Below, in pieces: positions 1 through 64,000 of a stretch of 64,000 nucleotides of DNA. The notes under the pieces are model-generated. The model was not told where the DNA came from. It saw only the letters and a program-made list of their open reading frames with translations, and searched no databases. The translations under genes were made by a program, and so were the position numbers. Each line of letters opens with the position of its first letter. Position 1 is the first letter of the stretch. The DNA lies in the NCBI GenBank assembly GCA_015062585.1, contig SUUJ01000001.1, positions 72,736 to 136,735 of the forward strand. Direction: 5' to 3'. The DNA is from Alphaproteobacteria bacterium. GTDB taxonomy: Bacteria; Pseudomonadota; Alphaproteobacteria; RF32; CAG-239.

Positions 1-55
1 AACGCTTAAGTGTTATTTTTCAATAAATTACCATTACTAACCGCAAAGCAATAAA

Positions 56-379
56 ATGAATAATACCGAACAAGAATTTAATCAATACGACGGAAAATAC
101 GAGATTCTGCAAAATGAAGCCGGCAATGTACTGTTTATCATCGGATATCGTGAAAGTGATATTGATGCACCTAAGGTCGTCTATGATGGCGGCTCGGCTA
201 TTCTGCTATACCGAAGTACTGAAAGTTCGGTATTTTTGACTAACATTTCCAAAGAGGCTAATCAAGCTGTGATGTATGCCAACAAAGTTGAAATTGCCGA
301 GGTCAAAGGCGACGAAGTCTTGCGTGAATATTATGCTCCCGTTCATTTAATAAAAGATATGCGGGAAATCTTGAATTAA
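56..379 (+). CDS. hypothetical protein (107 aa)
   Basis: Intact ORF followed by a hairpin terminator; no recognisable motif. Confidence 0.4.
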   Translation: MNNTEQEFNQYDGKYEILQNEAGNVLFIIGYRESDIDAPKVVYDGGSAILLYRSTESSVFLTNISKEANQAVMYANKVEIAEVKGDEVLREYYAPVHLIKDMREILN

Positions 380-403
380 GTTGTTTATATATTCTAATAT
401 ATT

Positions 404-435
404 TAAATAAGGGCTTTAAATACCCTTATTTTTTT
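404..435 (+). terminator. rho-independent terminator
   Basis: Stem ataaggg/cccttat with a ~9-nt loop, followed by a T8 run just after the 56-379 ORF. Confidence 0.5.
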
Positions 436-475
436 TATATATTATTGCTGATTTATATAAAAAGAGGCTAAATAT

Positions 476-2134
476 ATGATTTTACAGATTTTTATATGTT
501 TGTTGATGATGGCTTTTTGCTCATTACTGATTACACAGGGGCGAAGACGCAAAATATGGTCAGTTCTGCTATTATTTGGGCTTGGCATCATATCATACTT
601 TTTTGTCATAAGCCTGAATGCTCAGCCTCAGGGATCTTTTATCTATCAATGGTTACCTTATAATATATTGAAAGCTGATTTTAATATATCAGATGCTAAA
701 AACATCCAGCAAATGCTAAGGCCTCTCATTATTATGCTCTTGGGCCTGGTATACTTAAACACCATATCCAAAGGAGAACAGCATTCATTACATTTTAATA
801 CGCTTCTTATATTAAACTTTATCGCGCTTATTCTTATGTTATCCAGCCACGACTTTTTACAACTGATGTTTGCCGGCTGTATGTTTTCTGTCATAGGCTT
901 TTATATGCCTGATTCTATTGCGCCTAAAAAGAATCTGTTTATATTTTATTTTTTGGCTGAAACTGCGATTTTTATAGCCTTTGCGGTAGTCTATGGTTCT
1001 ACTCGCTCCATAAGTCTGGCCGATATGAGCTTGTTTGTAAAAAATGGTCAGCATAAAGATATTGTTTCCGGTTTGCTGTTATTTGCCATAGCCTGTAAGA
1101 GCGGACTCTTTCTGCTTAATGAACACTATTTTAACCTAAAACATATCTCATCCAATCGAATAGTCTGTACTATGCTGACATCGGTACCGGTTTCGGCTTT
1201 GGTATTACTGATAAAAATAAAGCCTCTATTAAATGCCACATCACTGGTTCCTGATATATTTCCCTATTGGATTGGTTTAAGTATAGTAGTTTGTCTGTTG
1301 TTTTATTTATTCAACAACAATCTCAAAACAAAGATTATTTCATTATTGATGTCAGCCATAGCTTTTTCGTTGCATTTTATATACAAAAATTCTGATTTAT
1401 TATACGATTTGGTGCCGTATGTTTTATGTGTAGCTTTTTTAATATCCTTATCATTGATACTTGTTTTTAATTCAGCCTCAAAAGAACCCGATATATCATA
1501 CATAGGAGGATTTTGGCGAATTACCAAACTGAATTTTGTACTTAATTTGTTACTGGGAATAACATCTTTGGCAATTTTATCAAGATTCCCGCTAAACAAA
1601 TATGAAAACATATATGTTATTTGCTTAACTGCCGTTGTTTTTGCCGTATTACGCCGAATATTTTTAACCAAACCTTGTGACAACAATGTCATATTGGCCA
1701 ATGCTAAAAGTACCGGAATTTTATATGCGTTACCTCTTGCCGTTATAAGCGGATGGTTTTTGTGGCAAACCAAATTTTGGAATTTTAGATCATTTTATAT
1801 TTTATTTGCCATAGCTGTATTTATGCTGATTTTGGCGCCGACAAAAATAATTGATATTATCAGCTCGTGGAAAATATGGCAAAATAGCTATTTGACAGGC
1901 TTTTACGAAAATATTTTTATCCGTCCGCTCAGATTATTCGGACGAATTTTGTGGTTGGCATTTGATGTTATGGTAGTCGAAAGAAGCATTGTTTCTACAA
2001 TTTCACATTTGTCAAAAGCATTCGTCGGCGGCATGCACAAAATCCAAGAAAGCGGCAAATACAGCTATTTGTTGAGTATTGTTACCGGCGCTTTGATTAT
2101 AATTGTTTATTTTTTGAGGAATATATATAAATGA
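476..2134 (+). CDS. nuoL: NuoL-like complex I antiporter-family membrane subunit (highly divergent)
   Basis: 552-aa polytopic membrane protein, first of three consecutive antiporter-like ORFs immediately upstream of birA and RNase J (conserved alphaproteobacterial nuoN-birA-rnj order). Canonical motifs not recognisable. Confidence 0.45.
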   Translation: MILQIFICLLMMAFCSLLITQGRRRKIWSVLLLFGLGIISYFFVISLNAQPQGSFIYQWLPYNILKADFNISDAKNIQQMLRPLIIMLLGLVYLNTISKGEQHSLHFNTLLILNFIALILMLSSHDFLQLMFAGCMFSVIGFYMPDSIAPKKNLFIFYFLAETAIFIAFAVVYGSTRSISLADMSLFVKNGQHKDIVSGLLLFAIACKSGLFLLNEHYFNLKHISSNRIVCTMLTSVPVSALVLLIKIKPLLNATSLVPDIFPYWIGLSIVVCLLFYLFNNNLKTKIISLLMSAIAFSLHFIYKNSDLLYDLVPYVLCVAFLISLSLILVFNSASKEPDISYIGGFWRITKLNFVLNLLLGITSLAILSRFPLNKYENIYVICLTAVVFAVLRRIFLTKPCDNNVILANAKSTGILYALPLAVISGWFLWQTKFWNFRSFYILFAIAVFMLILAPTKIIDIISSWKIWQNSYLTGFYENIFIRPLRLFGRILWLAFDVMVVERSIVSTISHLSKAFVGGMHKIQESGKYSYLLSIVTGALIIIVYFLRNIYK

Positions 2135-3561
2135 GTAACCCTTTTGCCATTTTATCACTGATTATTTGTATTCCTTTTTTGGGAATGTTGTTTACGCTTG
2201 TAGCAAAAGACAGCGACGAAACTAAAGGAAACAACAGCTCTAATGTTGCCATTTTTACGATTATCGCCAACTTGGTATTGATATGGCGTGTATTTATGAT
2301 AATTGATGAAAAGCGACTGAAATTGCAGCTTTTCGAAAAATTTGATTGGTTGTCCATTCCTGATATTAACTTAGTTTTTGCCGTCGATAACATTTCATTG
2401 ATGATAATATTGGCCGTTCACTTGGTAATATTGATGGGAATTGTCTTTAGCCGCTCATTAGTTGAAAATCAAAAAAGCCTAATGGTATTTACCTTGTTGT
2501 TCTTAAGCTTTTCAACCGGATTTTTCGTTTCTGCCGATATTTTTTCATTTTTTATCTTTTTTGAGGCAATGCTGTTGCCGTTATTTATGATTATCGGTAT
2601 GTATGGCGGATTTAAGCGTCCCGAACGCTTATCCGGTTTCTTTTTATATAATTTTATCGGCTCAATGATATTGTTTGTCAGCATTCTGTTAATATACAAA
2701 TATTATGGCAGTCTCCGATTGGATAAAACCGGTAAGATATTATGGAACAAAAATTTCGGATATTATATCTGGGGAGGCGTAGCATTGGGACTGCTTTGGC
2801 GTATCCCTATTTGGCCTTTTCATTATTGGATTTCATCCATTACTACCAGAATACACAATCCGCTCGTGTTTATTGTTACTTCGGTATTACCGCTAAGCAG
2901 TATATATGGTTTTGTTCGTTTTTGGCCCAAATATATTCCCTTGGAAATATCGCAACATTTTATTTGGCTTAGTGTAATAGGCTGTGTTACTATGCTTTTT
3001 ATCAGCATGATAGGTTTTATAAACAAAGATTTTCAATATAAGATTTTTGCTTTTACAACTGTTTATTACATTATGTATCTGCTGGGAATATTTACCCAAA
3101 ATGAGCTTGTCAGAAACAATATCGGCTATGTTTTATTCGGATTTTTGGTTGTTTTCGGAGCTTTGGAAGTGTTGTCGGCATATATATATAACTTAGAGCA
3201 AGACAATGATACTTCAGTTTCCGGATTTTTGTGTCGCGCCAAAAGGTTATCCATAGCCTATACCTTTATAACAATAGCTGCAGTCGGTTTTCCTGTTTCA
3301 GCAATGTTTACCAATAACTTTTTGATTATATCCGAACTCTTAACCGCCAATATTCAAATGGGTGTTGTCTTGATGCTGTCATCGGTCATAGCCTCGGCAA
3401 CCCTGATATCAGAAATGTTTAAGCTAAAAAACGACACCAAAGAGTGTCAACTGGGTAAAATACACGATTTATCTGCCGGAAAATTTGTGTTTATGATGTT
3501 TATAATGTTTATGCTGTTAATGTCATTTATCAGACCGTTATGGTTTGTAATCAGCGAATAG
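2131..3561 (+). CDS. nuoM: NuoM-like complex I antiporter-family membrane subunit (divergent)
   Basis: 476-aa polytopic membrane protein. 'PFHYW' segment resembles the NuoM/N 'PFHxW' helix. 4-bp overlap with the upstream gene. Confidence 0.45.
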   Translation: MSNPFAILSLIICIPFLGMLFTLVAKDSDETKGNNSSNVAIFTIIANLVLIWRVFMIIDEKRLKLQLFEKFDWLSIPDINLVFAVDNISLMIILAVHLVILMGIVFSRSLVENQKSLMVFTLLFLSFSTGFFVSADIFSFFIFFEAMLLPLFMIIGMYGGFKRPERLSGFFLYNFIGSMILFVSILLIYKYYGSLRLDKTGKILWNKNFGYYIWGGVALGLLWRIPIWPFHYWISSITTRIHNPLVFIVTSVLPLSSIYGFVRFWPKYIPLEISQHFIWLSVIGCVTMLFISMIGFINKDFQYKIFAFTTVYYIMYLLGIFTQNELVRNNIGYVLFGFLVVFGALEVLSAYIYNLEQDNDTSVSGFLCRAKRLSIAYTFITIAAVGFPVSAMFTNNFLIISELLTANIQMGVVLMLSSVIASATLISEMFKLKNDTKECQLGKIHDLSAGKFVFMMFIMFMLLMSFIRPLWFVISE

Positions 3562-3570
3562 GGAATAAAT

Positions 3571-4998
3571 ATGATGTTACAAAATTGGTTTATTTTATTA
3601 CCTGAGATTTGTATGTTAAGCTTTTTTGCTTTTATAACGCCAAAAGCTTATCTAAACAAAGATATTACGGCCAAATCGTTTTTTTCTTATGTTCAATTGT
3701 TTTTACTGGCAACCTTGGCTTCTACTATCATATTTTATAACAAAAGCCCGTTTCCGGAGCTGTGGCAAAATACTTCTTTTAGCACAATCTTTAAGATTTT
3801 TACCTATTTGTTAGCTTGGGCATGGTTTTACCTGTCATCGATTTGGTTCTTAAACAAAAATCGTCCGTCAGGTTATTTTTATTCCATTGGTTTTGCCTTG
3901 CTTTTGGGATTTGATATTTTGGCGTCGGCATCGTCACTTCTGACTTTGGCTGTTGTGATACCTTATATTTGCTTTTTTTATTACAAGTTGATATTGCGTC
4001 ACTGGGATGTCGAACATGTAAAGCTTCCGGCAAAAAATTATGCCATATGTGCAACAATTTTCTGTGCGTTGCTGATGTTGGGAATAGGGTTGATATACTA
4101 TCAAACCGGAAGTTTTGCTTATGCTGATATTAAGCAGTATTTTAATGCAAAGACCATACCGACAAATATGACCTTTGCCGGTGTAATGCTGATTTTATCT
4201 TGTATATTGTTTCTTATGTCAGCCGCACCTTTTCATTATTGGTTTGTAAGTTTTATTGCCTCGGGTGTATTACCTGTGTGCGGATTTATAACTATCATTC
4301 CGCCGTTGATTTATCTTTGTGCGTTAATCAATTTGACTAATGAATGTTTTGTATATTTTAGCAAATATATAAGTCAAATAGTGACGATTTTTGGAATTAT
4401 TTCATTGATAATCGGTGCATTGTCATCAAACCGCGAAACCAATTTAAGACGCTTGTTCGGATATCTTAATATATATTGTATCGGCTTTATGTTGATTGGT
4501 TTAATGCGTTTTTCCGATACTTCTGTCATAGCATCTTTTGCCTATACAATTATCTATGTCTTGTCATTCAGCGGTATATATACGGTTTTCCTAGGTGTAA
4601 AATCTCGCGGAGATTATTTAAGCAATACCGATTCTATCAGTGGATTTTATACGGTACGCCCGTTTATGTCGGCAGCGTTACTTATTTTTATGTTTTCACT
4701 GATAGGATTAGCGCCGACATTAGGATTTTTCGGTTATTTATCAATAATAAATAATTTGGTCGAAGCCGCCAAATGGAGCGAAATAGCATTTATATTGTTC
4801 GGTTTGATGTTTGTGGCCAATACTTGCTTGCAAATAGTTCGAGTTATATATTTTGAAAGTTTGGTTAACAAATTTGACCGTCCCGACAAGGCAATATATA
4901 TCTGTTTGTTTGTAAATGCGGTGGTGGTTTTTATATCTCTGATCAATCCGGCGTGGTTATTGTATGATGTTTTGGTCATTTTGGGGAGTATATCATAG
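3571..4998 (+). CDS. nuoN: NuoN-like complex I antiporter-family membrane subunit (divergent)
   Basis: 475 aa, 'AAPFHYWF' segment, position directly before birA. Confidence 0.45.
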   Translation: MMLQNWFILLPEICMLSFFAFITPKAYLNKDITAKSFFSYVQLFLLATLASTIIFYNKSPFPELWQNTSFSTIFKIFTYLLAWAWFYLSSIWFLNKNRPSGYFYSIGFALLLGFDILASASSLLTLAVVIPYICFFYYKLILRHWDVEHVKLPAKNYAICATIFCALLMLGIGLIYYQTGSFAYADIKQYFNAKTIPTNMTFAGVMLILSCILFLMSAAPFHYWFVSFIASGVLPVCGFITIIPPLIYLCALINLTNECFVYFSKYISQIVTIFGIISLIIGALSSNRETNLRRLFGYLNIYCIGFMLIGLMRFSDTSVIASFAYTIIYVLSFSGIYTVFLGVKSRGDYLSNTDSISGFYTVRPFMSAALLIFMFSLIGLAPTLGFFGYLSIINNLVEAAKWSEIAFILFGLMFVANTCLQIVRVIYFESLVNKFDRPDKAIYICLFVNAVVVFISLINPAWLLYDVLVILGSIS

Positions 4999-5001
4999 CA
5001 A

Positions 5002-5694
5002 ATGCAAAAAACTTGGAAAATACAAAAATATACCAGTGTAACTTCAACCAATGATTTGGCTAAAGAAACTGCAGAAGATAATGTTGTCATTGTTGCCGAT
5101 ATGCAAACAGCCGGAAGAGGTCGAAGAGCAAATAAATGGATATCGCAAGACGGTAATTTGTTTTTTTCACAAGTGTTAACTGCCCAAACAACGGTTTCTA
5201 ACTTGGCATTTGTATCATCTTTGAGTTTGGCTGAAGCAATTTATCATTTTGATAATAAGATTGATATTACAATAAAATGGCCAAATGACATTTTAATCAA
5301 TAAACGAAAAGTTGCCGGCATATTGATAGAAAATACGCCAAAAAATAAGGCTGTTATAGGAATAGGGGTAAATTTGATATCTAATCCCTCTGGTGATGAA
5401 ACATCGTACTTATCGGCCAATTTGCAAGCCGAAGGACTTAAACTAAGCAAAGAACAGCTATTGGAAACATACCTTAAATTCTTTGATATAAATTATGCGG
5501 ATTGCCTGCGTGATTTTGGCTTAATAAGAGCAAAATGGCTGAAATTTGCCTCATACATAAATCAAAAAATTAAGGTTAAACGCCAAGATCGTATTGACGA
5601 GGGAATATTCAAAGGTATTGACGAACAGGGGCTTTTGCTGTTAGAACAAAAAGATAAAATAACGGCAATTGCGGTTGCAGAAGTGTTTTTTTGA
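5002..5694 (+). CDS. birA: biotin--[acetyl-CoA-carboxylase] ligase
   Basis: 'GRGRRANKW' biotin-protein-ligase signature and size ~230 aa. Confidence 0.8.
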   Translation: MQKTWKIQKYTSVTSTNDLAKETAEDNVVIVADMQTAGRGRRANKWISQDGNLFFSQVLTAQTTVSNLAFVSSLSLAEAIYHFDNKIDITIKWPNDILINKRKVAGILIENTPKNKAVIGIGVNLISNPSGDETSYLSANLQAEGLKLSKEQLLETYLKFFDINYADCLRDFGLIRAKWLKFASYINQKIKVKRQDRIDEGIFKGIDEQGLLLLEQKDKITAIAVAEVFF

Positions 5695-5709
5695 TGTGAG
5701 TGAATAATA

Positions 5710-7380
5710 ATGACAAAAGAATTTGATAAAGAAGGAATTTATTTTATAGCCTTGGGCGGAGCCGAAGAAGTCGGCTTTAATATGTTTGCCTATATCGTTA
5801 ATCAAAAAATAATAGTGGTTGATGCCGGATATGGTTTTTTGCAAGATGATTTTCCCGGTATGGAAATGGGATTAGCCGATGCCTCATTTTTAGAAACTTA
5901 TCGCGATAATATTGAGGCAATGTTCATTACTCATGGCCACGAAGACCACTATGGTGCGATAGGTCATGTATTGCCTATGCTGAATTGTCCTGTATATGCT
6001 ACTGATTTTGCCATTGGTCACATTCATTCGCGACTTAAAGAATATCATATAGATAATTTTGCCGATATTATCTCGGTTAAAGACAATCCGGTTGTAAGAC
6101 TTGACAATTTCGAAGTTGAATTTGTTGATTTGGTACACTCGGTTCCGCAGACATCAGGATTGTTTATCAAAACGCAATACGGCAATATTTTTCATGCAAC
6201 GGATTGGCGTTTTGATGATGGGAAAACCGTAATTTTACCCACAGATCACAAAAGATTGAAAGAAATTGCCGAAGAGGGTGTTGAATTATATGTCGGTGAT
6301 TCGACCAATATGTCTTCATCAACGGAAGAACCTACGGAATACGAAGTAAGAAAAAGCTTGTTTGAGTTAATTCCTACGCTGGAAAACACGGTTGTTGCTA
6401 CTTGTTTTGCTTCGAATATTATGCGTTTGGAAAGCTTGATTTTAGCCGCTCGTGAAGCCGGAAGAACCGCGGTTATTTCAGGACACTCGCTAAACCAAAA
6501 CTATAAAATAGCTAAAGAATGCGGCTATTTAAAAGATTGCCCGTTAGCTTATGATATCAAAGACGCTAAAGATATACCTCTGGACAAGATTTTGTTTATC
6601 TGCGCCGGCTCACAAGGAGATTATCGTTCGGCTCTAAGCCGAATTGTAAAAGGCGAACACAAAGAGATTGCGTTAAGCCACGGCGATAATATAATATTTT
6701 CATCTAAAATTATCCCCGGTAATGAAGACAAAATTGAGCAAATGCAAGAAAAATTGCGTGACGCCGGTGTCAATGTTATTTCGACGGAAGAATATGTCGT
6801 TCACGCTTCAGGACACGCTACATCTAAGCAAATATTGGAAATGTATCGATTACTGAAACCCAAAACCGTTATTCCGGTACATGGTGATAAACGCAACATC
6901 AGAAAACAAAAGCGCTTGGCTCAACAAAACGGTGTCGGCAATGTAATGCTTGCCCGCAATGGCGATGTAGTATTGTTAAAAGACGGCAAAAGCGAAGTTG
7001 TTTCCGAAGTTTTTACTCGCAAACTAGGAGTTGACAGGCGCCAACTTACCCCGCTTGATTCTCAGTTGATTAAGAACAGAAAACGCATAGCCTTTAATTG
7101 CTCGGTATTTATAAGCGCAATGTTCAATGCCGATTGGAGCTTGGCATCGTTACAAATCTCATCAATTGATATATTGGAAGAAGCCGAATTTAATGAACTC
7201 AGAGATAAAATCATCAATGATATTAAAGAAGATATCGCTAAAGATGTCGTAAAATTCGACTATAAAGAAAAGCAGATATCAGAATATTTGGCAGCGCGTA
7301 TCAGAAAACAAATACTTAAAGCAACCGATATAAAACCGGTTGTCTTTATGCATTTTTACAAAGCTTCCGCTAATTGCTAA
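5710..7380 (+). CDS. rnj: ribonuclease J (metallo-beta-lactamase/beta-CASP RNase)
   Basis: 'HGHEDHYGAIG' MBL motif, 556 aa, position after birA as in alphaproteobacteria. Confidence 0.75.
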   Translation: MTKEFDKEGIYFIALGGAEEVGFNMFAYIVNQKIIVVDAGYGFLQDDFPGMEMGLADASFLETYRDNIEAMFITHGHEDHYGAIGHVLPMLNCPVYATDFAIGHIHSRLKEYHIDNFADIISVKDNPVVRLDNFEVEFVDLVHSVPQTSGLFIKTQYGNIFHATDWRFDDGKTVILPTDHKRLKEIAEEGVELYVGDSTNMSSSTEEPTEYEVRKSLFELIPTLENTVVATCFASNIMRLESLILAAREAGRTAVISGHSLNQNYKIAKECGYLKDCPLAYDIKDAKDIPLDKILFICAGSQGDYRSALSRIVKGEHKEIALSHGDNIIFSSKIIPGNEDKIEQMQEKLRDAGVNVISTEEYVVHASGHATSKQILEMYRLLKPKTVIPVHGDKRNIRKQKRLAQQNGVGNVMLARNGDVVLLKDGKSEVVSEVFTRKLGVDRRQLTPLDSQLIKNRKRIAFNCSVFISAMFNADWSLASLQISSIDILEEAEFNELRDKIINDIKEDIAKDVVKFDYKEKQISEYLAARIRKQILKATDIKPVVFMHFYKASANC

Positions 7381-8807
7381 TTTTTCCAAATAGGAATATA
7401 GACATTAAAGGTTGTGCCATCAGTTTTATCGGATTTTACGGTAATATTTCCTTGGTGTCTGATGACAATATGCTTAACAATAGACAAACCCAGTCCTGTA
7501 CCTTTAATGTTTTGGTCTTTGTGTTGTTGCAAACGATAAAAGCGCTCTGTTAAGCGAGCCAGCTTATCTTCGTCAATTTTAGGACCTTTGTTATTTATGG
7601 CAATGTTAACAGCCTTAGAATCCTTAATTTCCGTAGTTTTAGATTTTGGAATATTATCGACATTACTCAAATTTATCGTAATATCCGTTCCTTTTTCGCC
7701 ATATTTTATGGCATTGTGTATCAGGTTATGAATGACTTGTCTTATTTGTCCTTCATCAGCCCTAATATAATTTATATTTTCATCAGCCTTTATTATAATA
7801 TTCATATCATTGTCTTTAGCTCTCAATTTCATAGATTCTGCAACATCTTGAGCTATTTCAACAATATCTGCTTTTTCGGTCGGCGGATTGTCCTGATTTA
7901 ATTCAATTCGAGACAATGACAACAGGTTTTCGATCAGATTTGACATATATTCGGCTTGATGGGATATAATTTTCAAAAATTCTTCACTGGCTTTCGGGTC
8001 ATCTTTTGCTGTTGTTTGCAGAGTCTCGACAAAACCCGAAATGACCGATAAAGGCGTTCTTAATTCATGAGAAGCATTAGCAACAAAATCCGATTGCATT
8101 TTTTCGATTTTTAGTGATTTCGTCAGGTCATAAATTGAAATAACCGCGACGGCTTTTCCTTTTGACACCCAAGGTAATTGCTTAATGTGAGCATACAGCT
8201 TTTGGTCAATCGGTTTTTCAACATAGAAAACCAAATTTTCTGATTTTTTCTCTTTTTTCAACACTCGAGAAACAGCATTAACAAAACTATGCGAGTTAAA
8301 TATTTCATCAATTTTTTTATCGGCAATATGTTCCCCGAAAGATGTTCTGGCCGAAAGATTTGCACCTAAAATATTGCCTTGTTTATCAATAACCATAATC
8401 GGATCGGGCAAAGAATCCAAAACCGCGGTATCAGATATGGTCTGCGCCTCTAAAGTATCGGTTTTTTCAGCCCAAAACTTGTGCATATTGTTGATGGCAG
8501 AAATAATTTCCTTAGTTTCGTCTTCTGACAAATTGATTAAATCATCTTGTGAAATTTCGCCTGTTGACAATTTTGAAATATATTTTTTTATCTGTTGTAA
8601 CTCAAATGTTAAGGGAAATAGCATAACAATATTAAAAACCACTACCGCAGCCAGTGAGATAACAGCCAAAATAGGGTCAACCATATTAAAAGCGGCCAAA
8701 ACCATAAAAACTAAGGCTGTTGGAAAGCTTAAAAACAATATTCTTTCCGCAAATTGTGTGTTTTTTTCAAAACCTAAGGCTTTACGCGATTTTTCAAACA
8801 TAAGCAT
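7377..8807 (-). CDS. PAS-domain sensor histidine kinase
   Basis: Two N-terminal TM segments, PAS-like region, HisKA 'ASHELRTPL', HATPase_c G-boxes 'GTGLGLSIVK'. Confidence 0.8.
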   Translation of the reverse strand: MLMFEKSRKALGFEKNTQFAERILFLSFPTALVFMVLAAFNMVDPILAVISLAAVVVFNIVMLFPLTFELQQIKKYISKLSTGEISQDDLINLSEDETKEIISAINNMHKFWAEKTDTLEAQTISDTAVLDSLPDPIMVIDKQGNILGANLSARTSFGEHIADKKIDEIFNSHSFVNAVSRVLKKEKKSENLVFYVEKPIDQKLYAHIKQLPWVSKGKAVAVISIYDLTKSLKIEKMQSDFVANASHELRTPLSVISGFVETLQTTAKDDPKASEEFLKIISHQAEYMSNLIENLLSLSRIELNQDNPPTEKADIVEIAQDVAESMKLRAKDNDMNIIIKADENINYIRADEGQIRQVIHNLIHNAIKYGEKGTDITINLSNVDNIPKSKTTEIKDSKAVNIAINNKGPKIDEDKLARLTERFYRLQQHKDQNIKGTGLGLSIVKHIVIRHQGNITVKSDKTDGTTFNVYIPIWKN

Positions 8808-8905
8808 TATCCCACTATAATAAAAAACAGACTAGACCATTTATTTAAAATATAATAATATGAAACAAGTTTAAAAATACTAAATTTTTTATTTATGCGG
8901 AAAAT

Positions 8906-11590
8906 ATGACAACAGAAGAAGAAAATACAGCAAATTTAACGCCGATGATGGCTCAATATATGAAAATAAAGCAAGATCACAAAGATTATTTGCTTTTTTA
9001 TCGTATGGGCGATTTTTACGAATTGTTTTTTGATGATGCCGTCGTGGCATCTCAAGCCTTAGGTATTGTGTTAACCAAACGCGGCAAAACCGAAACCGGT
9101 AATATACCTATGTGCGGCATTCCTTTTCATGCCTATGAAAGCTATTTGGCAAAATTGATAAGACAAGGCTTCAAGGTTGCCATTTGCGAGCAAACCGAAG
9201 ACCCGAAAGAAGCCAAAAAACGCGGCGGCAAGGCTTTGGTTAACCGCGAAATAGTTCGCTTGGTTACAGCAGGAACTTTGACCGAAGACACGCTTCTTGA
9301 TGCCAAAAAGAACAATTTTTTAATGGCTGTTTCCAATATTTCTTCCAATATCGGTATTGCTTGGGTTGATATTTCAACCGGTGAGTTTTATACGCAAGAA
9401 ATTGATATATCACAAGGCAATGAAGGACAAATTTTAAGCTCTATATTACAAAGATTACAACCGGCTGAGCTGATAATTGCCGACAATTACTTGCATAATC
9501 CCAATATTTTTGAAGTTTTGAAAAATTACAAAGAACAACTCAGCGTTTGGCCGGACGAAAGATTTAATTCGCATAATGCTTACAAGCGTTTAACCGATGT
9601 CTACAAAGTTCACAACTTGGACGCCTTCGGTGATTTTTCACGCGCTGAGATAAGCTCTGCCGGTGTATTGATAGATTATGTCGAATTGTCGCAAAAGGGC
9701 AATTTACCTCATTTGTTTCCGCTAAAGAAGATAAATTCTTCACAGATTGTCGAAATTGATGCCTCAACTCGCTTGTCGTTAGAGCTTACCGAATCAACTT
9801 CGGGTGACAAGTCATCAACCTTACTAAAAACTATTGATAGAACCGTTACACCGGCAGGTGGCAGACTATTGGCTAATCGAGTGTCCAATCCTTTGTCAGA
9901 CATAAATATGATAAATTCTCGACTTGATATGGTTGAATTTTTCATAAATAAAACAGCCTTGCGTGAAGATTTGCGTGCTCTGTTAAAAGCCTCGTATGAT
10001 ATCGGGCGTGCCGTTGCTCGTCTTAGTATCGGTAGAGGCGGTCCTCGTGATATGCTAAACATCAAAAATACTTTGGGCATAATTCCGAATTTGCGCAATC
10101 AGATTTTGTTTGCTTATAACAATGGCGATATCATTGACGCCAATGTGCCGGCATATATGCAAAAAGTTTTGGATAATTTAGGTAATCATAATCATTTGGT
10201 CTGCAAATTAAGTGACGCGCTAAAAGAAGATGATTTACCCTTACTAAGTCGCGACGGCGGTTTTATCCGCCAAGGATATTCTCCGGCCTTGGATGAAATG
10301 CGCAGTTTCAGAGATAATTCACACGAGGCCGTAGCCAAATTACAACTGAAATATGTTGAAGAAACCTCCATACCCAATCTGAAAGTAAAATACAACAATT
10401 TGATTGGCTATTTTATTGAGGTTCCGTCAAAAAATGTTCAACAAATACTGGAAGATAAAAAGTTTATTTTCCGTCAGTCCGTATTAAACGCTTCACGCTT
10501 TACCACGGTTGAACTAACCGAAATCGAAGACAAAATAAGAGGAGCTTCGGATAAAGCGCTTGCCATTGAGCTGGAATTATATGACGAATTGCTAAATTCC
10601 ATAAAAGCCTCGGCTGACGATATTATCAAATGCGCGAATGCCATTGCCGAAATAGATGTAGCTATGGGCTTGGCTGATTTGGCCATAGAGCATAATTATT
10701 GCCGTCCGATCATTGATGAAAGCTATTGTTTTGAAATAAAAGGCGGACGCCACCCGGTGGTAGAAGAAGCAATCCGCAAAGCAAATTCAGGCGTTTTTGT
10801 GGCAAATGATTGCCATATGAATGAAGAAAAAGGCAATTTATGGCTTATAACCGGACCAAATATGGCCGGTAAGTCGACCTATTTGCGTCAAAATGCCGTT
10901 ATTGTAATAATGGCGCAAATGGGGTCGTATGTTCCTTGTCAAAGCGCTCACATAGGTGTGGTAAACAAGATATTTTCCCGTGTCGGTGCCTCTGATGACT
11001 TGGCCAAAGGTCGTTCAACATTTATGGTTGAAATGGTCGAAACAGCCGGCATATTAAATCAAGCCGACGAGCGTTCGTTTGTTATATTAGATGAGATAGG
11101 CCGCGGAACCGCTACTTTTGACGGTTTGTCAATTGCTTGGGCGGTAGTAGAATATTTGCACGAAATCAATCGTTGCCGCACAATATTCGCCACACACTAT
11201 CACGAACTTACATCGCTGAGCACCAAGCTTTCACGCCTTAGTCTTCATTGTATGAAGATAAAAGAATTTAATGACAATGTTATTTTTATGCACGAGGTAG
11301 TTGACGGCGCGGCCGATCGAAGCTATGGAATTTATGTAGCCAAGCTTGCCGGTCTTCCAAAGTCGTTGATAAGACGGGCTGACCAAGTCCTGCACAATTT
11401 GGAAAAACAAGACAAGGGCTTGTCAGTCAAAGATATTGCCGAAGATTTACCTTTGTTTGCCTGTATCAAAGAAAAGGTGGTCGAAAAAGTATCATCGCCG
11501 GCCTTAGATGAGCTTACTTCTCTAAATCCCGACGACCTAAGCCCCAGAGAAGCATTAGAAAAGCTTTATGAGTTAAAAAAACTGTTATAA
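8906..11590 (+). CDS. mutS: DNA mismatch repair protein MutS
   Basis: 894 aa. Walker A '[13 protein letters not shown]' and 'STFMVEM' motif. Confidence 0.9.
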
Positions 11591-11595
11591 TTTAA

Positions 11596-11622
11596 GAGCC
11601 GGATATTTATTCCGGCTTTTTA
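11596..11622. terminator. bidirectional hairpin terminator between mutS and the rubredoxin gene
   Basis: gagccggatatttattccggcttttt palindrome flanked by T/A runs. Confidence 0.5.
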
Positions 11623-11757
11623 TTCGACATCGCGCAATTCAAAAAAAGACTTATCAACTCCGCATATCGGACACATATAATCATCGCCGAGTTTTTCAAA
11701 ATCGATTTCTCCGTCATACACATAGTTACATACACAGCACACCCATTTTTTAGCCAT
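11620..11757 (-). CDS. rubredoxin-like small protein (45 aa). Not in the ORF track
   Basis: Hand translation: [45 protein letters not shown]. Two CxxC pairs (CCVC...CPIC). Start overlaps the stop of the upstream flavin-reductase gene by 8 nt. Confidence 0.6.
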
Positions 11758-12265
11758 TTTTATTCTCCTTGATTATTTGTTGATAAGCCGACATAACTTC
11801 GTCTTTTAATTTTCCCCGATAATCCTGATATAATAGCGATTCACCGTTTTTGTTTGTTTTAGCATCTATAACTTCGGCAATAAATATGGTATTGGAACAA
11901 AGCTCATACTTATGAATTACCTTAGCATAGATATGCACCAAGGCGTCATCAATAACCGGAAGTTTATGAAATTGGTGATGTTTGACAAAACTCCATTTAT
12001 CACGGTCTTTGCTCGAAAAAAATCCGAAATTGGCAATAACAAACGGTGAAATATCTTTAGGAAGCACCGACAGGCTGAAGCACAAGTTTTTATCAATAAC
12101 TTGTTTGGTATATCCCTGATTACCGCAAGAAACGGCCAAAGCACAAGGCTGATTCGAAGCCATCATAACCGCGTCAATAATAGCACCGGCATCTTTTTTA
12201 TCGTCGTTGGCCCCCAAAACATATAACCCCAGCGGTATTTTGTACAATATATCCCAATCAATCAT
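11750..12265 (-). CDS. flavin reductase-like (FMN-binding split-barrel) protein
   Basis: 171 aa. '[14 protein letters not shown]...[19 protein letters not shown]' resembles the flavin reductase domain of high-molecular-weight rubredoxin-type proteins. Confidence 0.55.
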
Positions 12266-12357
12266 TTTATCAATCCTTATAAAGTCACAGATATATATAA
12301 TTTCAAATTATATGGATACAACAGCTGATAAAATATTTTGTTTTAGACAAAAACATC

Positions 12358-12393
12358 TTGCAAGAATATGAAAAAAATGGTACACTGCATACA
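12358..12393 (+). promoter_or_regulatory. candidate sigma70 promoter for the secreted-protein gene
   Basis: TTGCAA -17 nt- TGgTACACT (extended -10 like) about 30 nt upstream of the ATG at 12420. Confidence 0.3.
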
Positions 12394-12419
12394 GTTTTGT
12401 AAAAAAATGTGAGGTCAAA

Positions 12420-13679
12420 ATGGAAAAGAAACAAACATCAGGTATTAAACACAAGGTTGTAACATGGGGCCTAACCTTTTTATCGCTGTTTGGTGGCGCA
12501 AAGCTATCAGCTCAGGAAAATGCCCAACCGCAAAGTAAGCAACCGACTATGGAGCAAGTTGTTGATAGTACACTCACAGAACAATATGCTATGTACGATA
12601 TTGGAACCCCTAAAAGAGATAATATGTATAAAGAACAACCGGGAGATTCCAAGGCTCTTAAAAAACTTAAAGCTAAGACGCGAATCCTCTATAATAGTGT
12701 AAAATCAAGAAAAACAGAGTTAGATAAAAGGTTGGCCACGCTTAATTTATTTAAGTCACAACACCCGGAACTTGCAACTGATAGTGTAGTTTCTGTGGCT
12801 GATATGTCAGATGATCATAAAACACTAATCGCACTTGAGGGTGAGCACGCCGTTGCATTGATTATGTATAATAGTGCACTAGAAAAATTAAATGAGGTTG
12901 ATGCTGAACTACTTAAACAGCAACTTAAGTCTGCTATTAGAAATGACAAAGATTCTGTGGATATGTATAAAGGGTATATGGAAGAGTGGTTGGAGTATCA
13001 GGAAGAAATTAAAGAAAAGCAAGGCGAGCTTAATGAATTAAAAACGAGTAAATATGATAGCGAAATCACAGTTACTGGCGATGCAGGCCAAAATAAACCG
13101 GGAGTTGATAAAAATAGCGAAGTTGCCAGTAATAATGTAACTGCAGTAAATACCGGACTGACATATATAACTCAAATAAAAGAATTTCAGTTAAAACAAG
13201 CCGGATTGCCGGGAGATAGTGCTTATTTGAGTGATGCTATAGAAAGAAATAAGTTGGAGATTGAATGGCGCAACAAAGTGTTGAAAAAAATAAAGCATGG
13301 TAAAAAAGGTAAAGGCGCTAATCCGATGCAACAAGTTGGTGATTCTACCAAGACTTCAAAGCCTACATCTCCCGCTGGATTAAATCCAACATCAAAACCA
13401 AAAACATTTGAAGAGGTTATTGCGGAACTTGCAAAACTGGATCCGAATGCTCAAACGGACACATTACCGGGCAATGTTGAAAAGACAACATATACGCTAA
13501 CAACAAAAGAAGGTGAAAAGTTTGATGTTGTTGTTCTTAAGCAAGATGGTACGAAAAGAGTTACTTTTGGGGATAAAAGTACAGAATATGGTGCTGATGG
13601 ACAACCTAAGACTGATGGTAAAAAAGGTAAAGTGCCTGATATAAGCAAATTCTTTCTTAATGAGAGAGGCGGAAAATAA
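12420..13679 (+). CDS. secreted Lys/Glu-rich protein of unknown function (signal peptide)
   Basis: N-terminal signal peptide 'VVTWGLTFLSLFGGAKLSAQE'. 419 aa, low complexity, no enzymatic motif. Confidence 0.5.
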   Translation: MEKKQTSGIKHKVVTWGLTFLSLFGGAKLSAQENAQPQSKQPTMEQVVDSTLTEQYAMYDIGTPKRDNMYKEQPGDSKALKKLKAKTRILYNSVKSRKTELDKRLATLNLFKSQHPELATDSVVSVADMSDDHKTLIALEGEHAVALIMYNSALEKLNEVDAELLKQQLKSAIRNDKDSVDMYKGYMEEWLEYQEEIKEKQGELNELKTSKYDSEITVTGDAGQNKPGVDKNSEVASNNVTAVNTGLTYITQIKEFQLKQAGLPGDSAYLSDAIERNKLEIEWRNKVLKKIKHGKKGKGANPMQQVGDSTKTSKPTSPAGLNPTSKPKTFEEVIAELAKLDPNAQTDTLPGNVEKTTYTLTTKEGEKFDVVVLKQDGTKRVTFGDKSTEYGADGQPKTDGKKGKVPDISKFFLNERGGK

Positions 13680-13698
13680 CAATTATTTTTCAAAACAT

Positions 13699-13733
13699 AA
13701 AAAACATCTCCTGATTTTAGGAGATGTTTTTTT
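13699..13733. terminator. bidirectional terminator
   Basis: aaaaacatctcc-tgatttta-ggagatgttttttt hairpin between convergent genes. Confidence 0.6.
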
Positions 13734-13745
13734 AGAGAATACCGT

Positions 13746-14423
13746 CTATTCTTTTAAGTAACTGTAAGGAGCATATTGTATCGGCAAAATCCCGTCCTGA
13801 GTTATTTTTTCTCTATATCGCAGGTTGTCGCAATATTTATTGTTAAAAGGCGTATCAAAACTCAAATCAATAGGTGTAGGCTCGCTACAAGACCAACACA
13901 TCATAAATCTGTCCATTAAAGGTCTGTTTGAAGGACATTTATATACACTGTACACATTTTCTGTGCTATTATAATGTTTTGATATTCTGCCTTTACAGTT
14001 TGTATGACAAAAACGCTCCTTATCGCAATTTTCCTTGTTTACTTTAACTGCTTCTTTTGTTGAACATTTATAGCATTTTCCATTGTGACCTTTGAAATAA
14101 TTTTCGACAGTATCATCATTTGCTTTTGTGGATTCGCCTTCTTTAATTTCGCAATTCTTCATATCTACGCTGGTGTCTTCAGATGCCGGAAAGGGTTTGT
14201 TTTCTCCTACCTTAAGTCGACAAGTTCTGTCTTTGAATACATAAACTCGGTTTGGGCACTTTTTTTCACAGTTTTCCATTGTGCCAACTTTCAAATTGTA
14301 GGGAGTATCACAATCATAACAAGTTCCATGCAACGAAAAAACACAATCATCGGCATAAGTTTGAGAAGTAAATCCGATAATCGTACAAGCAAGTAAAACA
14401 GCAAATTTTGATTTGTCAGTCAT
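13746..14423 (-). CDS. secreted cysteine-rich protein with internal duplicated module
   Basis: Signal peptide 'FAVLLACTIIGFTSQTYA'. Many Cys. Module 'G(T/K)CY(D/K)C(D/S)T...KV...ENC(E/D)K' occurs twice. Confidence 0.5.
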   Translation of the reverse strand: MTDKSKFAVLLACTIIGFTSQTYADDCVFSLHGTCYDCDTPYNLKVGTMENCEKKCPNRVYVFKDRTCRLKVGENKPFPASEDTSVDMKNCEIKEGESTKANDDTVENYFKGHNGKCYKCSTKEAVKVNKENCDKERFCHTNCKGRISKHYNSTENVYSVYKCPSNRPLMDRFMMCWSCSEPTPIDLSFDTPFNNKYCDNLRYREKITQDGILPIQYAPYSYLKE

Positions 14424-14498
14424 AATGAAATAAGCTCCAAATTAAAAGATATAAAATATACTAATCAATCTGTAAAGCAAGTCAACCCATAAATATTT

Positions 14499-14759
14499 TT
14501 ATATCATCAGGGTTTTCATATTCTCATTCAGCCATTTTTCGATACCTTGTCTGGCAATATTGCGAAAATTTTCGATTCTTTCGACAGAGCTTGTTTTAAT
14601 AAAATCGGCAATTTGTTTATCGGAGAGTCCTTCGATATAATCCCAAAACGAAAATATCAAATTGACTTTTCTCGGCCACACTCCGTCATTTATAAAAATA
14701 TTTTCTTCAAAATCGAAGAACAGTTCGTTTAGTTTTTCAAAAATTTCTTTATCAGTCAT
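14499..14759 (-). CDS. hypothetical protein (start trimmed to internal ATG with AAGGA RBS)
   Basis: ORF 14499-14816. 'MTDKEIFEKL' start is preceded by aagga 9 nt upstream. No motif. Confidence 0.35.
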   Translation of the reverse strand: MTDKEIFEKLNELFFDFEENIFINDGVWPRKVNLIFSFWDYIEGLSDKQIADFIKTSSVERIENFRNIARQGIEKWLNENMKTLMI

Positions 14760-14861
14760 TGTAGTATCCTTGCATTGTATAAATACAATAGATAATACAC
14801 TTGTATATAAAATCAATATAAATATTGTTTATTTACAATATTGGTGGATAAAACTTCAAAG

Positions 14862-15563
14862 CTATATTTTTCTTGTTATACAAAATATCTTTCCGCAGAT
14901 ATTCAATGACTTGATATCTTTGACCAAAAACGGCTTATAAGAAGGATTATCAGAAGATATTTCGACCGAATTATCAAAAGGATTGGTTTGAACACGGCGA
15001 ATAATCGTGTCGCTGTTGGTAGATATCATATAGATACCGTCAGAAGATGGAATACTATAAGACAAATCAACCCAGACAAAGTCACCGGCATTTATGGTTG
15101 GTGACATCGAATCGCCGCAGACCTTAAATATCAAAACATTCTCACTTGTCTCTGAATAGTGATGGTTAAACAGCTCTTTAGTTATAATTTCTTTACCGAT
15201 AAGATTCTGTTTTATTTGGTCAAATTTACCTTTCTTTTCGCCGTTCATATCAATAACATCAATTGCTATCATCTCAGAATTGCCGGTTTTACTAAAATTA
15301 AAAAAGCTTGTCAAAGCTGAAAATTTGTCTTGAATAAGATTGTTCGGTAAAGGAAAATCGCACAAATCCTGCTCATTAACATCGAGGATTCTTGCCAGTT
15401 TTCTTCTGGTGTTTTCATCCAATCTTTTGGGTGAGTTTCTTTTTACAAAATGGAATAAATAAGTAGAGTTTTTGCCAAGTTGCAAAGAAAGGGCATTCAG
15501 ACTGAAGCCTTTTTCTTTTACTTTTTTTTCTAACAAATCTCTAACCTGCTGCAACTTATCCAT
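14862..15563 (-). CDS. phage CI/LexA-like repressor (XRE HTH + S24 peptidase)
   Basis: N-terminal HTH region. C-terminal 'FKVCGDSMSPTINAGDFVWVD' S24 Ser motif plus downstream Lys. Confidence 0.8.
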   Translation of the reverse strand: MDKLQQVRDLLEKKVKEKGFSLNALSLQLGKNSTYLFHFVKRNSPKRLDENTRRKLARILDVNEQDLCDFPLPNNLIQDKFSALTSFFNFSKTGNSEMIAIDVIDMNGEKKGKFDQIKQNLIGKEIITKELFNHHYSETSENVLIFKVCGDSMSPTINAGDFVWVDLSYSIPSSDGIYMISTNSDTIIRRVQTNPFDNSVEISSDNPSYKPFLVKDIKSLNICGKIFCITRKI

Positions 15564-15615
15564 AATAACGATTCCCTTTGTATATTGTTAAAATACTTCA
15601 ACTTTATATTGCATT

Positions 15616-15696
15616 TTTACAACTTTGTAAACAGGTTTTACAAAAAAATATGAATTTATATTGACCTTAAATTTTTTCTGTATTGTAATATTACAA
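15616..15696. promoter_or_regulatory. candidate repressor operator palindromes in the divergent promoter region
   Basis: tttacaa-ct-ttgtaaa (15616-15631) and perfect ttgtaat|attacaa (15683-15696) share TTGTAA/TTACAA half-sites. Third half-site cattgtaaaa at 15703. TTGACC -35 at 15661. Confidence 0.45.
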
Positions 15697-15728
15697 TAAA
15701 TCATTGTAAAAAACTATCGGAGCTATTT

Positions 15729-16226
15729 ATGATTAAATATACTTCTAAGCAAGATGTAACAAATAAAGGAATCGTAAAAAGAAATGGCAAAATATTAAAA
15801 TTGTCTGTTTTGGAAATATGGCATTCTAAAGGGTTTCTTGATTACACACCGTCAAAATACAGCGCCGACGAAAGACTTAGTTGCGGCTTAAGGCTTGCAC
15901 TTGACGCTTATATCATAAATCGAGCCAATTTACATTCATCTCATCGACTAAATACCAAAATCGACAACAATAATAATACTCAATCAGCGGCAATACTAGA
16001 AGCTATGCAGCGTTATAACCGGGCAATAAGGTCGGTTCCGGCAGAATTTTGGCCGGTTGTACGGCTGGTTTGCATTGAAGATCGCGATTTGGTTGCGCCG
16101 AACGAACTTAGTGAAAGGCACAAAAGCCATTTTTATTATATGAACAGAGTAGATTTGTGTCGGGGGTTGGATAGGATTATTGATATACAACAAAAGGTTG
16201 AAAATCAATGTTTAAGACAATTTTAG
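15729..16226 (+). CDS. hypothetical phage early/regulatory protein (possible late-gene regulator)
   Basis: 165 aa, divergent from the repressor. Followed by a promoter + terminator arrangement before the packaging genes. No motif recognised. Confidence 0.35.
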   Translation: MIKYTSKQDVTNKGIVKRNGKILKLSVLEIWHSKGFLDYTPSKYSADERLSCGLRLALDAYIINRANLHSSHRLNTKIDNNNNTQSAAILEAMQRYNRAIRSVPAEFWPVVRLVCIEDRDLVAPNELSERHKSHFYYMNRVDLCRGLDRIIDIQQKVENQCLRQF

Positions 16227-16439
16227 CTTTACATATTGAAAAAAATATTGTAACGATAATAAAAAATAAACTAGGGGACTAAAAATGGACTATATAGAAA
16301 TTTATGCAATTTTCTTCTTAATATTAAATGTTGCAAATCAAATAAGATTTGGTTGTTTATACACACATCTGATTTTTAGTATAGCCCTAGAAATTCCTAT
16401 ATTAGGACGAGTTTTTATGATATGGTGAAAAAATTTTTT

Positions 16440-16527
16440 TTCACTTATATTGACTTATCCGTCAGGTGACATTACAAATATAAGTATGGTGAGTAAGTGG
16501 GTTCAAACACTTCTCACCTTTTTTTAT
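16440..16527 (+). promoter_or_regulatory. candidate late promoter followed by an intrinsic terminator (antitermination-type arrangement)
   Basis: TTGACT-17-TACAAAT, then hairpin ggtgagtaagtg..cacttctcacc + T7 immediately upstream of the terminase small subunit gene. Confidence 0.35.
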
Positions 16528-16547
16528 GAATTGATTGGTAATAAGGA

Positions 16548-16961
16548 TTGATTGTTATGGGATTGGCGCATCCGGTAAAATATTCTTCGGTCTCGGCGAT
16601 GGAAAAAAAGATTGAAAAATATTTCAACGAACGCGCCAATTTTAAATCCGAAGTATATAGTCCCAAAAAAGGTGATATTGTAGAAATAGTTGAACAAGCC
16701 CCGCTTCATTTGACGGGGCTTTGTGATTATTTGGGTATTTCGAATCAAGACTTGGATGAATATCAACAAAAAGAAGAATTTAGCGAACTTATTCGCAGAG
16801 CCAAAAAAAAGTGCGAAGCCTATTTGGTTGATCAATGCGTCAGGCTTCACAAAGCCGATTTTATCTTAAAAAACAATTTTCCTGCTGCTTGGCAAGATTC
16901 GTCCGAGAATATTGTAGGGGAAGAACTGAAAAAAATATTGGTAGAATTTGTAAACAAATAA
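16548..16961 (+). CDS. phage terminase small subunit (putative)
   Basis: 137-aa acidic protein directly upstream of terminase large subunit. Confidence 0.5.
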   Translation: MIVMGLAHPVKYSSVSAMEKKIEKYFNERANFKSEVYSPKKGDIVEIVEQAPLHLTGLCDYLGISNQDLDEYQQKEEFSELIRRAKKKCEAYLVDQCVRLHKADFILKNNFPAAWQDSSENIVGEELKKILVEFVNK

Positions 16962-16973
16962 AAGTGAAACAAT

Positions 16974-18299
16974 ATGAACGATAAAACAATTACGGCGCAA
17001 ATACCTCAAATTTTTGCGCCTCTGCTCATTACTCAAAAAAGAATCAAATTTTATTATGGCGGGCGAGGTGGCGGAAAATCTTATGCTTTTGCCGACAGCC
17101 TTTTATTAAAAGGGCGAATGGAAAAACTTCTTATCGCTTGTCTGCGCGAGGTTCAAGACAGCATAAAAGATTCGGTCTATCGTCTTTTGTGTGATCGAAT
17201 TTCATTTTATCAAATGAAAGATTACAAGATTTTAGAATCTCGTATCGAAAATAAGATTACCGGCACAAAATTTATTTTCAAAGGACTTCGTGACCAAGAC
17301 GCTCAAAAAATAAAATCTTTGGAGGGCGTTGATATCGCGTGGATTGAAGAAGGACAAAGCATTTCTAAAAAATCGTGGGATATTCTGTCTCCGACTATCA
17401 GAAAAGACGGTTCGGAAATATGGATTTCGATGAACCGTAACGAAGAAAATGATCCCTTATGGGTGCTATTGGCTGCCAATCCTGACGAGCGAACCATGGT
17501 GGTCAAGGTAAATTATTATGACAACCCGTTTTGCCCCGAAGAACTTAAAATTCAAGCCCAAAAGTGCAAAAAAGAGCACCCCGATGATTATGCTCACATT
17601 TGGCTCGGGCAACCGCTAAGCCAAAGTTCGGCAAAGCTTATTGCACCAACCGATGTCAAACACGCCTTTGAAAGCAAAATATCTTCTTGCGATTCGCCTT
17701 TGGTTATCGGGCTTGATATTGCAAGGTTCGGGGATGATTCCACGGTGTTTTGTTTCAGACGAGGGCGTTATTGTCAGCGCTTTGAAGTATTAAAAAAACA
17801 AGACACCGTATCAATTGCAAACTATTGTCAAGGAATTATCCAAGCGCATAATCCGGCTCGAGTTTTTTTAGATGTCGGAGGAATAGGCGCCGGAGTTTAT
17901 GACATATTATACTCACGAGGATTTCGTTCGACAATTCGTGCCATAAACTTTGGTTCAAAGGCCATATTAGAAGACAGATATGTCAATCGTCGTGCCGAAA
18001 TGTGGGATAATGCTCGTGCTTGGCTGTGTCAGGAATTGCCGGTGCAACTTCCATGTGATGACGAGTTGTTAAATGATTTGTGCTCAGTTAATAAAAAATA
18101 TGATTCACTCGGGCGGCTACAATTAGAAAGCAAAGACGAAATCAAAAAAAGACTGGGGCGTTCACCTGACAAGGCGGACGCCTTTGTTCTAACTTTTGCC
18201 GAACCTGTTTACGATGTAGGCAAAGCCAAAACATTTGGAAACGGTCAGGTCGTTTTGGAAGATATGTTTGCTAATTCTTACAAAGAAAGCAAATGGTAA
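16974..18299 (+). CDS. phage terminase large subunit
   Basis: Walker A 'YGGRGGGKSYAFA' near the N-terminus. 441 aa. Size and position typical. Confidence 0.8.
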   Translation: MNDKTITAQIPQIFAPLLITQKRIKFYYGGRGGGKSYAFADSLLLKGRMEKLLIACLREVQDSIKDSVYRLLCDRISFYQMKDYKILESRIENKITGTKFIFKGLRDQDAQKIKSLEGVDIAWIEEGQSISKKSWDILSPTIRKDGSEIWISMNRNEENDPLWVLLAANPDERTMVVKVNYYDNPFCPEELKIQAQKCKKEHPDDYAHIWLGQPLSQSSAKLIAPTDVKHAFESKISSCDSPLVIGLDIARFGDDSTVFCFRRGRYCQRFEVLKKQDTVSIANYCQGIIQAHNPARVFLDVGGIGAGVYDILYSRGFRSTIRAINFGSKAILEDRYVNRRAEMWDNARAWLCQELPVQLPCDDELLNDLCSVNKKYDSLGRLQLESKDEIKKRLGRSPDKADAFVLTFAEPVYDVGKAKTFGNGQVVLEDMFANSYKESKW

Positions 18300-18340
18300 C
18301 ATTTTTTAACACTAACTCACAATATAAGGAAAATAAACAA

Positions 18341-18598
18341 ATGATAAATGCAGTTGCCGACCGGATATTTATTCGGTTAGCTCCGGATACTACCGCCACA
18401 TCCGGCGGTATTATTTTAGTTGATGATTATCACCGTACCCGAAATATCGGTGTGGTGGAAAGCATCGGCGACTTGGTCACTTCGGTCAAGGTCGGAGACA
18501 AGGTCTTGTTTCATCAATTTGATGAATTGCCGACACCGGATGATGACTTGGTTGTTGTTAGAGAAAATTCAATTTTAGGAGTTTATGAAGATGAATGA
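18341..18598 (+). CDS. GroES-like co-chaperonin (phage-encoded cpn10 homolog)
   Basis: 'ADRIFIR..ATSGGIILVDD..GVVESIG..VKVGDKVLFHQF..ENSILGVYE' tracks the GroES consensus (DRVLVK..KTAGGIVL..GxVxAVG..VKVGDxVLFxKY..DILAV). Start trimmed to the ATG with AAGGA RBS. Confidence 0.65.
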   Translation: MINAVADRIFIRLAPDTTATSGGIILVDDYHRTRNIGVVESIGDLVTSVKVGDKVLFHQFDELPTPDDDLVVVRENSILGVYEDE

Positions 18599-20411
18599 AC
18601 AAATATTTTACTCGCAAAAATCAGAGGTTTCTGATTGGCTGGAAAAGATTGCAAAATCTGAAAAGTCATATAATGAATATCACAAACTTTTTGATGATAT
18701 TCGCAAATATTATCGCAACGAACTGCGTAAAGATAAGCAAAATATTTTTTGGTCTTCAATTGAAACGCTAAAGCCGTTTTTGTATTTCAAACAACCGAAA
18801 CCATATGTCGAACGCAAAGAAAAAAGCGATAACAGAGTTCACAATTTGGCTTGCCGAATTATAGAAAAAGCTCTTTGCAACAATCTTGAACAATTTGATT
18901 TTGACAGCATTATTAAATATGCCAGAAACGACTTTTTATTGGGCGGATGCGGTATTGTCATAGAAAGATACAAGCCTGAATTTACATCGCTCAGTGATGA
19001 GAATGGCAATATTTTTGAAATTAAAACCGATGAAAAAGTCGTTACCGAATATGTTGATCCGCTAAACTTTATTTGTGATACCGACAAAGTCGGAACTTGG
19101 GAAGATTGCACTTGGTTTGCCATAAAGCAATTTATGACATTTGATGAAGTTGTTGCAAATTTTGGTGACGAATTTAGAAATTTGCTTTTTGATTATTCAC
19201 TAAAAGATGCCAAATCAATAGAAGTTTACGAGATTTGGGACAAAAAAACATTACAGGTTTTATATGTAACAAAAGCCTTACCTCATACATTCTTAAAAGT
19301 AATTTCCAAGAGCGCCGTATCGGGAAGTTTTTTTCCGATACCCAAGCCTTTGTTTGCTACAACCACCAACGACAGCATAATTCCGGTACCGGATTATGTT
19401 CAAATCAGGCCTTTGTTAGATGAGCTTGACGGGGTTACGGCCCGCATGGAAAAGACAATGAAAGCCTTAAAAATTTCCGGCTGTTATGACAATGCTTTTC
19501 CCGAACTTGCCAACATCTTAAACAAGGATACAACCTTGGTTGGCGTGTCTGATTTTGACAGATTAAAATCTGCCGGAGGAATTAAAAATATTGTCGATTT
19601 TATGCCCATTGACCAATATGTAACCGCGTTGCAAACCCTTTCCTCCCGTCGCAAAGAGATAATTGAGGCAATTTATGAGATAACCGGCGTTTCCGATATA
19701 ATGCGAGGTGTTTCAAATTCTAATGATACCGCGACAGCTGTAAACAAAAAGACCAATTTTGGAACATTGCGCAATCAGGATCGTCAAAATGATATGAATC
19801 GCTTTATATCTGAGATTTTCAAGATTAAGGCAGAATACATTTGCGAATATTTTGATACTGAAAAATTGCTGTCATATCTTTCAATCACAGAGCAAATGTC
19901 GACAGAGGCTCAACGAGCCGTTGCGCTGTTAAAAAATGACAAATTGCGTGATATGGTCTTAGGAATTGAAAGCGATTTGACTTTTAACGAAGCTGATAAA
20001 AAAGCGCAAAATATTGAGGCTATAACCTCGATTCACACCATGATCTTACAAGCTTTTGATGTGGTCAGCAAACAGCCGGCGCTTCTTGATTTGTATCGCC
20101 AAATGATTTCAGGTGTTGTGGCTTGTCTTTCAAATGCCCGCCAGTACGAAGGGGTTTTGGTAAATTGTTTTGATAAAATTGCTCAAGAATTTGCCACACC
20201 GGATGCACCGGCGGAAAAACAACCCAATACCCAACTTATAGCATTGCAAATGCAGAGCCAACGCAATGCTTGGGATTATGAAATTAAAAAAGAGCAAAAC
20301 GAAATCAAAAAAACTGAGTTGCTATTAAAACAGCAACAGGAAGAAGCTAAAAACAAACAGGCGGATAAAGAGCTGGATATTGAGCTGATAAAAACTGCTG
20401 CAAATAAGTAA
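18585..20411 (+). CDS. phage portal protein (putative)
   Basis: 608 aa between terminase and scaffold/capsid. Acidic coiled-coil C-terminus. Confidence 0.55.
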   Translation: MKMNEQIFYSQKSEVSDWLEKIAKSEKSYNEYHKLFDDIRKYYRNELRKDKQNIFWSSIETLKPFLYFKQPKPYVERKEKSDNRVHNLACRIIEKALCNNLEQFDFDSIIKYARNDFLLGGCGIVIERYKPEFTSLSDENGNIFEIKTDEKVVTEYVDPLNFICDTDKVGTWEDCTWFAIKQFMTFDEVVANFGDEFRNLLFDYSLKDAKSIEVYEIWDKKTLQVLYVTKALPHTFLKVISKSAVSGSFFPIPKPLFATTTNDSIIPVPDYVQIRPLLDELDGVTARMEKTMKALKISGCYDNAFPELANILNKDTTLVGVSDFDRLKSAGGIKNIVDFMPIDQYVTALQTLSSRRKEIIEAIYEITGVSDIMRGVSNSNDTATAVNKKTNFGTLRNQDRQNDMNRFISEIFKIKAEYICEYFDTEKLLSYLSITEQMSTEAQRAVALLKNDKLRDMVLGIESDLTFNEADKKAQNIEAITSIHTMILQAFDVVSKQPALLDLYRQMISGVVACLSNARQYEGVLVNCFDKIAQEFATPDAPAEKQPNTQLIALQMQSQRNAWDYEIKKEQNEIKKTELLLKQQQEEAKNKQADKELDIELIKTAANK

Positions 20412-20423
20412 AAGACTAATCAA

Positions 20424-20654
20424 ATGACATATTTTACCAAAGAATTTTCGGAAGATTTCATTCTTCCGGACAACACGGTCGCGACCTCATCGCAGGATAT
20501 CGACCGTTTCTTAAAGGCCAATAATCTGGCCTTAATGTCTGATTATTCTGACGAATATATGAAAAATGTTCGTTTGGATAATGATAAAGCTCAGCGAAAA
20601 GAAATTTTTGCCGAGGTTGTTCAACAATACAAAAAAAGGATATGGAATGAGTGA
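20424..20654 (+). CDS. small phage protein (76 aa)
   Basis: Stop overlaps the start of the scaffold gene (ATGA). Confidence 0.3.
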   Translation: MTYFTKEFSEDFILPDNTVATSSQDIDRFLKANNLALMSDYSDEYMKNVRLDNDKAQRKEIFAEVVQQYKKRIWNE

Positions 20655-21471
20655 AACTAAAGAAGATTTACAAGCTTTTGTTCAAGAGGATGAAACTGTT
20701 ACTCCTCAAGAACAAAATATTGAAGAAGCTTTGGGTGAGGATGAATTTTTAGAAGCACCCAAATCTTATGAAAAGGAATTAGCTAAGACTTTTTGCGAGC
20801 TTCCTCTTAACTGGCGCAAATACCTTTACACCAGAGAAGAAGAATTGGACAAAGGTTTTAGCGATTTGCGTGAACGAGCTCTGATGTATAAATGGTTGGA
20901 CGAAGTTTATACTTCGCGCTCGGATGAACTGCAAAAAGATGGTATCAAAAACTCTGATGATTGGCTTAAAAAAATGGTAGAGGTTGATGCCATGCTGAGC
21001 CAAAATCCGGCAGATACCATCAAAATGTTGGCTGTTTCTTACGGAATAAGCGACAGCAAAGAAACGCCAAACTCCGGAGTAAACAATCAAGAAACAAACC
21101 TATCGGAGATTATAAGTAAACAGCTTGTTGATAAGCAATTAAGCGATTTCATAGCCGAACTGGATGACGAGGGTGCCTTAAAACATCCGTTCTTCAAAGA
21201 GGTGGTTAAAGATATGCACGAACTCATTTCAAAGGGTGTGGCTAAAGATTTGAGCGAAGCTTATGAAACGGCTGTTTGGTTAAACTCTGCTACCAGAAAC
21301 AAATTGATTGAAAAACGCACCAAAGACGCGCTCGAGTTAAAAAGCAAAGATGCTATAAAATCGAAAGAAGCTGCTTTTGCACCTAAAGGCAAGGCTCCCT
21401 TAAACAAAAAGGATTTAACCCTGCGCGAAGAACTTGAAATGCGTTTTGCCGAACTTGGCGATAAATTTTAA
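20647..21471 (+). CDS. scaffolding protein (putative)
   Basis: Acidic, coiled-coil-rich, ~274 aa, immediately upstream of the capsid gene. RBS aggatatggaATG. Confidence 0.45.
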   Translation: MSETKEDLQAFVQEDETVTPQEQNIEEALGEDEFLEAPKSYEKELAKTFCELPLNWRKYLYTREEELDKGFSDLRERALMYKWLDEVYTSRSDELQKDGIKNSDDWLKKMVEVDAMLSQNPADTIKMLAVSYGISDSKETPNSGVNNQETNLSEIISKQLVDKQLSDFIAELDDEGALKHPFFKEVVKDMHELISKGVAKDLSEAYETAVWLNSATRNKLIEKRTKDALELKSKDAIKSKEAAFAPKGKAPLNKKDLTLREELEMRFAELGDKF

Positions 21472-21500
21472 ATAATAATTTTTTTAGAAAGGGAAAAATA

Positions 21501-22469
21501 ATGGCTAACAGCAATTATGATGAAATTTTTACAACTACCTTGGAATCTCGTAGTGCAAAGTTGGCTGACAATGTAACTAAAAACAACGCATTGTTAAACC
21601 GCTTAAAAGAAAAAGATAAAGTACGCCCGATTTCCGGTGGTTCAAAAATTTTGGAAGAATTAGAATATGGCGAAGGCGATATGGTTTGGTATTCCGGTTA
21701 TGATACCATCAGCTATACTCCGAAACAATTGTTTACCGCAGCCGAATATGCAATCAAATTAGCTGCTGTTCCTGTGGCTGTATCAGGCGAAGATTTATTG
21801 AAGAACTCAGGTCCGGAACAAGTTTTGGAATTGATGGAAAAGCGCATTCAAAATGCCGAAAAAACTATGGCCAATCAATTAGCAGCCGCAATGTATGGCG
21901 ATGGTACTGCCGCTGACGGTAAAGCAATAGGAGGCTTAAAACTATTGGTTGCCGATGATCCGACATCAGGAACAGTCGGTAATATCAATCGAGCTACTGC
22001 CGGCAACGAATTTTGGCGCAACCAATCAGCAACTTATGAAGGTTTGACTTCAGAAAACATTTTGCAGGCCATGGATGAAATGTATCTGAAATGTACTCGC
22101 GGCTTTGATAAGCCTGATTTGATTGTGGTTGATGACAAATTGTACTCAACTTTTGAAAATGCTTTGACACCTTTGGCTCGCTTTAGTGATCCGAAACTTG
22201 CCGAAGCCGGTTTTGCCAACATCAAATACAAAGGTTGCGATGTGATTTATGATGGTGGCCAAGGCGGTTATTGTCCTGACAATCATATGTATTTCTTAAA
22301 CACCAACTACATCTATTTGCGTCCTCACAAAGATCGCAATATGAAGGTAATCGGTGGTGACAGATTGTCAATCAACCAAGATGCAATGTATCGCATTATC
22401 GGTTGGGCCGGCAATATGACAATGTCAAATGCTGCTTTGCAAGGTGTTTTGATTAACACTGTTGCTTAA
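21501..22469 (+). CDS. major capsid protein (putative)
   Basis: 322 aa after the scaffold gene, followed by a strong terminator. Gly/Ala-rich. Confidence 0.5.
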   Translation: MANSNYDEIFTTTLESRSAKLADNVTKNNALLNRLKEKDKVRPISGGSKILEELEYGEGDMVWYSGYDTISYTPKQLFTAAEYAIKLAAVPVAVSGEDLLKNSGPEQVLELMEKRIQNAEKTMANQLAAAMYGDGTAADGKAIGGLKLLVADDPTSGTVGNINRATAGNEFWRNQSATYEGLTSENILQAMDEMYLKCTRGFDKPDLIVVDDKLYSTFENALTPLARFSDPKLAEAGFANIKYKGCDVIYDGGQGGYCPDNHMYFLNTNYIYLRPHKDRNMKVIGGDRLSINQDAMYRIIGWAGNMTMSNAALQGVLINTVA

Positions 22470-22510
22470 AAACTATATTAAGTATCAACTTTTAATTTAC
22501 GCTAACTTCA

Positions 22511-22548
22511 AAAGGGAAGCCTTGATAATTATTAAGGCTTCCTTTTTT
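22511..22548 (+). terminator. rho-independent terminator after the capsid gene
   Basis: aaagggaagcctt-gataattatt-aaggcttcctttttt. Confidence 0.65.
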
Positions 22549-22564
22549 ATTAAGGATTTTATCA

Positions 22565-23122
22565 ATGGATTTTGCAACATACCAAAACTTAATAAATCAA
22601 AATAAACATAGGCAAGACGACAGCTTATCAGTTCGCTTTTATGACAAATCGATAAAATGCGCCAACCTTAATGACAATGGTATTCCGGTATTTAAGTCGG
22701 TATGCTATTGCGAAATACGAATAAAAGACAACACTACCGAAGTTTTTGATCAGCCTGCAACTAAAGACAAGATTGATCGTTTTCCCATTGAATATGCCAG
22801 ATATCAACTGAGCAAACAAAAATCAACCAATGGTACGCCTTTGGAAATGTTTGCTTTTTTAAGCGCCGCCGAAATAGATATGTGTAAATATCGCGGTATC
22901 TTCAGTGTAGAAGATTTTGCCAATATCTCACAGGAACAGGCAAAATCATTGCAACTGGAAAAAGAATGGACTTTGGCGCAAAAATTTATTTTATCAGGCA
23001 AAGCAATTAAAAAAATTATCGATATTGAGGACTTGGAAGAAAAGTATAAAAGCCAAATTGATAAGTTAAAGCATCAAATTAAAGAACTAAGCAAAACCAA
23101 ATCAAGGAGAAAAAGCAAATGA
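22565..23122 (+). CDS. phage hypothetical protein
   Basis: 185 aa, C-terminal Lys-rich coiled coil. Confidence 0.35.
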   Translation: MDFATYQNLINQNKHRQDDSLSVRFYDKSIKCANLNDNGIPVFKSVCYCEIRIKDNTTEVFDQPATKDKIDRFPIEYARYQLSKQKSTNGTPLEMFAFLSAAEIDMCKYRGIFSVEDFANISQEQAKSLQLEKEWTLAQKFILSGKAIKKIIDIEDLEEKYKSQIDKLKHQIKELSKTKSRRKSK

Positions 23123-23832
23123 AATCAATTTTAGAAATATGTCAGGAAGTAGCCGACCTTGCGGCCACCAAAAGACCTCAAGATTTGTTTAATCCGGCAT
23201 CACAGCAAGATGCCATATTTTTAAGTACTGCCAAATCGGCGTTGGACAGTCTTTTGCGCTACGGTGATTGGCAAGAGCTTACCAAAGAAGGCATTTTAAG
23301 AACTTCGGGCAAAAAAGATAAGTATTTGATGGAAGAAGTTTGCCCCGATTTTTACAGTATCTTGAATAATACAATTTATGTAAAAGACGGTAACGAAAAA
23401 CTGATTGGAGCAATTACGCCGCAAGATTGGATGCGCGAAAAATATTTTAATGAGGCAAGCTCTAATACCAAATTTATTATTCAAAACGGAATGATAAAAT
23501 TTTTAACACCACCGGCAGACGGTATCAAAATTGTTTTTCAATATCGTTCCGATGTTGTTTGTCTTGATGCTAAAAACGGCTATATGGAAAAAAGCTCAAT
23601 TACTCAAAACACCGATATTCCGGTGTTTGACGAATATTTGGTAAAGCTCGGAATCTTGTGGCGTTGGCTTAAACGAAACGGAATGGATTACAGCGAAGAA
23701 TATAATGAGTACGAACGCGAAATAAAGAAAAAGTTCGCTTCATCAATGGCAATTAAAGACATTATTTTGTCTGCTTCAAATGATGATGTCGCCGCAAAGG
23801 GAGTATCAATTCATGTTAAAACTGACAAATAG
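23119..23832 (+). CDS. phage structural protein (head-tail adaptor / tail tubular A-like?)
   Basis: 237 aa, between the head genes and a large structural gene. Speculative. Confidence 0.3.
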   Translation: MKSILEICQEVADLAATKRPQDLFNPASQQDAIFLSTAKSALDSLLRYGDWQELTKEGILRTSGKKDKYLMEEVCPDFYSILNNTIYVKDGNEKLIGAITPQDWMREKYFNEASSNTKFIIQNGMIKFLTPPADGIKIVFQYRSDVVCLDAKNGYMEKSSITQNTDIPVFDEYLVKLGILWRWLKRNGMDYSEEYNEYEREIKKKFASSMAIKDIILSASNDDVAAKGVSIHVKTDK

Positions 23833-25366
23833 AGGCAATAAATCCGTAAATTATACCTTGCCGGCACCTTGTGGCGGGCTAAATATTCGTGACAGCCTTG
23901 ATGAAATGGATGCTTCCGATGCCATAAAAATGGACAACTATATTCCCGGTGATACCAAAGTAAGCTTAAGAAAAGGATATACTCAGTATGTCAGGACTAA
24001 AAAATCTTTTTTAACTTTGGCTTCATATAAAAAATATAATTCTTCGGTTTTTATAGGTATTTCAAATGGTCAAGCCTATAACTTAACATCCAAAAGAAAT
24101 GTTCGAACCTTTGAAAATATATCCTTTACCAACAGCCGTTGTCATACTTTTCAATATAAAGACAGACTGTTTTTTATGAACGGGGTGGATAAGCCGAAAG
24201 TATTTTATGTTGATGAAACAGATAACGAAAAATTTGAAGACTGGTCATTTACCGGCGAAGGTTTAATTGCCGAAAAAATAATAGCAGGCAGTGTATCCAA
24301 ACAATTTTTATGGTTTATCGAAAGGGGAAGCATGAATGTTTGGTATACCTCGGAAGGCGGAAATATTGCCGGCAATTTGTATCAATTTGATTTAAGTTCG
24401 GTTTCGCGTTTTGGCGGTCATATAATGGCTGTTTGCTGTTGGACACTCGACGGAGGGCAGGGACTTGATGACTTGACAGTGTTCATAACATCGGAGGGCG
24501 AAGCCTTAGTATATTCCGGTACCAATCCGAATGATGCTGATAACTGGGAATTAAAAGGATCGTACAAAATTGCCAAACCGATAGGTTATAAATGTACTTT
24601 AGCTTATCAAGGCGATGTGGTTATCATCACCGAAGACGGATATATGCCGTTGTCAAAAGTTTTGCCTCTAAATCAAGCTTCAAATTCGGCAATTGCCTTT
24701 TCCGACAAAATAAGAGGCCTTGTATTGTCAAGAACAGCCAATAACAAGAACAAAGACGGCTGGCAGGCAATAATTTATCAAAAAGGCGGATACGCCATAT
24801 TTAATGTTCCCGTTTATAGCAATTTTGAACAACATGTCATAAATTTGAGCAACGGTGCGTGGTGTCGTTTTACCAATATCAAATCATACTGTTGGGAATT
24901 GTTTGAAGGGCGTTTGTATTTTGGTTCTGACTATGGCGTTTATTTATTTGATGATGGTTATTCCGATGCCGGTAATCATATTTATGGCGAAGTTGAACAG
25001 GCTTATTCAAATTTAGGATTCGATGGTTTGAAAAAAATTCAACTCCTAAATCCTCGCACCAAGTCATCAACGCAATATGCTTTGGTCATTTATACCAATA
25101 TGGATTTTGAAGAACGCGAAGAAGCCTATGCCGAAAACTTGGGCTTTTCCGGTATAACCAAATGGAACGAGGCTAAATGGTCATGTTTGAAAAATCCGAT
25201 AGGTACCAAATGGCAAACCTTACGCGGCAAAATTCGTTCACAATGGATAGCCAATTCATCGACCGGTTTTAAGGCCGGTATTGTTTTTAAGACCAAAACC
25301 AGAGGAAATCTCATTGAATGGTATGATACGGGGGTAAGATATGAAAAATCCGGAGGACTATTGTAA
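23813..25366 (+). CDS. phage structural protein (tail tubular B-like or tail protein?)
   Basis: ~517 aa. Start trimmed to the ATG with AAGGGAG RBS that overlaps the upstream stop. Confidence 0.3.
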   Translation: MLKLTNRGNKSVNYTLPAPCGGLNIRDSLDEMDASDAIKMDNYIPGDTKVSLRKGYTQYVRTKKSFLTLASYKKYNSSVFIGISNGQAYNLTSKRNVRTFENISFTNSRCHTFQYKDRLFFMNGVDKPKVFYVDETDNEKFEDWSFTGEGLIAEKIIAGSVSKQFLWFIERGSMNVWYTSEGGNIAGNLYQFDLSSVSRFGGHIMAVCCWTLDGGQGLDDLTVFITSEGEALVYSGTNPNDADNWELKGSYKIAKPIGYKCTLAYQGDVVIITEDGYMPLSKVLPLNQASNSAIAFSDKIRGLVLSRTANNKNKDGWQAIIYQKGGYAIFNVPVYSNFEQHVINLSNGAWCRFTNIKSYCWELFEGRLYFGSDYGVYLFDDGYSDAGNHIYGEVEQAYSNLGFDGLKKIQLLNPRTKSSTQYALVIYTNMDFEEREEAYAENLGFSGITKWNEAKWSCLKNPIGTKWQTLRGKIRSQWIANSSTGFKAGIVFKTKTRGNLIEWYDTGVRYEKSGGLL

Positions 25367-25775
25367 TATAATTTATGACAACAGTTTGGCCGACTGGGTA
25401 TGCAAAGGGTTAAAAACCGACAAATCATGGCTTGAGGGTGAATATCATACAATCGGATTTAAGTTAGGAAATAAATTACTCGGCGGACTTATTTATCATA
25501 ACATCAGACCCAAAAGGGATTTATGGATGACAATTTACACCGCTGACAAAAGGTGGTGTTGCAGGCGAGCTCTCAGAGTTATATTCGGGCTCGCTTTTAA
25601 TTTGTGGCAAGTGGAACGCATCAGTATTTTAGTATCGGAAAACAACAATTCTTGTATAAAACTGGTTGAAAAACTCGGTTTTAAAAAAGAAGGAGTTTTA
25701 CGCAGATATTCTGATGACGGTTCTGATTGTCTTTTTTACGGAATGTTAAAATCAGAAAACGAATGGAGTAAATAA
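25341..25775 (+). CDS. GNAT family N-acetyltransferase inside the structural module
   Basis: 'RRALRVIFGLAF..VERISILVSENNNSCIKLVEKLGFKKEG' acetyl-CoA-binding motif region. Confidence 0.55.
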   Translation: MKNPEDYCNIIYDNSLADWVCKGLKTDKSWLEGEYHTIGFKLGNKLLGGLIYHNIRPKRDLWMTIYTADKRWCCRRALRVIFGLAFNLWQVERISILVSENNNSCIKLVEKLGFKKEGVLRRYSDDGSDCLFYGMLKSENEWSK

Positions 25776-25776
25776 T

Positions 25777-26451
25777 ATGAGCAAATCAATAGGAAAACTG
25801 ATGGGTGCCGGCGGAGCACCTACAACAATGTATGGTTCAGAAAATGCGGTGCTAAATTATCTCAATAATTACAATACAAGCAATTATGATAATACATTAA
25901 ATAATTTGACTTCATACGCCTCAAATGCTTCAAATCAACTAAGTAATATGGGTGATTACAATTTTAGCGTAAATGCGTCAGATGAAGCCAGAAACAGGGC
26001 AGAACAGGCTACATATCAGTCGTATGTCGACAAACTTCAACCGCAATTTGCCGCGCAAATGTCAGAGTTACACACTTCTTTGGCAAATAAAGGCATACCG
26101 GTTGGCTCACAAGCCTATCTAAATGCTATGGGTAGCCTGAATGCCTCACACAACAGTGCCTTAAATCAAGCAGCTTATCAATCGGTAACAGCAGGTCAAG
26201 AGGCATATTCCAACAGCCTAAACGATCAAATAAATTCAGCCAGCTTTGCCAATGATGCACAAAGCAATTACATCAATCAATTGCTTCAGGCCTTGCAAAA
26301 TTCTTATTCAGGTTACGATATTGCCATGGATAAATACAATATTCAAAACAAAGGCGAAACTCGTATCGGTGAAAACAAAGCTTATAACACCGCCGCTCAA
26401 GTTGCTGAGGGTAACAGAGTTATAGATAACACAATCAGAATATTCAAATAA
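25777..26451 (+). CDS. Asn/Ser/Gln/Ala-rich low-complexity phage protein (fibre-like?)
   Basis: 224 aa, compositionally biased. Confidence 0.3.
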   Translation: MSKSIGKLMGAGGAPTTMYGSENAVLNYLNNYNTSNYDNTLNNLTSYASNASNQLSNMGDYNFSVNASDEARNRAEQATYQSYVDKLQPQFAAQMSELHTSLANKGIPVGSQAYLNAMGSLNASHNSALNQAAYQSVTAGQEAYSNSLNDQINSASFANDAQSNYINQLLQALQNSYSGYDIAMDKYNIQNKGETRIGENKAYNTAAQVAEGNRVIDNTIRIFK

Positions 26452-26474
26452 AAGTTTTTAGAGAGGAAAATAAT

Positions 26475-27248
26475 ATGCCATTTGACAGTGAAGGAATGTT
26501 TTCCCGTCTGCATAATTGGGAAGACGACAGGATAAATGATATAGACATTGTAACCGATCATATGGATGAAGAAGATAATAATTTTGCCGATGGTCTCAGC
26601 CAATGTTTCTTAAAAAACGGAATTTCAAAAATGGAGGGCAACTTTAATGTCGGCAATTTCAAAATTATGAATTTGGCCGAGGGAACTCTTCCATCAGATG
26701 CCGTAACCAGAAGCCAATTGGACAGTGCTTCACAAATAGCCAAAGAATTTATGAACAATTTGATAAAAGTCGGCGATATCAAAGCTTCGGTAATTGCGCA
26801 AAATCACGATAATTGGATTTTGTGTAACGGACAGGAGTTATCGCGAAGCGATTACAGTGAGCTTTTTGAAATTATCGGCGAAAATTTCGGCAAAGGCAAT
26901 GGGGTTACAACTTTTAATGTACCTGATTATCAAGGTAAGTTTCTGCGTGGATTTGGTGGAAATTCAGCTGAAAATATCTACACATTACAAGAAGAAAGTT
27001 TGCCCAACATCGCCGGCAGTATCAACTCTGTTCCGTTATCTTCTAATTCGCCGGCGCAAACAGGAGCATTGTCTTCTGAAACAGCATCAGGTTCGCAAAA
27101 TTTTTCCGGCTCGGGATCAAGTAATCGTCCATGGAGAAGTATTGATTTTGATGCTTCTAAATCAAATAAAATATATGGTGCTTCAGAACATGTAACTCCG
27201 GAAAACTATGCGGTTTATTGGTTTATCAAGGCAAAAAGAGAAGAATAG
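26475..27248 (+). CDS. tail fibre protein with phage tail-collar domain
   Basis: 'ILCNGQELSRSDYSELFEIIGENFGKGNGVTTFNVPDYQGKFLRGFG' matches the collar-domain pattern LxCDG..S...YP.LF..IG..YG.GDG.TTF.LPD.RGRF. Confidence 0.7.
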   Translation: MPFDSEGMFSRLHNWEDDRINDIDIVTDHMDEEDNNFADGLSQCFLKNGISKMEGNFNVGNFKIMNLAEGTLPSDAVTRSQLDSASQIAKEFMNNLIKVGDIKASVIAQNHDNWILCNGQELSRSDYSELFEIIGENFGKGNGVTTFNVPDYQGKFLRGFGGNSAENIYTLQEESLPNIAGSINSVPLSSNSPAQTGALSSETASGSQNFSGSGSSNRPWRSIDFDASKSNKIYGASEHVTPENYAVYWFIKAKREE

Positions 27249-27257
27249 GAGGTAAAA

Positions 27258-27617
27258 ATGGTTGGTAAAATAACTCCCAATTATATTGAAGTTCGTCAAG
27301 GTGACAATTTTTCGATTTTGCTTCAATTTAAGGATGAGGATAAATTTATAGATATCAGCGGTTCAGTATTAAAAATGTTTGTAAAAAACAAAGCTGACGG
27401 CAAGACAGTTCTAATAAAACAAGGGATAATTGATGATGGGGAAAGGGGCAAATCTCACATTTCGATTCTTCCGGAAGATACTAAAAAATTGAATGTAAAA
27501 GATGAGTTTATTACCGATATTCAAATAACTTTTGCTAATGGTGAAACTCACACAATTTATCCGCAATCAATCGGTCAGGTAGCAGCCTTTATTGTTACTC
27601 AACATGTTACGGAGTAA
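27258..27617 (+). CDS. phage hypothetical protein (119 aa)
   Basis: Intact ORF between the two fibre genes. Confidence 0.3.
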   Translation: MVGKITPNYIEVRQGDNFSILLQFKDEDKFIDISGSVLKMFVKNKADGKTVLIKQGIIDDGERGKSHISILPEDTKKLNVKDEFITDIQITFANGETHTIYPQSIGQVAAFIVTQHVTE

Positions 27618-27622
27618 AAACA

Positions 27623-29251
27623 ATGGAAAATACAATCACTTTAACGACCGGTCAAAAAATCGAAGTTTTAATGCAAGATGAAGTAACTTTAGATATTGAT
27701 TGCTCACTTCGTTACATTGAATCGGGAAAAAAAGAAATCGAAACTTATGTGGAAGACATATCTAAACAGCGCCTTAATTCAATTGTTGAAGACGCCAAGC
27801 TACAAATGGATAAGCAGATTGAAGCCGGTGTTGTTGAAGCTCAAGAAAAAGCAGCTATTTCAGCTAAAGAAATTATTGACGAAAATATTTCTTCAATGAA
27901 AAGCGAAATTGACAATTATATCAATAATGATATCAAGCCCGAAATAGAAGGTGCCAAATCGGAAGCAATAAAATCAGCAGATACAGCCGTAGAGGCCGCA
28001 AATTCGGCTTTGTCATCATACAACGGGCTAAAATCCTCATTAGAATTGGCTCAAGAAGTGGCAAGCGGAAATATCGGTGATATCAAGTACACTTTAAGAA
28101 ATACAGAACCCTATGGCGGTGTTTTTTGTAATGGGCAGATATTGACAGAAGAACAATATCCCGATTTATATCAAATGTTGCTCGATGACAGACTTGAAAA
28201 AGTATCTTTAACAGAATACGAAAGTCAGGTAACATTAACCGGTGCTTGTAATTTTTTTGCTATCGATGAGATAAATCAAACGATTAAAGTTCCGACAATA
28301 ACATCAGAAACCCCGGATAAAAGGGCTTATGTTGTTTGTTATACCGGAAAAGATATCGAAATTGACATTACTCAGGAAATAGCTCTCAACAATCCGTTCT
28401 CTTTATTAGACTACAAATGGAGCGAATATGAGCTAAACAATGCTTCTTGGTTACTTTCAAATGGTGCTTTCCATAGTGGAGCAATTTATGTATCTGTTTA
28501 TGAACTCTTGCTAAATATTTATAACGGAACGCAAACAAAAGAAGGTGTAAGCGTTAAGTTATCGACAGAAGAATATACCGATACTGATTTTGTTATCAAT
28601 ACCGCTGATACAACTTTCAGATTACCGATTAAGGTAAAGCTTGCAAGTGGTAATATGATAGTTGGCAATGGTAAACAAGGAATTGGTGTCACAACAGGAA
28701 ATAATGATTTTGCACTATATAATTCAGCAAGTGCTACAACAGGAATTGGTTCCTATGCGGGATTCCAAGATGTAGGAACAGCAGGACATACAGTTTCAGG
28801 TGGCGAAAATAAAGTGTTAGGTATTACCACAGATCCTCTCAAATCCGGCATAGAAACATCAGCTCAAGGTTTATATTTGTATTTTTATGTCGGCGAAACA
28901 ATCCAAGATGCTAATTTGATAAGTGCCTCAGGCGTATTCACGGCTCTGTCCAATAAGGTTGGATTTGATGACAAAGAAACCATTATTGGTTGGGGTATGC
29001 CTGATTATTCTGCAGAAATTGCTTTAACATCAGGAAGCAATCCACATCAGTTAGGATATGTTATGTTTGTTGGTAACGATGTACAAAATGGCTATGCTTT
29101 GGGATATATTGATGGGGTTCAGGTTTTTAGATTCGGTAGTAATGGTTATCAAGCCGGTGAAACAGCGGGAATGTATTTAGTAAATGAACTGAATACTATT
29201 ACAACGGAAAGGGCAACGATAAAATTCTATCCGCTCAAAGGAGTAAATTAA
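27623..29251 (+). CDS. second tail fibre protein with tail-collar domain
   Basis: 'VFCNGQILTEEQYPDLYQML' collar motif. 542 aa with Gly-rich distal part. Confidence 0.65.
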   Translation: MENTITLTTGQKIEVLMQDEVTLDIDCSLRYIESGKKEIETYVEDISKQRLNSIVEDAKLQMDKQIEAGVVEAQEKAAISAKEIIDENISSMKSEIDNYINNDIKPEIEGAKSEAIKSADTAVEAANSALSSYNGLKSSLELAQEVASGNIGDIKYTLRNTEPYGGVFCNGQILTEEQYPDLYQMLLDDRLEKVSLTEYESQVTLTGACNFFAIDEINQTIKVPTITSETPDKRAYVVCYTGKDIEIDITQEIALNNPFSLLDYKWSEYELNNASWLLSNGAFHSGAIYVSVYELLLNIYNGTQTKEGVSVKLSTEEYTDTDFVINTADTTFRLPIKVKLASGNMIVGNGKQGIGVTTGNNDFALYNSASATTGIGSYAGFQDVGTAGHTVSGGENKVLGITTDPLKSGIETSAQGLYLYFYVGETIQDANLISASGVFTALSNKVGFDDKETIIGWGMPDYSAEIALTSGSNPHQLGYVMFVGNDVQNGYALGYIDGVQVFRFGSNGYQAGETAGMYLVNELNTITTERATIKFYPLKGVN

Positions 29252-29252
29252 A

Positions 29253-29615
29253 ATGAAAAAATACGCAAAAGTAATAAATGAAGAAACCAAAGCTTGTGAA
29301 GTTGGCTTGGGTACTAACTCTGCTTTTTATCAATCTATCGGTATGACTGAAATGGAAGTTGAGCAAGCTTATGACGGTAGTTGGTATGTTTTCGGGTTTA
29401 CTCCTGAGAAACCTGTACCGACAAAAGCTGATATTCAAAAAAATCGTGCAGAATTATATCGAATTAAGGTCGATCCGATTACTTCTCAAATCTCAAGGCT
29501 CAGAGATGAGGAACAAACCGATGATATTTTAGCAGAAATTGAAGCCCTTAAAATCAAAAGAGCTGAAATTGTTGCAAAAATTAAACAAGAAAATCCTTAT
29601 CCTGACCAGGAGTAA
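29253..29615 (+). CDS. tail fibre assembly/chaperone-like protein (putative)
   Basis: 120 aa immediately after the fibre gene. Position only. Confidence 0.3.
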   Translation: MKKYAKVINEETKACEVGLGTNSAFYQSIGMTEMEVEQAYDGSWYVFGFTPEKPVPTKADIQKNRAELYRIKVDPITSQISRLRDEEQTDDILAEIEALKIKRAEIVAKIKQENPYPDQE

Positions 29616-29619
29616 TAAA

Positions 29620-29814
29620 ATGCCCGAAAATATCATTGAAGACAGCAAGGTGATAGGTTCTGCCTCAATTGCCGTACTACTGGACTATGCTCAGATTTTT
29701 AACCAATTGATAACTCTGATGATAAGTGTATGCACCTTAGTTTATGTGGCCAACAGAGCTTATTACAGCTTATTTATACATAAGAAGAAAAAAAGGAAAG
29801 GAAAACGCAAATGA
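29620..29814 (+). CDS. holin-like small membrane protein
   Basis: 64 aa, one TM 'VIGSASIAVLLDYAQIFNQLITLMISVCTLVYV', highly basic C-terminus, immediately upstream of the endolysin. CAGGAG RBS. Confidence 0.5.
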   Translation: MPENIIEDSKVIGSASIAVLLDYAQIFNQLITLMISVCTLVYVANRAYYSLFIHKKKKRKGKRK

Positions 29815-30281
29815 TAGATATGTATACTGTCTGTCAAAGATTGATACTACACGAAGGGTTGCGATTGCAACCCTATTTTTGTAGCAAAAATAAGCTAACA
29901 ATCGGAGTAGGAAGATGTGTGCAAACTAATCCTATAACCGCCGAAGAAGAAAAGGTTATCGGGGACTGGCAGCACGGAATCACCAAATGCTCGGCTATGT
30001 ATCTTTTGCGCAACGATATCAAAAGAATATACAAAGAATTAAAAAAAGAGCTGAAATTCTTTCCTGATCTGGATTCTGAACGACAATATGCCTTAATTGA
30101 TATGGCTTTTAATATGGGAACATTCGGTTTGTTACAATTCAAAAAAATGCTAAAAGCCATAGAGTGCGGTAACTATCAATTAGCAGCTAAAGAATGTCTT
30201 AATTCCAAATATGCCAAAGAAGTCGGACAAAGAGCTTTAAGAATTGCTGATACTTTGGCTACCGGAGAGTTCAAAATATGA
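29811..30281 (+). CDS. GH24 lysozyme-type endolysin
   Basis: 'HEGLRLQPY..KLTIGVGR' resembles T4/lambda lysozyme 'EGLRLKxY...YTIGIGH'. Confidence 0.7.
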   Translation: MIDMYTVCQRLILHEGLRLQPYFCSKNKLTIGVGRCVQTNPITAEEEKVIGDWQHGITKCSAMYLLRNDIKRIYKELKKELKFFPDLDSERQYALIDMAFNMGTFGLLQFKKMLKAIECGNYQLAAKECLNSKYAKEVGQRALRIADTLATGEFKI

Positions 30282-30418
30282 CAAAACTTAAAAATATTAT
30301 AATCGTAGCCTTCGTTTTAACAATTCTATTGTTAATGATATTACGACCGCAATATCAAGAACAATCAATAAAAGCCCTTATAAAACTTATGGAGTGTGAA
30401 CAATGCTTAACCGAGTAG
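30278..30418 (+). CDS. small single-TM protein (46 aa; antiholin/second holin-like). Not in the ORF track
   Basis: Hand translation MTKLKNIIIVAFVLTILLLMILRPQYQEQSIKALIKLMECEQCLTE. ATG overlaps the endolysin stop (ATGA). Confidence 0.35.
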   Translation: MTKLKNIIIVAFVLTILLLMILRPQYQEQSIKALIKLMECEQCLTE

Positions 30419-30600
30419 TTGTTATTTGCTTATTGATAATAAGCGTTTATTGTCTTGGTTTTTCGCATTGTAAACAAAACAAGTTATCACAAAAAGTCGA
30501 GGTTATAAACTATGTTAAAAGCAAAGAAATTAAAATACTTTCAATGCCTAACGCTGATAAATCTGATTTGCTTAAGCTCATGTACATCAATAAACTCTGA
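30403..30600 (+). CDS. i-spanin (Rz-like) candidate
   Basis: 65 aa with N-terminal TM, then charged periplasmic region. Overlaps the o-spanin candidate in another frame. Confidence 0.4.
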   Translation: MLNRVVVICLLIISVYCLGFSHCKQNKLSQKVEVINYVKSKEIKILSMPNADKSDLLKLMYINKL

Positions 30601-30742
30601 ATATTGCCCTGTATATCCGATAGCAGGTCCCAAAGTTGCCGAAGAAATCAAAGATATTCACGGCAAATATTTTTGGGAATGGCTGGGGCGTATCAACAAA
30701 TTAAGACAACAACTTGAATTATGTAATAAAAAGGAGCTTTGA
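30512..30742 (+). CDS. o-spanin (Rz1-like) lipoprotein candidate
   Basis: Lipobox 'LICLSSC'. 76 aa. Starts inside the preceding ORF in a different frame (Rz/Rz1-type overlap). Confidence 0.45.
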   Translation: MLKAKKLKYFQCLTLINLICLSSCTSINSEYCPVYPIAGPKVAEEIKDIHGKYFWEWLGRINKLRQQLELCNKKEL

Positions 30743-30768
30743 TTAAAGCTCCTTTTTTTCGATTATTT
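30731..30768. terminator. bidirectional terminator between the lysis cassette and the convergent M23 peptidase gene
   Basis: aaaggagcttt-gatt-aaagctccttttttt. Confidence 0.65.
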
Positions 30769-32721
30769 TTTAGCTACTTTTATATCTTTTGCTTTTGCAA
30801 AATCTTTTCCGAAGTCTCGATCTATTTTGGCAACGAGCTTGTCAAAGTTTTTCAAATTATTTCCGCTCAAATTTTCACCCGTAGAAGCTTTAATGGTGCG
30901 GGGATTAACACGGCGTCCGTTTTGAATTACCTCATAATGCAAGTGAGGACCGGTAGAGCGGCCTGTTGAACCGACATAAGCAATGATTTGTCCTTGTGTT
31001 ACGCGAACACCCGGGCGAATTCCTTGAGCAAAGCGTGACATATGACCATAAGCCGTAGAAAACTCGGAATTATGACGGATTTTAATGTAGTTGCCGTAAG
31101 AGCCGTTATATTTTGCCACTTGAACAACACCATCACCACCGGCATAAATAGGTGTACCGGAAGCAGCCGCATAATCAACGCCCCAGTGAATTTTATATTT
31201 TTTCAATACAGGGTGGAAGCGTTTACCGAAAGGTGATGATATACGGGCATTTTTATTAGCCAATGGTTTGCGGTCCAAGATTTTTTTCAAAGCTCTTCCC
31301 TTATCGGTATAGTAATCAACTTTTCCATTAGAATCCTTAAAGCGATAGAGGCCGATTTTTTGATTTTTCAAAATCAAACCGGCATAAATAATGTTGCCGC
31401 TTTTTACTAAAGTTCCATCAGGAATTATTTGACTCTCATAGACAATTTCGAATCTGTCACCTTTTTTAATGTCACGTTTAAAATCAACCGAGTAAGAGAA
31501 CAAATTGATAAAGTTGCTGACAACCCTCATCGGAATGCCTTTTTTATTCATGACCGAAGAAAGGTTACCGTCAATTATACCGCTGACAGAGTTAATTTCA
31601 TCAATAAATTCTTGTTTTTCAATATGTGTTTCAAATACGCCGTTGTTATTTGCAGTAATAATGCGCTCGCCGGCATTTTGTTCAATCATCAAATAATTTA
31701 TGTCTTTAACCTCTTGAGACTGATTGTCAATTGCTACATTGATTTTTATTTTTTGACCGGCTTTCAAGTTTCTCGGATCATAATGTTCTTTAAGTGAGTA
31801 ATATATATCATTGGCAATTTCACGAGTGGCACCGGCCTTTTTTAACAAAGAAATAAGAGTGTCACCACTTTCTAAAGTAAGTTCTTTTTCTTCATTTTTG
31901 CTTTTGAGCAAGTTATCTACCATATCAAACATTTCTTTTATACTGTTAGATGTTTCATCTACAACATCAATTGATTCGCCTTCGATATTTTGATTGATAG
32001 AGTCTTCGACAATAAGATATGAAAAGTAGTCTTGATTATCAATAGAGGCTTCCACGCGGTTGTTATGAGCTAAAGAAAGTACAAAAGCAATAAATACAGC
32101 CGAAAAATAACAAGTGTTAATTATTCTTTGTTTATGTCTGTATTTTATCTTGAAAGTGAAATTATACTTTTGTCTTAGAGCTTTAATTCGTCCTTTTAAT
32201 AATTTTACCTCATTTTTCATCAAAACAGTAATATTTGCTAACAACTTAAGCTTATTTTTTATCAGGATTAAAACATTCGGTAATTGCTTAAGCAACAGTT
32301 TGGATTTATTTTTGGTTGAAATAAGGAACTCTAATAATGATTTAATCAATGCCTTAAATTTATTTGCAATAAGGATAATGAAATCTGACAATAGTTTAAA
32401 TAAATTGTTCATCAACAATCTGATTTTATTCAGTAATAATTTGCAATTATCCTTTAAGCAGTTGACTTTGTCTTCTAATCTGAAGTTGTCCTTCAATAAT
32501 TTGAATTTATCTTTTAATAAAGCAAAATGATTCTTCAGCATCATAAACTTATTTAATAACAAGCCTGATTTTGCTGTTATCATGTTGATTTTGTCACTTA
32601 ATTCAAAATTTAGTTTTAATTTCAATGTTTTAATCCTATTCAACCGAGTTTGAGTGAATATAGCAAAAATCCCTAGTAAAATAAAGGTTTTAAAGGGGTA
32701 ATGTGCATAACTTAGACACAT
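30763..32721 (-). CDS. M23 (LytM) family metallopeptidase with long N-terminal heptad-repeat region and one TM segment
   Basis: C-terminal 'HWGVDYAA..GTPIYAGGDG' and 'GSTGRSTGPHLHYEV' M23 motifs. TM 'CYFSAVFIAFVLSLA'. N-terminal ~190 aa of KLLKDNF-type heptads. True start uncertain (could be an internal Met before the TM). Confidence 0.7.
   Translation of the reverse strand: MCLSYAHYPFKTFILLGIFAIFTQTRLNRIKTLKLKLNFELSDKINMITAKSGLLLNKFMMLKNHFALLKDKFKLLKDNFRLEDKVNCLKDNCKLLLNKIRLLMNNLFKLLSDFIILIANKFKALIKSLLEFLISTKNKSKLLLKQLPNVLILIKNKLKLLANITVLMKNEVKLLKGRIKALRQKYNFTFKIKYRHKQRIINTCYFSAVFIAFVLSLAHNNRVEASIDNQDYFSYLIVEDSINQNIEGESIDVVDETSNSIKEMFDMVDNLLKSKNEEKELTLESGDTLISLLKKAGATREIANDIYYSLKEHYDPRNLKAGQKIKINVAIDNQSQEVKDINYLMIEQNAGERIITANNNGVFETHIEKQEFIDEINSVSGIIDGNLSSVMNKKGIPMRVVSNFINLFSYSVDFKRDIKKGDRFEIVYESQIIPDGTLVKSGNIIYAGLILKNQKIGLYRFKDSNGKVDYYTDKGRALKKILDRKPLANKNARISSPFGKRFHPVLKKYKIHWGVDYAAASGTPIYAGGDGVVQVAKYNGSYGNYIKIRHNSEFSTAYGHMSRFAQGIRPGVRVTQGQIIAYVGSTGRSTGPHLHYEVIQNGRRVNPRTIKASTGENLSGNNLKNFDKLVAKIDRDFGKDFAKAKDIKVAKK
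32100..32650 (-). repeat. imperfect 21-nt tandem repeats (encode Leu/Lys/Asn heptads) in the 5' part of the M23 peptidase gene
   Basis: Successive units such as AAATTATTGAAGGACAACTTC / AGATTAGAAGACAAAGTCAAC / TGCTTAAAGGATAATTGCAAA read on the minus strand. Confidence 0.55.
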
Positions 32722-32819
32722 TATAAAACAAAAAAGTGAATAAATTATAAAAAAATGTAAAAAATGAAAAAAAATACTTGCAATTATAATTTTTGTTGTT
32801 TATAAGATAATTCGTCCTT

Positions 32820-32896
32820 GGGGGTGTAGCTCAGCTGGTTAGAGCGTCTGCCTGTCACGCAGAAGGTCGCGGGTTCGAGCCCCGTCACTCCCGCCA
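32820..32896 (+). tRNA. tRNA-Asp (GTC)
   Basis: Cloverleaf folded by hand. Acceptor GGGGGTG/CACTCCC, D-arm GCTC-AGCTGGTTA-GAGC, anticodon loop CTGTCAC, T-arm GCGGG-TTCGAGC-CCCGT, discriminator G, CCA encoded. Near-identical to E. coli tRNA-Asp. Confidence 0.9.
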
Positions 32897-32935
32897 TTAA
32901 AAAAACCGCCTATAATGGCGGTTTTTTTTAATGGC
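32897..32935 (+). terminator. rho-independent terminator after tRNA-Asp
   Basis: aaaaaaaccgccta-taat-ggcggtttttttt. Confidence 0.7.
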
Positions 32936-33150
32936 TTGGAAGTGCGAGCTTGAAGTAAGCGACCTTGGTCGCGGGCATCAAGCTAAAAACAACCTCAAAA
33001 TGTTGTTTTTAGTGCAGATGGCGAAGTTTTGTTAATGAGTAAGCGAGATAAATCGAAGCGAAACGAATATTACAAAACGAGTGACCGAAGCGAGTTAGCG
33101 AGGGACGAGCTTATGAGCAAGAAGAGCTCCGTCACTCCTCCGCGACACCA
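32936..33150. ncRNA. GC-rich structured non-coding segment (candidate small RNA or att remnant)
   Basis: GC content visibly higher than the surroundings. Nested hairpins (agcttga..gcgacc-ttg-ggtcgc..tcaagct; gagct..agctc). 10-nt copy of the tRNA-Asp 3' end (ccgtcactcc) at ~33125. No ORF. Confidence 0.3.
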
Positions 33151-33283
33151 CATTTTGATAGTAATAATTATATTAACTTGTCGTTTTTTTTGCCTATTTT
33201 ACTTATGATAAACCATTTATTAACCATTAGTATCTATAACTGCAATCACAGAAACGTAATAATTAATTTTTAGGAGAACTATA

Positions 33284-33625
33284 ATGTACAAATTTAATGA
33301 AGATGCTATTCGTGAAGCAGCATACTATATATGGAAAAACAACGGCTGTCAGGCCAATACAAGCTTAAGTGATTGGGATGCCGCAATCAGTCAATTGTCT
33401 GCTCAAGCTTCATTTAATTTAAAGGCTCCTAAAAAAGCATCTTCTTTGAAAGTGTTGATGCCAAAGAAAAAAGAAGTAAAACCGGCAAGCTTCAGAAGTG
33501 CAAAATCAATCATTTTGAAACCTGCAACTGATGTTAAAGTAAAAGCGTCTGCTAAAAAGACTATTGTTCTTAAAGCAAGCAATTCAAACAAAAAAACTAC
33601 TGTAAAATCAAAAAAATCTAAATAG
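33284..33625 (+). CDS. DUF2934-like N-terminal domain fused to Lys/Ala-rich histone H1-like tail
   Basis: 'IREAAYYIWKNNGCQANTSLSDWDAAISQL' fits the DUF2934 pattern (IRxxAYxxWxxxG...DWxxAE). C-terminal ~70 aa KKA/KAS repeats. Confidence 0.5.
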   Translation: MYKFNEDAIREAAYYIWKNNGCQANTSLSDWDAAISQLSAQASFNLKAPKKASSLKVLMPKKKEVKPASFRSAKSIILKPATDVKVKASAKKTIVLKASNSNKKTTVKSKKSK

Positions 33626-33641
33626 TTTACAGATTTTTACC

Positions 33642-33677
33642 AAAAAAACGACCGAATTATTTTCGGCCGTTTTTTTT
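33642..33677. terminator. bidirectional terminator
   Basis: aaaaaacgaccgaa-ttatt-ttcggccgttttttt between convergent genes. Confidence 0.65.
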
Positions 33678-34106
33678 ATGTCCGAATGCAAAATATTTAA
33701 GTAAAATATAGCCTGTAACAGTAGTGCAAGCGGTACCTATTATTTGGGCGATATAGGCATTTATATTGCAATAAGTAACCAAAATTTCTAAAACTATGGC
33801 GTTTATAATATAAGATGTTACCCAAACACCCAAACATTTGACATATTCTTTAAGCCAATCAATAGGTCTTCCCTTTGTGCAAAAAACAAATATTTTTTGC
33901 GTGGCAAAAGAGGACATAGAAGAGATAAACCACGACAATATAAGAGCTGCTTGAAAATTTTCTTCTCCGCCAAAATACAAAAAACAGACATAAAGCAAAT
34001 ATTGTACCGACGCATTGAACCCGCCGACAAGCAAGAATCTTATTTTGTCGGGTAAAGTGAACCAAAAATTCCAAATTTTCCAAAACAATTTTATAAAATA
34101 GCCCAT
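33657..34106 (-). CDS. GtrA-family small membrane protein (polysaccharide/glycosylation-associated)
   Basis: 149 aa, 4 TM. 'RFLLVGGFNASVQYLLYVCF' matches the GtrA N-terminal motif. Confidence 0.6.
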   Translation of the reverse strand: MGYFIKLFWKIWNFWFTLPDKIRFLLVGGFNASVQYLLYVCFLYFGGEENFQAALILSWFISSMSSFATQKIFVFCTKGRPIDWLKEYVKCLGVWVTSYIINAIVLEILVTYCNINAYIAQIIGTACTTVTGYILLKYFAFGHKKNGRK

Positions 34107-34108
34107 TT

Positions 34109-35320
34109 TTAACTCTTTAAGTCTACAAGCAAAGAAATCATTTCATCATTAACCGTCAAGCTTTGAGCGTTAAGGCTGTATGCTCGTTGAACCGTAATCA
34201 TTCTGGCAAATTCTTCTTCCAAGTTCACAGTTGACGATTCCAGAGCTTGCGGAACTATAATGCCGTCAGGGTCAATGTAATATTCATTGCCTACTTCTCC
34301 GGTAGTTTCAAACAATGTGGTATTATAAGGGGAAAGATTTTCCGGTGCGGTAAATCCTGCTATTGCAAGTTTGGCAATAGCCAACTCTGTGTCATTCGAA
34401 TATCTTGCGCTAAGTACTCCGTTGTCATTAAAGCCCATAGCTATTAAATGTCCTGATGAAGCGCCATTTTGTTGGATGTTGACTATTTCAGAGTTTATAC
34501 CCAATTGTGTCATTTCTGAAATATCGACAGTCACATTACTCGAACTTCCGTCATCCCAGTTCAATGTAACATCAAGATTTTCCGGTGTCATAATCTTTCC
34601 GTCGGTGTTAAATGTTACGGTCTTGTCATTACATACGGCTGTTCCGTCATCTAAGGTCAGTGAAAGATTCCACATATTGTGTTGTCCCTCAACACGATCA
34701 AATATCAAATTGAGGTTAGAACCGTCATAATTTTCAGAATAAATATGAACGCTGTATATACTTTTATCAACTTCTTTGGCCGGCAAATTTGCAATAATCG
34801 AAGCCTTTGTAGTGGGTCTCTGAGCAATAGTGTTCGGTGCATCAATCATAATATCTGACGGAGTGTTGGCAAATTCAAATTCACCGTTTATCGCCTTAAA
34901 TCCTTGAACAAACAAACCTCCTGAAGATACCAAATAAGCATTACCGTCTTGGGCTGATTTTTTAAAATCACCGGCACGAGTATAAAAATAATTACCATAA
35001 CCGTCATGCAACTTATAAAATGCATTAGAATTACCGTTTATAGCAACATCAAAAGTATTGCCGGTTGCTTTGGTCACACCTTCAATATCTATGTTTGTTC
35101 TGTTAAAAGAATCTACACCGGTAATATCTGCACGGGACGAGTGTAAACCGCTCTGTGATCCGACATTCATGCCCGACGAACCCAACAGTGTATAAAACAG
35201 GGTTTGTCGTTGTTTGTATCCGGTTGTGTTCATATTTACAATGTTTTGCGCGACGCTTTCTTGCGCTTTGCTCATTGCGTTCATTCCCGAAACCGAAGGT
35301 ATAAAACTTGCCAGCGTCAT
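34109..35320 (-). CDS. flgE: flagellar hook protein FlgE
   Basis: N-terminal 'SGMNAMSKAQESVAQNIVNMNTTGYK' and C-terminal 'ALESSTVNLEEEFARMITVQRAYSLNAQSLTVNDEM' flagellar rod/hook family motifs. 403 aa. Confidence 0.8.
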   Translation of the reverse strand: MTLASFIPSVSGMNAMSKAQESVAQNIVNMNTTGYKQRQTLFYTLLGSSGMNVGSQSGLHSSRADITGVDSFNRTNIDIEGVTKATGNTFDVAINGNSNAFYKLHDGYGNYFYTRAGDFKKSAQDGNAYLVSSGGLFVQGFKAINGEFEFANTPSDIMIDAPNTIAQRPTTKASIIANLPAKEVDKSIYSVHIYSENYDGSNLNLIFDRVEGQHNMWNLSLTLDDGTAVCNDKTVTFNTDGKIMTPENLDVTLNWDDGSSSNVTVDISEMTQLGINSEIVNIQQNGASSGHLIAMGFNDNGVLSARYSNDTELAIAKLAIAGFTAPENLSPYNTTLFETTGEVGNEYYIDPDGIIVPQALESSTVNLEEEFARMITVQRAYSLNAQSLTVNDEMISLLVDLKS

Positions 35321-35373
35321 TTTTTTGCCTCATATTTAAATCAACCCACAGAGTTATATGCAAAAAATATGCC

Positions 35374-35399
35374 AAAAAAACCGCCTGTTTATCAGGCGG
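35374..35399 (-). terminator. rho-independent terminator after the bactofilin gene
   Basis: ccgcctgataaacaggcgg hairpin followed by T7 on the minus strand. Confidence 0.6.
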
Positions 35400-35420
35400 C
35401 GGAATAAAGCTTTTATTATA

Positions 35421-35876
35421 TTAGGCTGATTTATTATTTTTTCTTTTATCAACTAACATCAAATCAGGCTTTGGCGCTTCGGCCGGAATAGGGTCACCTT
35501 GACGCATGCAATGACCATCAATATAAGCGCCTGGCTCAATTGCAATAGTATTATGAATAGCATCACCGACAAGTTTGGCTGATTTTGCTACAAACAGGTT
35601 GTCAACCAAAGCTTTTCCTTTCAAGGAACCGTATAATTGCAGATTATTTGTGCTAACTGCACCGAAGACACTGCCTTTTATACCGATAATAAGTTCATCA
35701 CAAGATACATCTCCTTCAACACTTCCGTCAATGTGAATAATGCCATCACTAAAAATATTACCGATTACTTTGGTGTTTTCACTCACAATGCTGGGAACCG
35801 GAGCTCCGGTAGTGCTCCTGCTTAAACGACGGGCAAGTTTAATATAGATAAGTCTTTTAAGTTTTTTTACAAACAT
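35421..35876 (-). CDS. bactofilin (CcmA-like polymer-forming cytoskeletal protein)
   Basis: Beta-helical repeat pattern 'IIHIDGSVEGDVSCDELIIGIKGSVFGAVSTNNLQLYGSLKGKA' typical of DUF583/bactofilin. Confidence 0.7.
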   Translation of the reverse strand: MFVKKLKRLIYIKLARRLSRSTTGAPVPSIVSENTKVIGNIFSDGIIHIDGSVEGDVSCDELIIGIKGSVFGAVSTNNLQLYGSLKGKALVDNLFVAKSAKLVGDAIHNTIAIEPGAYIDGHCMRQGDPIPAEAPKPDLMLVDKRKNNKSA

Positions 35877-35890
35877 CTTAATTATCCTTT

Positions 35891-37087
35891 TTATAGTTTA
35901 ATTTGCATAAATGGCATCGGATCCACAGGATGTCCTCGGTACAATATTTCATAGTGTAGGTGAGGGCCGGTAGAACGACCTGTATTACCGACCTCGCCGA
36001 TATCATCACCGGCTTCCAGATAATCACCTTTTTTAACATAAATAACATGCATATGAGCATATTTTGTTGAAAAACCGTTTCCGTGATCGATTTCAACCAA
36101 ATTTCCATATCCTTTATTCGAAATAAGGGTGCGAGTGACTCTGCCTTTTGCCTGAACTTTTATCTTGTTTCCGGTTCGTGAGGCAAGGTCAACACCTTTA
36201 TGACCGGCTTTTTTACTATTGAACGGATCATCTCTTACACCAAATTTTGAGCTGACCCAATAGCTCCATATCGGTTTGCCGAAAGGAACAGTTTTAGATA
36301 CTTCGCGATAATACTCCAAGTCGTCAACAGCTTTATATATGCTGCTTATTTTATTTATAATAGCTTTATCGCGTAAATCAGACATTGAATCCGGAATATA
36401 GTTACCACCTTTAGAATCTCGTTTTTTCGAGTTTGCCAACGGATTAAAGTAAAGGCCTTTCCTCTGAAGAGAGCCATTAGCCTTTGAAAAAGCGCTTTTT
36501 AATTTGTTCACTTCTTTAGCAACAATGGTTTCAACTTTGTTAAATACCTCAATTTCGGCCTTTTTAATATTGTAAACAGCCACTTCAAGCTCTTTTAACT
36601 GGTCTTTCAAGGCATCGCGTTCGGCAGCAGCCAAATCTCTTTGCAAAACCAATTCGTTAATATCAGCTCTATCGTTAATTTTTTTGTTATCTGTTATATT
36701 TTTGTCATGAGTAATTTGTTTTAGCTTATTTTCGACTTTTTGTGCCTTGGTCTTATCCATAGAGGTCAAAACTTCATCAATATTTTTTTGAATAGCCACA
36801 AAATCACTCATCAAGTCTTCGTAAGCGTCACGAGTTTGCAAAAGCTCGATATCTTTGCCTAAAATGATTTTACCGGATTTGTTATACATGTGATAGGAAT
36901 AAAAAGACCAAAAAGACAGCAAAAGCACAAACATCAATATCAAAAATTGTGTTTTTGATGAAAATTTGAATACCATAGCCTTGCCGGAACCTCTGAAGAT
37001 TATTTCTTTTTCAGAGAAAAAAGGCTTTTTTTCGGTATAATGCGGCGAATATTTGCGCTTTAGTTTAATTTTGTTCCTATATTTCAT
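35891..37087 (-). CDS. M23 peptidase with N-terminal TM and periplasmic coiled coil (EnvC/Csd1-like)
   Basis: 'GHKGVDLASRTGNKIKVQAKGRV' and 'GNTGRSTGPHLHYEI' motifs. Coiled-coil middle region. Confidence 0.75.
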   Translation of the reverse strand: MKYRNKIKLKRKYSPHYTEKKPFFSEKEIIFRGSGKAMVFKFSSKTQFLILMFVLLLSFWSFYSYHMYNKSGKIILGKDIELLQTRDAYEDLMSDFVAIQKNIDEVLTSMDKTKAQKVENKLKQITHDKNITDNKKINDRADINELVLQRDLAAAERDALKDQLKELEVAVYNIKKAEIEVFNKVETIVAKEVNKLKSAFSKANGSLQRKGLYFNPLANSKKRDSKGGNYIPDSMSDLRDKAIINKISSIYKAVDDLEYYREVSKTVPFGKPIWSYWVSSKFGVRDDPFNSKKAGHKGVDLASRTGNKIKVQAKGRVTRTLISNKGYGNLVEIDHGNGFSTKYAHMHVIYVKKGDYLEAGDDIGEVGNTGRSTGPHLHYEILYRGHPVDPMPFMQIKL

Positions 37088-37306
37088 ACAATAGAACCGT
37101 TTGTTGTTACTACCTAAAAAGCTATATCAAAAAAAATACAAAAAATAAACTTATTTTTAAAAAGTTATCCAAAAGGGGATTTAAAATTAAGCTTAAACAA
37201 TAAGTTAGCGTTGTGGTTATATTGTTATTTTTTGCCGGAGTCAACAAAATTTTGTAGTATGAAGGTCTTTATACCGATATTTTCACTGTTTTATAAGGAC
37301 TTTAAT

Positions 37307-37894
37307 ATGATTTACGGATATTGCAGAATAAGTACAACTCATCAGCAAGTTTGCAATCAAAGTCATGAAATTCAAGCATTTGCTGATAAAAAAGGAATAA
37401 AAATTGACCAATGGATTGAAGAAATAATTTCTTCCAGAGAAGCTTTAGCCAATCGCAAACTTGGAAAAATATTAAAAAAATTAAGAAGGGGCGATATTTT
37501 GATTGCTACCGAGCTTTCGCGTTTGGGAAGAAATTTGCTTGAGGTAATGGGGATATTACAACAATGTCTTGAAAAAGATTGTCAAATATGGACCTTGAAG
37601 GAAAATTATCGACTGGGAGCAGATATTCAATCAAAAGTTTTGGCTTTTGCTTTTGGTTTGGCTGGTGAAATAGAGCGCCAATTGATATCCGAGCGCACCA
37701 AAAACTCGCTCCAAAGATTAAAAGATGAGGGCAAACACCTGGGAAGACCTTATGGTAAAACCTACAAAAAGCTAGAAAAAAAACACAGCGAGATAAAAAA
37801 ATTATTGAATAATAATGTTTCAAAGGCTGAAATTGCCAGGCTTATGAATTGCACCTGGCAAACTCTGCATAGGTATGTGAAAAAGGAGTTATGA
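37307..37894 (+). CDS. serine recombinase (resolvase/DNA-invertase family)
   Basis: 'MIYGYCRISTTHQQ' N-terminal catalytic-Ser motif, ~196 aa, C-terminal HTH 'SKAEIARLMNCTWQTLHRYV'. ORF-track N-terminal extension rejected. Confidence 0.75.
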   Translation: MIYGYCRISTTHQQVCNQSHEIQAFADKKGIKIDQWIEEIISSREALANRKLGKILKKLRRGDILIATELSRLGRNLLEVMGILQQCLEKDCQIWTLKENYRLGADIQSKVLAFAFGLAGEIERQLISERTKNSLQRLKDEGKHLGRPYGKTYKKLEKKHSEIKKLLNNNVSKAEIARLMNCTWQTLHRYVKKEL

Positions 37895-37919
37895 TTTAAA
37901 TATATTATCTAATTGAATT

Positions 37920-39791
37920 TTAATTAAAATTATGTTTAGTTTTTCTTCTCCAATATTTTCGGCTGATGTTATAAAATAATTTAAATATTTTCTTTAATAT
38001 TGAACTTTTAATAATCCTATATTGAAAATTGGATAATACATTATATTTTTTACACATCCTTAAAAAATCATTGAAAGAAATATCTAAGCATCCGACCCAA
38101 TTATATATTCCTCGTGCGGCACAATACATATTATAAGTTTTGTGTTTTGTAATTTTTCCTTTTTGATGATGTAGTAAATTCATTAATTGTTCGATTTTGG
38201 GATGCGTTGAAATATCATTTGAATCTGATAAAGTGTGCTGACGATATCTAAGTCCGCATCCTCTAATGATAATACTGTCACCCATAGAACTGATATCTAA
38301 AAGAAACGGTAAGTCAAATACTTTTCCAAATAGTTCAGGTTTGTAGTTACATTTGGTATAGGCGCTGGTTTTATAGATCATTGCTGCAAAACACCATCTC
38401 TGAATTGAATGCGCAAAATTAGCACTATTCGTTGCGTTCCACAGATAGTATGATTTGTTTAAGCTAGGCCAATTATTGTTATCAGGATTATACATAACAT
38501 CAAATGAACAACTGGCCATGACAGCATTAGGGTGTTTGTTAAATAATTTCATAGCTGTTTCAATAAACTGAGGATGAACGACATCATCATCATGAAATAC
38601 CGCCGTATATTCATTAGATGCTAAGATCTGGGTTTTTTGAAAATTTTTAGGATTTCCAATGTTTGTATCATTTTTGATATGTACTATATTTCTATCGGTA
38701 TATTCCTTTTGTATCATATTTATAACAGCATCTGTTTCATCTGTACTGGCGTTGTCTAAAATTTTAATAATAAATCCACTTGCTGTTTGTTTACACAAGG
38801 ATTCTAACATTGTTTTCAGATAGTTAGCCCTATTATAAGTTAGAACAAAAACATCTAAGTTAGGATAATTATTTGAGTTGTTAGATACAGAGTTTTTTAT
38901 ATGTTGTTTTTTCATAACGGACCTTATAATTGTAGTATAAAATTTTATGTTTTTATATAAATAAGGAAACCATAAATAAAGCAAATTTAGTTTATTTTTT
39001 ATTTTATTAGGACATATCAAATTTATAGGAACATACTTAACAAAAATATTAATTAACAAATTAATTTGTTTTTTAGTAATTCCAAATTCAGATGATTTTA
39101 TTAAAGTTTTCAGATGATCCGTATATATTGAAGGCCCTTTTGAATAATTAAGCCAAGTTTGTTCACCTAAATGTATTGTTACAATCGGTTCTTTATCACA
39201 AAATGTATAATATTTATGGCCTTTCGACAAACAGTAAAGAGCTAATAATAGGTGTAACCATTCTGAAGAGTAGTTTAGTTGCAAGAATTTTTTAGCATAA
39301 TCAGCCTTTACAACGATATTTGAACAACACCAAAAATGATATCCGCACATTGATAGAAACGCTGTAACATCATTTGACTCGGCTTCTTTTTCGATTTCCG
39401 TTCTTTGAATATATTTTTCATTTTGCAAAAAATTGTTCGTTAAATTTATTAGTGAATATGAAGTATCAGCTTTTATCAATGTGATTATTTTTTTTAATCC
39501 GTTTTCGCAATAAAAATCATCATCTCCAAGAAAATGTATGTATTTTCCTTTGGCTAGTTCACAGCATTTCAATATGTTTCCACTATATCTTATGATTTTA
39601 GGATGTTTTCTTATATATTCATTGACAATACTCTTTGTATTATCAGTAGAACAATTATCACTAATAACAATCTCAACACCGCTTATTTTATCCTTGGCGA
39701 TTTGTTGTAAAATGTTGTCGATATTATGTTTTATATATTTTTCACCATTATATGTTGGAATACATATTGATAAATAGATACATTTGTCCAT
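37920..39791 (-). CDS. two-domain family-2 glycosyltransferase
   Basis: 'LSICIPTYNGEKYI..ISDNCSTDNT' and second 'VFVLTYNRANYL..LDNASTDETD' GT2 signatures. Confidence 0.75.
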   Translation of the reverse strand: MDKCIYLSICIPTYNGEKYIKHNIDNILQQIAKDKISGVEIVISDNCSTDNTKSIVNEYIRKHPKIIRYSGNILKCCELAKGKYIHFLGDDDFYCENGLKKIITLIKADTSYSLINLTNNFLQNEKYIQRTEIEKEAESNDVTAFLSMCGYHFWCCSNIVVKADYAKKFLQLNYSSEWLHLLLALYCLSKGHKYYTFCDKEPIVTIHLGEQTWLNYSKGPSIYTDHLKTLIKSSEFGITKKQINLLINIFVKYVPINLICPNKIKNKLNLLYLWFPYLYKNIKFYTTIIRSVMKKQHIKNSVSNNSNNYPNLDVFVLTYNRANYLKTMLESLCKQTASGFIIKILDNASTDETDAVINMIQKEYTDRNIVHIKNDTNIGNPKNFQKTQILASNEYTAVFHDDDVVHPQFIETAMKLFNKHPNAVMASCSFDVMYNPDNNNWPSLNKSYYLWNATNSANFAHSIQRWCFAAMIYKTSAYTKCNYKPELFGKVFDLPFLLDISSMGDSIIIRGCGLRYRQHTLSDSNDISTHPKIEQLMNLLHHQKGKITKHKTYNMYCAARGIYNWVGCLDISFNDFLRMCKKYNVLSNFQYRIIKSSILKKIFKLFYNISRKYWRRKTKHNFN

Positions 39792-39802
39792 GATTGTTTT
39801 CT

Positions 39803-40855
39803 CTATGATATATGATATTTATTGTAATATTTTTTTAGTTTGCAATCAAATTTTTCTTTGTATTTTGTTGAAGAAATTTTTAATAATAATTTTAGACACT
39901 TAACCTTAAATTTTATAAGACTGAATTTAAGGTAAAAAGCAAGCAAGTATTTAATAATAATTTTTTTATATTTTGTTCTCATATTACAGTAAAAATCCAT
40001 GATATTATAAAAATTATTATGTATGAATGATAGATTTATATATTGCTTTATAACACTATCTATATCCCGTTTTCCGTTTCTCCAATCTATATATTCAATT
40101 AAAATATCCATGGTTTGATACTTTAGATTCGTATCATTCAAATCGGATATAGCAATTGCAAAGCCACCCTCAAAAGTCATATTTACAAATCTGCTGCTGC
40201 AAAATTTTTTATCATAACCCCTTAACCAACTTACATCTTCAGCTGTTTTGTTTTCATAAACTCCATGTTTAACAATTTGTTTATCCACGACATATAAGGT
40301 TCCATGGTTATTTATAAAATTTACCAAAGGAATAATATGGGGAAACATACAGTACACATTATCATATATTGTTTTAATAACAGTATCATTTAATAGGTCT
40401 TTAGAATAAATTACCGCACTTACAAAAGCAGATTGAGTTAATTGTTTTGATATATTATATTTGAATTTTTCCGGTAAATCCATTCTTGACACAATTATGG
40501 CTTTTTCATTTGCTAAAATTGCTTGTTCAACTTCAGACCAATTACTCCAGTCATAAGTATCATCATCTGCGACAATCCACAGATAGTCTTTTGTATTATA
40601 CTCAAAGGCCTTTGCTATGTTTGCATTTGCTCCGACATTATAGTTGTTTTTCTTGTATGTAATATTTTTATGCTGTTTCTGAAAGTGTTTCACAACAGAA
40701 TATGTATCATCATTACTGCAATTATCAAGAATCATTATATCATAATCTCTAACAGGTGATGTTTCACTTAAAAATATATCCAAGGTTCTCTGCAGATATT
40801 TTTTTCTATTAAATGTAATTATTATAATTTGTAACTTATTTTTTGCTGAAATCAT
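39803..40855 (-). CDS. family-2 glycosyltransferase
   Basis: 'IIIITFNRKKYL..LDNCSNDDT'. Start trimmed to the internal Met (MISAKNK) to avoid an 80-nt overlap. Confidence 0.65.
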   Translation of the reverse strand: MISAKNKLQIIIITFNRKKYLQRTLDIFLSETSPVRDYDIMILDNCSNDDTYSVVKHFQKQHKNITYKKNNYNVGANANIAKAFEYNTKDYLWIVADDDTYDWSNWSEVEQAILANEKAIIVSRMDLPEKFKYNISKQLTQSAFVSAVIYSKDLLNDTVIKTIYDNVYCMFPHIIPLVNFINNHGTLYVVDKQIVKHGVYENKTAEDVSWLRGYDKKFCSSRFVNMTFEGGFAIAISDLNDTNLKYQTMDILIEYIDWRNGKRDIDSVIKQYINLSFIHNNFYNIMDFYCNMRTKYKKIIIKYLLAFYLKFSLIKFKVKCLKLLLKISSTKYKEKFDCKLKKYYNKYHIS

Positions 40856-41690
40856 TGCTTCTTTCCTTAAGCATGTTTTTGATACCATCGTGATAGGGAG
40901 TAAAGTTAAATTCATTAATAATACTTTTTAGTAGAGTATTATCCGCCGTATATTCATTGTTCATACCATCTTGCTTAAATAATATAGAAAAATTACTATT
41001 GTTAACCTCATTAGCTATTTCAGCTAATCTTTTAATCGTTATGTCGTCGGTTTGTGTAACATTAATAAATTTATATTTAGGAAAATTTTTAATAAAATAT
41101 TCAACAATTTTACAAAGATCATCAATATAAATAAAACTAAATTTTACATTTTGATTAAGTTCTATATTCTTTTTGTTTATAATACTATTGATAATACAGC
41201 TTGTTACTCTGGTTGGATTTTCTCCTATTCCATAAACTCCAAACAGGCGAAGATTTAATATATTTTTGCTATTAGTAATCATTTTAGATATAACATATTT
41301 AGAATAGCCATATGGATCTTTAGGAACAGATTTGCCAAAATCTTCTTCTTTGACATTTGTTATATTTGTGCTTTTATCATACTCCGCTCCGGAACCAAGA
41401 ATAATCATTTTGCAGCTATCAGAAGTGTGTTCTGCCAAATTGTTAAACATTTCAATATTTGGTCTGGCTACATCATCATTTGTTGCACCAGGAGTTATTC
41501 TAACGCCCATAGCAGCGCAATGAATAATAAAATCTATTTTGTTTTTATCAAAATAATTAGCGACTTCTTGTTTATTCAATAGGTCCAATTCTGTTATCGA
41601 AGGAGTAAACAAGGTATAATTATCAAGTAAATAACTCTTTATGTGAGAGCCAATAAAACCATCAGCACCTGAAATGAAAATGTTGGTCAT
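40836..41690 (-). CDS. NAD-dependent sugar epimerase/reductase (YerF-like candidate)
   Basis: 'IFISGADGFIGSHIKSYL' Rossmann motif. 284 aa. Adjacent to the TPP enzyme and ddh genes. Confidence 0.6.
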   Translation of the reverse strand: MTNIFISGADGFIGSHIKSYLLDNYTLFTPSITELDLLNKQEVANYFDKNKIDFIIHCAAMGVRITPGATNDDVARPNIEMFNNLAEHTSDSCKMIILGSGAEYDKSTNITNVKEEDFGKSVPKDPYGYSKYVISKMITNSKNILNLRLFGVYGIGENPTRVTSCIINSIINKKNIELNQNVKFSFIYIDDLCKIVEYFIKNFPKYKFINVTQTDDITIKRLAEIANEVNNSNFSILFKQDGMNNEYTADNTLLKSIINEFNFTPYHDGIKNMLKERSNDFSKK

Positions 41691-43399
41691 TATAGTTCTT
41701 CCTTTTTTATTTGCTCTAATTCTTCATCAGAAATTAAAGGATGCATTTTATCTATAGTATTTCCAAACAGAACCTTAGGGGTAATTTGTGTACTCTGTTC
41801 AAATATAATATTTATCAATACATGATCGTTTGATTCTAGAAAATCATTTATCATATCATCTGTGAGGTCTTCAGCCCTGACTGTTATTCCATTAATTTTA
41901 TATGCATTGGCAACTAAAGAAAAATCAGGAGCTGAATAATCATGTACAGTCGATGCGTTTCTACCTTCAAAATATAAATCTTGAAATTGTCTAACCATAC
42001 CTAGACTAAAGTTATTCATAATCACTATTTTGATAGGTAAGTTTCTTCTTTTAATTATTTCTAACTCTTGAATATTCATTTGGAAACCGCCGTCTCCTGA
42101 TATTACAATACTTCGAGCTCCTGATATACTTGCGCCAATGGCTGCCGGTAGGGCAAATCCCATGCATCCCAGTCCACCAGATGATAAGTGCCGTGAATGT
42201 TCTTTTACAACTAAAGATTGTCCGACCCACATCTGATGTTGTCCGACATCTGAGCAAACAACATCATCATTATTCAACTTTTCGCTGATCTTCTTAATAA
42301 TTATGTTGGGTAAATTCTTGTTTCCATCCAAATCCTCTGTTGATGGATATTTTTTCTTTAACTGAAGAACTTTACTTTGCCAATTTGTAATATTTATATT
42401 CAATTCTTTTTGACATAATTGCTGGAAAAAACTATCTATGGATAAGTTAACGGTTATTTTATTCAGATTACTACACTTCAGTTGACCTTCATCTATATCA
42501 ACATGTATAATTTTTTTATTGTTAAAAATAGATGTATTAGCTCCTATTTGCCTGATATCCAACCTTGATCCTAAAACTAATATTGTATCAGCTATAGATA
42601 ACGCAATGTTAGCATATCTGTTTCCATAAGTGCCAATCATTCCCAAATTGTATATATACTCAGAAGGTACACAATCCAGACCTAATAAAGACTCTACAAC
42701 AGGAATTTGTGTTTTGTCCAAAAAATCTCTTAAATATTGTTGAGCCGAAGATAAACGCACGCCATTGCCAACAAGAATAATAGGAGATTTTGAAGAATTT
42801 ATAATATCAATAATGTTTTTTAGATCTATTTCATTTTGGGGAACGCAAGGAGCATAAAAAGACCTTGCTTTAGAAAAATCAAAATCAATTCGCTGAATAT
42901 CCATAGGAATATCAATTAAAACAGGACCTTTTCTACCATCCTGAGCAATAAAAAACGCTTTTTCAAGTTCATATCGTAAATTTTTAATATCATCAATAAG
43001 GACGGCATATTTTGTTATTGGTTTTGCCATAGAAACAATATCTGTTTCTTGGAATCCTGTTTGTCGTATTTCAGGAAACTTTTTATATTCAAAAGTATTA
43101 ACTTGCCCTGTTATAAATACTACAGGAGTAGAATCAAAATAGCAACTTGCCATAGGGGTTAATAAATTTGTTGCTCCAGGTCCTGATGTTGCTATTGCAA
43201 CAGATACTTTTCCTGTTACTCGGGAATATCCTTCTGCTGCAAAACCAGCCCCTTGTTCTGTGATGGTATTAACCATTTCAATATAATCTGATTGATAGAT
43301 GCTATCTGTGAGATGAGCAACCATTCCTCCAATATATCCAAAAATTTTAGAAATATTTTTCTGTATAAAAAAATCTACTATAAAGTCAGAAGCTTTCAT
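41690..43399 (-). CDS. thiamine-pyrophosphate enzyme of the acetolactate-synthase family (YerE-like branched-sugar synthase candidate)
   Basis: ALS-like N-terminal 'GYIGGMVAHL..EQGAGFAAEGYSRVTGKVSVAIATSGPGATNL'. 569 aa. Placed between ddhC and a reductase. Confidence 0.6.
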   Translation of the reverse strand: MKASDFIVDFFIQKNISKIFGYIGGMVAHLTDSIYQSDYIEMVNTITEQGAGFAAEGYSRVTGKVSVAIATSGPGATNLLTPMASCYFDSTPVVFITGQVNTFEYKKFPEIRQTGFQETDIVSMAKPITKYAVLIDDIKNLRYELEKAFFIAQDGRKGPVLIDIPMDIQRIDFDFSKARSFYAPCVPQNEIDLKNIIDIINSSKSPIILVGNGVRLSSAQQYLRDFLDKTQIPVVESLLGLDCVPSEYIYNLGMIGTYGNRYANIALSIADTILVLGSRLDIRQIGANTSIFNNKKIIHVDIDEGQLKCSNLNKITVNLSIDSFFQQLCQKELNINITNWQSKVLQLKKKYPSTEDLDGNKNLPNIIIKKISEKLNNDDVVCSDVGQHQMWVGQSLVVKEHSRHLSSGGLGCMGFALPAAIGASISGARSIVISGDGGFQMNIQELEIIKRRNLPIKIVIMNNFSLGMVRQFQDLYFEGRNASTVHDYSAPDFSLVANAYKINGITVRAEDLTDDMINDFLESNDHVLINIIFEQSTQITPKVLFGNTIDKMHPLISDEELEQIKKEEL

Positions 43400-44760
43400 T
43401 ATACAATACTCCGGATGAAGTCGTGAATAACCTTAGATGTCTTTTTCATATCTTCCGGAGTATTGTTCTGAGCAACACCTACCCAAAATGTGTGATTCAT
43501 TATAAATTCTGTTCCGGGTAAACTAGCATAATGTATTTCATGTAATTCTTTTGCATTCAATAACTCTGAACTACCAATCCGTAAATTGATATCATTTTCC
43601 ACAATCATTGGTTGACGCAAAATGTTACCCGCAAACAATTGACGTGTTCCAATGCCATTAGCTTCTAGATACTTTACCAAGTCTTGCTTAGTAAATGGAG
43701 CATTCTCCTTTACTGAAATTAAAAAACCAAACCATGATGGAGTACAATTTTCTGTAATTTTTGGTAAAATTAAATAATCTTCTAAATCAGATAGTTCTCG
43801 CAACAGTGTTTCTGCATTTTCTTTACGCATAGCTAAAAATTTATCTAATTTTTTAAGTTGGGCTAAAGCAATGGCTGCTTGCCAATCAGTAATCTTTAAG
43901 TTATAACCGATGTGTGAATATGTATATTTATGATCATAACCTTTCGGTAAATTGCCTAACTTTAAGTTAAATCGATTATGACAAGTATCATCACAACCAG
44001 GTTTACACCAGCAATCACGTCCCCAATCTCTAAAAGACATAATGATGCGGTGTAATATAGGATCATTAGTTACGACAGCGCCACCTTCACCCATTGTAAT
44101 ATGATGCGCAGGATAAAAACTATATGTTCCTATATGACCAATTGTTCCGGCATATTTACCATTCCATTTTGCACCCAATGCATCACAACTATCTTCAATT
44201 ACCCAAAGATTATATTTTTGAGCTAAATCCATAATTTTATCCATATCATACATATTACCCAATGTATGAGCTAAGAAAATTGCTCTGGTTTTAGGTGAAA
44301 TAGCTTCTTCAATTTTGTTTACATCAATATTATATGTTCCAACCTCACAATCAACAAATACGGGAATCATACCATTTTGAATAATAGGATTCACTGTCGT
44401 TGGAAATCCTGCAGCCACGGCAATAACTTCATCACCTTTCTTTAATGCTCTGTCTTGTAGCTTGTGAGATGTCAAAGCTGAAAATGCTAACAAGTTGGCT
44501 GACGATCCAGAGTTTGTTGTAAGTGCATATTTTACACCTAATTTTTGTGCAAAGTCTTTTTCAAATTCATCATTAAAACGACCGGAGGTCAACCACATAT
44601 CCATAGAAGCCTCAAACATATTTATAAGTTCTTCGCATCCAATATTTTTACCCGATGCTGGAATATATTTTTTTTCTCTTTTTGCTTTCTCTTCTTCTAA
44701 ACAATTAGCGTAATCTTTAGCTAAATCCAAAATTTGTTGTTTGATGCTTTCTTTATTCAT
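43399..44760 (-). CDS. ddhC: CDP-6-deoxy-D-xylo-4-hexulose-3-dehydrase (E1)
   Basis: DegT-family fold with 'SFYPAHHITMGEGG', i.e. His in place of the PLP-binding Lys, the hallmark of the E1 dehydrase. 453 aa. Confidence 0.75.
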   Translation of the reverse strand: MNKESIKQQILDLAKDYANCLEEEKAKREKKYIPASGKNIGCEELINMFEASMDMWLTSGRFNDEFEKDFAQKLGVKYALTTNSGSSANLLAFSALTSHKLQDRALKKGDEVIAVAAGFPTTVNPIIQNGMIPVFVDCEVGTYNIDVNKIEEAISPKTRAIFLAHTLGNMYDMDKIMDLAQKYNLWVIEDSCDALGAKWNGKYAGTIGHIGTYSFYPAHHITMGEGGAVVTNDPILHRIIMSFRDWGRDCWCKPGCDDTCHNRFNLKLGNLPKGYDHKYTYSHIGYNLKITDWQAAIALAQLKKLDKFLAMRKENAETLLRELSDLEDYLILPKITENCTPSWFGFLISVKENAPFTKQDLVKYLEANGIGTRQLFAGNILRQPMIVENDINLRIGSSELLNAKELHEIHYASLPGTEFIMNHTFWVGVAQNNTPEDMKKTSKVIHDFIRSIV

Positions 44761-44761
44761 A

Positions 44762-45853
44762 TTATAAACTCCAATCTATATTTTTTGCTTGTGCGTTTGC
44801 TACAAATTCATTGATTTGTTTTTTTGTAAAATCAACCATATCTGTATCGTTTTTATAAAAAGCTTTGTACCATTCTGTTGTTTTAATAATTGCTTCTTCT
44901 GCACTATAAACAGGTTTCACACCCAGTTCTTTTTCTGCTTTTTCAATGTTAAGTTGAAGTAGGTTAGCCTCATGCAATCCATCAGCTTTGCCGACTTCAA
45001 CTTTCCCATTTCCCCAAACCTCAGAAACTTTTTGTGCGACCTCACAAACTTTTACATCTTTATTCATTTCCGGTCCAAAATTATACCCCTGAGCATATTT
45101 AGAGCCTTCTTCTAATAATTTTTGTCCTAAACGCAGATATCCGGCTAATGGCTCTAATACATGTTGCCAAGGACGAGTTGCTAAAGGATTTCTTATAAAG
45201 ACAGTTTCATTTTGTTGAAATGCTTTAATACAATCTGGTATAAGCCTGTCTTTTGCCCAATCACCACCACCAATAACATTACCCGCACGACCGGATGCCA
45301 AAGCATAAGGTTTACCATCAGTCAAGAATGAACGACGATATGAAGATGTTAGAATTTCAGAACATCCCTTGGATGAGGAATAAATATCATATCCGCCCAT
45401 TGGCTCGTCTTCTTTATATCCTTCTTTTTTCTCTTTGTTTTCATAGCATTTATCTGTGGTTACATTCACAAAGGCCTTAACAGATGGTGTTTTACGTGCG
45501 GCTTCTAAAACTTTTAGTGTGCCAATAATATTAGTTTCATATGTTTCCACAGGTTCAGAATATGAAAGACGAACAATCGGCTGCGCGGCTAAATGGAAAA
45601 CGATGTCAGGATTATGCTTGGCAAAATATGTTTCTAACTTTTGGTTTTCTCGAATATCCGCAATTAAACTATCATCTAAAGTATTTTCTAAATTTAACAC
45701 TTTAAACAAATGTTTTTCAGTATCAGGCAAAAGAGAATATCCGACAACTTTAGCACCCATCTGCTTCAACCAAAATGCAAGCCAACTTCCTTTAAAACCC
45801 GCATGACCGGTAATTAATACGGTTTTATTTGAATAAATATTATTAAATAGCAT
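44762..45853 (-). CDS. ddhB: CDP-glucose 4,6-dehydratase
   Basis: 'VLITGHAGFKGSWLAFWL' N-terminus. 363 aa. Between ddhA and ddhC. Confidence 0.75.
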   Translation of the reverse strand: MLFNNIYSNKTVLITGHAGFKGSWLAFWLKQMGAKVVGYSLLPDTEKHLFKVLNLENTLDDSLIADIRENQKLETYFAKHNPDIVFHLAAQPIVRLSYSEPVETYETNIIGTLKVLEAARKTPSVKAFVNVTTDKCYENKEKKEGYKEDEPMGGYDIYSSSKGCSEILTSSYRRSFLTDGKPYALASGRAGNVIGGGDWAKDRLIPDCIKAFQQNETVFIRNPLATRPWQHVLEPLAGYLRLGQKLLEEGSKYAQGYNFGPEMNKDVKVCEVAQKVSEVWGNGKVEVGKADGLHEANLLQLNIEKAEKELGVKPVYSAEEAIIKTTEWYKAFYKNDTDMVDFTKKQINEFVANAQAKNIDWSL

Positions 45854-45854
45854 G

Positions 45855-46637
45855 TTAATTATTCCAAATCTTCCAAGGGGCTCTATTTTCAGCCCATAAT
45901 TGATTTAAATCTTGCTTATCTTTCAACATGTCCATCGGATGCCAAAAGCCTACATGTTTATATGCATTCAATTGTTTATCCCTAGATAAAGATAATAAGG
46001 CACTTTTTTCAAACATTAACTCATCTGAATTTTCTGGAAGATAATTAAATATCGCAGGTTCACAAATCATAAATCCGGCATTGATCCAAGATCCGCTTTC
46101 CTTAGGTTTTTCCGCAAAATTTGATATTGTTCCATCACCTTCAATTCCTAATGACCCATATTTACCTTCAGGTTGATATGCTGTTAATGTGCATATTTTT
46201 CCGGATTTCTTATGAGCTTCTAATAAGTCGGGGATAGATATATCTGCTACACCATCACCATATGTCAACATAAAAGGTTCATTACCAATATATTTTTGAG
46301 CCTTTTTAATTCGTCCTGCAGTTAGAGTGTTTCTTCCGGTATATAGCAAAGTAACTTTAAATGGTTCACAATGATTTTGGTGCACTGTTATATCATTTGT
46401 TGATAAATCAACAGTTACATCGGAGTTATTCATATAGTAATTAACAAAGTAATCTTTTATTACCTCTTGCTTATAGCCGGTTAAAATAACAAAATCATTA
46501 TAACCATAGTGAGAATATATTTTCATTATATGCCATAAAATAGGATATCCTCCAATTCCGACCATAGGTTTAGGTTTAATTGAAGTTTCTTCTCCTAATC
46601 TTGTTCCTAGGCCACCGGCCAATATTACTACTTTCAT
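45855..46637 (-). CDS. ddhA: glucose-1-phosphate cytidylyltransferase
   Basis: 'MKVVILAGGLGTRL..SIKPKPMV.IGG.PILWHIM' motif. 260 aa. Confidence 0.8.
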   Translation of the reverse strand: MKVVILAGGLGTRLGEETSIKPKPMVGIGGYPILWHIMKIYSHYGYNDFVILTGYKQEVIKDYFVNYYMNNSDVTVDLSTNDITVHQNHCEPFKVTLLYTGRNTLTAGRIKKAQKYIGNEPFMLTYGDGVADISIPDLLEAHKKSGKICTLTAYQPEGKYGSLGIEGDGTISNFAEKPKESGSWINAGFMICEPAIFNYLPENSDELMFEKSALLSLSRDKQLNAYKHVGFWHPMDMLKDKQDLNQLWAENRAPWKIWNN

Positions 46638-47473
46638 TTTTTATTTCTCCTCAATTTAATTTGCAATTTTCCGATATGATAAATCTTATGAGACGATGTT
46701 TTTTCCTTATATAAAAACGGCGGTTTCTTTCCACAAAATGCGTCAAACCTACGACGCATACTTTTTGCCAAAAAGTTATAATTTTGCTTGTACATATCCG
46801 TGTGAAATGAAAAAATTTTATTGAACGAAAAGGTATACTTTTCAAGACTATCACTCAGCTTGGTAATCATCGATACTTCATGTTGCCGGTAATAAAACAA
46901 AACCTCCGGAATTCTATACACTCCAACGCCGTTTTCAATCAGAGAAAGCCAAAATTCATAATCTTCTAAGCCATAAATCATTTCTTTCTTGTAACCACCG
47001 ACTTTTTCCCAATCTGATTTTCTAAACAATGCCGTACAAAAGATACGATTACTATTTAAGATATCAGGAAACTTATATTCTTTTAGGGGCCACAGTCCTT
47101 GTTTGGCTCCAAAAAACTCTGCCAAACAGTAAACTATTCCTATTTTATCATTATTCTCAATAACATTAACGGCCTTTTCAATATAGGTAGGCCCAATTTT
47201 ATCATCAGCATCAAGAGGCAAGATATACTTACCAGTTGCTGCTGCGATACCGGTATTGCGAGCTTCGGCCAATCCCTCATTTTGTTTGTTGATTACTTTT
47301 GTCTTAGGTTTGGAATAATTATTTAGTAAAGTATTAGTTGCTTCATCCGTTGAACCGTCATTAACAATAATTATTTCAATATCATCATAACTCTGTGCCA
47401 AGCATGAATTAACAGCCTCATCAACATATTGTCCGTGATTGTAACAAGGAATTACTATACTAACTCTAGGCAT
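46634..47473 (-). CDS. family-2 glycosyltransferase
   Basis: 'VSIVIPCYNHGQYV..DIEIIIVNDGSTD' GT2 signature. Confidence 0.7.
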   Translation of the reverse strand: MPRVSIVIPCYNHGQYVDEAVNSCLAQSYDDIEIIIVNDGSTDEATNTLLNNYSKPKTKVINKQNEGLAEARNTGIAAATGKYILPLDADDKIGPTYIEKAVNVIENNDKIGIVYCLAEFFGAKQGLWPLKEYKFPDILNSNRIFCTALFRKSDWEKVGGYKKEMIYGLEDYEFWLSLIENGVGVYRIPEVLFYYRQHEVSMITKLSDSLEKYTFSFNKIFSFHTDMYKQNYNFLAKSMRRRFDAFCGKKPPFLYKEKTSSHKIYHIGKLQIKLRRNKK

Positions 47474-47476
47474 ATA

Positions 47477-48334
47477 TTACTTCTCCTGCAATTTAATTAC
47501 AGATTTGCTTGCAAACAGCGGCAATTTCTTAAAAAGGTATACTTTTGTGAGATTTGCTTGTTTTTTGATTGTTATAAAAGGAATAAAACCAAACAGTCTT
47601 ATTCTTGTGGTATGCTTGGCTTTGAATAAAAATTCTTCATACAATTGCGGGTTGTCATTTTTTACAAAAGACCAAATACTCAAAGTTGCCTGACGCATTT
47701 TATCACTTTGTCGGTGTGAGGTATTTTGTCCGTGATCTCTGTAATGAAATAAAATCTCGTTCAAATTGTGAAAATTGGTAAAAGGTATCAGTCTGCACCA
47801 CAAAGCGTAGTCTTCAGAGGGTGAAAATTCTTCTTCATAACGGATGTTATTTTCAGTCAAAACTGATTTTCTAATCATGGCGGCCGAGTGGTTTATACTG
47901 CAAACCCTCATTAAAGCCAGTTTTATATCGTGGTTATTGCTCGGATTTCTGGATGTTTTGCCTCTTATCATGGTTTTGACCTTGCAAGAAACAACCCCGA
48001 CATCCGAATGTTCGTCTAAATAAGCTACTTGCTTTTCCAGTCTGTCGGGTAAAGATATGTCATCATGGTCAAAAACTGCCAGATATTCGCCACTTGCCAT
48101 ATCTATAAGCTTATTTCTACTTGGCGTAATTCCTAGATTTTGCTCATTTTTAGAATATTTTATGCGTTTGTCTTTGTATGATTTTACAATTTCTTCTCGG
48201 TCATCATCAGGACAATCGTCAAGAATCAAAAATTCAAAGTCCGAAAAGGTCTGATCGAGGATAGATTCTATAGCCTCTCTTAAATACTTTTCATTAGTTT
48301 TATATACAGGCATTAACACCGATACTTTGGGCAT
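47477..48334 (-). CDS. family-2 glycosyltransferase, copy 1 of an inverted duplicate pair
   Basis: 'VSVLMPVYKTNEKYL..FEFLILDDCPDDD'. ~95 % aa identity to 48560-49417. Confidence 0.75.
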   Translation of the reverse strand: MPKVSVLMPVYKTNEKYLREAIESILDQTFSDFEFLILDDCPDDDREEIVKSYKDKRIKYSKNEQNLGITPSRNKLIDMASGEYLAVFDHDDISLPDRLEKQVAYLDEHSDVGVVSCKVKTMIRGKTSRNPSNNHDIKLALMRVCSINHSAAMIRKSVLTENNIRYEEEFSPSEDYALWCRLIPFTNFHNLNEILFHYRDHGQNTSHRQSDKMRQATLSIWSFVKNDNPQLYEEFLFKAKHTTRIRLFGFIPFITIKKQANLTKVYLFKKLPLFASKSVIKLQEK

Positions 48335-48385
48335 TGCTAATCCTTTTCACTTTGAATTGTCCTAATTTTATGGAACACGACAGCT

Positions 48386-48544
48386 TATCCATAAACCACC
48401 GTTTACGGATAGTTATTCAAGAGGCTTTTGGTAAAGTTAAAAAAAATAAGGAAAAAGCTTGTATTTTCTATTTTTTTCCTTGCATTATTGTTTTTATTGG
48501 AGTAAGACTTTCACTATGTAATTTAAACGGTGGTTTATGGATAA
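48386..48544. promoter_or_regulatory. candidate invertible promoter segment: 117 bp bounded by perfect 21-bp inverted repeats
   Basis: ttatccataaaccaccgttta at 48386-48406 and its exact reverse complement at 48524-48544. Enclosed AT-rich segment contains TTGCAT/TTGTAT -35-like hexamers. Sits between two divergent operons. Confidence 0.5.
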
Positions 48545-48559
48545 ATAGAAGGAGTCAAA

Positions 48560-49417
48560 ATGCCTAGGGTCTCGGTATTGATGCCTGTTTACAAGACAAA
48601 AGAGAAATATTTGCGTGAAGCAATTGAAAGTATCTTAAACCAAACTTTTACAGATTTTGAGTTTCTTATTTTAGATGATTGTCCTGATGATGACCGAGAA
48701 AAAATTGTAAAATCATACAAAGACAAACGCATAAAATATTCTAAAAATGAACAAAATCTAGGAATTGCGCCAAGTAGAAATAAGCTTATAGATATGGCGA
48801 GTGGCGAATATCTTGCTGTTTTTGACCATGATGACATATCTTTACCCGACAGACTGGAAAAGCAAGTAGCTTATTTAGATGAACATCAGGATGTCGGTGT
48901 AGTTAGTTGTAAAATAAAAAATATGATTAGAGGTACAACCTCTAGAAATCCGAGCAATAACCACGATATAAAGCTGGCTTTAATGAGGGTTTGCAGTATA
49001 AACCACTCTTCCGCCATGATTAGAAAATCAGTTTTGACTGAAAATAACATCCGTTATGAAGAAGAATTTTCGCCTTCTGAAGACTATGCTTTGTGGTGCA
49101 GACTGATACCTTTTACCAATTTTCACAATTTGAACGAGATTTTGTTTCATTACAGAGATCACGGACAAAATACTTCACACCGACAAAGTGATAAAATGCA
49201 TCAGGCCACTTTGAGTATTTGGTCTTTTGTAAAAAATGATAATCCGCAATTGTATGAAGAATTTTTGCTCAAAGCCAAGCATACCACAAGAATAAGACTG
49301 TTTGGTTTTATTCCTTTTATAACAATCAAAAAACAAGCAAATCTCACAAAAGTATACCTTTTTGAGAAATTGCCGCTGTTTGCAAGCAAATCTGTAATTA
49401 AATTGCAGGAGAAATAA
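48560..49417 (+). CDS. family-2 glycosyltransferase, copy 2 of the inverted duplicate pair
   Basis: Near-identical to copy 1. Strong RBS aaggagtcaaaATG. Confidence 0.75.
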   Translation: MPRVSVLMPVYKTKEKYLREAIESILNQTFTDFEFLILDDCPDDDREKIVKSYKDKRIKYSKNEQNLGIAPSRNKLIDMASGEYLAVFDHDDISLPDRLEKQVAYLDEHQDVGVVSCKIKNMIRGTTSRNPSNNHDIKLALMRVCSINHSSAMIRKSVLTENNIRYEEEFSPSEDYALWCRLIPFTNFHNLNEILFHYRDHGQNTSHRQSDKMHQATLSIWSFVKNDNPQLYEEFLLKAKHTTRIRLFGFIPFITIKKQANLTKVYLFEKLPLFASKSVIKLQEK

Positions 49418-49420
49418 TAT

Positions 49421-50470
49421 ATGCCTAGAGTTTCGGTATTGATGCCTGTTCACAAGACAAAAGAGAAATATTTGCCCTTTATATCTTGTAAATTTAAACG
49501 AAAAATTACTACACTATTAGATTTAAAAAAACTCAGTGTAATTATAACTGTATATAATGAAAAACCCGAATATATCGAACGAGCAATAACATCTCTAAAT
49601 AATCAAAATTTTCAAAATCTTGAAATAATAGTTGTTAATGATGGTTCTAAAAATGAAGATACCATAAGGTTTTTAAATAATCTTAAACAAGATAACCTAA
49701 AAATAATTAACAAAGAAAACGGAGGACCGGGAAGTGCCAGAAATTTAGGATTACAACACACTTCTGGCGATGTCGTTGGATTTCTTGATGCTGATGATTG
49801 GGTAGAAAAAGATTTTTATTCCGAACTAATGTACAATTTAATAAGGTATAACGCAGATGTTGCATGTGGCGTTTTGATATGTAATGGCAAAAGTTATGAT
49901 AAATTTCCGCGATATATTGCCTCTACTGTTCAAGAAAAATTAAAATATATAAATAATGGTTCGGTTTGCTCAAAAATATTCAAAAAAGAATTGTTCAATG
50001 ACATAAAATTTTCCGAAGCCAAAATTTATTACGAAGATAATCCGGTTTTATTAAAGCTTTTGTTGCAAGCTGATAAAGTGTCTTTTAATCCAAAGGCTGA
50101 ATATATTTACTTTACCAATGATACATCCATAACCAGAAACAAAGATGAAAGTAAAGAACAAAAAAGAATAGATGATAGTGTGCTTATTTTAGAACAAATT
50201 AAAAAATGGGCTGATTCATATGATAAAAAAACATCTGATTTGATAATGCTGACGGTAGGTCAGATACTATTTCGTGCTTGGCAATATACTAAAAACGAGA
50301 ATTATCGCAAAAAAATAGATAAAATTTTTACAAAAGAACAAATGGCAATTCTTATAAAACCGCAATTAACATTTGCCCAAAAAATTTTCTCACTAAAAAA
50401 ATCAAAAGATAAATCTTATAAAATCATCACCTTTCTCGGATTTCAAATCAAATGGAGGCTCAAAAAATGA
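49421..50470 (+). CDS. family-2 glycosyltransferase with chimeric N-terminus
   Basis: First 18 aa (MPRVSVLMPVHKTKEKYL) and 55 nt are a third copy of the duplicated gene's 5' end. Then a distinct GT2 domain 'LSVIITVYNEKPEYI..IIVVNDGS'. Confidence 0.65.
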   Translation: MPRVSVLMPVHKTKEKYLPFISCKFKRKITTLLDLKKLSVIITVYNEKPEYIERAITSLNNQNFQNLEIIVVNDGSKNEDTIRFLNNLKQDNLKIINKENGGPGSARNLGLQHTSGDVVGFLDADDWVEKDFYSELMYNLIRYNADVACGVLICNGKSYDKFPRYIASTVQEKLKYINNGSVCSKIFKKELFNDIKFSEAKIYYEDNPVLLKLLLQADKVSFNPKAEYIYFTNDTSITRNKDESKEQKRIDDSVLILEQIKKWADSYDKKTSDLIMLTVGQILFRAWQYTKNENYRKKIDKIFTKEQMAILIKPQLTFAQKIFSLKKSKDKSYKIITFLGFQIKWRLKK

Positions 50471-51756
50471 GCCAGAAGAAAATATTTATAGTATCCCTAT
50501 CCGAGATTACACATGTTGTTGGTGGCGCAATTACCATAACAATAAATATGTGCAATTTTTTAGTAAAAGCCGGATATGAAGTATATTGTATTTGTTCTGA
50601 TAATATTGACGGCAGACCGCAGCAAATTGATGAAAAAGTAAATTTTATCAATTTGGCATACAGATATAATGGGCAACCGTTTTCTAAAGCGATAAATCAG
50701 TTGGCTGAAGAAGTTAAACCGGATTTGTTTATATTTTTCTTTTCCTTTTTATACGAGAATGCACAATTATCAGCTGGTTATATCAACACTCCTAAAGTGA
50801 TAATGTTTCACTCAAGACCTGATTTTTATTTTCAGAATAATTGCGACAAACTGAAAAAGCTATATTCTTGTGATAAAAATATTATATCGCAAATCTTGTT
50901 TGACAGTTATAAATCATTATTGCCTGATTTTATAAGGAATAGAAATGTTATAACCATTCCAAACGGTGTAAAAACAATTGATAAAACAATAAATACAGAC
51001 ATTGAACATAAAAAAATCATATATTTATCACGCATTAATTGTTGGAAAGGCTTAGAATTTTTAATCAACTCTTTTAAGTTGATTGCACAAAAATATCCTG
51101 ATTGGTCAATTGATATTTATGGTCAATCACAACCGGAAGAATATGTAAACGAACTAAAATGTTTAGTAAAAAAATTAAAGCTTGAAAAACAAATAAATTT
51201 TCAAGGAATAACAAGAAATCCTATAGAAACAATGATGAACTATGATTTTTGTGTATTTCCCTCATATTTTGAAGGATTTCCTATGGGGTTAATTGAATCA
51301 TTAAGTGTCGGATTACCTTGTATCGGTTTAGAAGAATGTTCCGGAGTTAATGAAATAATATCAGACGGTGAAAACGGATTTTTAGCACAAGAAGATTACG
51401 CAGACTTTTCTCAAAAAATAGAAGCCTTAATAAAAGACAAAGAGCTTAGAGAAAAAATGAGCCAAAAAGCTAAGCAAACAGCCGATAAATATGATAAGAA
51501 ACAGATTGATGAAAAATGGCTCTCTGTAATCAAAAATCTATTAAACAATGAGGCAATAAGTATAGAACAAACCCCGGATGTTAAAGGTAAGAAGTTATTT
51601 CCATTGGCTAAAATACAACAAATGTATAAACAGCAACACAAAAAATACATAAAGCCTTGGGATTATATCTTTTCTATCAAAAATTCTCAAAATAAAAAAC
51701 GCAAAATTATAACTGTTCTCGGTCTTCAAATTAAATTTAAAAGGAAGAGAAAATGA
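50452..51756 (+). CDS. family-4 (GT-B) glycosyltransferase
   Basis: 'EGFPMGLIESLSVGLPCIG' GT4 C-terminal motif. Confidence 0.7.
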   Translation: MEAQKMSQKKIFIVSLSEITHVVGGAITITINMCNFLVKAGYEVYCICSDNIDGRPQQIDEKVNFINLAYRYNGQPFSKAINQLAEEVKPDLFIFFFSFLYENAQLSAGYINTPKVIMFHSRPDFYFQNNCDKLKKLYSCDKNIISQILFDSYKSLLPDFIRNRNVITIPNGVKTIDKTINTDIEHKKIIYLSRINCWKGLEFLINSFKLIAQKYPDWSIDIYGQSQPEEYVNELKCLVKKLKLEKQINFQGITRNPIETMMNYDFCVFPSYFEGFPMGLIESLSVGLPCIGLEECSGVNEIISDGENGFLAQEDYADFSQKIEALIKDKELREKMSQKAKQTADKYDKKQIDEKWLSVIKNLLNNEAISIEQTPDVKGKKLFPLAKIQQMYKQQHKKYIKPWDYIFSIKNSQNKKRKIITVLGLQIKFKRKRK

Positions 51757-52979
51757 AAATCGTTTATGTTACAATGGAATATATCAATCCGGATAATCTA
51801 AATGTAATAGATGGTGGCTTAGCAAATTATTTGCATAAGATAACAACCTGTTTATATAAAATGGGACACGATATAACGGTTATTGTCGCGGATTCTTATC
51901 CTAATAAGCATATAGACTATAATGGAATAGATGTAATATATATAAATAATAAATTTCAAAAAAAACTAATTCAAAAAATATTATGGCCATTTATTACCAA
52001 AAAGAAGCGAAAGTTGTTAAAAAGAAACTTTTTGCATTACGCAATAAGTAACGCCATAAATAAAATTAATAAAAAAAATAAAATAGATGTTATACAGTAT
52101 GCCAGTTGCCGAGGGCTTGGAAGATATCCTCAAAAAGATATTCCGTCTTGTGTGAGAATATCCTCTTATGCAAAATTAATGCAAAAATTTTATAGTTATC
52201 ATGATGATTGTGAAATTGAAGCGGAAACTTTACAAATTAAAAATAATAAATTTATTTTTGGACCTTCTTCGCATATAGCCAATTATATTAAAGATGATTT
52301 GGGTGTAAATAAAGATATTAAAATAATCGAGTCACCTTATTCTGAATGCAAAATATCAGCAGATAACACTATATTAAATGAATTGCAAAGCAAAATTAAA
52401 AGTGCTCCATTTTTGTTATTTTTCGGTACTATAGGAGAATTAAAAGGGTGTAAGGTTATTGCAGATTGCATTTATGATATTTTAAACCAATATCCGAATT
52501 TACATATGGTGTTGGTTGGTAAAAATGCAACTTTTATCAATGATATTGATTACGCTCAAATAATTAATAAAAAGGCTAAAGAACATGCAAACAGAGTTAT
52601 TCGTTTTCCTAGCCTTCCTCATTCACAATTATATCCCCTTATAAGTAATTGTTTAGCTGTTGTAATGCCGTCTTTAACGGAAAATTTTTCCAATGCTTGT
52701 GTTGAAGCCATGCGCTTGAAAAAAATAGTTATCGGAACCGAAGGAAATTTTTCTCAGCTCATAACTGACGGGCAGAACGGATTCTTAGCAAAAGTGGGAG
52801 ATTCCGAAAGTCTCAAAGCTAAAATTGTCGAGGTTATGTCATTAAACGCAGATAAAAGACAAGAAATTGAAGAAAAATCATTTCAAAGGACAGAAAGCTT
52901 GTCGCCTGAAAATATATGCAATCAGCTTTTGGATTATTACAAATTTATCATTAAAAATTGGGAGAATAAAAATGAATAA
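51753..52979 (+). CDS. family-4 (GT-B) glycosyltransferase
   Basis: 'SLTENFSNACVEAMRLKKIVIGTEG' E-x7-E-like GT4 region. Confidence 0.65.
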   Translation: MKIVYVTMEYINPDNLNVIDGGLANYLHKITTCLYKMGHDITVIVADSYPNKHIDYNGIDVIYINNKFQKKLIQKILWPFITKKKRKLLKRNFLHYAISNAINKINKKNKIDVIQYASCRGLGRYPQKDIPSCVRISSYAKLMQKFYSYHDDCEIEAETLQIKNNKFIFGPSSHIANYIKDDLGVNKDIKIIESPYSECKISADNTILNELQSKIKSAPFLLFFGTIGELKGCKVIADCIYDILNQYPNLHMVLVGKNATFINDIDYAQIINKKAKEHANRVIRFPSLPHSQLYPLISNCLAVVMPSLTENFSNACVEAMRLKKIVIGTEGNFSQLITDGQNGFLAKVGDSESLKAKIVEVMSLNADKRQEIEEKSFQRTESLSPENICNQLLDYYKFIIKNWENKNE

Positions 52980-53730
52980 TACATCTGTCGGAATAATAGG
53001 ATGCGGTTTTGTCGGTGGCGCATTAAAGAGATGGCTAGAAGAACACAACCAATCAGTTAACATTCTTGTTTCTGACCCGCCAAAGGGAATGAATGATGAT
53101 GTATCAAAGTCTGATGTTATATTTATCAGTATTCATATACCGACAGAGGCTGACGGCACACAGGATTTGACATTGTTAACCGAGATAATCAATGGCTTGC
53201 CAATTGATAAACCGATATTTATCAGGACAACCATTGTTCCTGGTACTGCTGATAAGTTATCAATAAAAACAGGTCGAAATGTATATTTTATGCCGGAATT
53301 TTTAACTGAACGCACAGCTTATGAAGATTTTTGCTCGCAACCGATGATTTTTACAGCCGAAGAAGAGTTACTTAAAAATATCTTTATCGGAAAAAAATAT
53401 ATTACAATGACTTCTTTAGAGGCTGAAATAACAAAATATGCACACAATGTTTTTGGCGCACTGAAAGTTACTTATTTTAACGGTATTTATGACTTATGCA
53501 AAAAGATGGAAGCTAATTATCGTAAAATTCAACAAGGTATTTTGTTGAGCGGTTATATAAACGCTCCTCATACTATGGTACCGGGTCCTGACGGCAAATT
53601 CGGATATGGCGGAAAATGTTTTCCAAAAGATGTTAATGCATTAACCAAAATGACTGAAGGATTGCCAATATACAATTTGTTAAAAGAATTAAAACCATTG
53701 AATATTGAATTTAGAGGGGAAGATAAATAA
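52972..53730 (+). CDS. UDP-glucose 6-dehydrogenase-like protein, C-terminally short (~252 aa)
   Basis: 'VGIIGCGFVGGAL', 'FMPEFLTERTAYEDF', 'KYAHNVFGALKVTYFN', catalytic-Cys region 'GYGGKCFPKDVNAL'. ORF stops ~30 aa later, lacking the UDP-binding C-terminal domain. Confidence 0.55.
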   Translation: MNNTSVGIIGCGFVGGALKRWLEEHNQSVNILVSDPPKGMNDDVSKSDVIFISIHIPTEADGTQDLTLLTEIINGLPIDKPIFIRTTIVPGTADKLSIKTGRNVYFMPEFLTERTAYEDFCSQPMIFTAEEELLKNIFIGKKYITMTSLEAEITKYAHNVFGALKVTYFNGIYDLCKKMEANYRKIQQGILLSGYINAPHTMVPGPDGKFGYGGKCFPKDVNALTKMTEGLPIYNLLKELKPLNIEFRGEDK

Positions 53731-54749
53731 TGAAACTGCTTGTAACAGGAACAGCCGGTTTTATAGGGCATTTTGTAGCATTGCAACTGTTAAAAGACGG
53801 ACATGAAGTTGTTGGCGTTGATAATGTAAACGATTACTATGATGTAAATATAAAAGAGGCAAGATTAAAAAATTTGCACAAATTTGAAAATTTTATCGAG
53901 GCCAGAGTAGATTTGATTGATAGAAATGCTTTGGAAAAAATATTCAATGAACACAAGCCACAGCGTGTTCTAAATCTTGCAGCACAGGCCGGCGTCAGAT
54001 ATTCATTTGAAAATCCGTATGCCTATGTGGATTCAAATTTGATTGGCTTTGTAAATTTGGAAGAACAATGCAGACATCATAATGTAGAACATTTTGTGTT
54101 TGCCTCTTCGGCGTCCGTATATGGAGCCAATAACAAATTGCCTTGGGATGAAGCTGATGGTTGTAATCATCAATTGAGTCTTTATGCGGCTACTAAAAAA
54201 GCAAACGAGGTAATCGGACATTCTTATGCGCATTTGTTTAATCTTCCGACAACCGGATTAAGATTTTTTAACGCCTATGGACCTTGGGGACGCCCTGATA
54301 TGGCTTTGTTTATATTTGTTAAAAACATTATTGAAGGCAAACCCATAAATGTGTTTAACAACGGAAAAATGGTACGAGATTTCACCTATGTAGAAGATAT
54401 TGCAAGAGGTGTTTGCAAGGTATTACTCGGTCCGGTCCCGACAATTGATAAAAATTGGGATAGAGGCGCAACTGTTCCGGATCCTTCACGCAGCGGTGTG
54501 GCACCTTTCAGAATTTATAACATCGGTAATTCTAATCCTGTTGAACTAATGCGTTATATTGAGCTTATGGAAAAAGAAATCGGTAAAAAAGCTATTATCA
54601 ATTTTATGCCTATCCAACCCGGAGAAATCGTCAAATCAGAAGCAGACAATTCAGATTTGTACGAAACATTTGACTTCAAACCTCAAGTAAAGGTGGAGGA
54701 AGGTGTTCATAATTTTGTCAAATGGTATAGAGAATTTTACGGAGTATAA
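53730..54749 (+). CDS. UDP-glucuronate 4-epimerase (GalE/SDR family)
   Basis: 'LLVTGTAGFIGHFVA', 'YAATKKANE' YxxxK catalytic motif. 339 aa. Downstream of the Ugd-like gene. Confidence 0.7.
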   Translation: MKLLVTGTAGFIGHFVALQLLKDGHEVVGVDNVNDYYDVNIKEARLKNLHKFENFIEARVDLIDRNALEKIFNEHKPQRVLNLAAQAGVRYSFENPYAYVDSNLIGFVNLEEQCRHHNVEHFVFASSASVYGANNKLPWDEADGCNHQLSLYAATKKANEVIGHSYAHLFNLPTTGLRFFNAYGPWGRPDMALFIFVKNIIEGKPINVFNNGKMVRDFTYVEDIARGVCKVLLGPVPTIDKNWDRGATVPDPSRSGVAPFRIYNIGNSNPVELMRYIELMEKEIGKKAIINFMPIQPGEIVKSEADNSDLYETFDFKPQVKVEEGVHNFVKWYREFYGV

Positions 54750-54751
54750 AT

Positions 54752-55339
54752 ATGAGAATATTTAACAAAAAGAAAGGTTATGACGGATTACGAGAATTTT
54801 TTCTGTTTGGAATAAAAGTATACTCGTATAAGAGAAAAAACAAAAACTCTGAGCACAATAACCCTAACAAAGCTGAGTTATTAAAAAGTATGGGCGTTAT
54901 TATAGGTGATAATGTTAAAATATGGGGCATGCCTAATCTTCCTACCGAATACTTTTTTATAGAGATTGGTGATAATTCGACAATTTCTTCAAATGTTACA
55001 TTTTTAACTCATGATGGTTCTATGAATGCTTGTCGGGAATATTATAAAGGTTGGTATGAAACAATTCCCTCTCCTTTGGGTAAAATAAAAGTCGGAAAAA
55101 ATTGTTTTGTCGGAATAAACAGTATCATTTTACCAAATGTAATCATTGGAAATAATTGTGTAATCGGAGCCGGTAGTGTTGTAACCAAAAATGTTCCTGA
55201 CGGTGAAGTATGGGCCGGAAATCCTGCTCGTTTCATCAAAACGACCAAAGAGTTATCAGACAAATTTGAAATAATTATGAATAGCAAACAACAAGCAGAA
55301 CTTGACGAATTTGCTAGAAAACAAGGAGTTTATAAATAA
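54752..55339 (+). CDS. hexapeptide-repeat O-acetyltransferase (WbbJ/MAT-like) with basic N-terminal extension
   Basis: 'VGINSIILPNVIIGNNCVIGAGSVV' left-handed beta-helix repeats. Confidence 0.65.
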   Translation: MRIFNKKKGYDGLREFFLFGIKVYSYKRKNKNSEHNNPNKAELLKSMGVIIGDNVKIWGMPNLPTEYFFIEIGDNSTISSNVTFLTHDGSMNACREYYKGWYETIPSPLGKIKVGKNCFVGINSIILPNVIIGNNCVIGAGSVVTKNVPDGEVWAGNPARFIKTTKELSDKFEIIMNSKQQAELDEFARKQGVYK

Positions 55340-55341
55340 AA

Positions 55342-57642
55342 ATGTTCAGAGTTGAAAAAAACAATCATAAGATAAAAGTTAACGTACTAGGCTTAAAACT
55401 TTCCTTTAAGGAACGGAAATTTTTAAACCCTTTTAGGCATCCAGTATTTCGTAATGACGATGTATCCGTAGACTCTCATATGGAGCATTTTAAGGAATTT
55501 TGTGAGATTTTTCATAAATACGGCTATACACAGCTTCATGCAATTAACTTATACGGATATACAAACTGTAACTTTTTGACTAGTGGTTTACCGACTCCTT
55601 ATGAGGGCTATAAGAATTTAAGTGCAATTCCAAATGACAAAATAAGAGAACTTTCACAAGGCAAGTTTATTGGAGATAATAAAGAACTTGTAGATTATAT
55701 AAATTCTATTCCTGATGAGATCGCTCTGCATGGCCTTTATCATACAAATTATTCTACAATGTCTTATGATGAACAATACAAGGATATCGAGGAAGGATTA
55801 AGACTATTAAAAGAGTTATTTCCAAACAAGAAAGTAAAAGTTTTTGTAGCTCCGTTTAATAAAACAAATAAAGACACATATAAAGTGTGTAAAGTGTTTG
55901 GATTGCGTTTAAGCGCTCTTGAGGGACAACACCTTGAAGATATGATTGAATATCATAATTATGGAATAAAAAATGGTGAAATATATCGTTATCATCATCA
56001 CAGATTTTATCCGGAATCTACATTTAATAGCTATGATTTAAGTTTAGAAAAATTAGATAGATTTTTGGGCTATAAGAAGCATTCAAAACGTAAATTGCCT
56101 AATATAAATGTTTTTGCTGATATCGTACATAAGTATAATGCGCAGGAATGGTTTATATATTCATTTAATGATTTTAAAAACATACAACATGCCTATCTTC
56201 CATATAAATGGATTTTAAAAAACATAAAAAAGAAAAGAAGTATTCTTGCAACGGGCTGTGGTGTAGGCGATATGCTTTATCATTTATATAAAAACGGCTA
56301 TAAACATTTATCCGGTTATGACTATGACGAAAAAGCGATAAATGCAGCAAAAGAAATTACAGAAACAGTTTATGCTTCTATTGATTTTGCAGTGCAAGAT
56401 GGGCGGGACCCAAAGCTAAACAAGAAATACGATGTAATTGTTGGTGTAAATTGGATATATCATGTTCCTAACTATGGTTTAGAGGATTTTATTAAAGTAC
56501 ATGTCCCATATATTAATAGTGACGGATATTTTATTTTTGATACGGTTGATATTAAATACAACGAAGTGCCAAACAATCAATATGGGGTTCAAGATTGGGA
56601 CAAACCAGTAGAACAAAGACGACCAAGTGAATATTTATACAGATATTCAAAAGATGATGTTGAAAAACTTGCAAAAAAATATAATTGCGATGTTGTATAT
56701 TCAAAATTTATTGAAAATATAGTGCCTCATGCATTTTATGTTTTAAAAAGGAAAAAACTTCCCAAAATATGCCTGTTGTGTGACCGTCCGAATTGGGCAC
56801 ATGATCATAGTGCACAAGAAATAAAAAAGCAACTTTCTAATGATTTTGATATTGATATTAAATATGTAATCAAAAAACCAAAATTAAAACCTAGAAAATA
56901 TGACCTAATTCATGTATTTTTCTGGGGAGAAGATTATTATAAAAAATTTAAATTTCCTAAAAGTAAAATAATAAAACAAGTTTCATCACACAGATGGCAG
57001 GACAACCCTATGTATGGCCCTTTAACACCTGTTGAATTCCAAAAGAAATATTTGGATGATGCAAAATTTGTAAGCTGCCCTTCTAAGATTCTTTATGATT
57101 TATTAAAAGATGTATGTCCTAATTTGTTTTTGATTGGGAAAGGCTATTCTCCTAAGAAGTTCTATTACAAGAATGGTAGAGCAGGCGAGATGTCAATTTG
57201 TTGGGCAGGAAATATTAAAGATCCGGTAAAAGGGGTTGAAGAAATATTAATTCCTGCAACAAAAGATAAATATAACTTGAATTTGGCTTCAGATTTAAAA
57301 CATGAGGAATTGTTTGATTTTTACAATTCAAATGACATTTATGTCGTTACTTCACGCAATGAAGCCGATCCGTTGCCTTTGATAGAATCAATGGCTTGTG
57401 GTTGTTTCCCTGTAGCGAACTATGTGGGTATCGCTCCGGAATTAATTCGTCATAAAGAAAACGGATATTTGGTTAAAGAAAGGACTGTTGAAGCTTATCA
57501 AAAAGCTTTTGAATGGTGTAAGAATAATATTGAATATATTAGAAGCCAACAGGAAAAAATATCAAAAGAAATTTATGAAACTCGCCGTTGGGAAATCAAG
57601 GCACAAGAATATAAAAAGATGTATGATGAATGTTTGAAATAA
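55342..57642 (+). CDS. multidomain protein: deacetylase-like region + SAM-methyltransferase + GT4-like C-terminal domain
   Basis: 'ILATGCGVGDMLYHLYKNGYKHLSGYDYDEKAI' class-I MTase motif I. C-terminal 'ADPLPLIESMACGCFPVANYVGIAPELIRHKENGYLV' GT-B motif. Confidence 0.55.
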   Translation: MFRVEKNNHKIKVNVLGLKLSFKERKFLNPFRHPVFRNDDVSVDSHMEHFKEFCEIFHKYGYTQLHAINLYGYTNCNFLTSGLPTPYEGYKNLSAIPNDKIRELSQGKFIGDNKELVDYINSIPDEIALHGLYHTNYSTMSYDEQYKDIEEGLRLLKELFPNKKVKVFVAPFNKTNKDTYKVCKVFGLRLSALEGQHLEDMIEYHNYGIKNGEIYRYHHHRFYPESTFNSYDLSLEKLDRFLGYKKHSKRKLPNINVFADIVHKYNAQEWFIYSFNDFKNIQHAYLPYKWILKNIKKKRSILATGCGVGDMLYHLYKNGYKHLSGYDYDEKAINAAKEITETVYASIDFAVQDGRDPKLNKKYDVIVGVNWIYHVPNYGLEDFIKVHVPYINSDGYFIFDTVDIKYNEVPNNQYGVQDWDKPVEQRRPSEYLYRYSKDDVEKLAKKYNCDVVYSKFIENIVPHAFYVLKRKKLPKICLLCDRPNWAHDHSAQEIKKQLSNDFDIDIKYVIKKPKLKPRKYDLIHVFFWGEDYYKKFKFPKSKIIKQVSSHRWQDNPMYGPLTPVEFQKKYLDDAKFVSCPSKILYDLLKDVCPNLFLIGKGYSPKKFYYKNGRAGEMSICWAGNIKDPVKGVEEILIPATKDKYNLNLASDLKHEELFDFYNSNDIYVVTSRNEADPLPLIESMACGCFPVANYVGIAPELIRHKENGYLVKERTVEAYQKAFEWCKNNIEYIRSQQEKISKEIYETRRWEIKAQEYKKMYDECLK

Positions 57643-57652
57643 GGAGAATGTT

Positions 57653-58379
57653 ATGCAGAATTTACAAGAAAATACATGGACTGATGAAGAAGTAAAACGC
57701 TTTTGGGATTATCAATCTACAATTCCGGAAAATTATTTTACATATCAAATTGGCGATAAATTGGTAGACTTTTTTAGAGAATATATAAAAGATGATATTT
57801 TTGTTTTAGACTACGGTGCAGGTGCAGGGTTTTTTAGTGAACAAGTCTTGAAAAAAACTAATGCTAAAATAACATCTTGCGATTTTTCACCTGAATCTGT
57901 TAAAAAAGAAATTGAAAGATGTTCAAAATATCATAATTATCAAGGTGGATATACTGTTGATGAATTAATCAAACAAAATAAAAAGTTTGATTTAATTTTT
58001 TTGTTTTGAAGTAATTGAACACTGCAACGACAATTATTTAAATTTAACATTTGAAAATTTTAAAAATCTATTATCAGAAAACGGCAAAATTATTGTTTCA
58101 ACGCCAAATAATGAAAATCTGAGAAGAAATTATATTGCTTGCCCTTGTTGCGGAAAAGTTTTTCACAGATGGCAGCATGAAAGAAGCTGGACCAAAGAAT
58201 CCTTATCAGAATATGCTAAAAATCAAGGATTGGATGTTATAAGTGTTAATCCTACTAATTTTACTATCACTAAGAGTAAAAAAACAATTTTAACAAAATT
58301 TGGGTTAGCAAAAAGAAAAGACATAATAGAAAAGAATAATCCCAATGGGTATAATTTAATTGGCATATTTAGAAATTAA
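57653..58379 (+). pseudogene. SAM-dependent methyltransferase interrupted by a +1/-1 frameshift at a T7 tract
   Basis: Frame 1 ends 'DLIFLF*' at 58009. Shifting one nt after the T7 run (57988-57994) gives a continuous C-terminal ORF '..EVIEHCNDNYLNL..CPCCGKVFHRWQHE..' ending at 58379. Confidence 0.6.
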
Positions 58380-58397
58380 TATTTATAGGATAAAGAA

Positions 58398-59480
58398 ATG
58401 AAATTAATTGAAAAAATAAAGGAAAAAGATGGCGCAAGGCAAATAAATATTTGTGGCATAAAAGTGTTAAGATACAATAAATATGATAATTTGTTGTTGA
58501 ATACCTTTTCTATAAGAACTCATCACGATTGGACGTGTTCCTATAAATATATGACTATTTTAGGTTTTAAGTTTATCATTTGGCCAAGATATATGATGAT
58601 TTATGCAAAGCGTTTTAAAAAAGAACTTTCTTTGAAAGATAAAAAATATATTTTGGAATATCAATTTAAAAGAAGAATGGGATATAAACCAAATATTGAT
58701 AATCCAACAACTTTTAATGAAAAACTTCAATGGTTAAAATTGTATTATCACAATCCTGTGATGACAACTTGTGCAGATAAATATTCAGTTAAAAGTTATG
58801 TCTCTGAAAAAGTTGGCACAGAGCATGTAGTACCTTTACTTGGAGTTTGGGATAAACCTGAAGATATAGAGTTTGATAAACTCCCTAATCAGTTTGTTCT
58901 AAAAACTACCTGGGGCTGTGGTAATAATTTAATAGTAAAAGACAAATCAAAACTTAATATTGAAGAAACAAGAACTATATTTAAGAAATGGCTGAATATC
59001 AAAAAAAATCACTATTATCTTTCTTTCGAATGGGGATATAAAAATATTGTTCCAAGAATTATAGCTGAAGAATATGTTGGCGAATTAGGTGACAATTTGA
59101 CATGTTATAAAATTTTTAACTTTAATTCTAAGCCATATTTAATTCAAGCTGTTTTTGACGACAAAACAAGTTATGAAACAATCAATTATTACGATTTGAA
59201 TTGGAATAAATTGGACTTGCGGCAAAATTTTCCAAATAATGAAAATGAAATGCCAAAACCAAAAAATCTTGATAAAATGCTTAAATTATCCGAAAAATTG
59301 GCTCAAGAATTTCCTTATTTTGTAAGGGTAGATTTTTATGAATTCGGAAATAAAGTTCTATTCAGCGAATTCACATTTTATTCCGATAATGGTATGGCTA
59401 AATTTCAACCAGAAGAATGGGATAAAAAACTTGGCAAGTTAATTCATCTGCCAACAGATAATAAATCAAAAGTAGGATAA
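58398..59480 (+). CDS. ATP-grasp-fold (TupA-like) amidoligase-family protein, tentative
   Basis: 360 aa, 'FVLKTTWGCGNNLIVKDKSK' region reminiscent of ATP-grasp nucleotide-binding strands. Common in polysaccharide loci. Not verified. Confidence 0.35.
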   Translation: MKLIEKIKEKDGARQINICGIKVLRYNKYDNLLLNTFSIRTHHDWTCSYKYMTILGFKFIIWPRYMMIYAKRFKKELSLKDKKYILEYQFKRRMGYKPNIDNPTTFNEKLQWLKLYYHNPVMTTCADKYSVKSYVSEKVGTEHVVPLLGVWDKPEDIEFDKLPNQFVLKTTWGCGNNLIVKDKSKLNIEETRTIFKKWLNIKKNHYYLSFEWGYKNIVPRIIAEEYVGELGDNLTCYKIFNFNSKPYLIQAVFDDKTSYETINYYDLNWNKLDLRQNFPNNENEMPKPKNLDKMLKLSEKLAQEFPYFVRVDFYEFGNKVLFSEFTFYSDNGMAKFQPEEWDKKLGKLIHLPTDNKSKVG

Positions 59481-59485
59481 TAAAA

Positions 59486-60901
59486 ATGTATATAGAAGAC
59501 AGATATATTTATGAAAAGTTTCCCAATGGCAAGGGGGGGTATGAATGGTGTGAAATACCATTAAATATTGATGGTCCTTATTATGCTCCATCTCCGTTAA
59601 TAAACCTACAGGCTGATGAAGATGTTATTTTATCATCATTTAAGGCAACTGTTAGAAATGAAATTCGTCGTTGTGAAAAAGATGATGCTCCTATTTTAAA
59701 TTTGAACACAAATCCATCAAAGATTGATATTGAATTGCTATTGCAAAAGTATGAGGAATTTGCCAAATCAAAAGGTTTAGAAAATATATTAGAACAAAAT
59801 ATAAATCACTATAGAAACTATTTGGGAATATTAGCTAAAAACAATTGTTTGGTTATAGCAACCGCAACTACTGATAACAATGAAAATTGCAGGGTGACAG
59901 ATGCTCTATTTATGAAAAAAGAGTGTGGATATTCTCGTTTAAATGTATCTGTCTCTAATTTTCGATATCAAGATAAAGAAATACAAAAAATAAATTCCAG
60001 ATTAAATAAATGGTTAAAATATCAGGAATGTAAATTTTTTAAGAGTTCTGGTATAAAATATTTTGATTTGGGAGGAGCCCCAAAAGACAAAGTGGAAGAT
60101 GAGCAAATAAATATGGTACGCGACTTTAAACTAAGTTTTTCTAATAATTTTGCTTGCTTTTATAATTTTGAAATTCTCAAAAAAAGAAGTTGGTGGTATA
60201 ATTTCAGACATAACATAAAAAACAGCACCCAAAAATCCAAACAATCTAGAATATGTTTATTATTTGATAAAAAAGTTGACGATCATGCATATGAAATAGT
60301 AAATCAGCTGGCCTATTGTTATTGCTTCGACATAAAACTTTTTAATAATTACAATAAGAACAATAGTTATGACCTAGTTCATATTGCTGACAAAAATCTA
60401 TTTGATAAAGATATAAGAAATATAAAAATAATAAAACAAGATTTTAGGTCGGATAATATCGGTTTCAATCCTTTACAATATTTTTATGCAAGGAATAGAT
60501 TAGGTGAGTTACAGATATTAAATCAATCCGATTATTCTGCTGACTTTATTGCAAATGCAAAATTTGAACAATATAATAATTTTGATGTCTATGTATGTAC
60601 TAAAAATGATATATCGCTTGTTTATGCGATGGCCTGCGGTTGTTTTCCAATTTGTCAAATTAGCGACCTGTCTAAACAGATAATTCGCCATAAACAAAAT
60701 GGGTTTATTTTGGAAAACAATACCGAAGATGAATTAAAAGCGGCTATTTCTTGGTGCAATGATCATACTAACTTTATAAGAAGAGAAAGTATACAGATTG
60801 CGAAGGATATTTATAACTCTCATCGCTGGGAAATAGTATCACAGCGATATAAAGAGTTGTATGATAATTCCATAAACAACGAAAAAAGCTCTGATAGTTA
60901 A
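59486..60901 (+). CDS. protein with unknown N-terminal domain and GT4-like C-terminal domain
   Basis: C-terminal 'VYAMACGCFPICQISDLSKQIIRHKQNGFILE' is paralogous to the C-terminus of 55342-57642. Confidence 0.5.
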   Translation: MYIEDRYIYEKFPNGKGGYEWCEIPLNIDGPYYAPSPLINLQADEDVILSSFKATVRNEIRRCEKDDAPILNLNTNPSKIDIELLLQKYEEFAKSKGLENILEQNINHYRNYLGILAKNNCLVIATATTDNNENCRVTDALFMKKECGYSRLNVSVSNFRYQDKEIQKINSRLNKWLKYQECKFFKSSGIKYFDLGGAPKDKVEDEQINMVRDFKLSFSNNFACFYNFEILKKRSWWYNFRHNIKNSTQKSKQSRICLLFDKKVDDHAYEIVNQLAYCYCFDIKLFNNYNKNNSYDLVHIADKNLFDKDIRNIKIIKQDFRSDNIGFNPLQYFYARNRLGELQILNQSDYSADFIANAKFEQYNNFDVYVCTKNDISLVYAMACGCFPICQISDLSKQIIRHKQNGFILENNTEDELKAAISWCNDHTNFIRRESIQIAKDIYNSHRWEIVSQRYKELYDNSINNEKSSDS

Positions 60902-60915
60902 ATCAGAGCTTTTTC
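60878..60915 (+). terminator. rho-independent terminator closing the polysaccharide operon
   Basis: agctctgat-agttaa-atcagagcttttt. Confidence 0.6.
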
Positions 60916-60920
60916 TTAGT

Positions 60921-61006
60921 TGGTAGGGGTAGTCAGACTCGAACTGACACGGCCTGAGGCCACAAGATTTTGAGTCTAGCGCGTCTACCAGTTCCGCCAT
61001 ACCCCC
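60921..61006 (-). tRNA. tRNA-Leu (CAA)
   Basis: Minus-strand read GGGGGTATGGCGGAACTGGTAGACGCGCTAGACTCAAAATCT..long variable arm..GTCAGTTCGAGTCTGACTACCCCTACCA. Anticodon loop CTCAAAA. 86 nt. Confidence 0.85.
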
Positions 61007-61116
61007 ATAAACTGAAAGCATTGATAATATATTTATTTGATATAGTCAATACTTTTTTTATCAAATTTTATATTTTTTTACACAGTTAATAATTTTGCTC
61101 AAATCAAAGAGCATCG

Positions 61117-61482
61117 TTACGCATTACCGGATAGGCCTCTGGCTATGTTCATATTGATACTGATTAGAATATCAAGCTTTTGCGGTTCCGGTTTAGCGAT
61201 GATTTCTGTGGTGCGCTTAAAAATGAAATTAGCCAAATTTAAGATATTTTGCTTTATCTCAAGCGGCTGAGGACAGTCTTCTTCCTGCATGGCCGAAGCC
61301 AAAATACTCCACAAGCGTCGATTCTTATCCAAAGCCTTGCTCAAATCTTCTTTTGCTTTGTTTTCCCAGTTTTCTTTAACGGAATTAAGGGCAGAAGCGG
61401 TATTTATCAAGGCTCTTATTTCCAATTCGGCCTCGTTCATACCGGCAATTTCGTTTTGAATATATCCGCCTGTTGTATTCAT
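61117..61482 (-). CDS. FlaF-like flagellin-synthesis regulator (tentative)
   Basis: 121 aa helical protein. Size and alphaproteobacterial context. Similarity judged from memory only. Confidence 0.3.
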   Translation of the reverse strand: MNTTGGYIQNEIAGMNEAELEIRALINTASALNSVKENWENKAKEDLSKALDKNRRLWSILASAMQEEDCPQPLEIKQNILNLANFIFKRTTEIIAKPEPQKLDILISINMNIARGLSGNA

Positions 61483-61576
61483 TTATTAAGCAATCCTTCA
61501 AAATAAAGTTTTTTTTAACAGATAAGTTGTACAATACACACAAACTATATATACAACTGTGGAGATAAAAGCAACA

Positions 61577-62476
61577 ATGAAAAAGATACTGCTAACAATT
61601 TTTACAACTGTTCTTTGTTTTAGTACATTAAATAAGGCGTACGGATTTGTCAGATATGAGGAAAAACACCCCAAAAAGACAATACTTGTAAATGTATCCG
61701 GAGTTGTACATTATGAACCGTTTGGTTGGGAAGAAAAAAATATCAGTGTAAAATTAAGCGGGTATCGTACGGTTTTTAAGCCGATACTCGATATTTTGGC
61801 CGCAGATATCAATGCCGACCTGAGATACAAGACATATTTCAAAAATGTTGAGGCTGCTATGAAGGAAGTGCGCAAAAATGATATCGATTTGTTCCTTGGG
61901 GCATACAGTAAAACAGAACTTTATAAAGGCTTACACTTCTTATATCCCGCAGTTTTGTACAATCCTATAACGGTTTTTATGATGCCAAACCGAATTGACG
62001 AGGTAAAATCTACCGACGATCTGAAAAAACTCAAAGGCGTAAGAATCGTTAGTGAGTTGTTCAGCGATTTTGTTGATAAAAAAGTATCAGAACTCAATCC
62101 GATAGAAGTAAACACACCCTACGAAGCCTTTGAAAAACTGTTTACCCGCGAGGCTGATTATATTATAACCAGCTACTACTCGGGAATGGTCGAAGCCATA
62201 AAGTTGGGATTGTTGCAACAAATTGCACCGGCTAAACAAACTTTGTGGAAAATCCCCATGTTTATCGGCGTAGGTAAAGCATCTATATATCGTGATAAGC
62301 TATCAAAAAGAATAACCAAATATTTAACCGATGAAAAAAACTTAAAGGCTGTCGAAGATCACTTGCAACAGTTGATAAAGGACTTAGAAAAGAAATATGA
62401 GGGCGTTGTTCCTCCGACATTTGTTTCTTTTAAGGATACCGATACACAGGTCACATCACCTGATAATGCGCAATAA
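61577..62476 (+). CDS. periplasmic solute-binding protein (family-3-like), signal peptide
   Basis: Signal 'MKKILLTIFTTVLCFSTLNKAYG'. ~300 aa two-lobe SBP size. GGAGA RBS. Confidence 0.45.
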   Translation: MKKILLTIFTTVLCFSTLNKAYGFVRYEEKHPKKTILVNVSGVVHYEPFGWEEKNISVKLSGYRTVFKPILDILAADINADLRYKTYFKNVEAAMKEVRKNDIDLFLGAYSKTELYKGLHFLYPAVLYNPITVFMMPNRIDEVKSTDDLKKLKGVRIVSELFSDFVDKKVSELNPIEVNTPYEAFEKLFTREADYIITSYYSGMVEAIKLGLLQQIAPAKQTLWKIPMFIGVGKASIYRDKLSKRITKYLTDEKNLKAVEDHLQQLIKDLEKKYEGVVPPTFVSFKDTDTQVTSPDNAQ

Positions 62477-62568
62477 ATAAAGAGAAAATATCCTTTTTTG
62501 TACTCGTGTTTGAAAAATATAATAACAAGCTTGACGACGCGTAAATCAGCATATATATTCGAGTTGTT

Positions 62569-63234
62569 ATGGTTTTATTGGTTCATCACACAACATCGCC
62601 GTTTGCTCGTAAAATACGCCTGCAAATGAGCGAAAAGAAAATGCTCTTCGTCTTAAAGGAAGAAGAGCCATGGAATTTATCGCCCGATTTGTACAAGCTT
62701 AATCCCGCCGGCGAGCTACCGGTATTTTTGAACGACGGCAATGTGATTGTCGGTCATTATGCTATATCCGAATTTTTAGAAGAAACTCAGACAGAAACTC
62801 CGCTTATCTATGGACCTGCTAAGCAAAAAGCCGAAATTCGTCGTATGATAGACTGGTTTGACAACAAGTTTTATCGCGAAGTTTATCAAAATATTGTCTT
62901 TGAAAAGGTAAACAAACGATTTTCCAGCGGAATGGCGCCTGATTCCAAAACCTTGAAAATAGGGCTAAACAATATCGGATACCATCTCGAATATATTGAA
63001 TGGCTTTTGAGCAAGCATCAATATTTGGTTGGTGAAGAGCTTACTTTGGCTGATTTGACTGCCGCGGCTCATTTTTCCGTTATAGATTATTTGGGTGATG
63101 TGCCTTGGGATGAGTTTCCGGCCTCAAAATTATGGTATTCTAAAATAAAATCTCGCCCTTCGTTTAAGGATTTGTTGAAAGATACCATAAAAGGCATATT
63201 GCCTGCAAAAAATTATACTAATTTGGATTTTTGA
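62569..63234 (+). CDS. glutathione S-transferase family protein
   Basis: N-terminal 'LLVHHTTSPFARKIRL' thioredoxin-like GST motif. 221 aa. Confidence 0.65.
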   Translation: MVLLVHHTTSPFARKIRLQMSEKKMLFVLKEEEPWNLSPDLYKLNPAGELPVFLNDGNVIVGHYAISEFLEETQTETPLIYGPAKQKAEIRRMIDWFDNKFYREVYQNIVFEKVNKRFSSGMAPDSKTLKIGLNNIGYHLEYIEWLLSKHQYLVGEELTLADLTAAAHFSVIDYLGDVPWDEFPASKLWYSKIKSRPSFKDLLKDTIKGILPAKNYTNLDF

Positions 63235-63235
63235 T

Positions 63236-63700
63236 ATGAAAAAAATAATACTTGTTGCTTGCATATTTCTTTGTTCATGCTCTTACTTCGGCGGAGGAAG
63301 AGGGCAGTTGGTATACCATTGGGAGCGCCTCAACACCGGTGTTGAAAAATTCTCTCGAGACCACAGCGAATGTATGCGCTCAGCCAAGGCAATAAGCTTT
63401 ATGCCCGATTTTCGTTCTTGGTTTTATACCGAAGAAACCAAGTTAAATACCAAGGCTGACTGGAACTCTACCAGCGGTATTTGGGCAAGTTATATACCAT
63501 ATGCCGGTGCTCAACCGTTGATTGTTAATTCTCCGGTTGATGATATAGATGTCGATCCGCAAGAATATGTTGCTTGCATGAAACAAAAAGGCTATTGGTT
63601 CCGCAATCATACCATCCCTGAGATTACCAATATCAACCTTTATAAAGCCCGCAGACCTATGTTAAGCAATCCTTTCGGTCGCCCTGAGCACTATAATTAG
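63236..63700 (+). CDS. lipoprotein of unknown function
   Basis: Lipobox 'ILVACIFLCSCS'. Confidence 0.5.
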   Translation: MKKIILVACIFLCSCSYFGGGRGQLVYHWERLNTGVEKFSRDHSECMRSAKAISFMPDFRSWFYTEETKLNTKADWNSTSGIWASYIPYAGAQPLIVNSPVDDIDVDPQEYVACMKQKGYWFRNHTIPEITNINLYKARRPMLSNPFGRPEHYN

Positions 63701-64000
63701 TCCTTGTCTCGCCTCCGATAGCTTTGTAAAAATAGATAACTTGTATAAGTAAGTCGTTCAATGCTTGGTGTTTTTGAATTTGTGCTGATATTTTATCTTT
63801 TTCGGCATCTAAAAAATCACTAAAGGCAATAAGACCTTGCGTATATTTTGTATTACTCAGCTCGGCAATATTTTGGTAAAGCGCTGAATTATCCTTAGCT
63901 AAAGTATAGTTTTCAATACTTTCTTCGACATTTTTGATAGAATTTGAAACATCGGCAATTGCTTGTAAAACTGCAATTTTATAGTTGTTTAAGGCCTCTT
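63657..64000 (-). CDS. TolC-like outer-membrane efflux protein, C-terminal part (gene continues beyond the window)
   Basis: Hand translation of the minus strand ends '..LIQVIYFYKAIGGETRTNYSAQGDRKDCLT*', resembling the outer-membrane-factor C-terminal 'LYKALGGGW' motif. Overlaps the convergent lipoprotein gene by ~44 nt. Confidence 0.4.
   Translation of the reverse strand, partial: EALNNYKIAVLQAIADVSNSIKNVEESIENYTLAKDNSALYQNIAELSNTKYTQGLIAFSDFLDAEKDKISAQIQKHQALNDLLIQVIYFYKAIGGETRTNYSAQGDRKDCLT

Follow-up and report, generated by a model that had tools for sequence, protein, structure and literature searches.

As outlined in one account (PMC4747536, which cites Coyne 2003), the Mpi invertase of Bacteroides fragilis inverts 13 regions, of which seven are capsular polysaccharide promoters. 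The enzyme acts in trans from a gene that lies outside the segments it inverts, and in the capsular polysaccharide loci PSA-PSH each promoter segment is about 100-200 bp long, is flanked by short inverted repeats and is placed just upstream of a glycan operon. The phase-variable glycans that such a master invertase controls are a hallmark of Bacteroides in the gut, where they bear on immune modulation, phage evasion and persistence. The invertases Hin (Salmonella fljBA), Gin (phage Mu), Cin and Pin are small serine recombinases that act on segments of 1-4 kb which carry or adjoin the invertase gene, and they require an enhancer bound by Fis; in the Hin system a promoter rides on the invertible segment, and the either/or outcome is obtained through a co-transcribed repressor. 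The fimS element of E. coli is a short invertible promoter element bounded by inverted repeats that controls a surface structure, but it is turned by tyrosine recombinases, FimB and FimE, which are encoded alongside it, and it switches one operon ON or OFF. In the sapA system of C. fetus, which Dworkin and Blaser are said to have described, a single promoter between opposed homologous genes reportedly drives either one of them in a RecA-dependent manner; the segment is reportedly about 6 kb long, recombination takes place in long conserved 5' coding regions, and the genes switched are those of S-layer proteins.

The locus described here is a short hinge between two divergent glycan operons, situated in a window of 64,000 nt (the whole stretch of DNA that was analysed). 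The explanation that we favour, with moderate confidence, is that the hinge is a site-specific invertible promoter cassette of the Mpi type which alternately feeds the two operons. The occurrence of an Mpi-type invertible promoter outside the Bacteroidota is well supported, and the wiring of this promoter as an either/or selector is probable; the copy in the window would, we infer, be flipped by the invertase that the window itself encodes. The coordinates of the features are collected in Table 1.

Table 1. Features of the hinge, the two operons and the invertase gene, as positions in the 64,000-nt window.
Feature	Position	Strand	Description or basis
flgE-like gene	34109-35320		brackets the locus on the left
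Serine DNA invertase gene	37307-37894	plus	195 aa; Pfam Resolvase and HTH_7
Left glycan operon	37920-48334	minus	nine tightly packed genes, gaps or overlaps of at most 11 nt; Pfam
Left twin GT2	47477-48334	minus	heads the left operon; Pfam
Left-operon leader	48335-48384	minus	50 nt
IR-L	48385-48405	none	perfect 21-bp repeat, TTATCCATAAACCACCGTTTA
Full left site	48386-48411		TATCCATAAACC-AC-CGTTTACGGATA; near-palindromic, 26 bp, read from the sequence
Invertible interior	48406-48523	none	118 bp; homologous to cassettes found both ways round in relatives
A-rich block	48445-48457	plus	AATAAGGAAAAAG; AAGGAAAA partly conserved among the aligned cassettes
Putative outward-firing promoter	48480-48508	plus	TTGCAT 48480-48485, 17-nt spacer, TAAGAC 48503-48508
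Conserved TATGTAAT block by IR-R	48515-48522	plus	cassette alignment
Right site	48518-48543		inner half degenerate, 5/12
IR-R	48524-48544	none	perfect 21-bp complement of IR-L
Right-operon leader	48545-48559	plus	15 nt; Shine-Dalgarno AAGGAG at 48549-48554; too short for a promoter
Right twin GT2	48560-49417	plus	heads the right operon; Pfam
Right glycan operon	48560-60901	plus	ORF layout and domain matches
flaF	61117-61482		brackets the locus on the right
Native junctions			CCACCGTTTACGGATAGTTATTC (left), CACTATGTAATTTAAACGGTGG (right)
Junctions of the in-silico inverted hinge			CCACCGTTTAAATTACATAGTGA (left), GAATAACTATCCGTAAACGGTGG (right)

The spacer between the two GT2 genes is 225 bp long (48335-48559) and contains an AT-rich segment bounded by the two inverted repeats IR-L and IR-R, which are complementary at all 21 of their positions. 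The chance expectation for a perfect 21-nt inverted repeat pair in a 225-bp spacer of the same composition is about 4e-8, and the 21-mer is present in only two copies in the 64-kb window when up to three mismatches are allowed, against an expectation of 0.00 from shuffled sequences. The initial annotation of this DNA had recognized the perfect 21-bp pair and the 15-nt right leader, but it placed the left repeat one position too far to the right, at 48386-48406, and it gave the interior and the left leader as 117 bp and 52 nt, where the measured lengths are 118 bp and 50 nt. The window holds one cassette only: the other inverted pair of CACCGTTT cores, at 11842-12048, was rejected as a candidate, being a 10-nt inverted repeat within an intact flavin-reductase gene which is accompanied by none of the features of a cassette. 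A known RNA element at the hinge was also ruled out, as comparison with Rfam produced no family match, the best hit reaching 18 bits where the gathering score is 100.

The two GT2 genes that face away from the hinge are twins, which together form a 907-nt inverted repeat of 90% identity; the genes are 91% identical in nucleotide sequence and their proteins share 272 of 286 amino acids. Over the 156 nt next to the hinge identity falls to 76%, and it is about 97% over the remainder, with identical runs that reach 95 nt. Behind its twin GT2, the left operon encodes in order a GT2, an NDP-sugar transferase, a 4,6-dehydratase, a DegT-type enzyme, a TPP enzyme, a reductase, a GT2 and a double GT2. 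When this gene order is read against the CDP-yersiniose pathway, which consists of DdhA/B/C together with the TPP enzyme YerE and the reductase YerF, the left arm looks like a pathway for a branched or dideoxy-hexose. The right operon continues from its own twin with a GT2, two GT4 genes, a short Ugd-like gene, an epimerase and a hexapeptide acyltransferase, which are followed by a deacetylase-methyltransferase-GT fusion, a methyltransferase fragment, a gap of 388 nt, a TupA-like ATP-grasp gene and a GT1-like gene. These results agree with the near-identical twins, the strand polarity and the gene content of both arms as initially annotated, with the exception of the term “initiating” that had been attached to the twins. 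GT2 enzymes are not initiating transferases, and a domain search of both arms detected no polyprenyl-phosphate glycosylphosphotransferase (the initiating phosphoglycosyltransferase), flippase, polymerase or ABC exporter, so that the term is unjustified. Since the locus is bracketed by a flgE-like gene and flaF, flagellin is one candidate for the glycan target, and it is possible that the products of the operons are attached to it.

The inverted repeats lie within what appear to be recombination sites for a serine invertase. The left site has the organization known from Hin and Gin, in which a 26-bp site is made up of two 12-bp half-sites and a 2-bp core: its half-sites show dyad symmetry at 10 of 12 positions, and the 2-bp centre between them falls inside CACCGTTT. 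The half-sites, of the form TTATCC..AAACC, may resemble those of gix and hix. The motif of Mpi in B. fragilis is ARACGTWCGT; it is not matched in the window, where the repeat has AAACCACCGT at the corresponding position, and the sites of remoter relatives are nearer to it (TAACGAACGATTG in L051 and CAAACGTTCGTTTT in L038). The repeat string whose pairs would mark members of a regulon across the genome is TATCCATAAACCACCGTTTA.

A candidate for the corresponding enzyme is encoded in the same window, where it had escaped the initial annotation, and its presence supports the idea of an invertible promoter that was put forward there. The gene adjoins the distal end of the left operon, and its start is most likely the ATG at 37307 (MIYGYCRISTTHQ...). 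The protein is assigned to the family of master DNA invertases: it matches the NCBIfam model NF009949, “master DNA invertase Mpi family”, over positions 1-194 of 203 with E=3.2e-78 and a score of 262.1 bits, which is 10 bits short of the curated equivalog cutoff of 272. Its relatives form a large and well-conserved family. Homologues with 82-85% identity carry the NCBI name Mpi family, as do several among the best 120 matches listed, which have 73-100% identity and come from MAGs labelled Alphaproteobacteria or Rhodospirillales, and the best PDB match is the Gin invertase, at only E=1e-11. The reading frame is intact, with Arg7, Ser9, RLGR and ERQLISERT kept, and an identical protein is present on 23 public contigs. 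Among the window ORFs that were scanned there is no other recombinase, and no match to the Phage_integrase family that would indicate a tyrosine recombinase. The gene is separated from the cassette by 10.5 kb; in four relatives it adjoins the cassette.

Three related species have homologous cassettes beside orthologous invertases, and in each of them both orientations are present among near-isogenic public assemblies. In the species P0024, whose invertase is 83% identical to that of the window, an interior of 119 bp is bounded by (G/A)TATATCACCGTTTA and is placed between a glycan operon on the minus strand, with its first gene 28 nt from the repeat, and the plus-strand invertase gene. One orientation is common to eight full assemblies of this species, and the partial contig L027 agrees with them; the interior in L020 is the exact reverse complement of that in L018, in flanks that match at 99.97% over 9,781 nt and at 99.7% over a further 2,473 nt. 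In P0118 (invertase 73% identical, interior 107 bp) a single orientation is shared by seven assemblies; the interior is turned round in L033 and L034 (with a 99.1% match) and also in L029, which has in addition lost 32 nt. The arms of the P0118 repeats differ just outside CACCGTTT, and these differences stay with their own flanks, which places the crossover within the shared octamer. The third species, P0149, was found through a twin-like GT2 of 75% identity; its repeat is TAACGAACGATTGTTTT and its interior is 100 bp long. Here L051-L055 stand one way round and L057 and L058 the other, with a single mismatch in 6,544 nt of flank. Because the flips occur in near-isogenic backgrounds, they are recent events rather than old differences between strains.

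In these relatives the endpoints of the inversions lie exactly at the short inverted repeats, which are 12-17 bp long as against 21 bp in the window, and the flanks are unrelated to each other, the cassette being adjoined by a glycan operon at one end and by the invertase gene at the opposite end. The invertase gene itself forms the second arm in three sister species, so that the rate of switching would there depend on the current state of the switch. The cassette stands between co-directional genes in two relatives, L051 and L062; the latter (P0126) has a close homologue of the twins and a different repeat, while a further contig with a close twin homologue, L061 (P0122), stops 18 nt before the ATG and is uninformative. 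The switched operon of the sister species also begins with a resolvase paralogue that is catalytically dead and could lock the cassettes or cross-regulate them.

The 21-bp repeat of the window is not confined to this locus. A search of a genome collection with the 21-mer gave a single match, in an “uncultured Alphaproteobacteria” MAG from the Hadza gut (L008), in which a repeat identical at 20 of 21 nt bounds an interior of 107 bp, homologous to that of the window, at the hinge of two divergent sugar operons. The two interiors align in one direction only (score 88 vs 44). One arm of this hinge encodes a cytidylyltransferase-like protein, a PMM-like protein, a GT2, a GDP-mannose 4,6-dehydratase, a cupin and a reductase, and the other encodes RmlA and RmlC. 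A search of metagenomes with the repeat gave one locus (L007), which is the L008 locus from another sample in the matching orientation and carries an internal deletion of 23 nt, and a search of a viral collection gave no match. A commonly dispersed repeat had been named at the outset as an observation that would speak against an invertible cassette; the repeat does recur, but where it recurs it bounds another such cassette. A master-invertase regulon would be expected to use one repeat at several loci, and the two-operon layout of the second hinge implies that this wiring is not a one-off.

The position and direction of the promoter in the window cassette are proposed from a comparison of cassettes. 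When five sequence-related cassettes are aligned in a common orientation, the invariant columns are the two sites, a TTGC, a TA and a TAT.TA by the right site. In the window the TTGC is at 48480-48483 and the TA (48503-48504) comes 17 nt after TTGCAT, and together these would form a promoter that points to IR-R and the right operon in the present orientation. With TAAGAC as its putative -10 element, the window has the weakest version in the cassette family, in which the others are TATAAG, TATGAA, TAAGAA and TAGAAG. A scan of the hinge for consensus promoters and terminators found nothing inside the segment, the TTGCAT-17-TAAGAC pair being below threshold, and the promoter call therefore depends on conservation across species. 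A sixth, unrelated cassette, that of P0149, has a near-consensus TTGAAA-17-TATAGT at the corresponding end, firing out through the repeat, and in the species P0130 the ATG of the first operon gene lies inside IR-R, so that the promoter must there be inside the cassette. No sigma-70-like promoter was detected in either leader of the window hinge, and leaders of 15 and 50 nt leave no room for other promoters. The TATGTAAT block may serve as an alternative -10 element, or it may belong to the right recombination site as its inner half, and the A-rich block is possibly an UP-like or bending element.

The orientation of the window cassette itself can be followed in public assemblies of the species, in which the right twin protein is found in identical form on 21 contigs and the left twin on 22. 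Samples that contain the organism are JGI 3300018494, 3300018495, 3300018475, 3300022661 and 3300023715, ENA ERZ27248306 and SRA SRR24653858. Every hinge that could be read is 100% identical to the window and has its orientation; the nine assemblies read directly are the window, L001/L009/L013/L015 (one contig), L002/L010, L011/L016, L012 and L017. A 65-aa ORF which spans the hinge in its native orientation is present on 16 contigs, and the deficit relative to the 21-22 contigs that carry the twins is suggestive. An inverted hinge would yield only an ORF of 21-33 aa, below the size accepted by gene callers, and inverted assemblies are therefore not retrievable by protein look-up. The locus is divided between two contigs in JGI 3300018494: Ga0187911_10000638 stops precisely at 48524, on the inner edge of IR-R, and its partner contig runs through the native interior to 48507, 17 nt short of that point. 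A contig end exactly at the border between repeat and interior is the expected product of de Bruijn assembly from reads that hold both orientations, and the same signature is seen in P0149, whose contigs L059 and L060 both start right at the inner edge of the repeat; the break in 3300018494 might also stem from something else, for instance the 907-nt twin repeat. The toggling promoter that had been proposed for this hinge is well supported as to the type of cassette, while an inverted copy was found neither among the nine assemblies read nor among the 16 contigs counted by ORF.

The mechanism that would account for these observations is as follows. The Mpi-family invertase would bind the pair of 26-bp dyad sites in which the 21-bp repeats lie, cut at the central dinucleotide within CACCGTTT and flip the interior, which would hold one promoter of the sigma-70 type at its right end. 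In the present orientation transcription would leave through IR-R into the right operon, and inversion would redirect it through IR-L to the left operon, so that a given cell would express only one of the two glycan gene sets and the arm from which the promoter faces away would be silent. Because the first genes begin only 15 and 50 nt past the repeats, both operons would depend on the cassette. Either/or control of both operons is what we infer from this geometry of short leaders and from the finding of no outside promoter, and the arms may hold internal promoters.

If the cassette inverts but serves only as an ON/OFF switch for one operon, with the other arm driven separately, then the two glycans would not be exclusive. 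Divergence is evidently not required for a cassette of this kind, as the co-directional layouts of L051 and L062 demonstrate, and the left operon might find a promoter of its own in a minus-strand promoter-like site at 48294-48265 within the left twin or in the TAAAAT present in the 50-nt leader. The former, however, is within the range of shuffled sequences (1 found, 1.9 expected) and lies downstream of the ATG of the left twin, and the proximity of both first genes to the repeats and the repetition of the two-operon layout with the same repeat in L008 make this arrangement rather unlikely. It is also quite improbable that the cassette, once invertible, is now locked as a relic facing the right operon, with the left operon silent or otherwise expressed. 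The single orientation in all assemblies of the species would be explained in this way, the invertase gene has in this species moved away from any cassette, and relatives do contain deletion variants (L007, L029); against this, the repeats are perfect over a greater length than those of the relatives that flip, the invertase retains its reading frame and conserved residues without variation on all 23 contigs, the contig of one sample ends exactly at the inner edge of the repeat, and consensus assemblies reveal only the majority orientation.

Inversion could in principle proceed through the twins rather than the short repeats, by RecA-dependent homologous recombination in the manner of sapA, in which case the 21-bp repeat would be incidental. 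The twins offer a long inverted repeat with extended identical runs, and the placement of one promoter region between opposed homologous genes is like that of sapA. The twins are nevertheless least similar next to the hinge, a perfect 21-bp pair in an otherwise non-repeated spacer would be left unexplained, and the relatives invert at short repeats whose flanks are unrelated, so that long homology is not needed; this route is accordingly very doubtful. A static element, in which the repeats act as paired operators or as an RNA or DNA hairpin without any inversion, is hardly credible. IR-L does lie within a near-palindrome typical of dimeric DNA-binding proteins, but homologous cassettes flip, the associated protein is a recombinase and not a repressor, and Rfam offers no match. 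The site-specific invertible promoter cassette is thus retained as the preferred explanation.

A broader reading, which is advanced tentatively, is that gut Alphaproteobacteria combine an Mpi-family invertase with a single hinge promoter for which both orientations are productive, a wiring that is not known from Bacteroides, so that the exclusivity of the glycans would be achieved by geometry alone. The window operons, each starting with a duplicated GT2, would then be one instance, and L008, in which a GDP-sugar arm would be set against a dTDP-rhamnose arm, would be another. If this is true, the presence of the same enzyme family and of cassettes of about 110-130 bp in an uncultured, flagellated lineage of gut alphaproteobacteria would point to transfer between phyla that both inhabit the gut or to repeated origin, and the hinge would be a simpler solution to the production of one glycan per cell than the UpxY/UpxZ network of cross-inhibition. 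The cassettes are small and well defined, and naturally flipped variants are already present in public data. The literature that was searched, a limited collection, contained no paper on Mpi invertons of Alphaproteobacteria and none on either/or invertons of the hinge type.

Among the described systems, that of Mpi in B. fragilis shares the most features with the window: an invertase with a strong match to the Mpi model, encoded outside the segment; 21-bp repeats around a 118-bp interior with operons beginning 15 and 50 nt beyond; and the use of one repeat at more than one locus, here the window and L008, which are in different MAGs. The differences are that the host is an uncultured, flagellated, low-GC gut alphaproteobacterium with a repeat sequence of its own, that the promoter looks sigma-70-like whereas Bacteroides promoters are of the -7 TAnnTTTG type, that genes of the UpxY/UpxZ type are absent from the head of either arm, and that the cassette stands between divergent operons, for which both orientations would be productive. 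With Hin, Gin, Cin and Pin the window shares a small serine invertase, for which Gin is the best structural match, and with Hin a promoter, here a putative one, on the segment, but its invertase gene is 10.5 kb away, an interior of 118 bp lacks room for a gene and an enhancer, and divergent wiring would take the place of a repressor. It resembles fimS in the short invertible element, but there is no tyrosine recombinase among the window ORFs scanned. For the either/or wiring, sapA of C. fetus is the nearest precedent; the window differs from it in that the proposed agent is a dedicated invertase working at 21-bp repeats and that whole glycan operons would be switched.

In three sister species (the assemblies L018-L027, L028-L037 and L044-L050) the cassette is flanked by a glycan operon on one side and by the invertase gene on the other. 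If the promoter call inside the cassette is right, the glycan operon would be driven in one cassette orientation and the invertase in the other, and the rate of switching would then depend on the current state of the switch. In two of these species most assemblies (9/10 and 7/10) carry the cassette in the orientation that faces the invertase; all assemblies of the third species carry it facing the operon.

The cassette-controlled glycan operon of related species has as its first gene a paralogue of the invertase, of about 200 aa and with a resolvase fold (see the table below), which is 21-29% identical to the invertase itself. The catalytic arginine and the RLGR arginines are gone from all four copies, and the catalytic serine is also gone from two of them, while the C-terminal HTH is retained. 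The paralogue is probably an inactive DNA-binding derivative, and a protein of this kind could lock or cross-regulate the cassettes.

Locations of the resolvase-fold paralogues that head switched glycan operons
Feature	Sequence	Coordinates	Relation to the window
Resolvase-fold paralogue	L018	9130-9732	outside
Resolvase-fold paralogue	L028	9171-9761	outside
Resolvase-fold paralogue	L051	4406-5008	outside
Resolvase-fold paralogue	L062	5406-6008	outside

Sequence elements near the invertase gene include a palindrome, CTTATAAATAGTT-N4-AACTATTTATAAG, which is conserved about 10 nt 5' of the invertase ATG in three relatives (L018, at about 9965-9995, L028 and L044), and of which the right half alone is recognisable in the window (37284-37300). 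At 37165-37174, upstream of the invertase gene in the window by 130 nt, there is a lone TTATCCAAAA that resembles an inverted-repeat half-site. A 10-nt inverted pair with a CACCGTTT core (window 11842-12048) was judged to be a chance match; it sits within an intact flavin-reductase gene.

The region at about 12400-30300 of the window is prophage-like in its predicted gene content, which comprises an S24 repressor-like gene, a large terminase, a Cpn10-like gene, two tail-collar proteins and a lysozyme, together with a weak portal match and many ORFs without a Pfam match. In L051 and L062, two contigs from other species, phage tail genes are followed immediately downstream by the Mpi-like gene.

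The twin GT2 genes of the window (47477-48334 and 48560-49417) share 76% identity in their first 156 nt and about 97% through most of what follows. This pattern suggests either that gene conversion has acted on the 3' parts or that selection has driven the copies apart near the hinge. Homologues 72% identical to the twin at 48560-49417 are annotated in Campylobacter lanienae (P0177, P0180), which suggests that glycan genes have passed between phyla that live in animal guts. In the right arm, the Ugd-like ORF (52867-53730) is short, at 252-287 aa, and has no C-terminal domain match, and a 118-aa methyltransferase fragment (57653-58009) is followed by a 388-nt gap (58010-58397), so that some genes of this arm may be decayed and a promoter may lie within it. 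The glycan locus of the window lacks genes for a flippase, a polymerase and an initiating transferase, and it is flanked on one side by GtrA-like, flgE-like, bactofilin and M23 peptidase genes (33657-37087) and on the opposite side by flaF (61117-61482). The locus could be an island for the glycosylation of flagellin or another protein, and not one that specifies a capsule or O-antigen.

Gene content next to the invertase (L028 10640-11113 versus L029 10084-11292) and upstream of the cassette (L051-L056) varies among assemblies of a single species. The cause could be indels between strains, or else larger rearrangements or joins made in assembly at the repeated cassette sites. Natural deletion variants also occur inside the cassettes: 32 nt spanning the putative -10 element and spacer are missing in L029 (9155-9245), and 23 nt are missing from the non-promoter half in L007 (2272-2373). 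A 77-nt segment adjoining the main cassette, bounded by GTTCGTTA and TAACGAAC, is likewise inverted between assemblies (L053 3650-3735 versus L051 4140-4225), and the flipped segment and the main cassette together form a three-site, shufflon-like arrangement.

Follow-up and report, generated by a model that had tools for sequence, protein, structure and literature searches.

A Portable Cationic Mini-Domain on Unrelated Enzymes of Glycan Synthesis and Its Possible Role as a Membrane Tag

Copies of the motif in the cluster

Why do unrelated enzymes of one gene cluster share a basic peptide? The question is raised by the 64,000-nucleotide stretch of alphaproteobacterial DNA analyzed here (the window). 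Its glycan-synthesis cluster (37920..60901), delimited through ORF lists and Pfam matches, encodes soluble enzymes only, and neither source revealed a phosphoglycosyl transferase, flippase, polymerase, or ABC transporter in it. The cluster bears recombination scars, and the copies of the peptide lie within about 100 nt of gene boundaries. An earlier note on this DNA described a basic motif of 16 residues at the ends of five plus-strand enzymes and proposed that it anchors these enzymes to the membrane or docks them into one complex. We asked whether the similarity is real and translated and what the motif might do.

The five peptides are present as described, inside called genes. However, the unit is about 30 residues long, not 16, as its first strand ('IFSIKN' or 'MKIFxK') lies upstream of the residues first noted. 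We scored the window with a profile of 148 foreign modules that left out the sequences of the window and of its close relative L005, and four of the five copies scored 24 to 35 bits. The highest score, 34.7 bits, belongs to the type B copy 'IFSIKN...KIITVLGLQIKFKRKRK' that ends the glycosyltransferase GT4a at its stop codon (51658..51753, plus strand; gene 50467/50452-51756). This copy lies beyond the Pfam GT4 domains, which stop at about residue 349, and homologues down to roughly 40% identity retain it. The hexapeptide acetyltransferase begins with a type A copy, MRIFNKKKGYDGLREFFLFGIKVYSYKRK (54752..54844, plus strand; gene 54752-55339; 31.8 bits), that is retained in a 45% identical homologue from locus L008. 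The TupA-like ATP-grasp enzyme begins with a type A-like copy (58398..58484, plus strand; gene 58398-59480; 29.9 bits), and in its orthologue from L001 the sequence has diverged while the pattern is retained. A type B copy ends GT2c (50375..50467, plus strand; gene 49421-50470; 24.4 bits), whose Pfam GT2 domain stops at residue 168, and is retained in the orthologues from L001 and L005. The carriers match Pfam above the gathering score: PF00534 for GT4a (4.3e-33), PF00535 for GT2c (2.7e-33), and PF00132 for the acetyltransferase (3.6e-16). The TupA-like enzyme is an amidoligase that matches PF14305 over residues 108-349 (E=2.4e-55), and its modules are upstream, at residues 1-65.

These scores are not a mere product of codon bias. 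In 30 composition-preserving shuffles of all window ORFs, the maximum was 13.6 bits and the median 7.5, and reversed sequences reached 7.9 bits at most. With the same profile, copies at or above the shuffle maximum were confined to the glycan cluster; outside it, no ORF of the window scored more than 6.2 bits. The DNA of the copies is only 43 to 60% identical (60% for the first two, GT2c and GT4a), with different synonymous codons. Thus, conservation is at the protein level, as had been claimed, and a conserved DNA junction element is ruled out. The motif stretches are also translated. Adjoining genes abut or overlap by 4 nt, so that there is no room for alternative starts or stops around the motif; the ATG of the acetyltransferase is 3 nt past the preceding gene's stop, with GGAG upstream. 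In the orthologous contigs L001 and L082, the motif stretches again fall inside independently called genes, and homologues carry modules. That the motif is an artefact, either of the Lys/Ile/Asn/Phe-rich composition of an AT-rich genome or of a translated junction or recombination element between gene cassettes, would fit its AT-rich-codon residues, its nearness to gene boundaries, and the scars. We consider this extremely improbable, since the controls score far below the real copies, which have been kept in different phyla and also where they lie inside a protein.

The fifth copy is different. The look-alike MFRVEKNNHKIKVNVLGLKLSFKERK at the N terminus of the 766-residue deacetylase/methyltransferase/GT4 enzyme (55342..55419, plus strand; gene 55342-57642) scored 5.0 bits, inside the shuffle range. 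Its position and pattern fit, and it is identical in the near orthologue from L001, but its membership is uncertain. Therefore, the claim of a motif shared by five enzymes stands for four of them, the fifth being noise-like in score. A second, tandem copy in the TupA-like enzyme, the divergent NTFSIRTHHDWTCSYKYMTILGFKFIIWPRY (58497..58592, plus strand), is borderline at 10.9 bits, also inside the shuffle range, and is conserved in P0001, P0002, and the Succinivibrio protein P0006. By eye, we found an uncertain hairpin look-alike, HKIYHIGKLQIKLRRNKK, ending GT2a at its stop codon (46637..46720, minus strand; gene 46634-47473), which the profile missed. Two hairpin variants of the 'LFGFIP...IKK' type are at the C terminus of GT2b (47480..47632, minus strand; gene 47477-48334) and two in its inverted duplicate (49262..49414, plus strand; gene 48560-49417); none passes the profile. 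GT2b and the duplicate form an inverted repeat (47439-48345 and 48549-49455) that is 90% complementary. A homologue of GT2b in L044 ends in RLFGRIPLIKIKNNTIYLFEFIPVFKIKWR before its stop codon, and a variant of this type stands in place of the module in the GT4a homologues P0229, P0230, P0239, and P0251.

Sequence and predicted fold of the module

The recurring motif is a discrete, portable, and strongly cationic mini-domain. The consensus is MKIFxKxKxPNGRRHIYFCGIKIFSYKKK for type A and KIFSIKNxxxNKKYKVITILGIKIKIKKK for type B. Its core is a nearly invariant Gly followed by h-Lys-h, and it ends in a run of Lys/Arg. The Lys at G+2 is kept in 92 to 94% of modules, and in type A the R, Y, S, and Y positions (Arg, Tyr, and Ser) are conserved at 77 to 85%. 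These residues are of kinds that typically contact phosphate, but they might just as well bind sugar-phosphate or protein. Every copy is cationic, in keeping with the earlier description, and also hydrophobic: the mean net charge is about +8 (range, +2 to +14), compared with +0.24 per 30 residues in the rest of the carrier proteins, and K+R make up 28% and F+Y 13% of the module. The longest uninterrupted hydrophobic run is about 6 residues at most.

AlphaFold2 models predict that the module folds as a beta-meander of three short antiparallel strands. The same meander was predicted at the C terminus of GT4a (strands 402-406, 412-417, and 420-425; pLDDT, 81 to 88) and at the N terminus of the TupA-like enzyme, both in copy 1 (strands 4-8, 14-18, and 21-26; pLDDT, about 80) and in copy 2 (strands 37-43, 48-54, and 57-61; pLDDT, 85 to 87). 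Of the helix or hairpin that had been suggested as a check, the models thus favor beta strands and not an amphipathic helix. The type A sheet has hydrophobic residues on both faces, so that the module needs a packing partner, which could be protein. The C-terminal extension of GT4a has pLDDT values of 81 to 96 along its length (pTM, 0.89), and the meander may be packed on the enzyme.

We found no known family for the module. No Pfam family covers it, and all envelopes on full-length carriers exclude it; isolated and tandem modules searched against Pfam at E<=10 gave only noise (BamE, 0.17; DCAF4, 0.16). Precomputed Pfam lists (up to PF28160) added no family on module-bearing homologues, and NCBIfam gave no relevant match to the module. 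An hmmsearch of the module profile A2 against 177,635 PDB sequences returned 0 matches at E<=10, and a Foldseek search of the whole TupA model against the PDB returned generic ATP-grasp folds only, which was uninformative on the module. In the literature, there was no full-text match to the motif strings, no description of the module under glycosyltransferase membrane association, beta-hairpins, or LOS, and no mention of it in lipocone and TupA-related papers.

Distribution and likeness to known elements

We then surveyed 79 foreign polysaccharide loci and 1.84 billion representative proteins. The profile search proposed in the earlier note recovered the module far beyond the window: among the representatives, the 32-position profile matched 64 proteins at E<=1e-3, the best at 2e-8. 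Almost all of the best are unnamed proteins from metagenomes; one, MBO4745991.1, has the annotation of a WecF-like transferase. When the module alignment was used in a word-indexed homologue search, 5 short fragments were the only matches. The 59 modules of the foreign loci comprise 31 N-terminal, 13 C-terminal, and 15 internal copies, and tandem copies exist. The internal copies are at domain junctions, and therefore the claim that the motif is always at a protein terminus does not hold elsewhere. In Campylobacter Cj1438, residues 326-452 are a "domain of unknown function" between the GT2 and TupA domains (PMC11800379), the same place as the module in analogous fusions.

The carriers belong to more than 20 unrelated families, among them GT2/4/8/9/10/29/56/92, hexapeptide acetyltransferases, FkbM methyltransferases, TupA ATP-grasp enzymes, LicD, and radical SAM enzymes. 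None of the Pfam catalytic domains of the carriers includes the module, and the view of it as a shared, autonomous, protein-level tag on the enzymes of one pathway is borne out. Close homologues often lack it: of 104 TupA ORFs, 75 have no module, and neither have the Bacteroidaceae homologues of GT4a. In module-positive loci, it was present on 42 of 83 transferases and modifying enzymes but on none of 31 sugar-nucleotide enzymes (p=3e-8), a class made up of epimerase/dehydratase, UDP-Glc dehydrogenase, aminotransferases, and UDP-galactopyranose mutase. The subtype, A or B, tracks locus and lineage, not enzyme family or terminus, and is homogeneous within a locus across unrelated enzymes. The 59 carriers fall in 27 loci, where 39.7 were expected (minimum, 32 in 2000 randomizations), a clustering that is partly an effect of ascertainment and lineage.

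Like the window cluster, module-rich foreign loci encode one soluble enzyme after another and hardly any membrane proteins. Phosphoglycosyl transferases were found in 0 of 27 module-positive versus 11 of 52 negative loci, Wzx in 0 versus 9, and Wzy in 0 versus 6, but the missing flippase and polymerase genes are confounded with taxonomy. Among loci whose lineage could be assigned manually from record titles, 26 of 49 in diderm lineages and 0 of 26 in Firmicutes or CPR were positive. Transporters of the foreign loci may lie beyond the 20-kb segments. No non-enzymatic family was enriched in module-positive loci as a partner; the best candidate was a methyltransferase family (4 positive versus 1 negative loci).

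Neisseria LgtC (GT8) and the Helicobacter pylori alpha-1,3-fucosyltransferase (GT10) have helical C-terminal membrane-association tails (PMC4202792). Like these tails, the module is a short, basic, and hydrophobic/aromatic extension outside the catalytic fold of soluble enzymes that act on membrane-bound glycolipid, and in L016 and L075 it is found at the same end of the GT8 and GT10 carriers. Campylobacter Cst-II has another such C-terminal tail. Unlike the alpha-helical, family-specific tails of LgtC and FucT, the module is a predicted beta-meander with one signature over more than 20 families and is also N-terminal, internal, or tandem. By analogy, the nearest known kind would be the cationic membrane-association tails of LOS/O-antigen glycosyltransferases. 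The amphipathic helices of the MinD, FtsA, and MreB type are small transplantable elements of reversible peripheral membrane binding. Like them, the module occurs in some homologues and not in others, and the fold would not depend on it, but it appears to be beta rather than helix, its charge is much higher, and its first strand and turn are conserved. An amphipathic alpha-helical tail of the LgtC, FucT, or MinD type is ruled out if the three strands predicted for each module (pLDDT, 80 to 88) are correct.

Other short elements resemble the module less. The docking domains of PKS/NRPS, beta-hairpin ones included, are likewise short and sit at the ends of enzymes that follow each other in a pathway, but they form complementary N/C pairs that encode order. 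All module copies are of one like-charged type without a pairing rule: the module at N termini does not differ from that at C termini and is just as positively charged, and no complementary acidic element or partner family was found, which argues against such a pair. Choline-binding CW_binding and MORN repeats are beta-hairpin units that bind phosphorylated envelope or lipid ligands; they share with the module a length of about 20 to 30 residues, a Gly-centered hairpin, aromatic residues, and sometimes a tandem arrangement. However, the module is cytoplasmic, usually single-copy, and enzyme-attached, and it has no profile similarity to them (no PF02493 or PF01473 match at E<=10). A C-terminal sorting signal of the LPXTG, PEP-CTERM, or GlyGly-CTERM type is ruled out by the N-terminal and internal copies. 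Such a signal is also tripartite, with a signature, a transmembrane helix of about 15 to 20 hydrophobic residues, and a basic cluster in this order; the helix is far longer than any hydrophobic run in the module, and the carriers are cytoplasmic, without signal peptides.

Possible roles of the module

What, then, might the module do? The reading that we favor, and to which we give about half of our belief, is that of a portable tag that directs its carriers to the membrane periphery or to anionic lipid. Recombination would have placed it at the N terminus, at the C terminus, or in an interdomain linker of many soluble enzymes that are unrelated to one another but all make or modify lipid-linked glycans. 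With its cationic surface, studded with Tyr/Phe, and its polybasic tail, the module would attach to anionic head groups of lipids at the cytoplasmic face of the inner membrane, candidates being phospholipid, undecaprenyl-pyrophosphate, and lipid A-core phosphates. All tagged enzymes would thereby be concentrated beside the membrane-bound acceptor, and any assembly-line effect would come from colocalization on the membrane and not from direct enzyme-to-enzyme docking. Of the two functions first proposed, anchoring appears to be the better fit, given the charge of the module, its presence only on enzymes acting on lipid-linked glycan, and a position like that of the LgtC and FucT tails. Module-rich loci are without phosphoglycosyl transferase, Wzx, and Wzy, so that each enzyme must find its membrane-bound acceptor alone, as in LOS-type assembly. 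One subtype per locus or lineage is what a single target shared by all copies in a cell would lead one to expect.

The same uniformity would be expected for coevolution with a single protein partner. Meanders that bind a common scaffold, or that zip by beta-sheet augmentation, could form a multienzyme complex; the clustering of modules by locus, the tandem copies, and the partly hydrophobic sheet faces agree with this. We nevertheless consider docking unlikely. Every copy is cationic, so that complementary pairs are absent and homotypic contacts would be repulsive; the clustering is in part an effect of ascertainment and lineage; no non-enzymatic family is enriched in module-positive loci; and the window cluster has no scaffold-like protein among its genes. 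With internal copies in fusions as well, the proposal of docking into one complex is not upheld. Somewhat less probable still is a tiny substrate-binding domain that reads the lipid-linked acceptor and not the bulk membrane, its ligand being the head group of Und-PP or lipid A-core/Kdo or else a nascent glycan of anionic charge. The conserved polar residues go beyond the needs of a nonspecific polybasic anchor, the module is limited to glycan-acting enzymes, and its diderm lineages (where assignable) and the loci without phosphoglycosyl transferase, Wzx, and Wzy are compatible with assembly on lipid A-core. However, the glycans and chemistries of the carriers are very diverse, so that any common ligand could only be the lipid carrier, and horizontal transfer between AT-rich bacteria of the gut confounds the restriction by taxonomy. 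It is also improbable, and more so, that the meander is a structural accessory that packs on the catalytic domain or aids homo-oligomerization or solubility without a targeting role. The confident models of the GT4a extension and of the second TupA module, which is continuous with its domain, point that way. But a single conserved element cannot match the surfaces of more than 20 unrelated folds, and this one occurs at either end, internally, or in tandem and is missing from many close homologues.

We return to the membrane tag. A bolder form of the idea, which we offer as speculation and rather doubt, is that the meander reads the lipid head group of Und-PP or lipid A-core phosphates in a "tag-and-gather" assembly of glycans in gut diderm bacteria. 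Through one shared tag of 30 residues, as many as nine enzymes would gather at a single membrane-bound acceptor. Clusters of soluble enzymes only, without an initiating transferase, flippase, polymerase, or transporter, would use it, and within a genome the tag would pass from one enzyme family to another and coevolve as a set.

Conserved mini-domains of about 30 residues can escape curated libraries even when more than 20 families carry them. Should the module prove to be a portable tag for the membrane or the lipid carrier, it would mark enzymes that act on lipid-linked glycan and not on sugar nucleotides, which would aid the annotation of ambiguous methyl-, acetyl-, and amidotransferases. 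It would also give a truncation point for soluble constructs of carrier enzymes and offer synthetic glycoengineering a very small tag of beta structure for targeting. Gut bacteria that have received little study encode dozens of unrelated soluble enzymes in their LOS, O-antigen, and capsule loci, and such a tag would account for the way in which these enzymes reach their membrane-bound substrates.

Copies of the module in the window

An earlier note placed a basic motif at the ends of five glycan enzymes, and we found all five peptides at protein termini, encoded on the plus strand. The glycosyltransferases GT2c and GT4a carry it at the C terminus (50375-50467, ending in ...AQKIFSLKKSKDKSYKIITFLGFQIKWRLKK, and 51658-51753, ending in ...WDYIFSIKNSQNKKRKIITVLGLQIKFKRKRK, each followed by the stop codon). 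N-terminal are the copies of a hexapeptide acetyltransferase (54752-54844, starting MRIFNKKKGYDGLREFFLFGIKVYSYKRKNK) and a TupA-like ATP-grasp protein (TupA-N1; 58398-58484, starting MKLIEKIKEKDGARQINICGIKVLRYNKY), and the peptide of a 766-aa deacetylase/methyltransferase/GT4 enzyme (55342-55419, starting MFRVEKNNHKIKVNVLGLKLSFKERK). A second TupA copy lies in tandem (58497-58592, plus strand). By Pfam, the catalytic domains of the five carriers all lie outside these stretches. The surrounding genes lie end to end or share 4 nt, the ATGs of the module-bearing genes have plausible ribosome-binding sites upstream, and independent gene calls on three orthologous contigs (L001, L082, and L083) include the stretches. 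Thus, the concern that they might not be translated was not borne out. Every copy is retained in the L001 cluster (92-99% identity), where the first TupA copy has many residues changed but its pattern preserved. Pairwise DNA identity between the window copies is 43-60%; therefore, conservation resides in the protein, as the earlier note had argued, and not in a nucleotide element.

The same element occurs at the N termini of TupA homologues from unrelated bacteria (e.g., MKIFSKERFQNGRRHIYFCGIKIFSYSKK and KIFSIKNEYSNNKKYKVITVLGIKIKKRIK). A profile built solely from 23 foreign TupA N termini matched four window copies, those of the acetyltransferase (24.3 bits), GT4a (22.0), GT2c (14.5), and TupA (14.3); the highest score in 20 composition-preserving shuffles of all ORFs in the window was 10.5 bits, and in reversed sequences it was 7.9. 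We then used a broader profile of 148 foreign modules, from which the window, P0184, and the close relative L005 were excluded. The GT4a C terminus scored 34.7 bits, the acetyltransferase N terminus 31.8, TupA-N1 29.9, and the GT2c C terminus 24.4, against a maximum of 13.6 in 30 shuffles; the tandem TupA copy reached 10.9 and the N terminus of the 766-aa enzyme 5.0. Therefore, four of the five reported copies are solid, and the fifth, that of the 766-aa enzyme, is, as judged by this profile, apparently a mere look-alike. Copies at or above the shuffle maximum were confined to the glycan cluster; the best window ORF elsewhere scored 6.2 bits. Lys/Ile/Leu codon bias does not account for the motif, as shuffled and reversed window ORFs stayed below the scores of the four copies, and an artifact of composition or of a DNA junction was excluded. 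The C termini of GT2a (46634-47473) and the duplicated GT2b (47477-48334 and 48560-49417) bear related 'h-h-G-h-x-h' / 'LFGFIP..IKK' hairpins, also present in homologues, which the module profile did not recover.

Predicted fold and distribution across enzyme families

The conserved unit spans about 30 residues, not the 16 first described. A first strand (KIFxK or IFSIKN) leads through a basic turn to a hydrophobic second strand with a nearly invariant Gly at its end, followed by a third strand (h-K-h-x-h-x) and a Lys/Arg tail. There are two flavors: type A, MKIFxKxKxPNGRRHIYFCGIKIFSYKKK (conservation of G, 0.89; K at G+2, 0.94; R, 0.77; Y, 0.79; S, 0.85; Y, 0.84), and type B, KIFSIKNxxxNKKYKVITILGIKIKIKKK (G, 0.94; K at G+2, 0.92). 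The AlphaFold2 model of the window TupA protein (32-sequence alignment; mean pLDDT, 90) contains two meanders of three strands each, one after the other (4-8/14-18/21-26 and 37-43/48-54/57-61); over residues 1-60, block means of pLDDT run from 66 to 87, with the minimum in the linker between the two copies. The GT4a model (60 sequences; pLDDT, 95) ends in strands 402-406/412-417/420-425 at pLDDT 81-88. The predictions thus agree at an N terminus and a C terminus. Of the two forms that the earlier note had considered, these models favor the beta-hairpin over the amphipathic helix and indicate that the module is a predicted beta mini-domain. Its net charge averages +8 (range, +2 to +14), compared with +0.24 per 30 aa in the remainder of the carriers, and 28% of its residues are K+R and 13% F+Y.

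We found no matching entry in Pfam, NCBIfam, or the PDB, and no mention in the literature, in a search whose scope stopped short of subscription journals and InterPro/CDD. Nearly all of its top matches are unnamed metagenome proteins, which may be why the module has so far gone unnoticed.

We scanned one genome per species with the TupA alignment and obtained 79 foreign loci (1.3 Mb) from many phyla, all thus ascertained via TupA homologues. Among their six-frame ORFs, 59 scored at least 12 bits with the module profile, versus one in shuffled controls, and these were spread over 27 loci. The module was N-terminal in 31, C-terminal in 13, and at internal domain junctions in 15, so the earlier note's 'always at a protein terminus' does not hold in these loci. 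Carriers comprised 29 of 104 TupA ORFs and 30 other proteins, among them glycosyltransferases (GT2, GT4, GT8, GT10 fucosyltransferase, WbsX, TOD1/MUCI70, and DUF4422), methyltransferases (FkbM plus other classes), a hexapeptide acetyltransferase, a radical-SAM enzyme, and DUF1796. Among 1.84 billion representative proteins, a 32-position profile had 64 matches at E<=1e-3 (best, 2e-8), most beginning at residue 1 and several being tandem pairs; Pfam on 42 of the 64 added Caps_synth, LicD, RgpF, GT9, GT29, GT56, GT92, and RfbT. Within the GT4a family, the C-terminal module is retained down to about 40% identity; Bacteroidaceae and Sphingobacteriia relatives are without it, and a few members have 'YYLFGFIPLLSIEEK' hairpins in its place. 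These data show that a portable cationic mini-domain, predicted to fold as a beta-meander of three strands, is appended to many unrelated glycan-assembly enzymes.

GT4a homologues (P0185-P0241) have a second conserved element, 'LFP(I/L)xKI..M', about 25 residues upstream of the module (window GT4a residues ~375-393; predicted helical, H380-393); it is present also in module-less homologues (e.g., one ending ...ADVKKIVRM). In GT-module-TupA fusion proteins (L013, L004, L010, L014, and L062), the module occupies the interdomain linker. This position is equivalent to that of residues 326-452 of Campylobacter jejuni Cj1438, a segment flanked by the GT2 and TupA domains of that protein and described as a 'third domain of unknown function' (PMC11800379).

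The surrounding cluster

The glycan-synthesis cluster covers 23 kb (37920-60901) and is devoid of genes for integral membrane proteins: initiating transferase, flippase, polymerase, and ABC transporter are all absent. A resolvase/invertase-like gene (37211-37894) and tRNA-Leu(caa) (60921-61006) border it, and its GC content (27-34%) is below that of the flanks; it looks like a horizontally acquired island. A 907-nt inverted repeat (47439-48345 / 48549-49455; 90% complementary, 203-nt spacer) duplicates a 285-aa GT2 gene, the two copies being in divergent orientation. The next gene begins (49421-49475) with a 95% match to the first 55 nt of the duplicated one; GT2c therefore opens with an 18-aa relic of its neighbor's N terminus before its own GT2 domain, which Pfam starts at aa 39. 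The repeat and the recurrence are recombination scars.

The multidomain enzyme is 766 aa in the window and 548 aa in the L001 orthologue, which is without the methyltransferase insert (region 55342-58397). The multidomain gene is followed by a truncated 118-aa methyltransferase ORF (57653-58009) and by about 390 nt free of ORFs, probably a decaying or rearranged methyltransferase gene. A UDP-glucose/GDP-mannose dehydrogenase-like gene (~52975-53730) encodes only ~252 aa, without the C-terminal UDP-binding domain; this short form is kept in L001, L082, and L083, and a UDP-glucuronate-epimerase-like gene follows it directly. On the minus strand (41690-46637), a thiamine-diphosphate (acetolactate-synthase-like) enzyme adjoins glucose-1-phosphate cytidylyltransferase, CDP-glucose 4,6-dehydratase, and a DegT/E1-like enzyme, a set that recalls pathways for CDP-linked 3,6-dideoxy or branched-chain (yersiniose-type) sugars. 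On both sides of the cluster are flagellar genes (34109-35320 and 61117-61482; a hook-protein-like ORF, plus FlaF as seen on the L001 orthologue), a candidate link that could tie its glycan to flagellin glycosylation rather than LPS. Farther away is a prophage-like block (~16900-30300) with terminase large subunit, portal, scaffold/capsid, tail-fibre-like proteins, and lysozyme (29811-30281).

Selectivity and possible role of the module

The ORFs of module-positive loci were sorted by family and annotated. The module was present on 0 of 31 sugar-nucleotide enzymes (epimerases/dehydratases, UDP-glucose dehydrogenases, aminotransferases, and UDP-galactopyranose mutase), versus 42 of 83 transferases and modifying enzymes (Fisher p=3e-8). 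Therefore, the module marks enzymes working on the growing, lipid-bound glycan. In the window cluster and the module-rich loci (L004, L005, L012, L014, and L016), soluble enzymes follow one another in long runs with hardly any membrane proteins. Bac_transf phosphoglycosyl transferase was found in 0 of 27 positive and 11 of 52 negative loci, Wzx in 0 versus 9, and Wzy in 0 versus 6, an association with pathway type that is confounded with taxonomy; with lineages assigned manually from record titles, 26 of 49 diderm loci had modules, versus 0 of 26 Firmicutes or CPR loci. Such a make-up resembles LOS-type assembly, in which every soluble enzyme must get to the membrane-bound acceptor unaided. 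GT8 and GT10 carriers have the module at the C terminus, a positional analogy with LgtC (GT8) and H. pylori FucT (GT10), whose membrane-association tails lie at that end (PMC4202792).

Modules also cluster by locus (27 loci observed, 39.7 expected; minimum of 32 in 2,000 randomizations), and flavor goes with locus rather than with enzyme family or terminus: L014 and L016 have six type B copies each, and L065 and L075 three type A each. This pattern fits intragenomic spread, coevolution with one shared target, or both.

We put at about even the chance that the module acts as a tag for peripheral membrane or anionic-lipid targeting. The earlier note had proposed a membrane-anchoring or docking tag that brings the enzymes into one complex. 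That the modules dock to a scaffold or to each other seems unlikely to us; no enriched nonenzymatic partner family was found in the positive loci and all copies are like-charged, both of which argue against pairwise docking. Somewhat less probable still is specific recognition of the lipid carrier or of a lipid A-core head group, although the highly conserved K, R, Y, and S favor it over a purely nonspecific anchor. We give least credence to a purely structural role.

As a targeting tag, the module would work in the manner of the cationic/hydrophobic tails by which LgtC, FucT, or Cst-II associate with membranes, or of portable amphipathic-helix targeting sequences. It falls outside these classes because it is predicted to be beta, has a signature conserved across >20 families, and occurs at N or C termini, inside proteins, and in tandem. 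Nor does it have the defining features of a sorting signal, a PKS/NRPS docking pair, or a MORN or choline-binding repeat. It appears to be undescribed as a domain family; the class of its likely function is already familiar. [quoted passage not shown]
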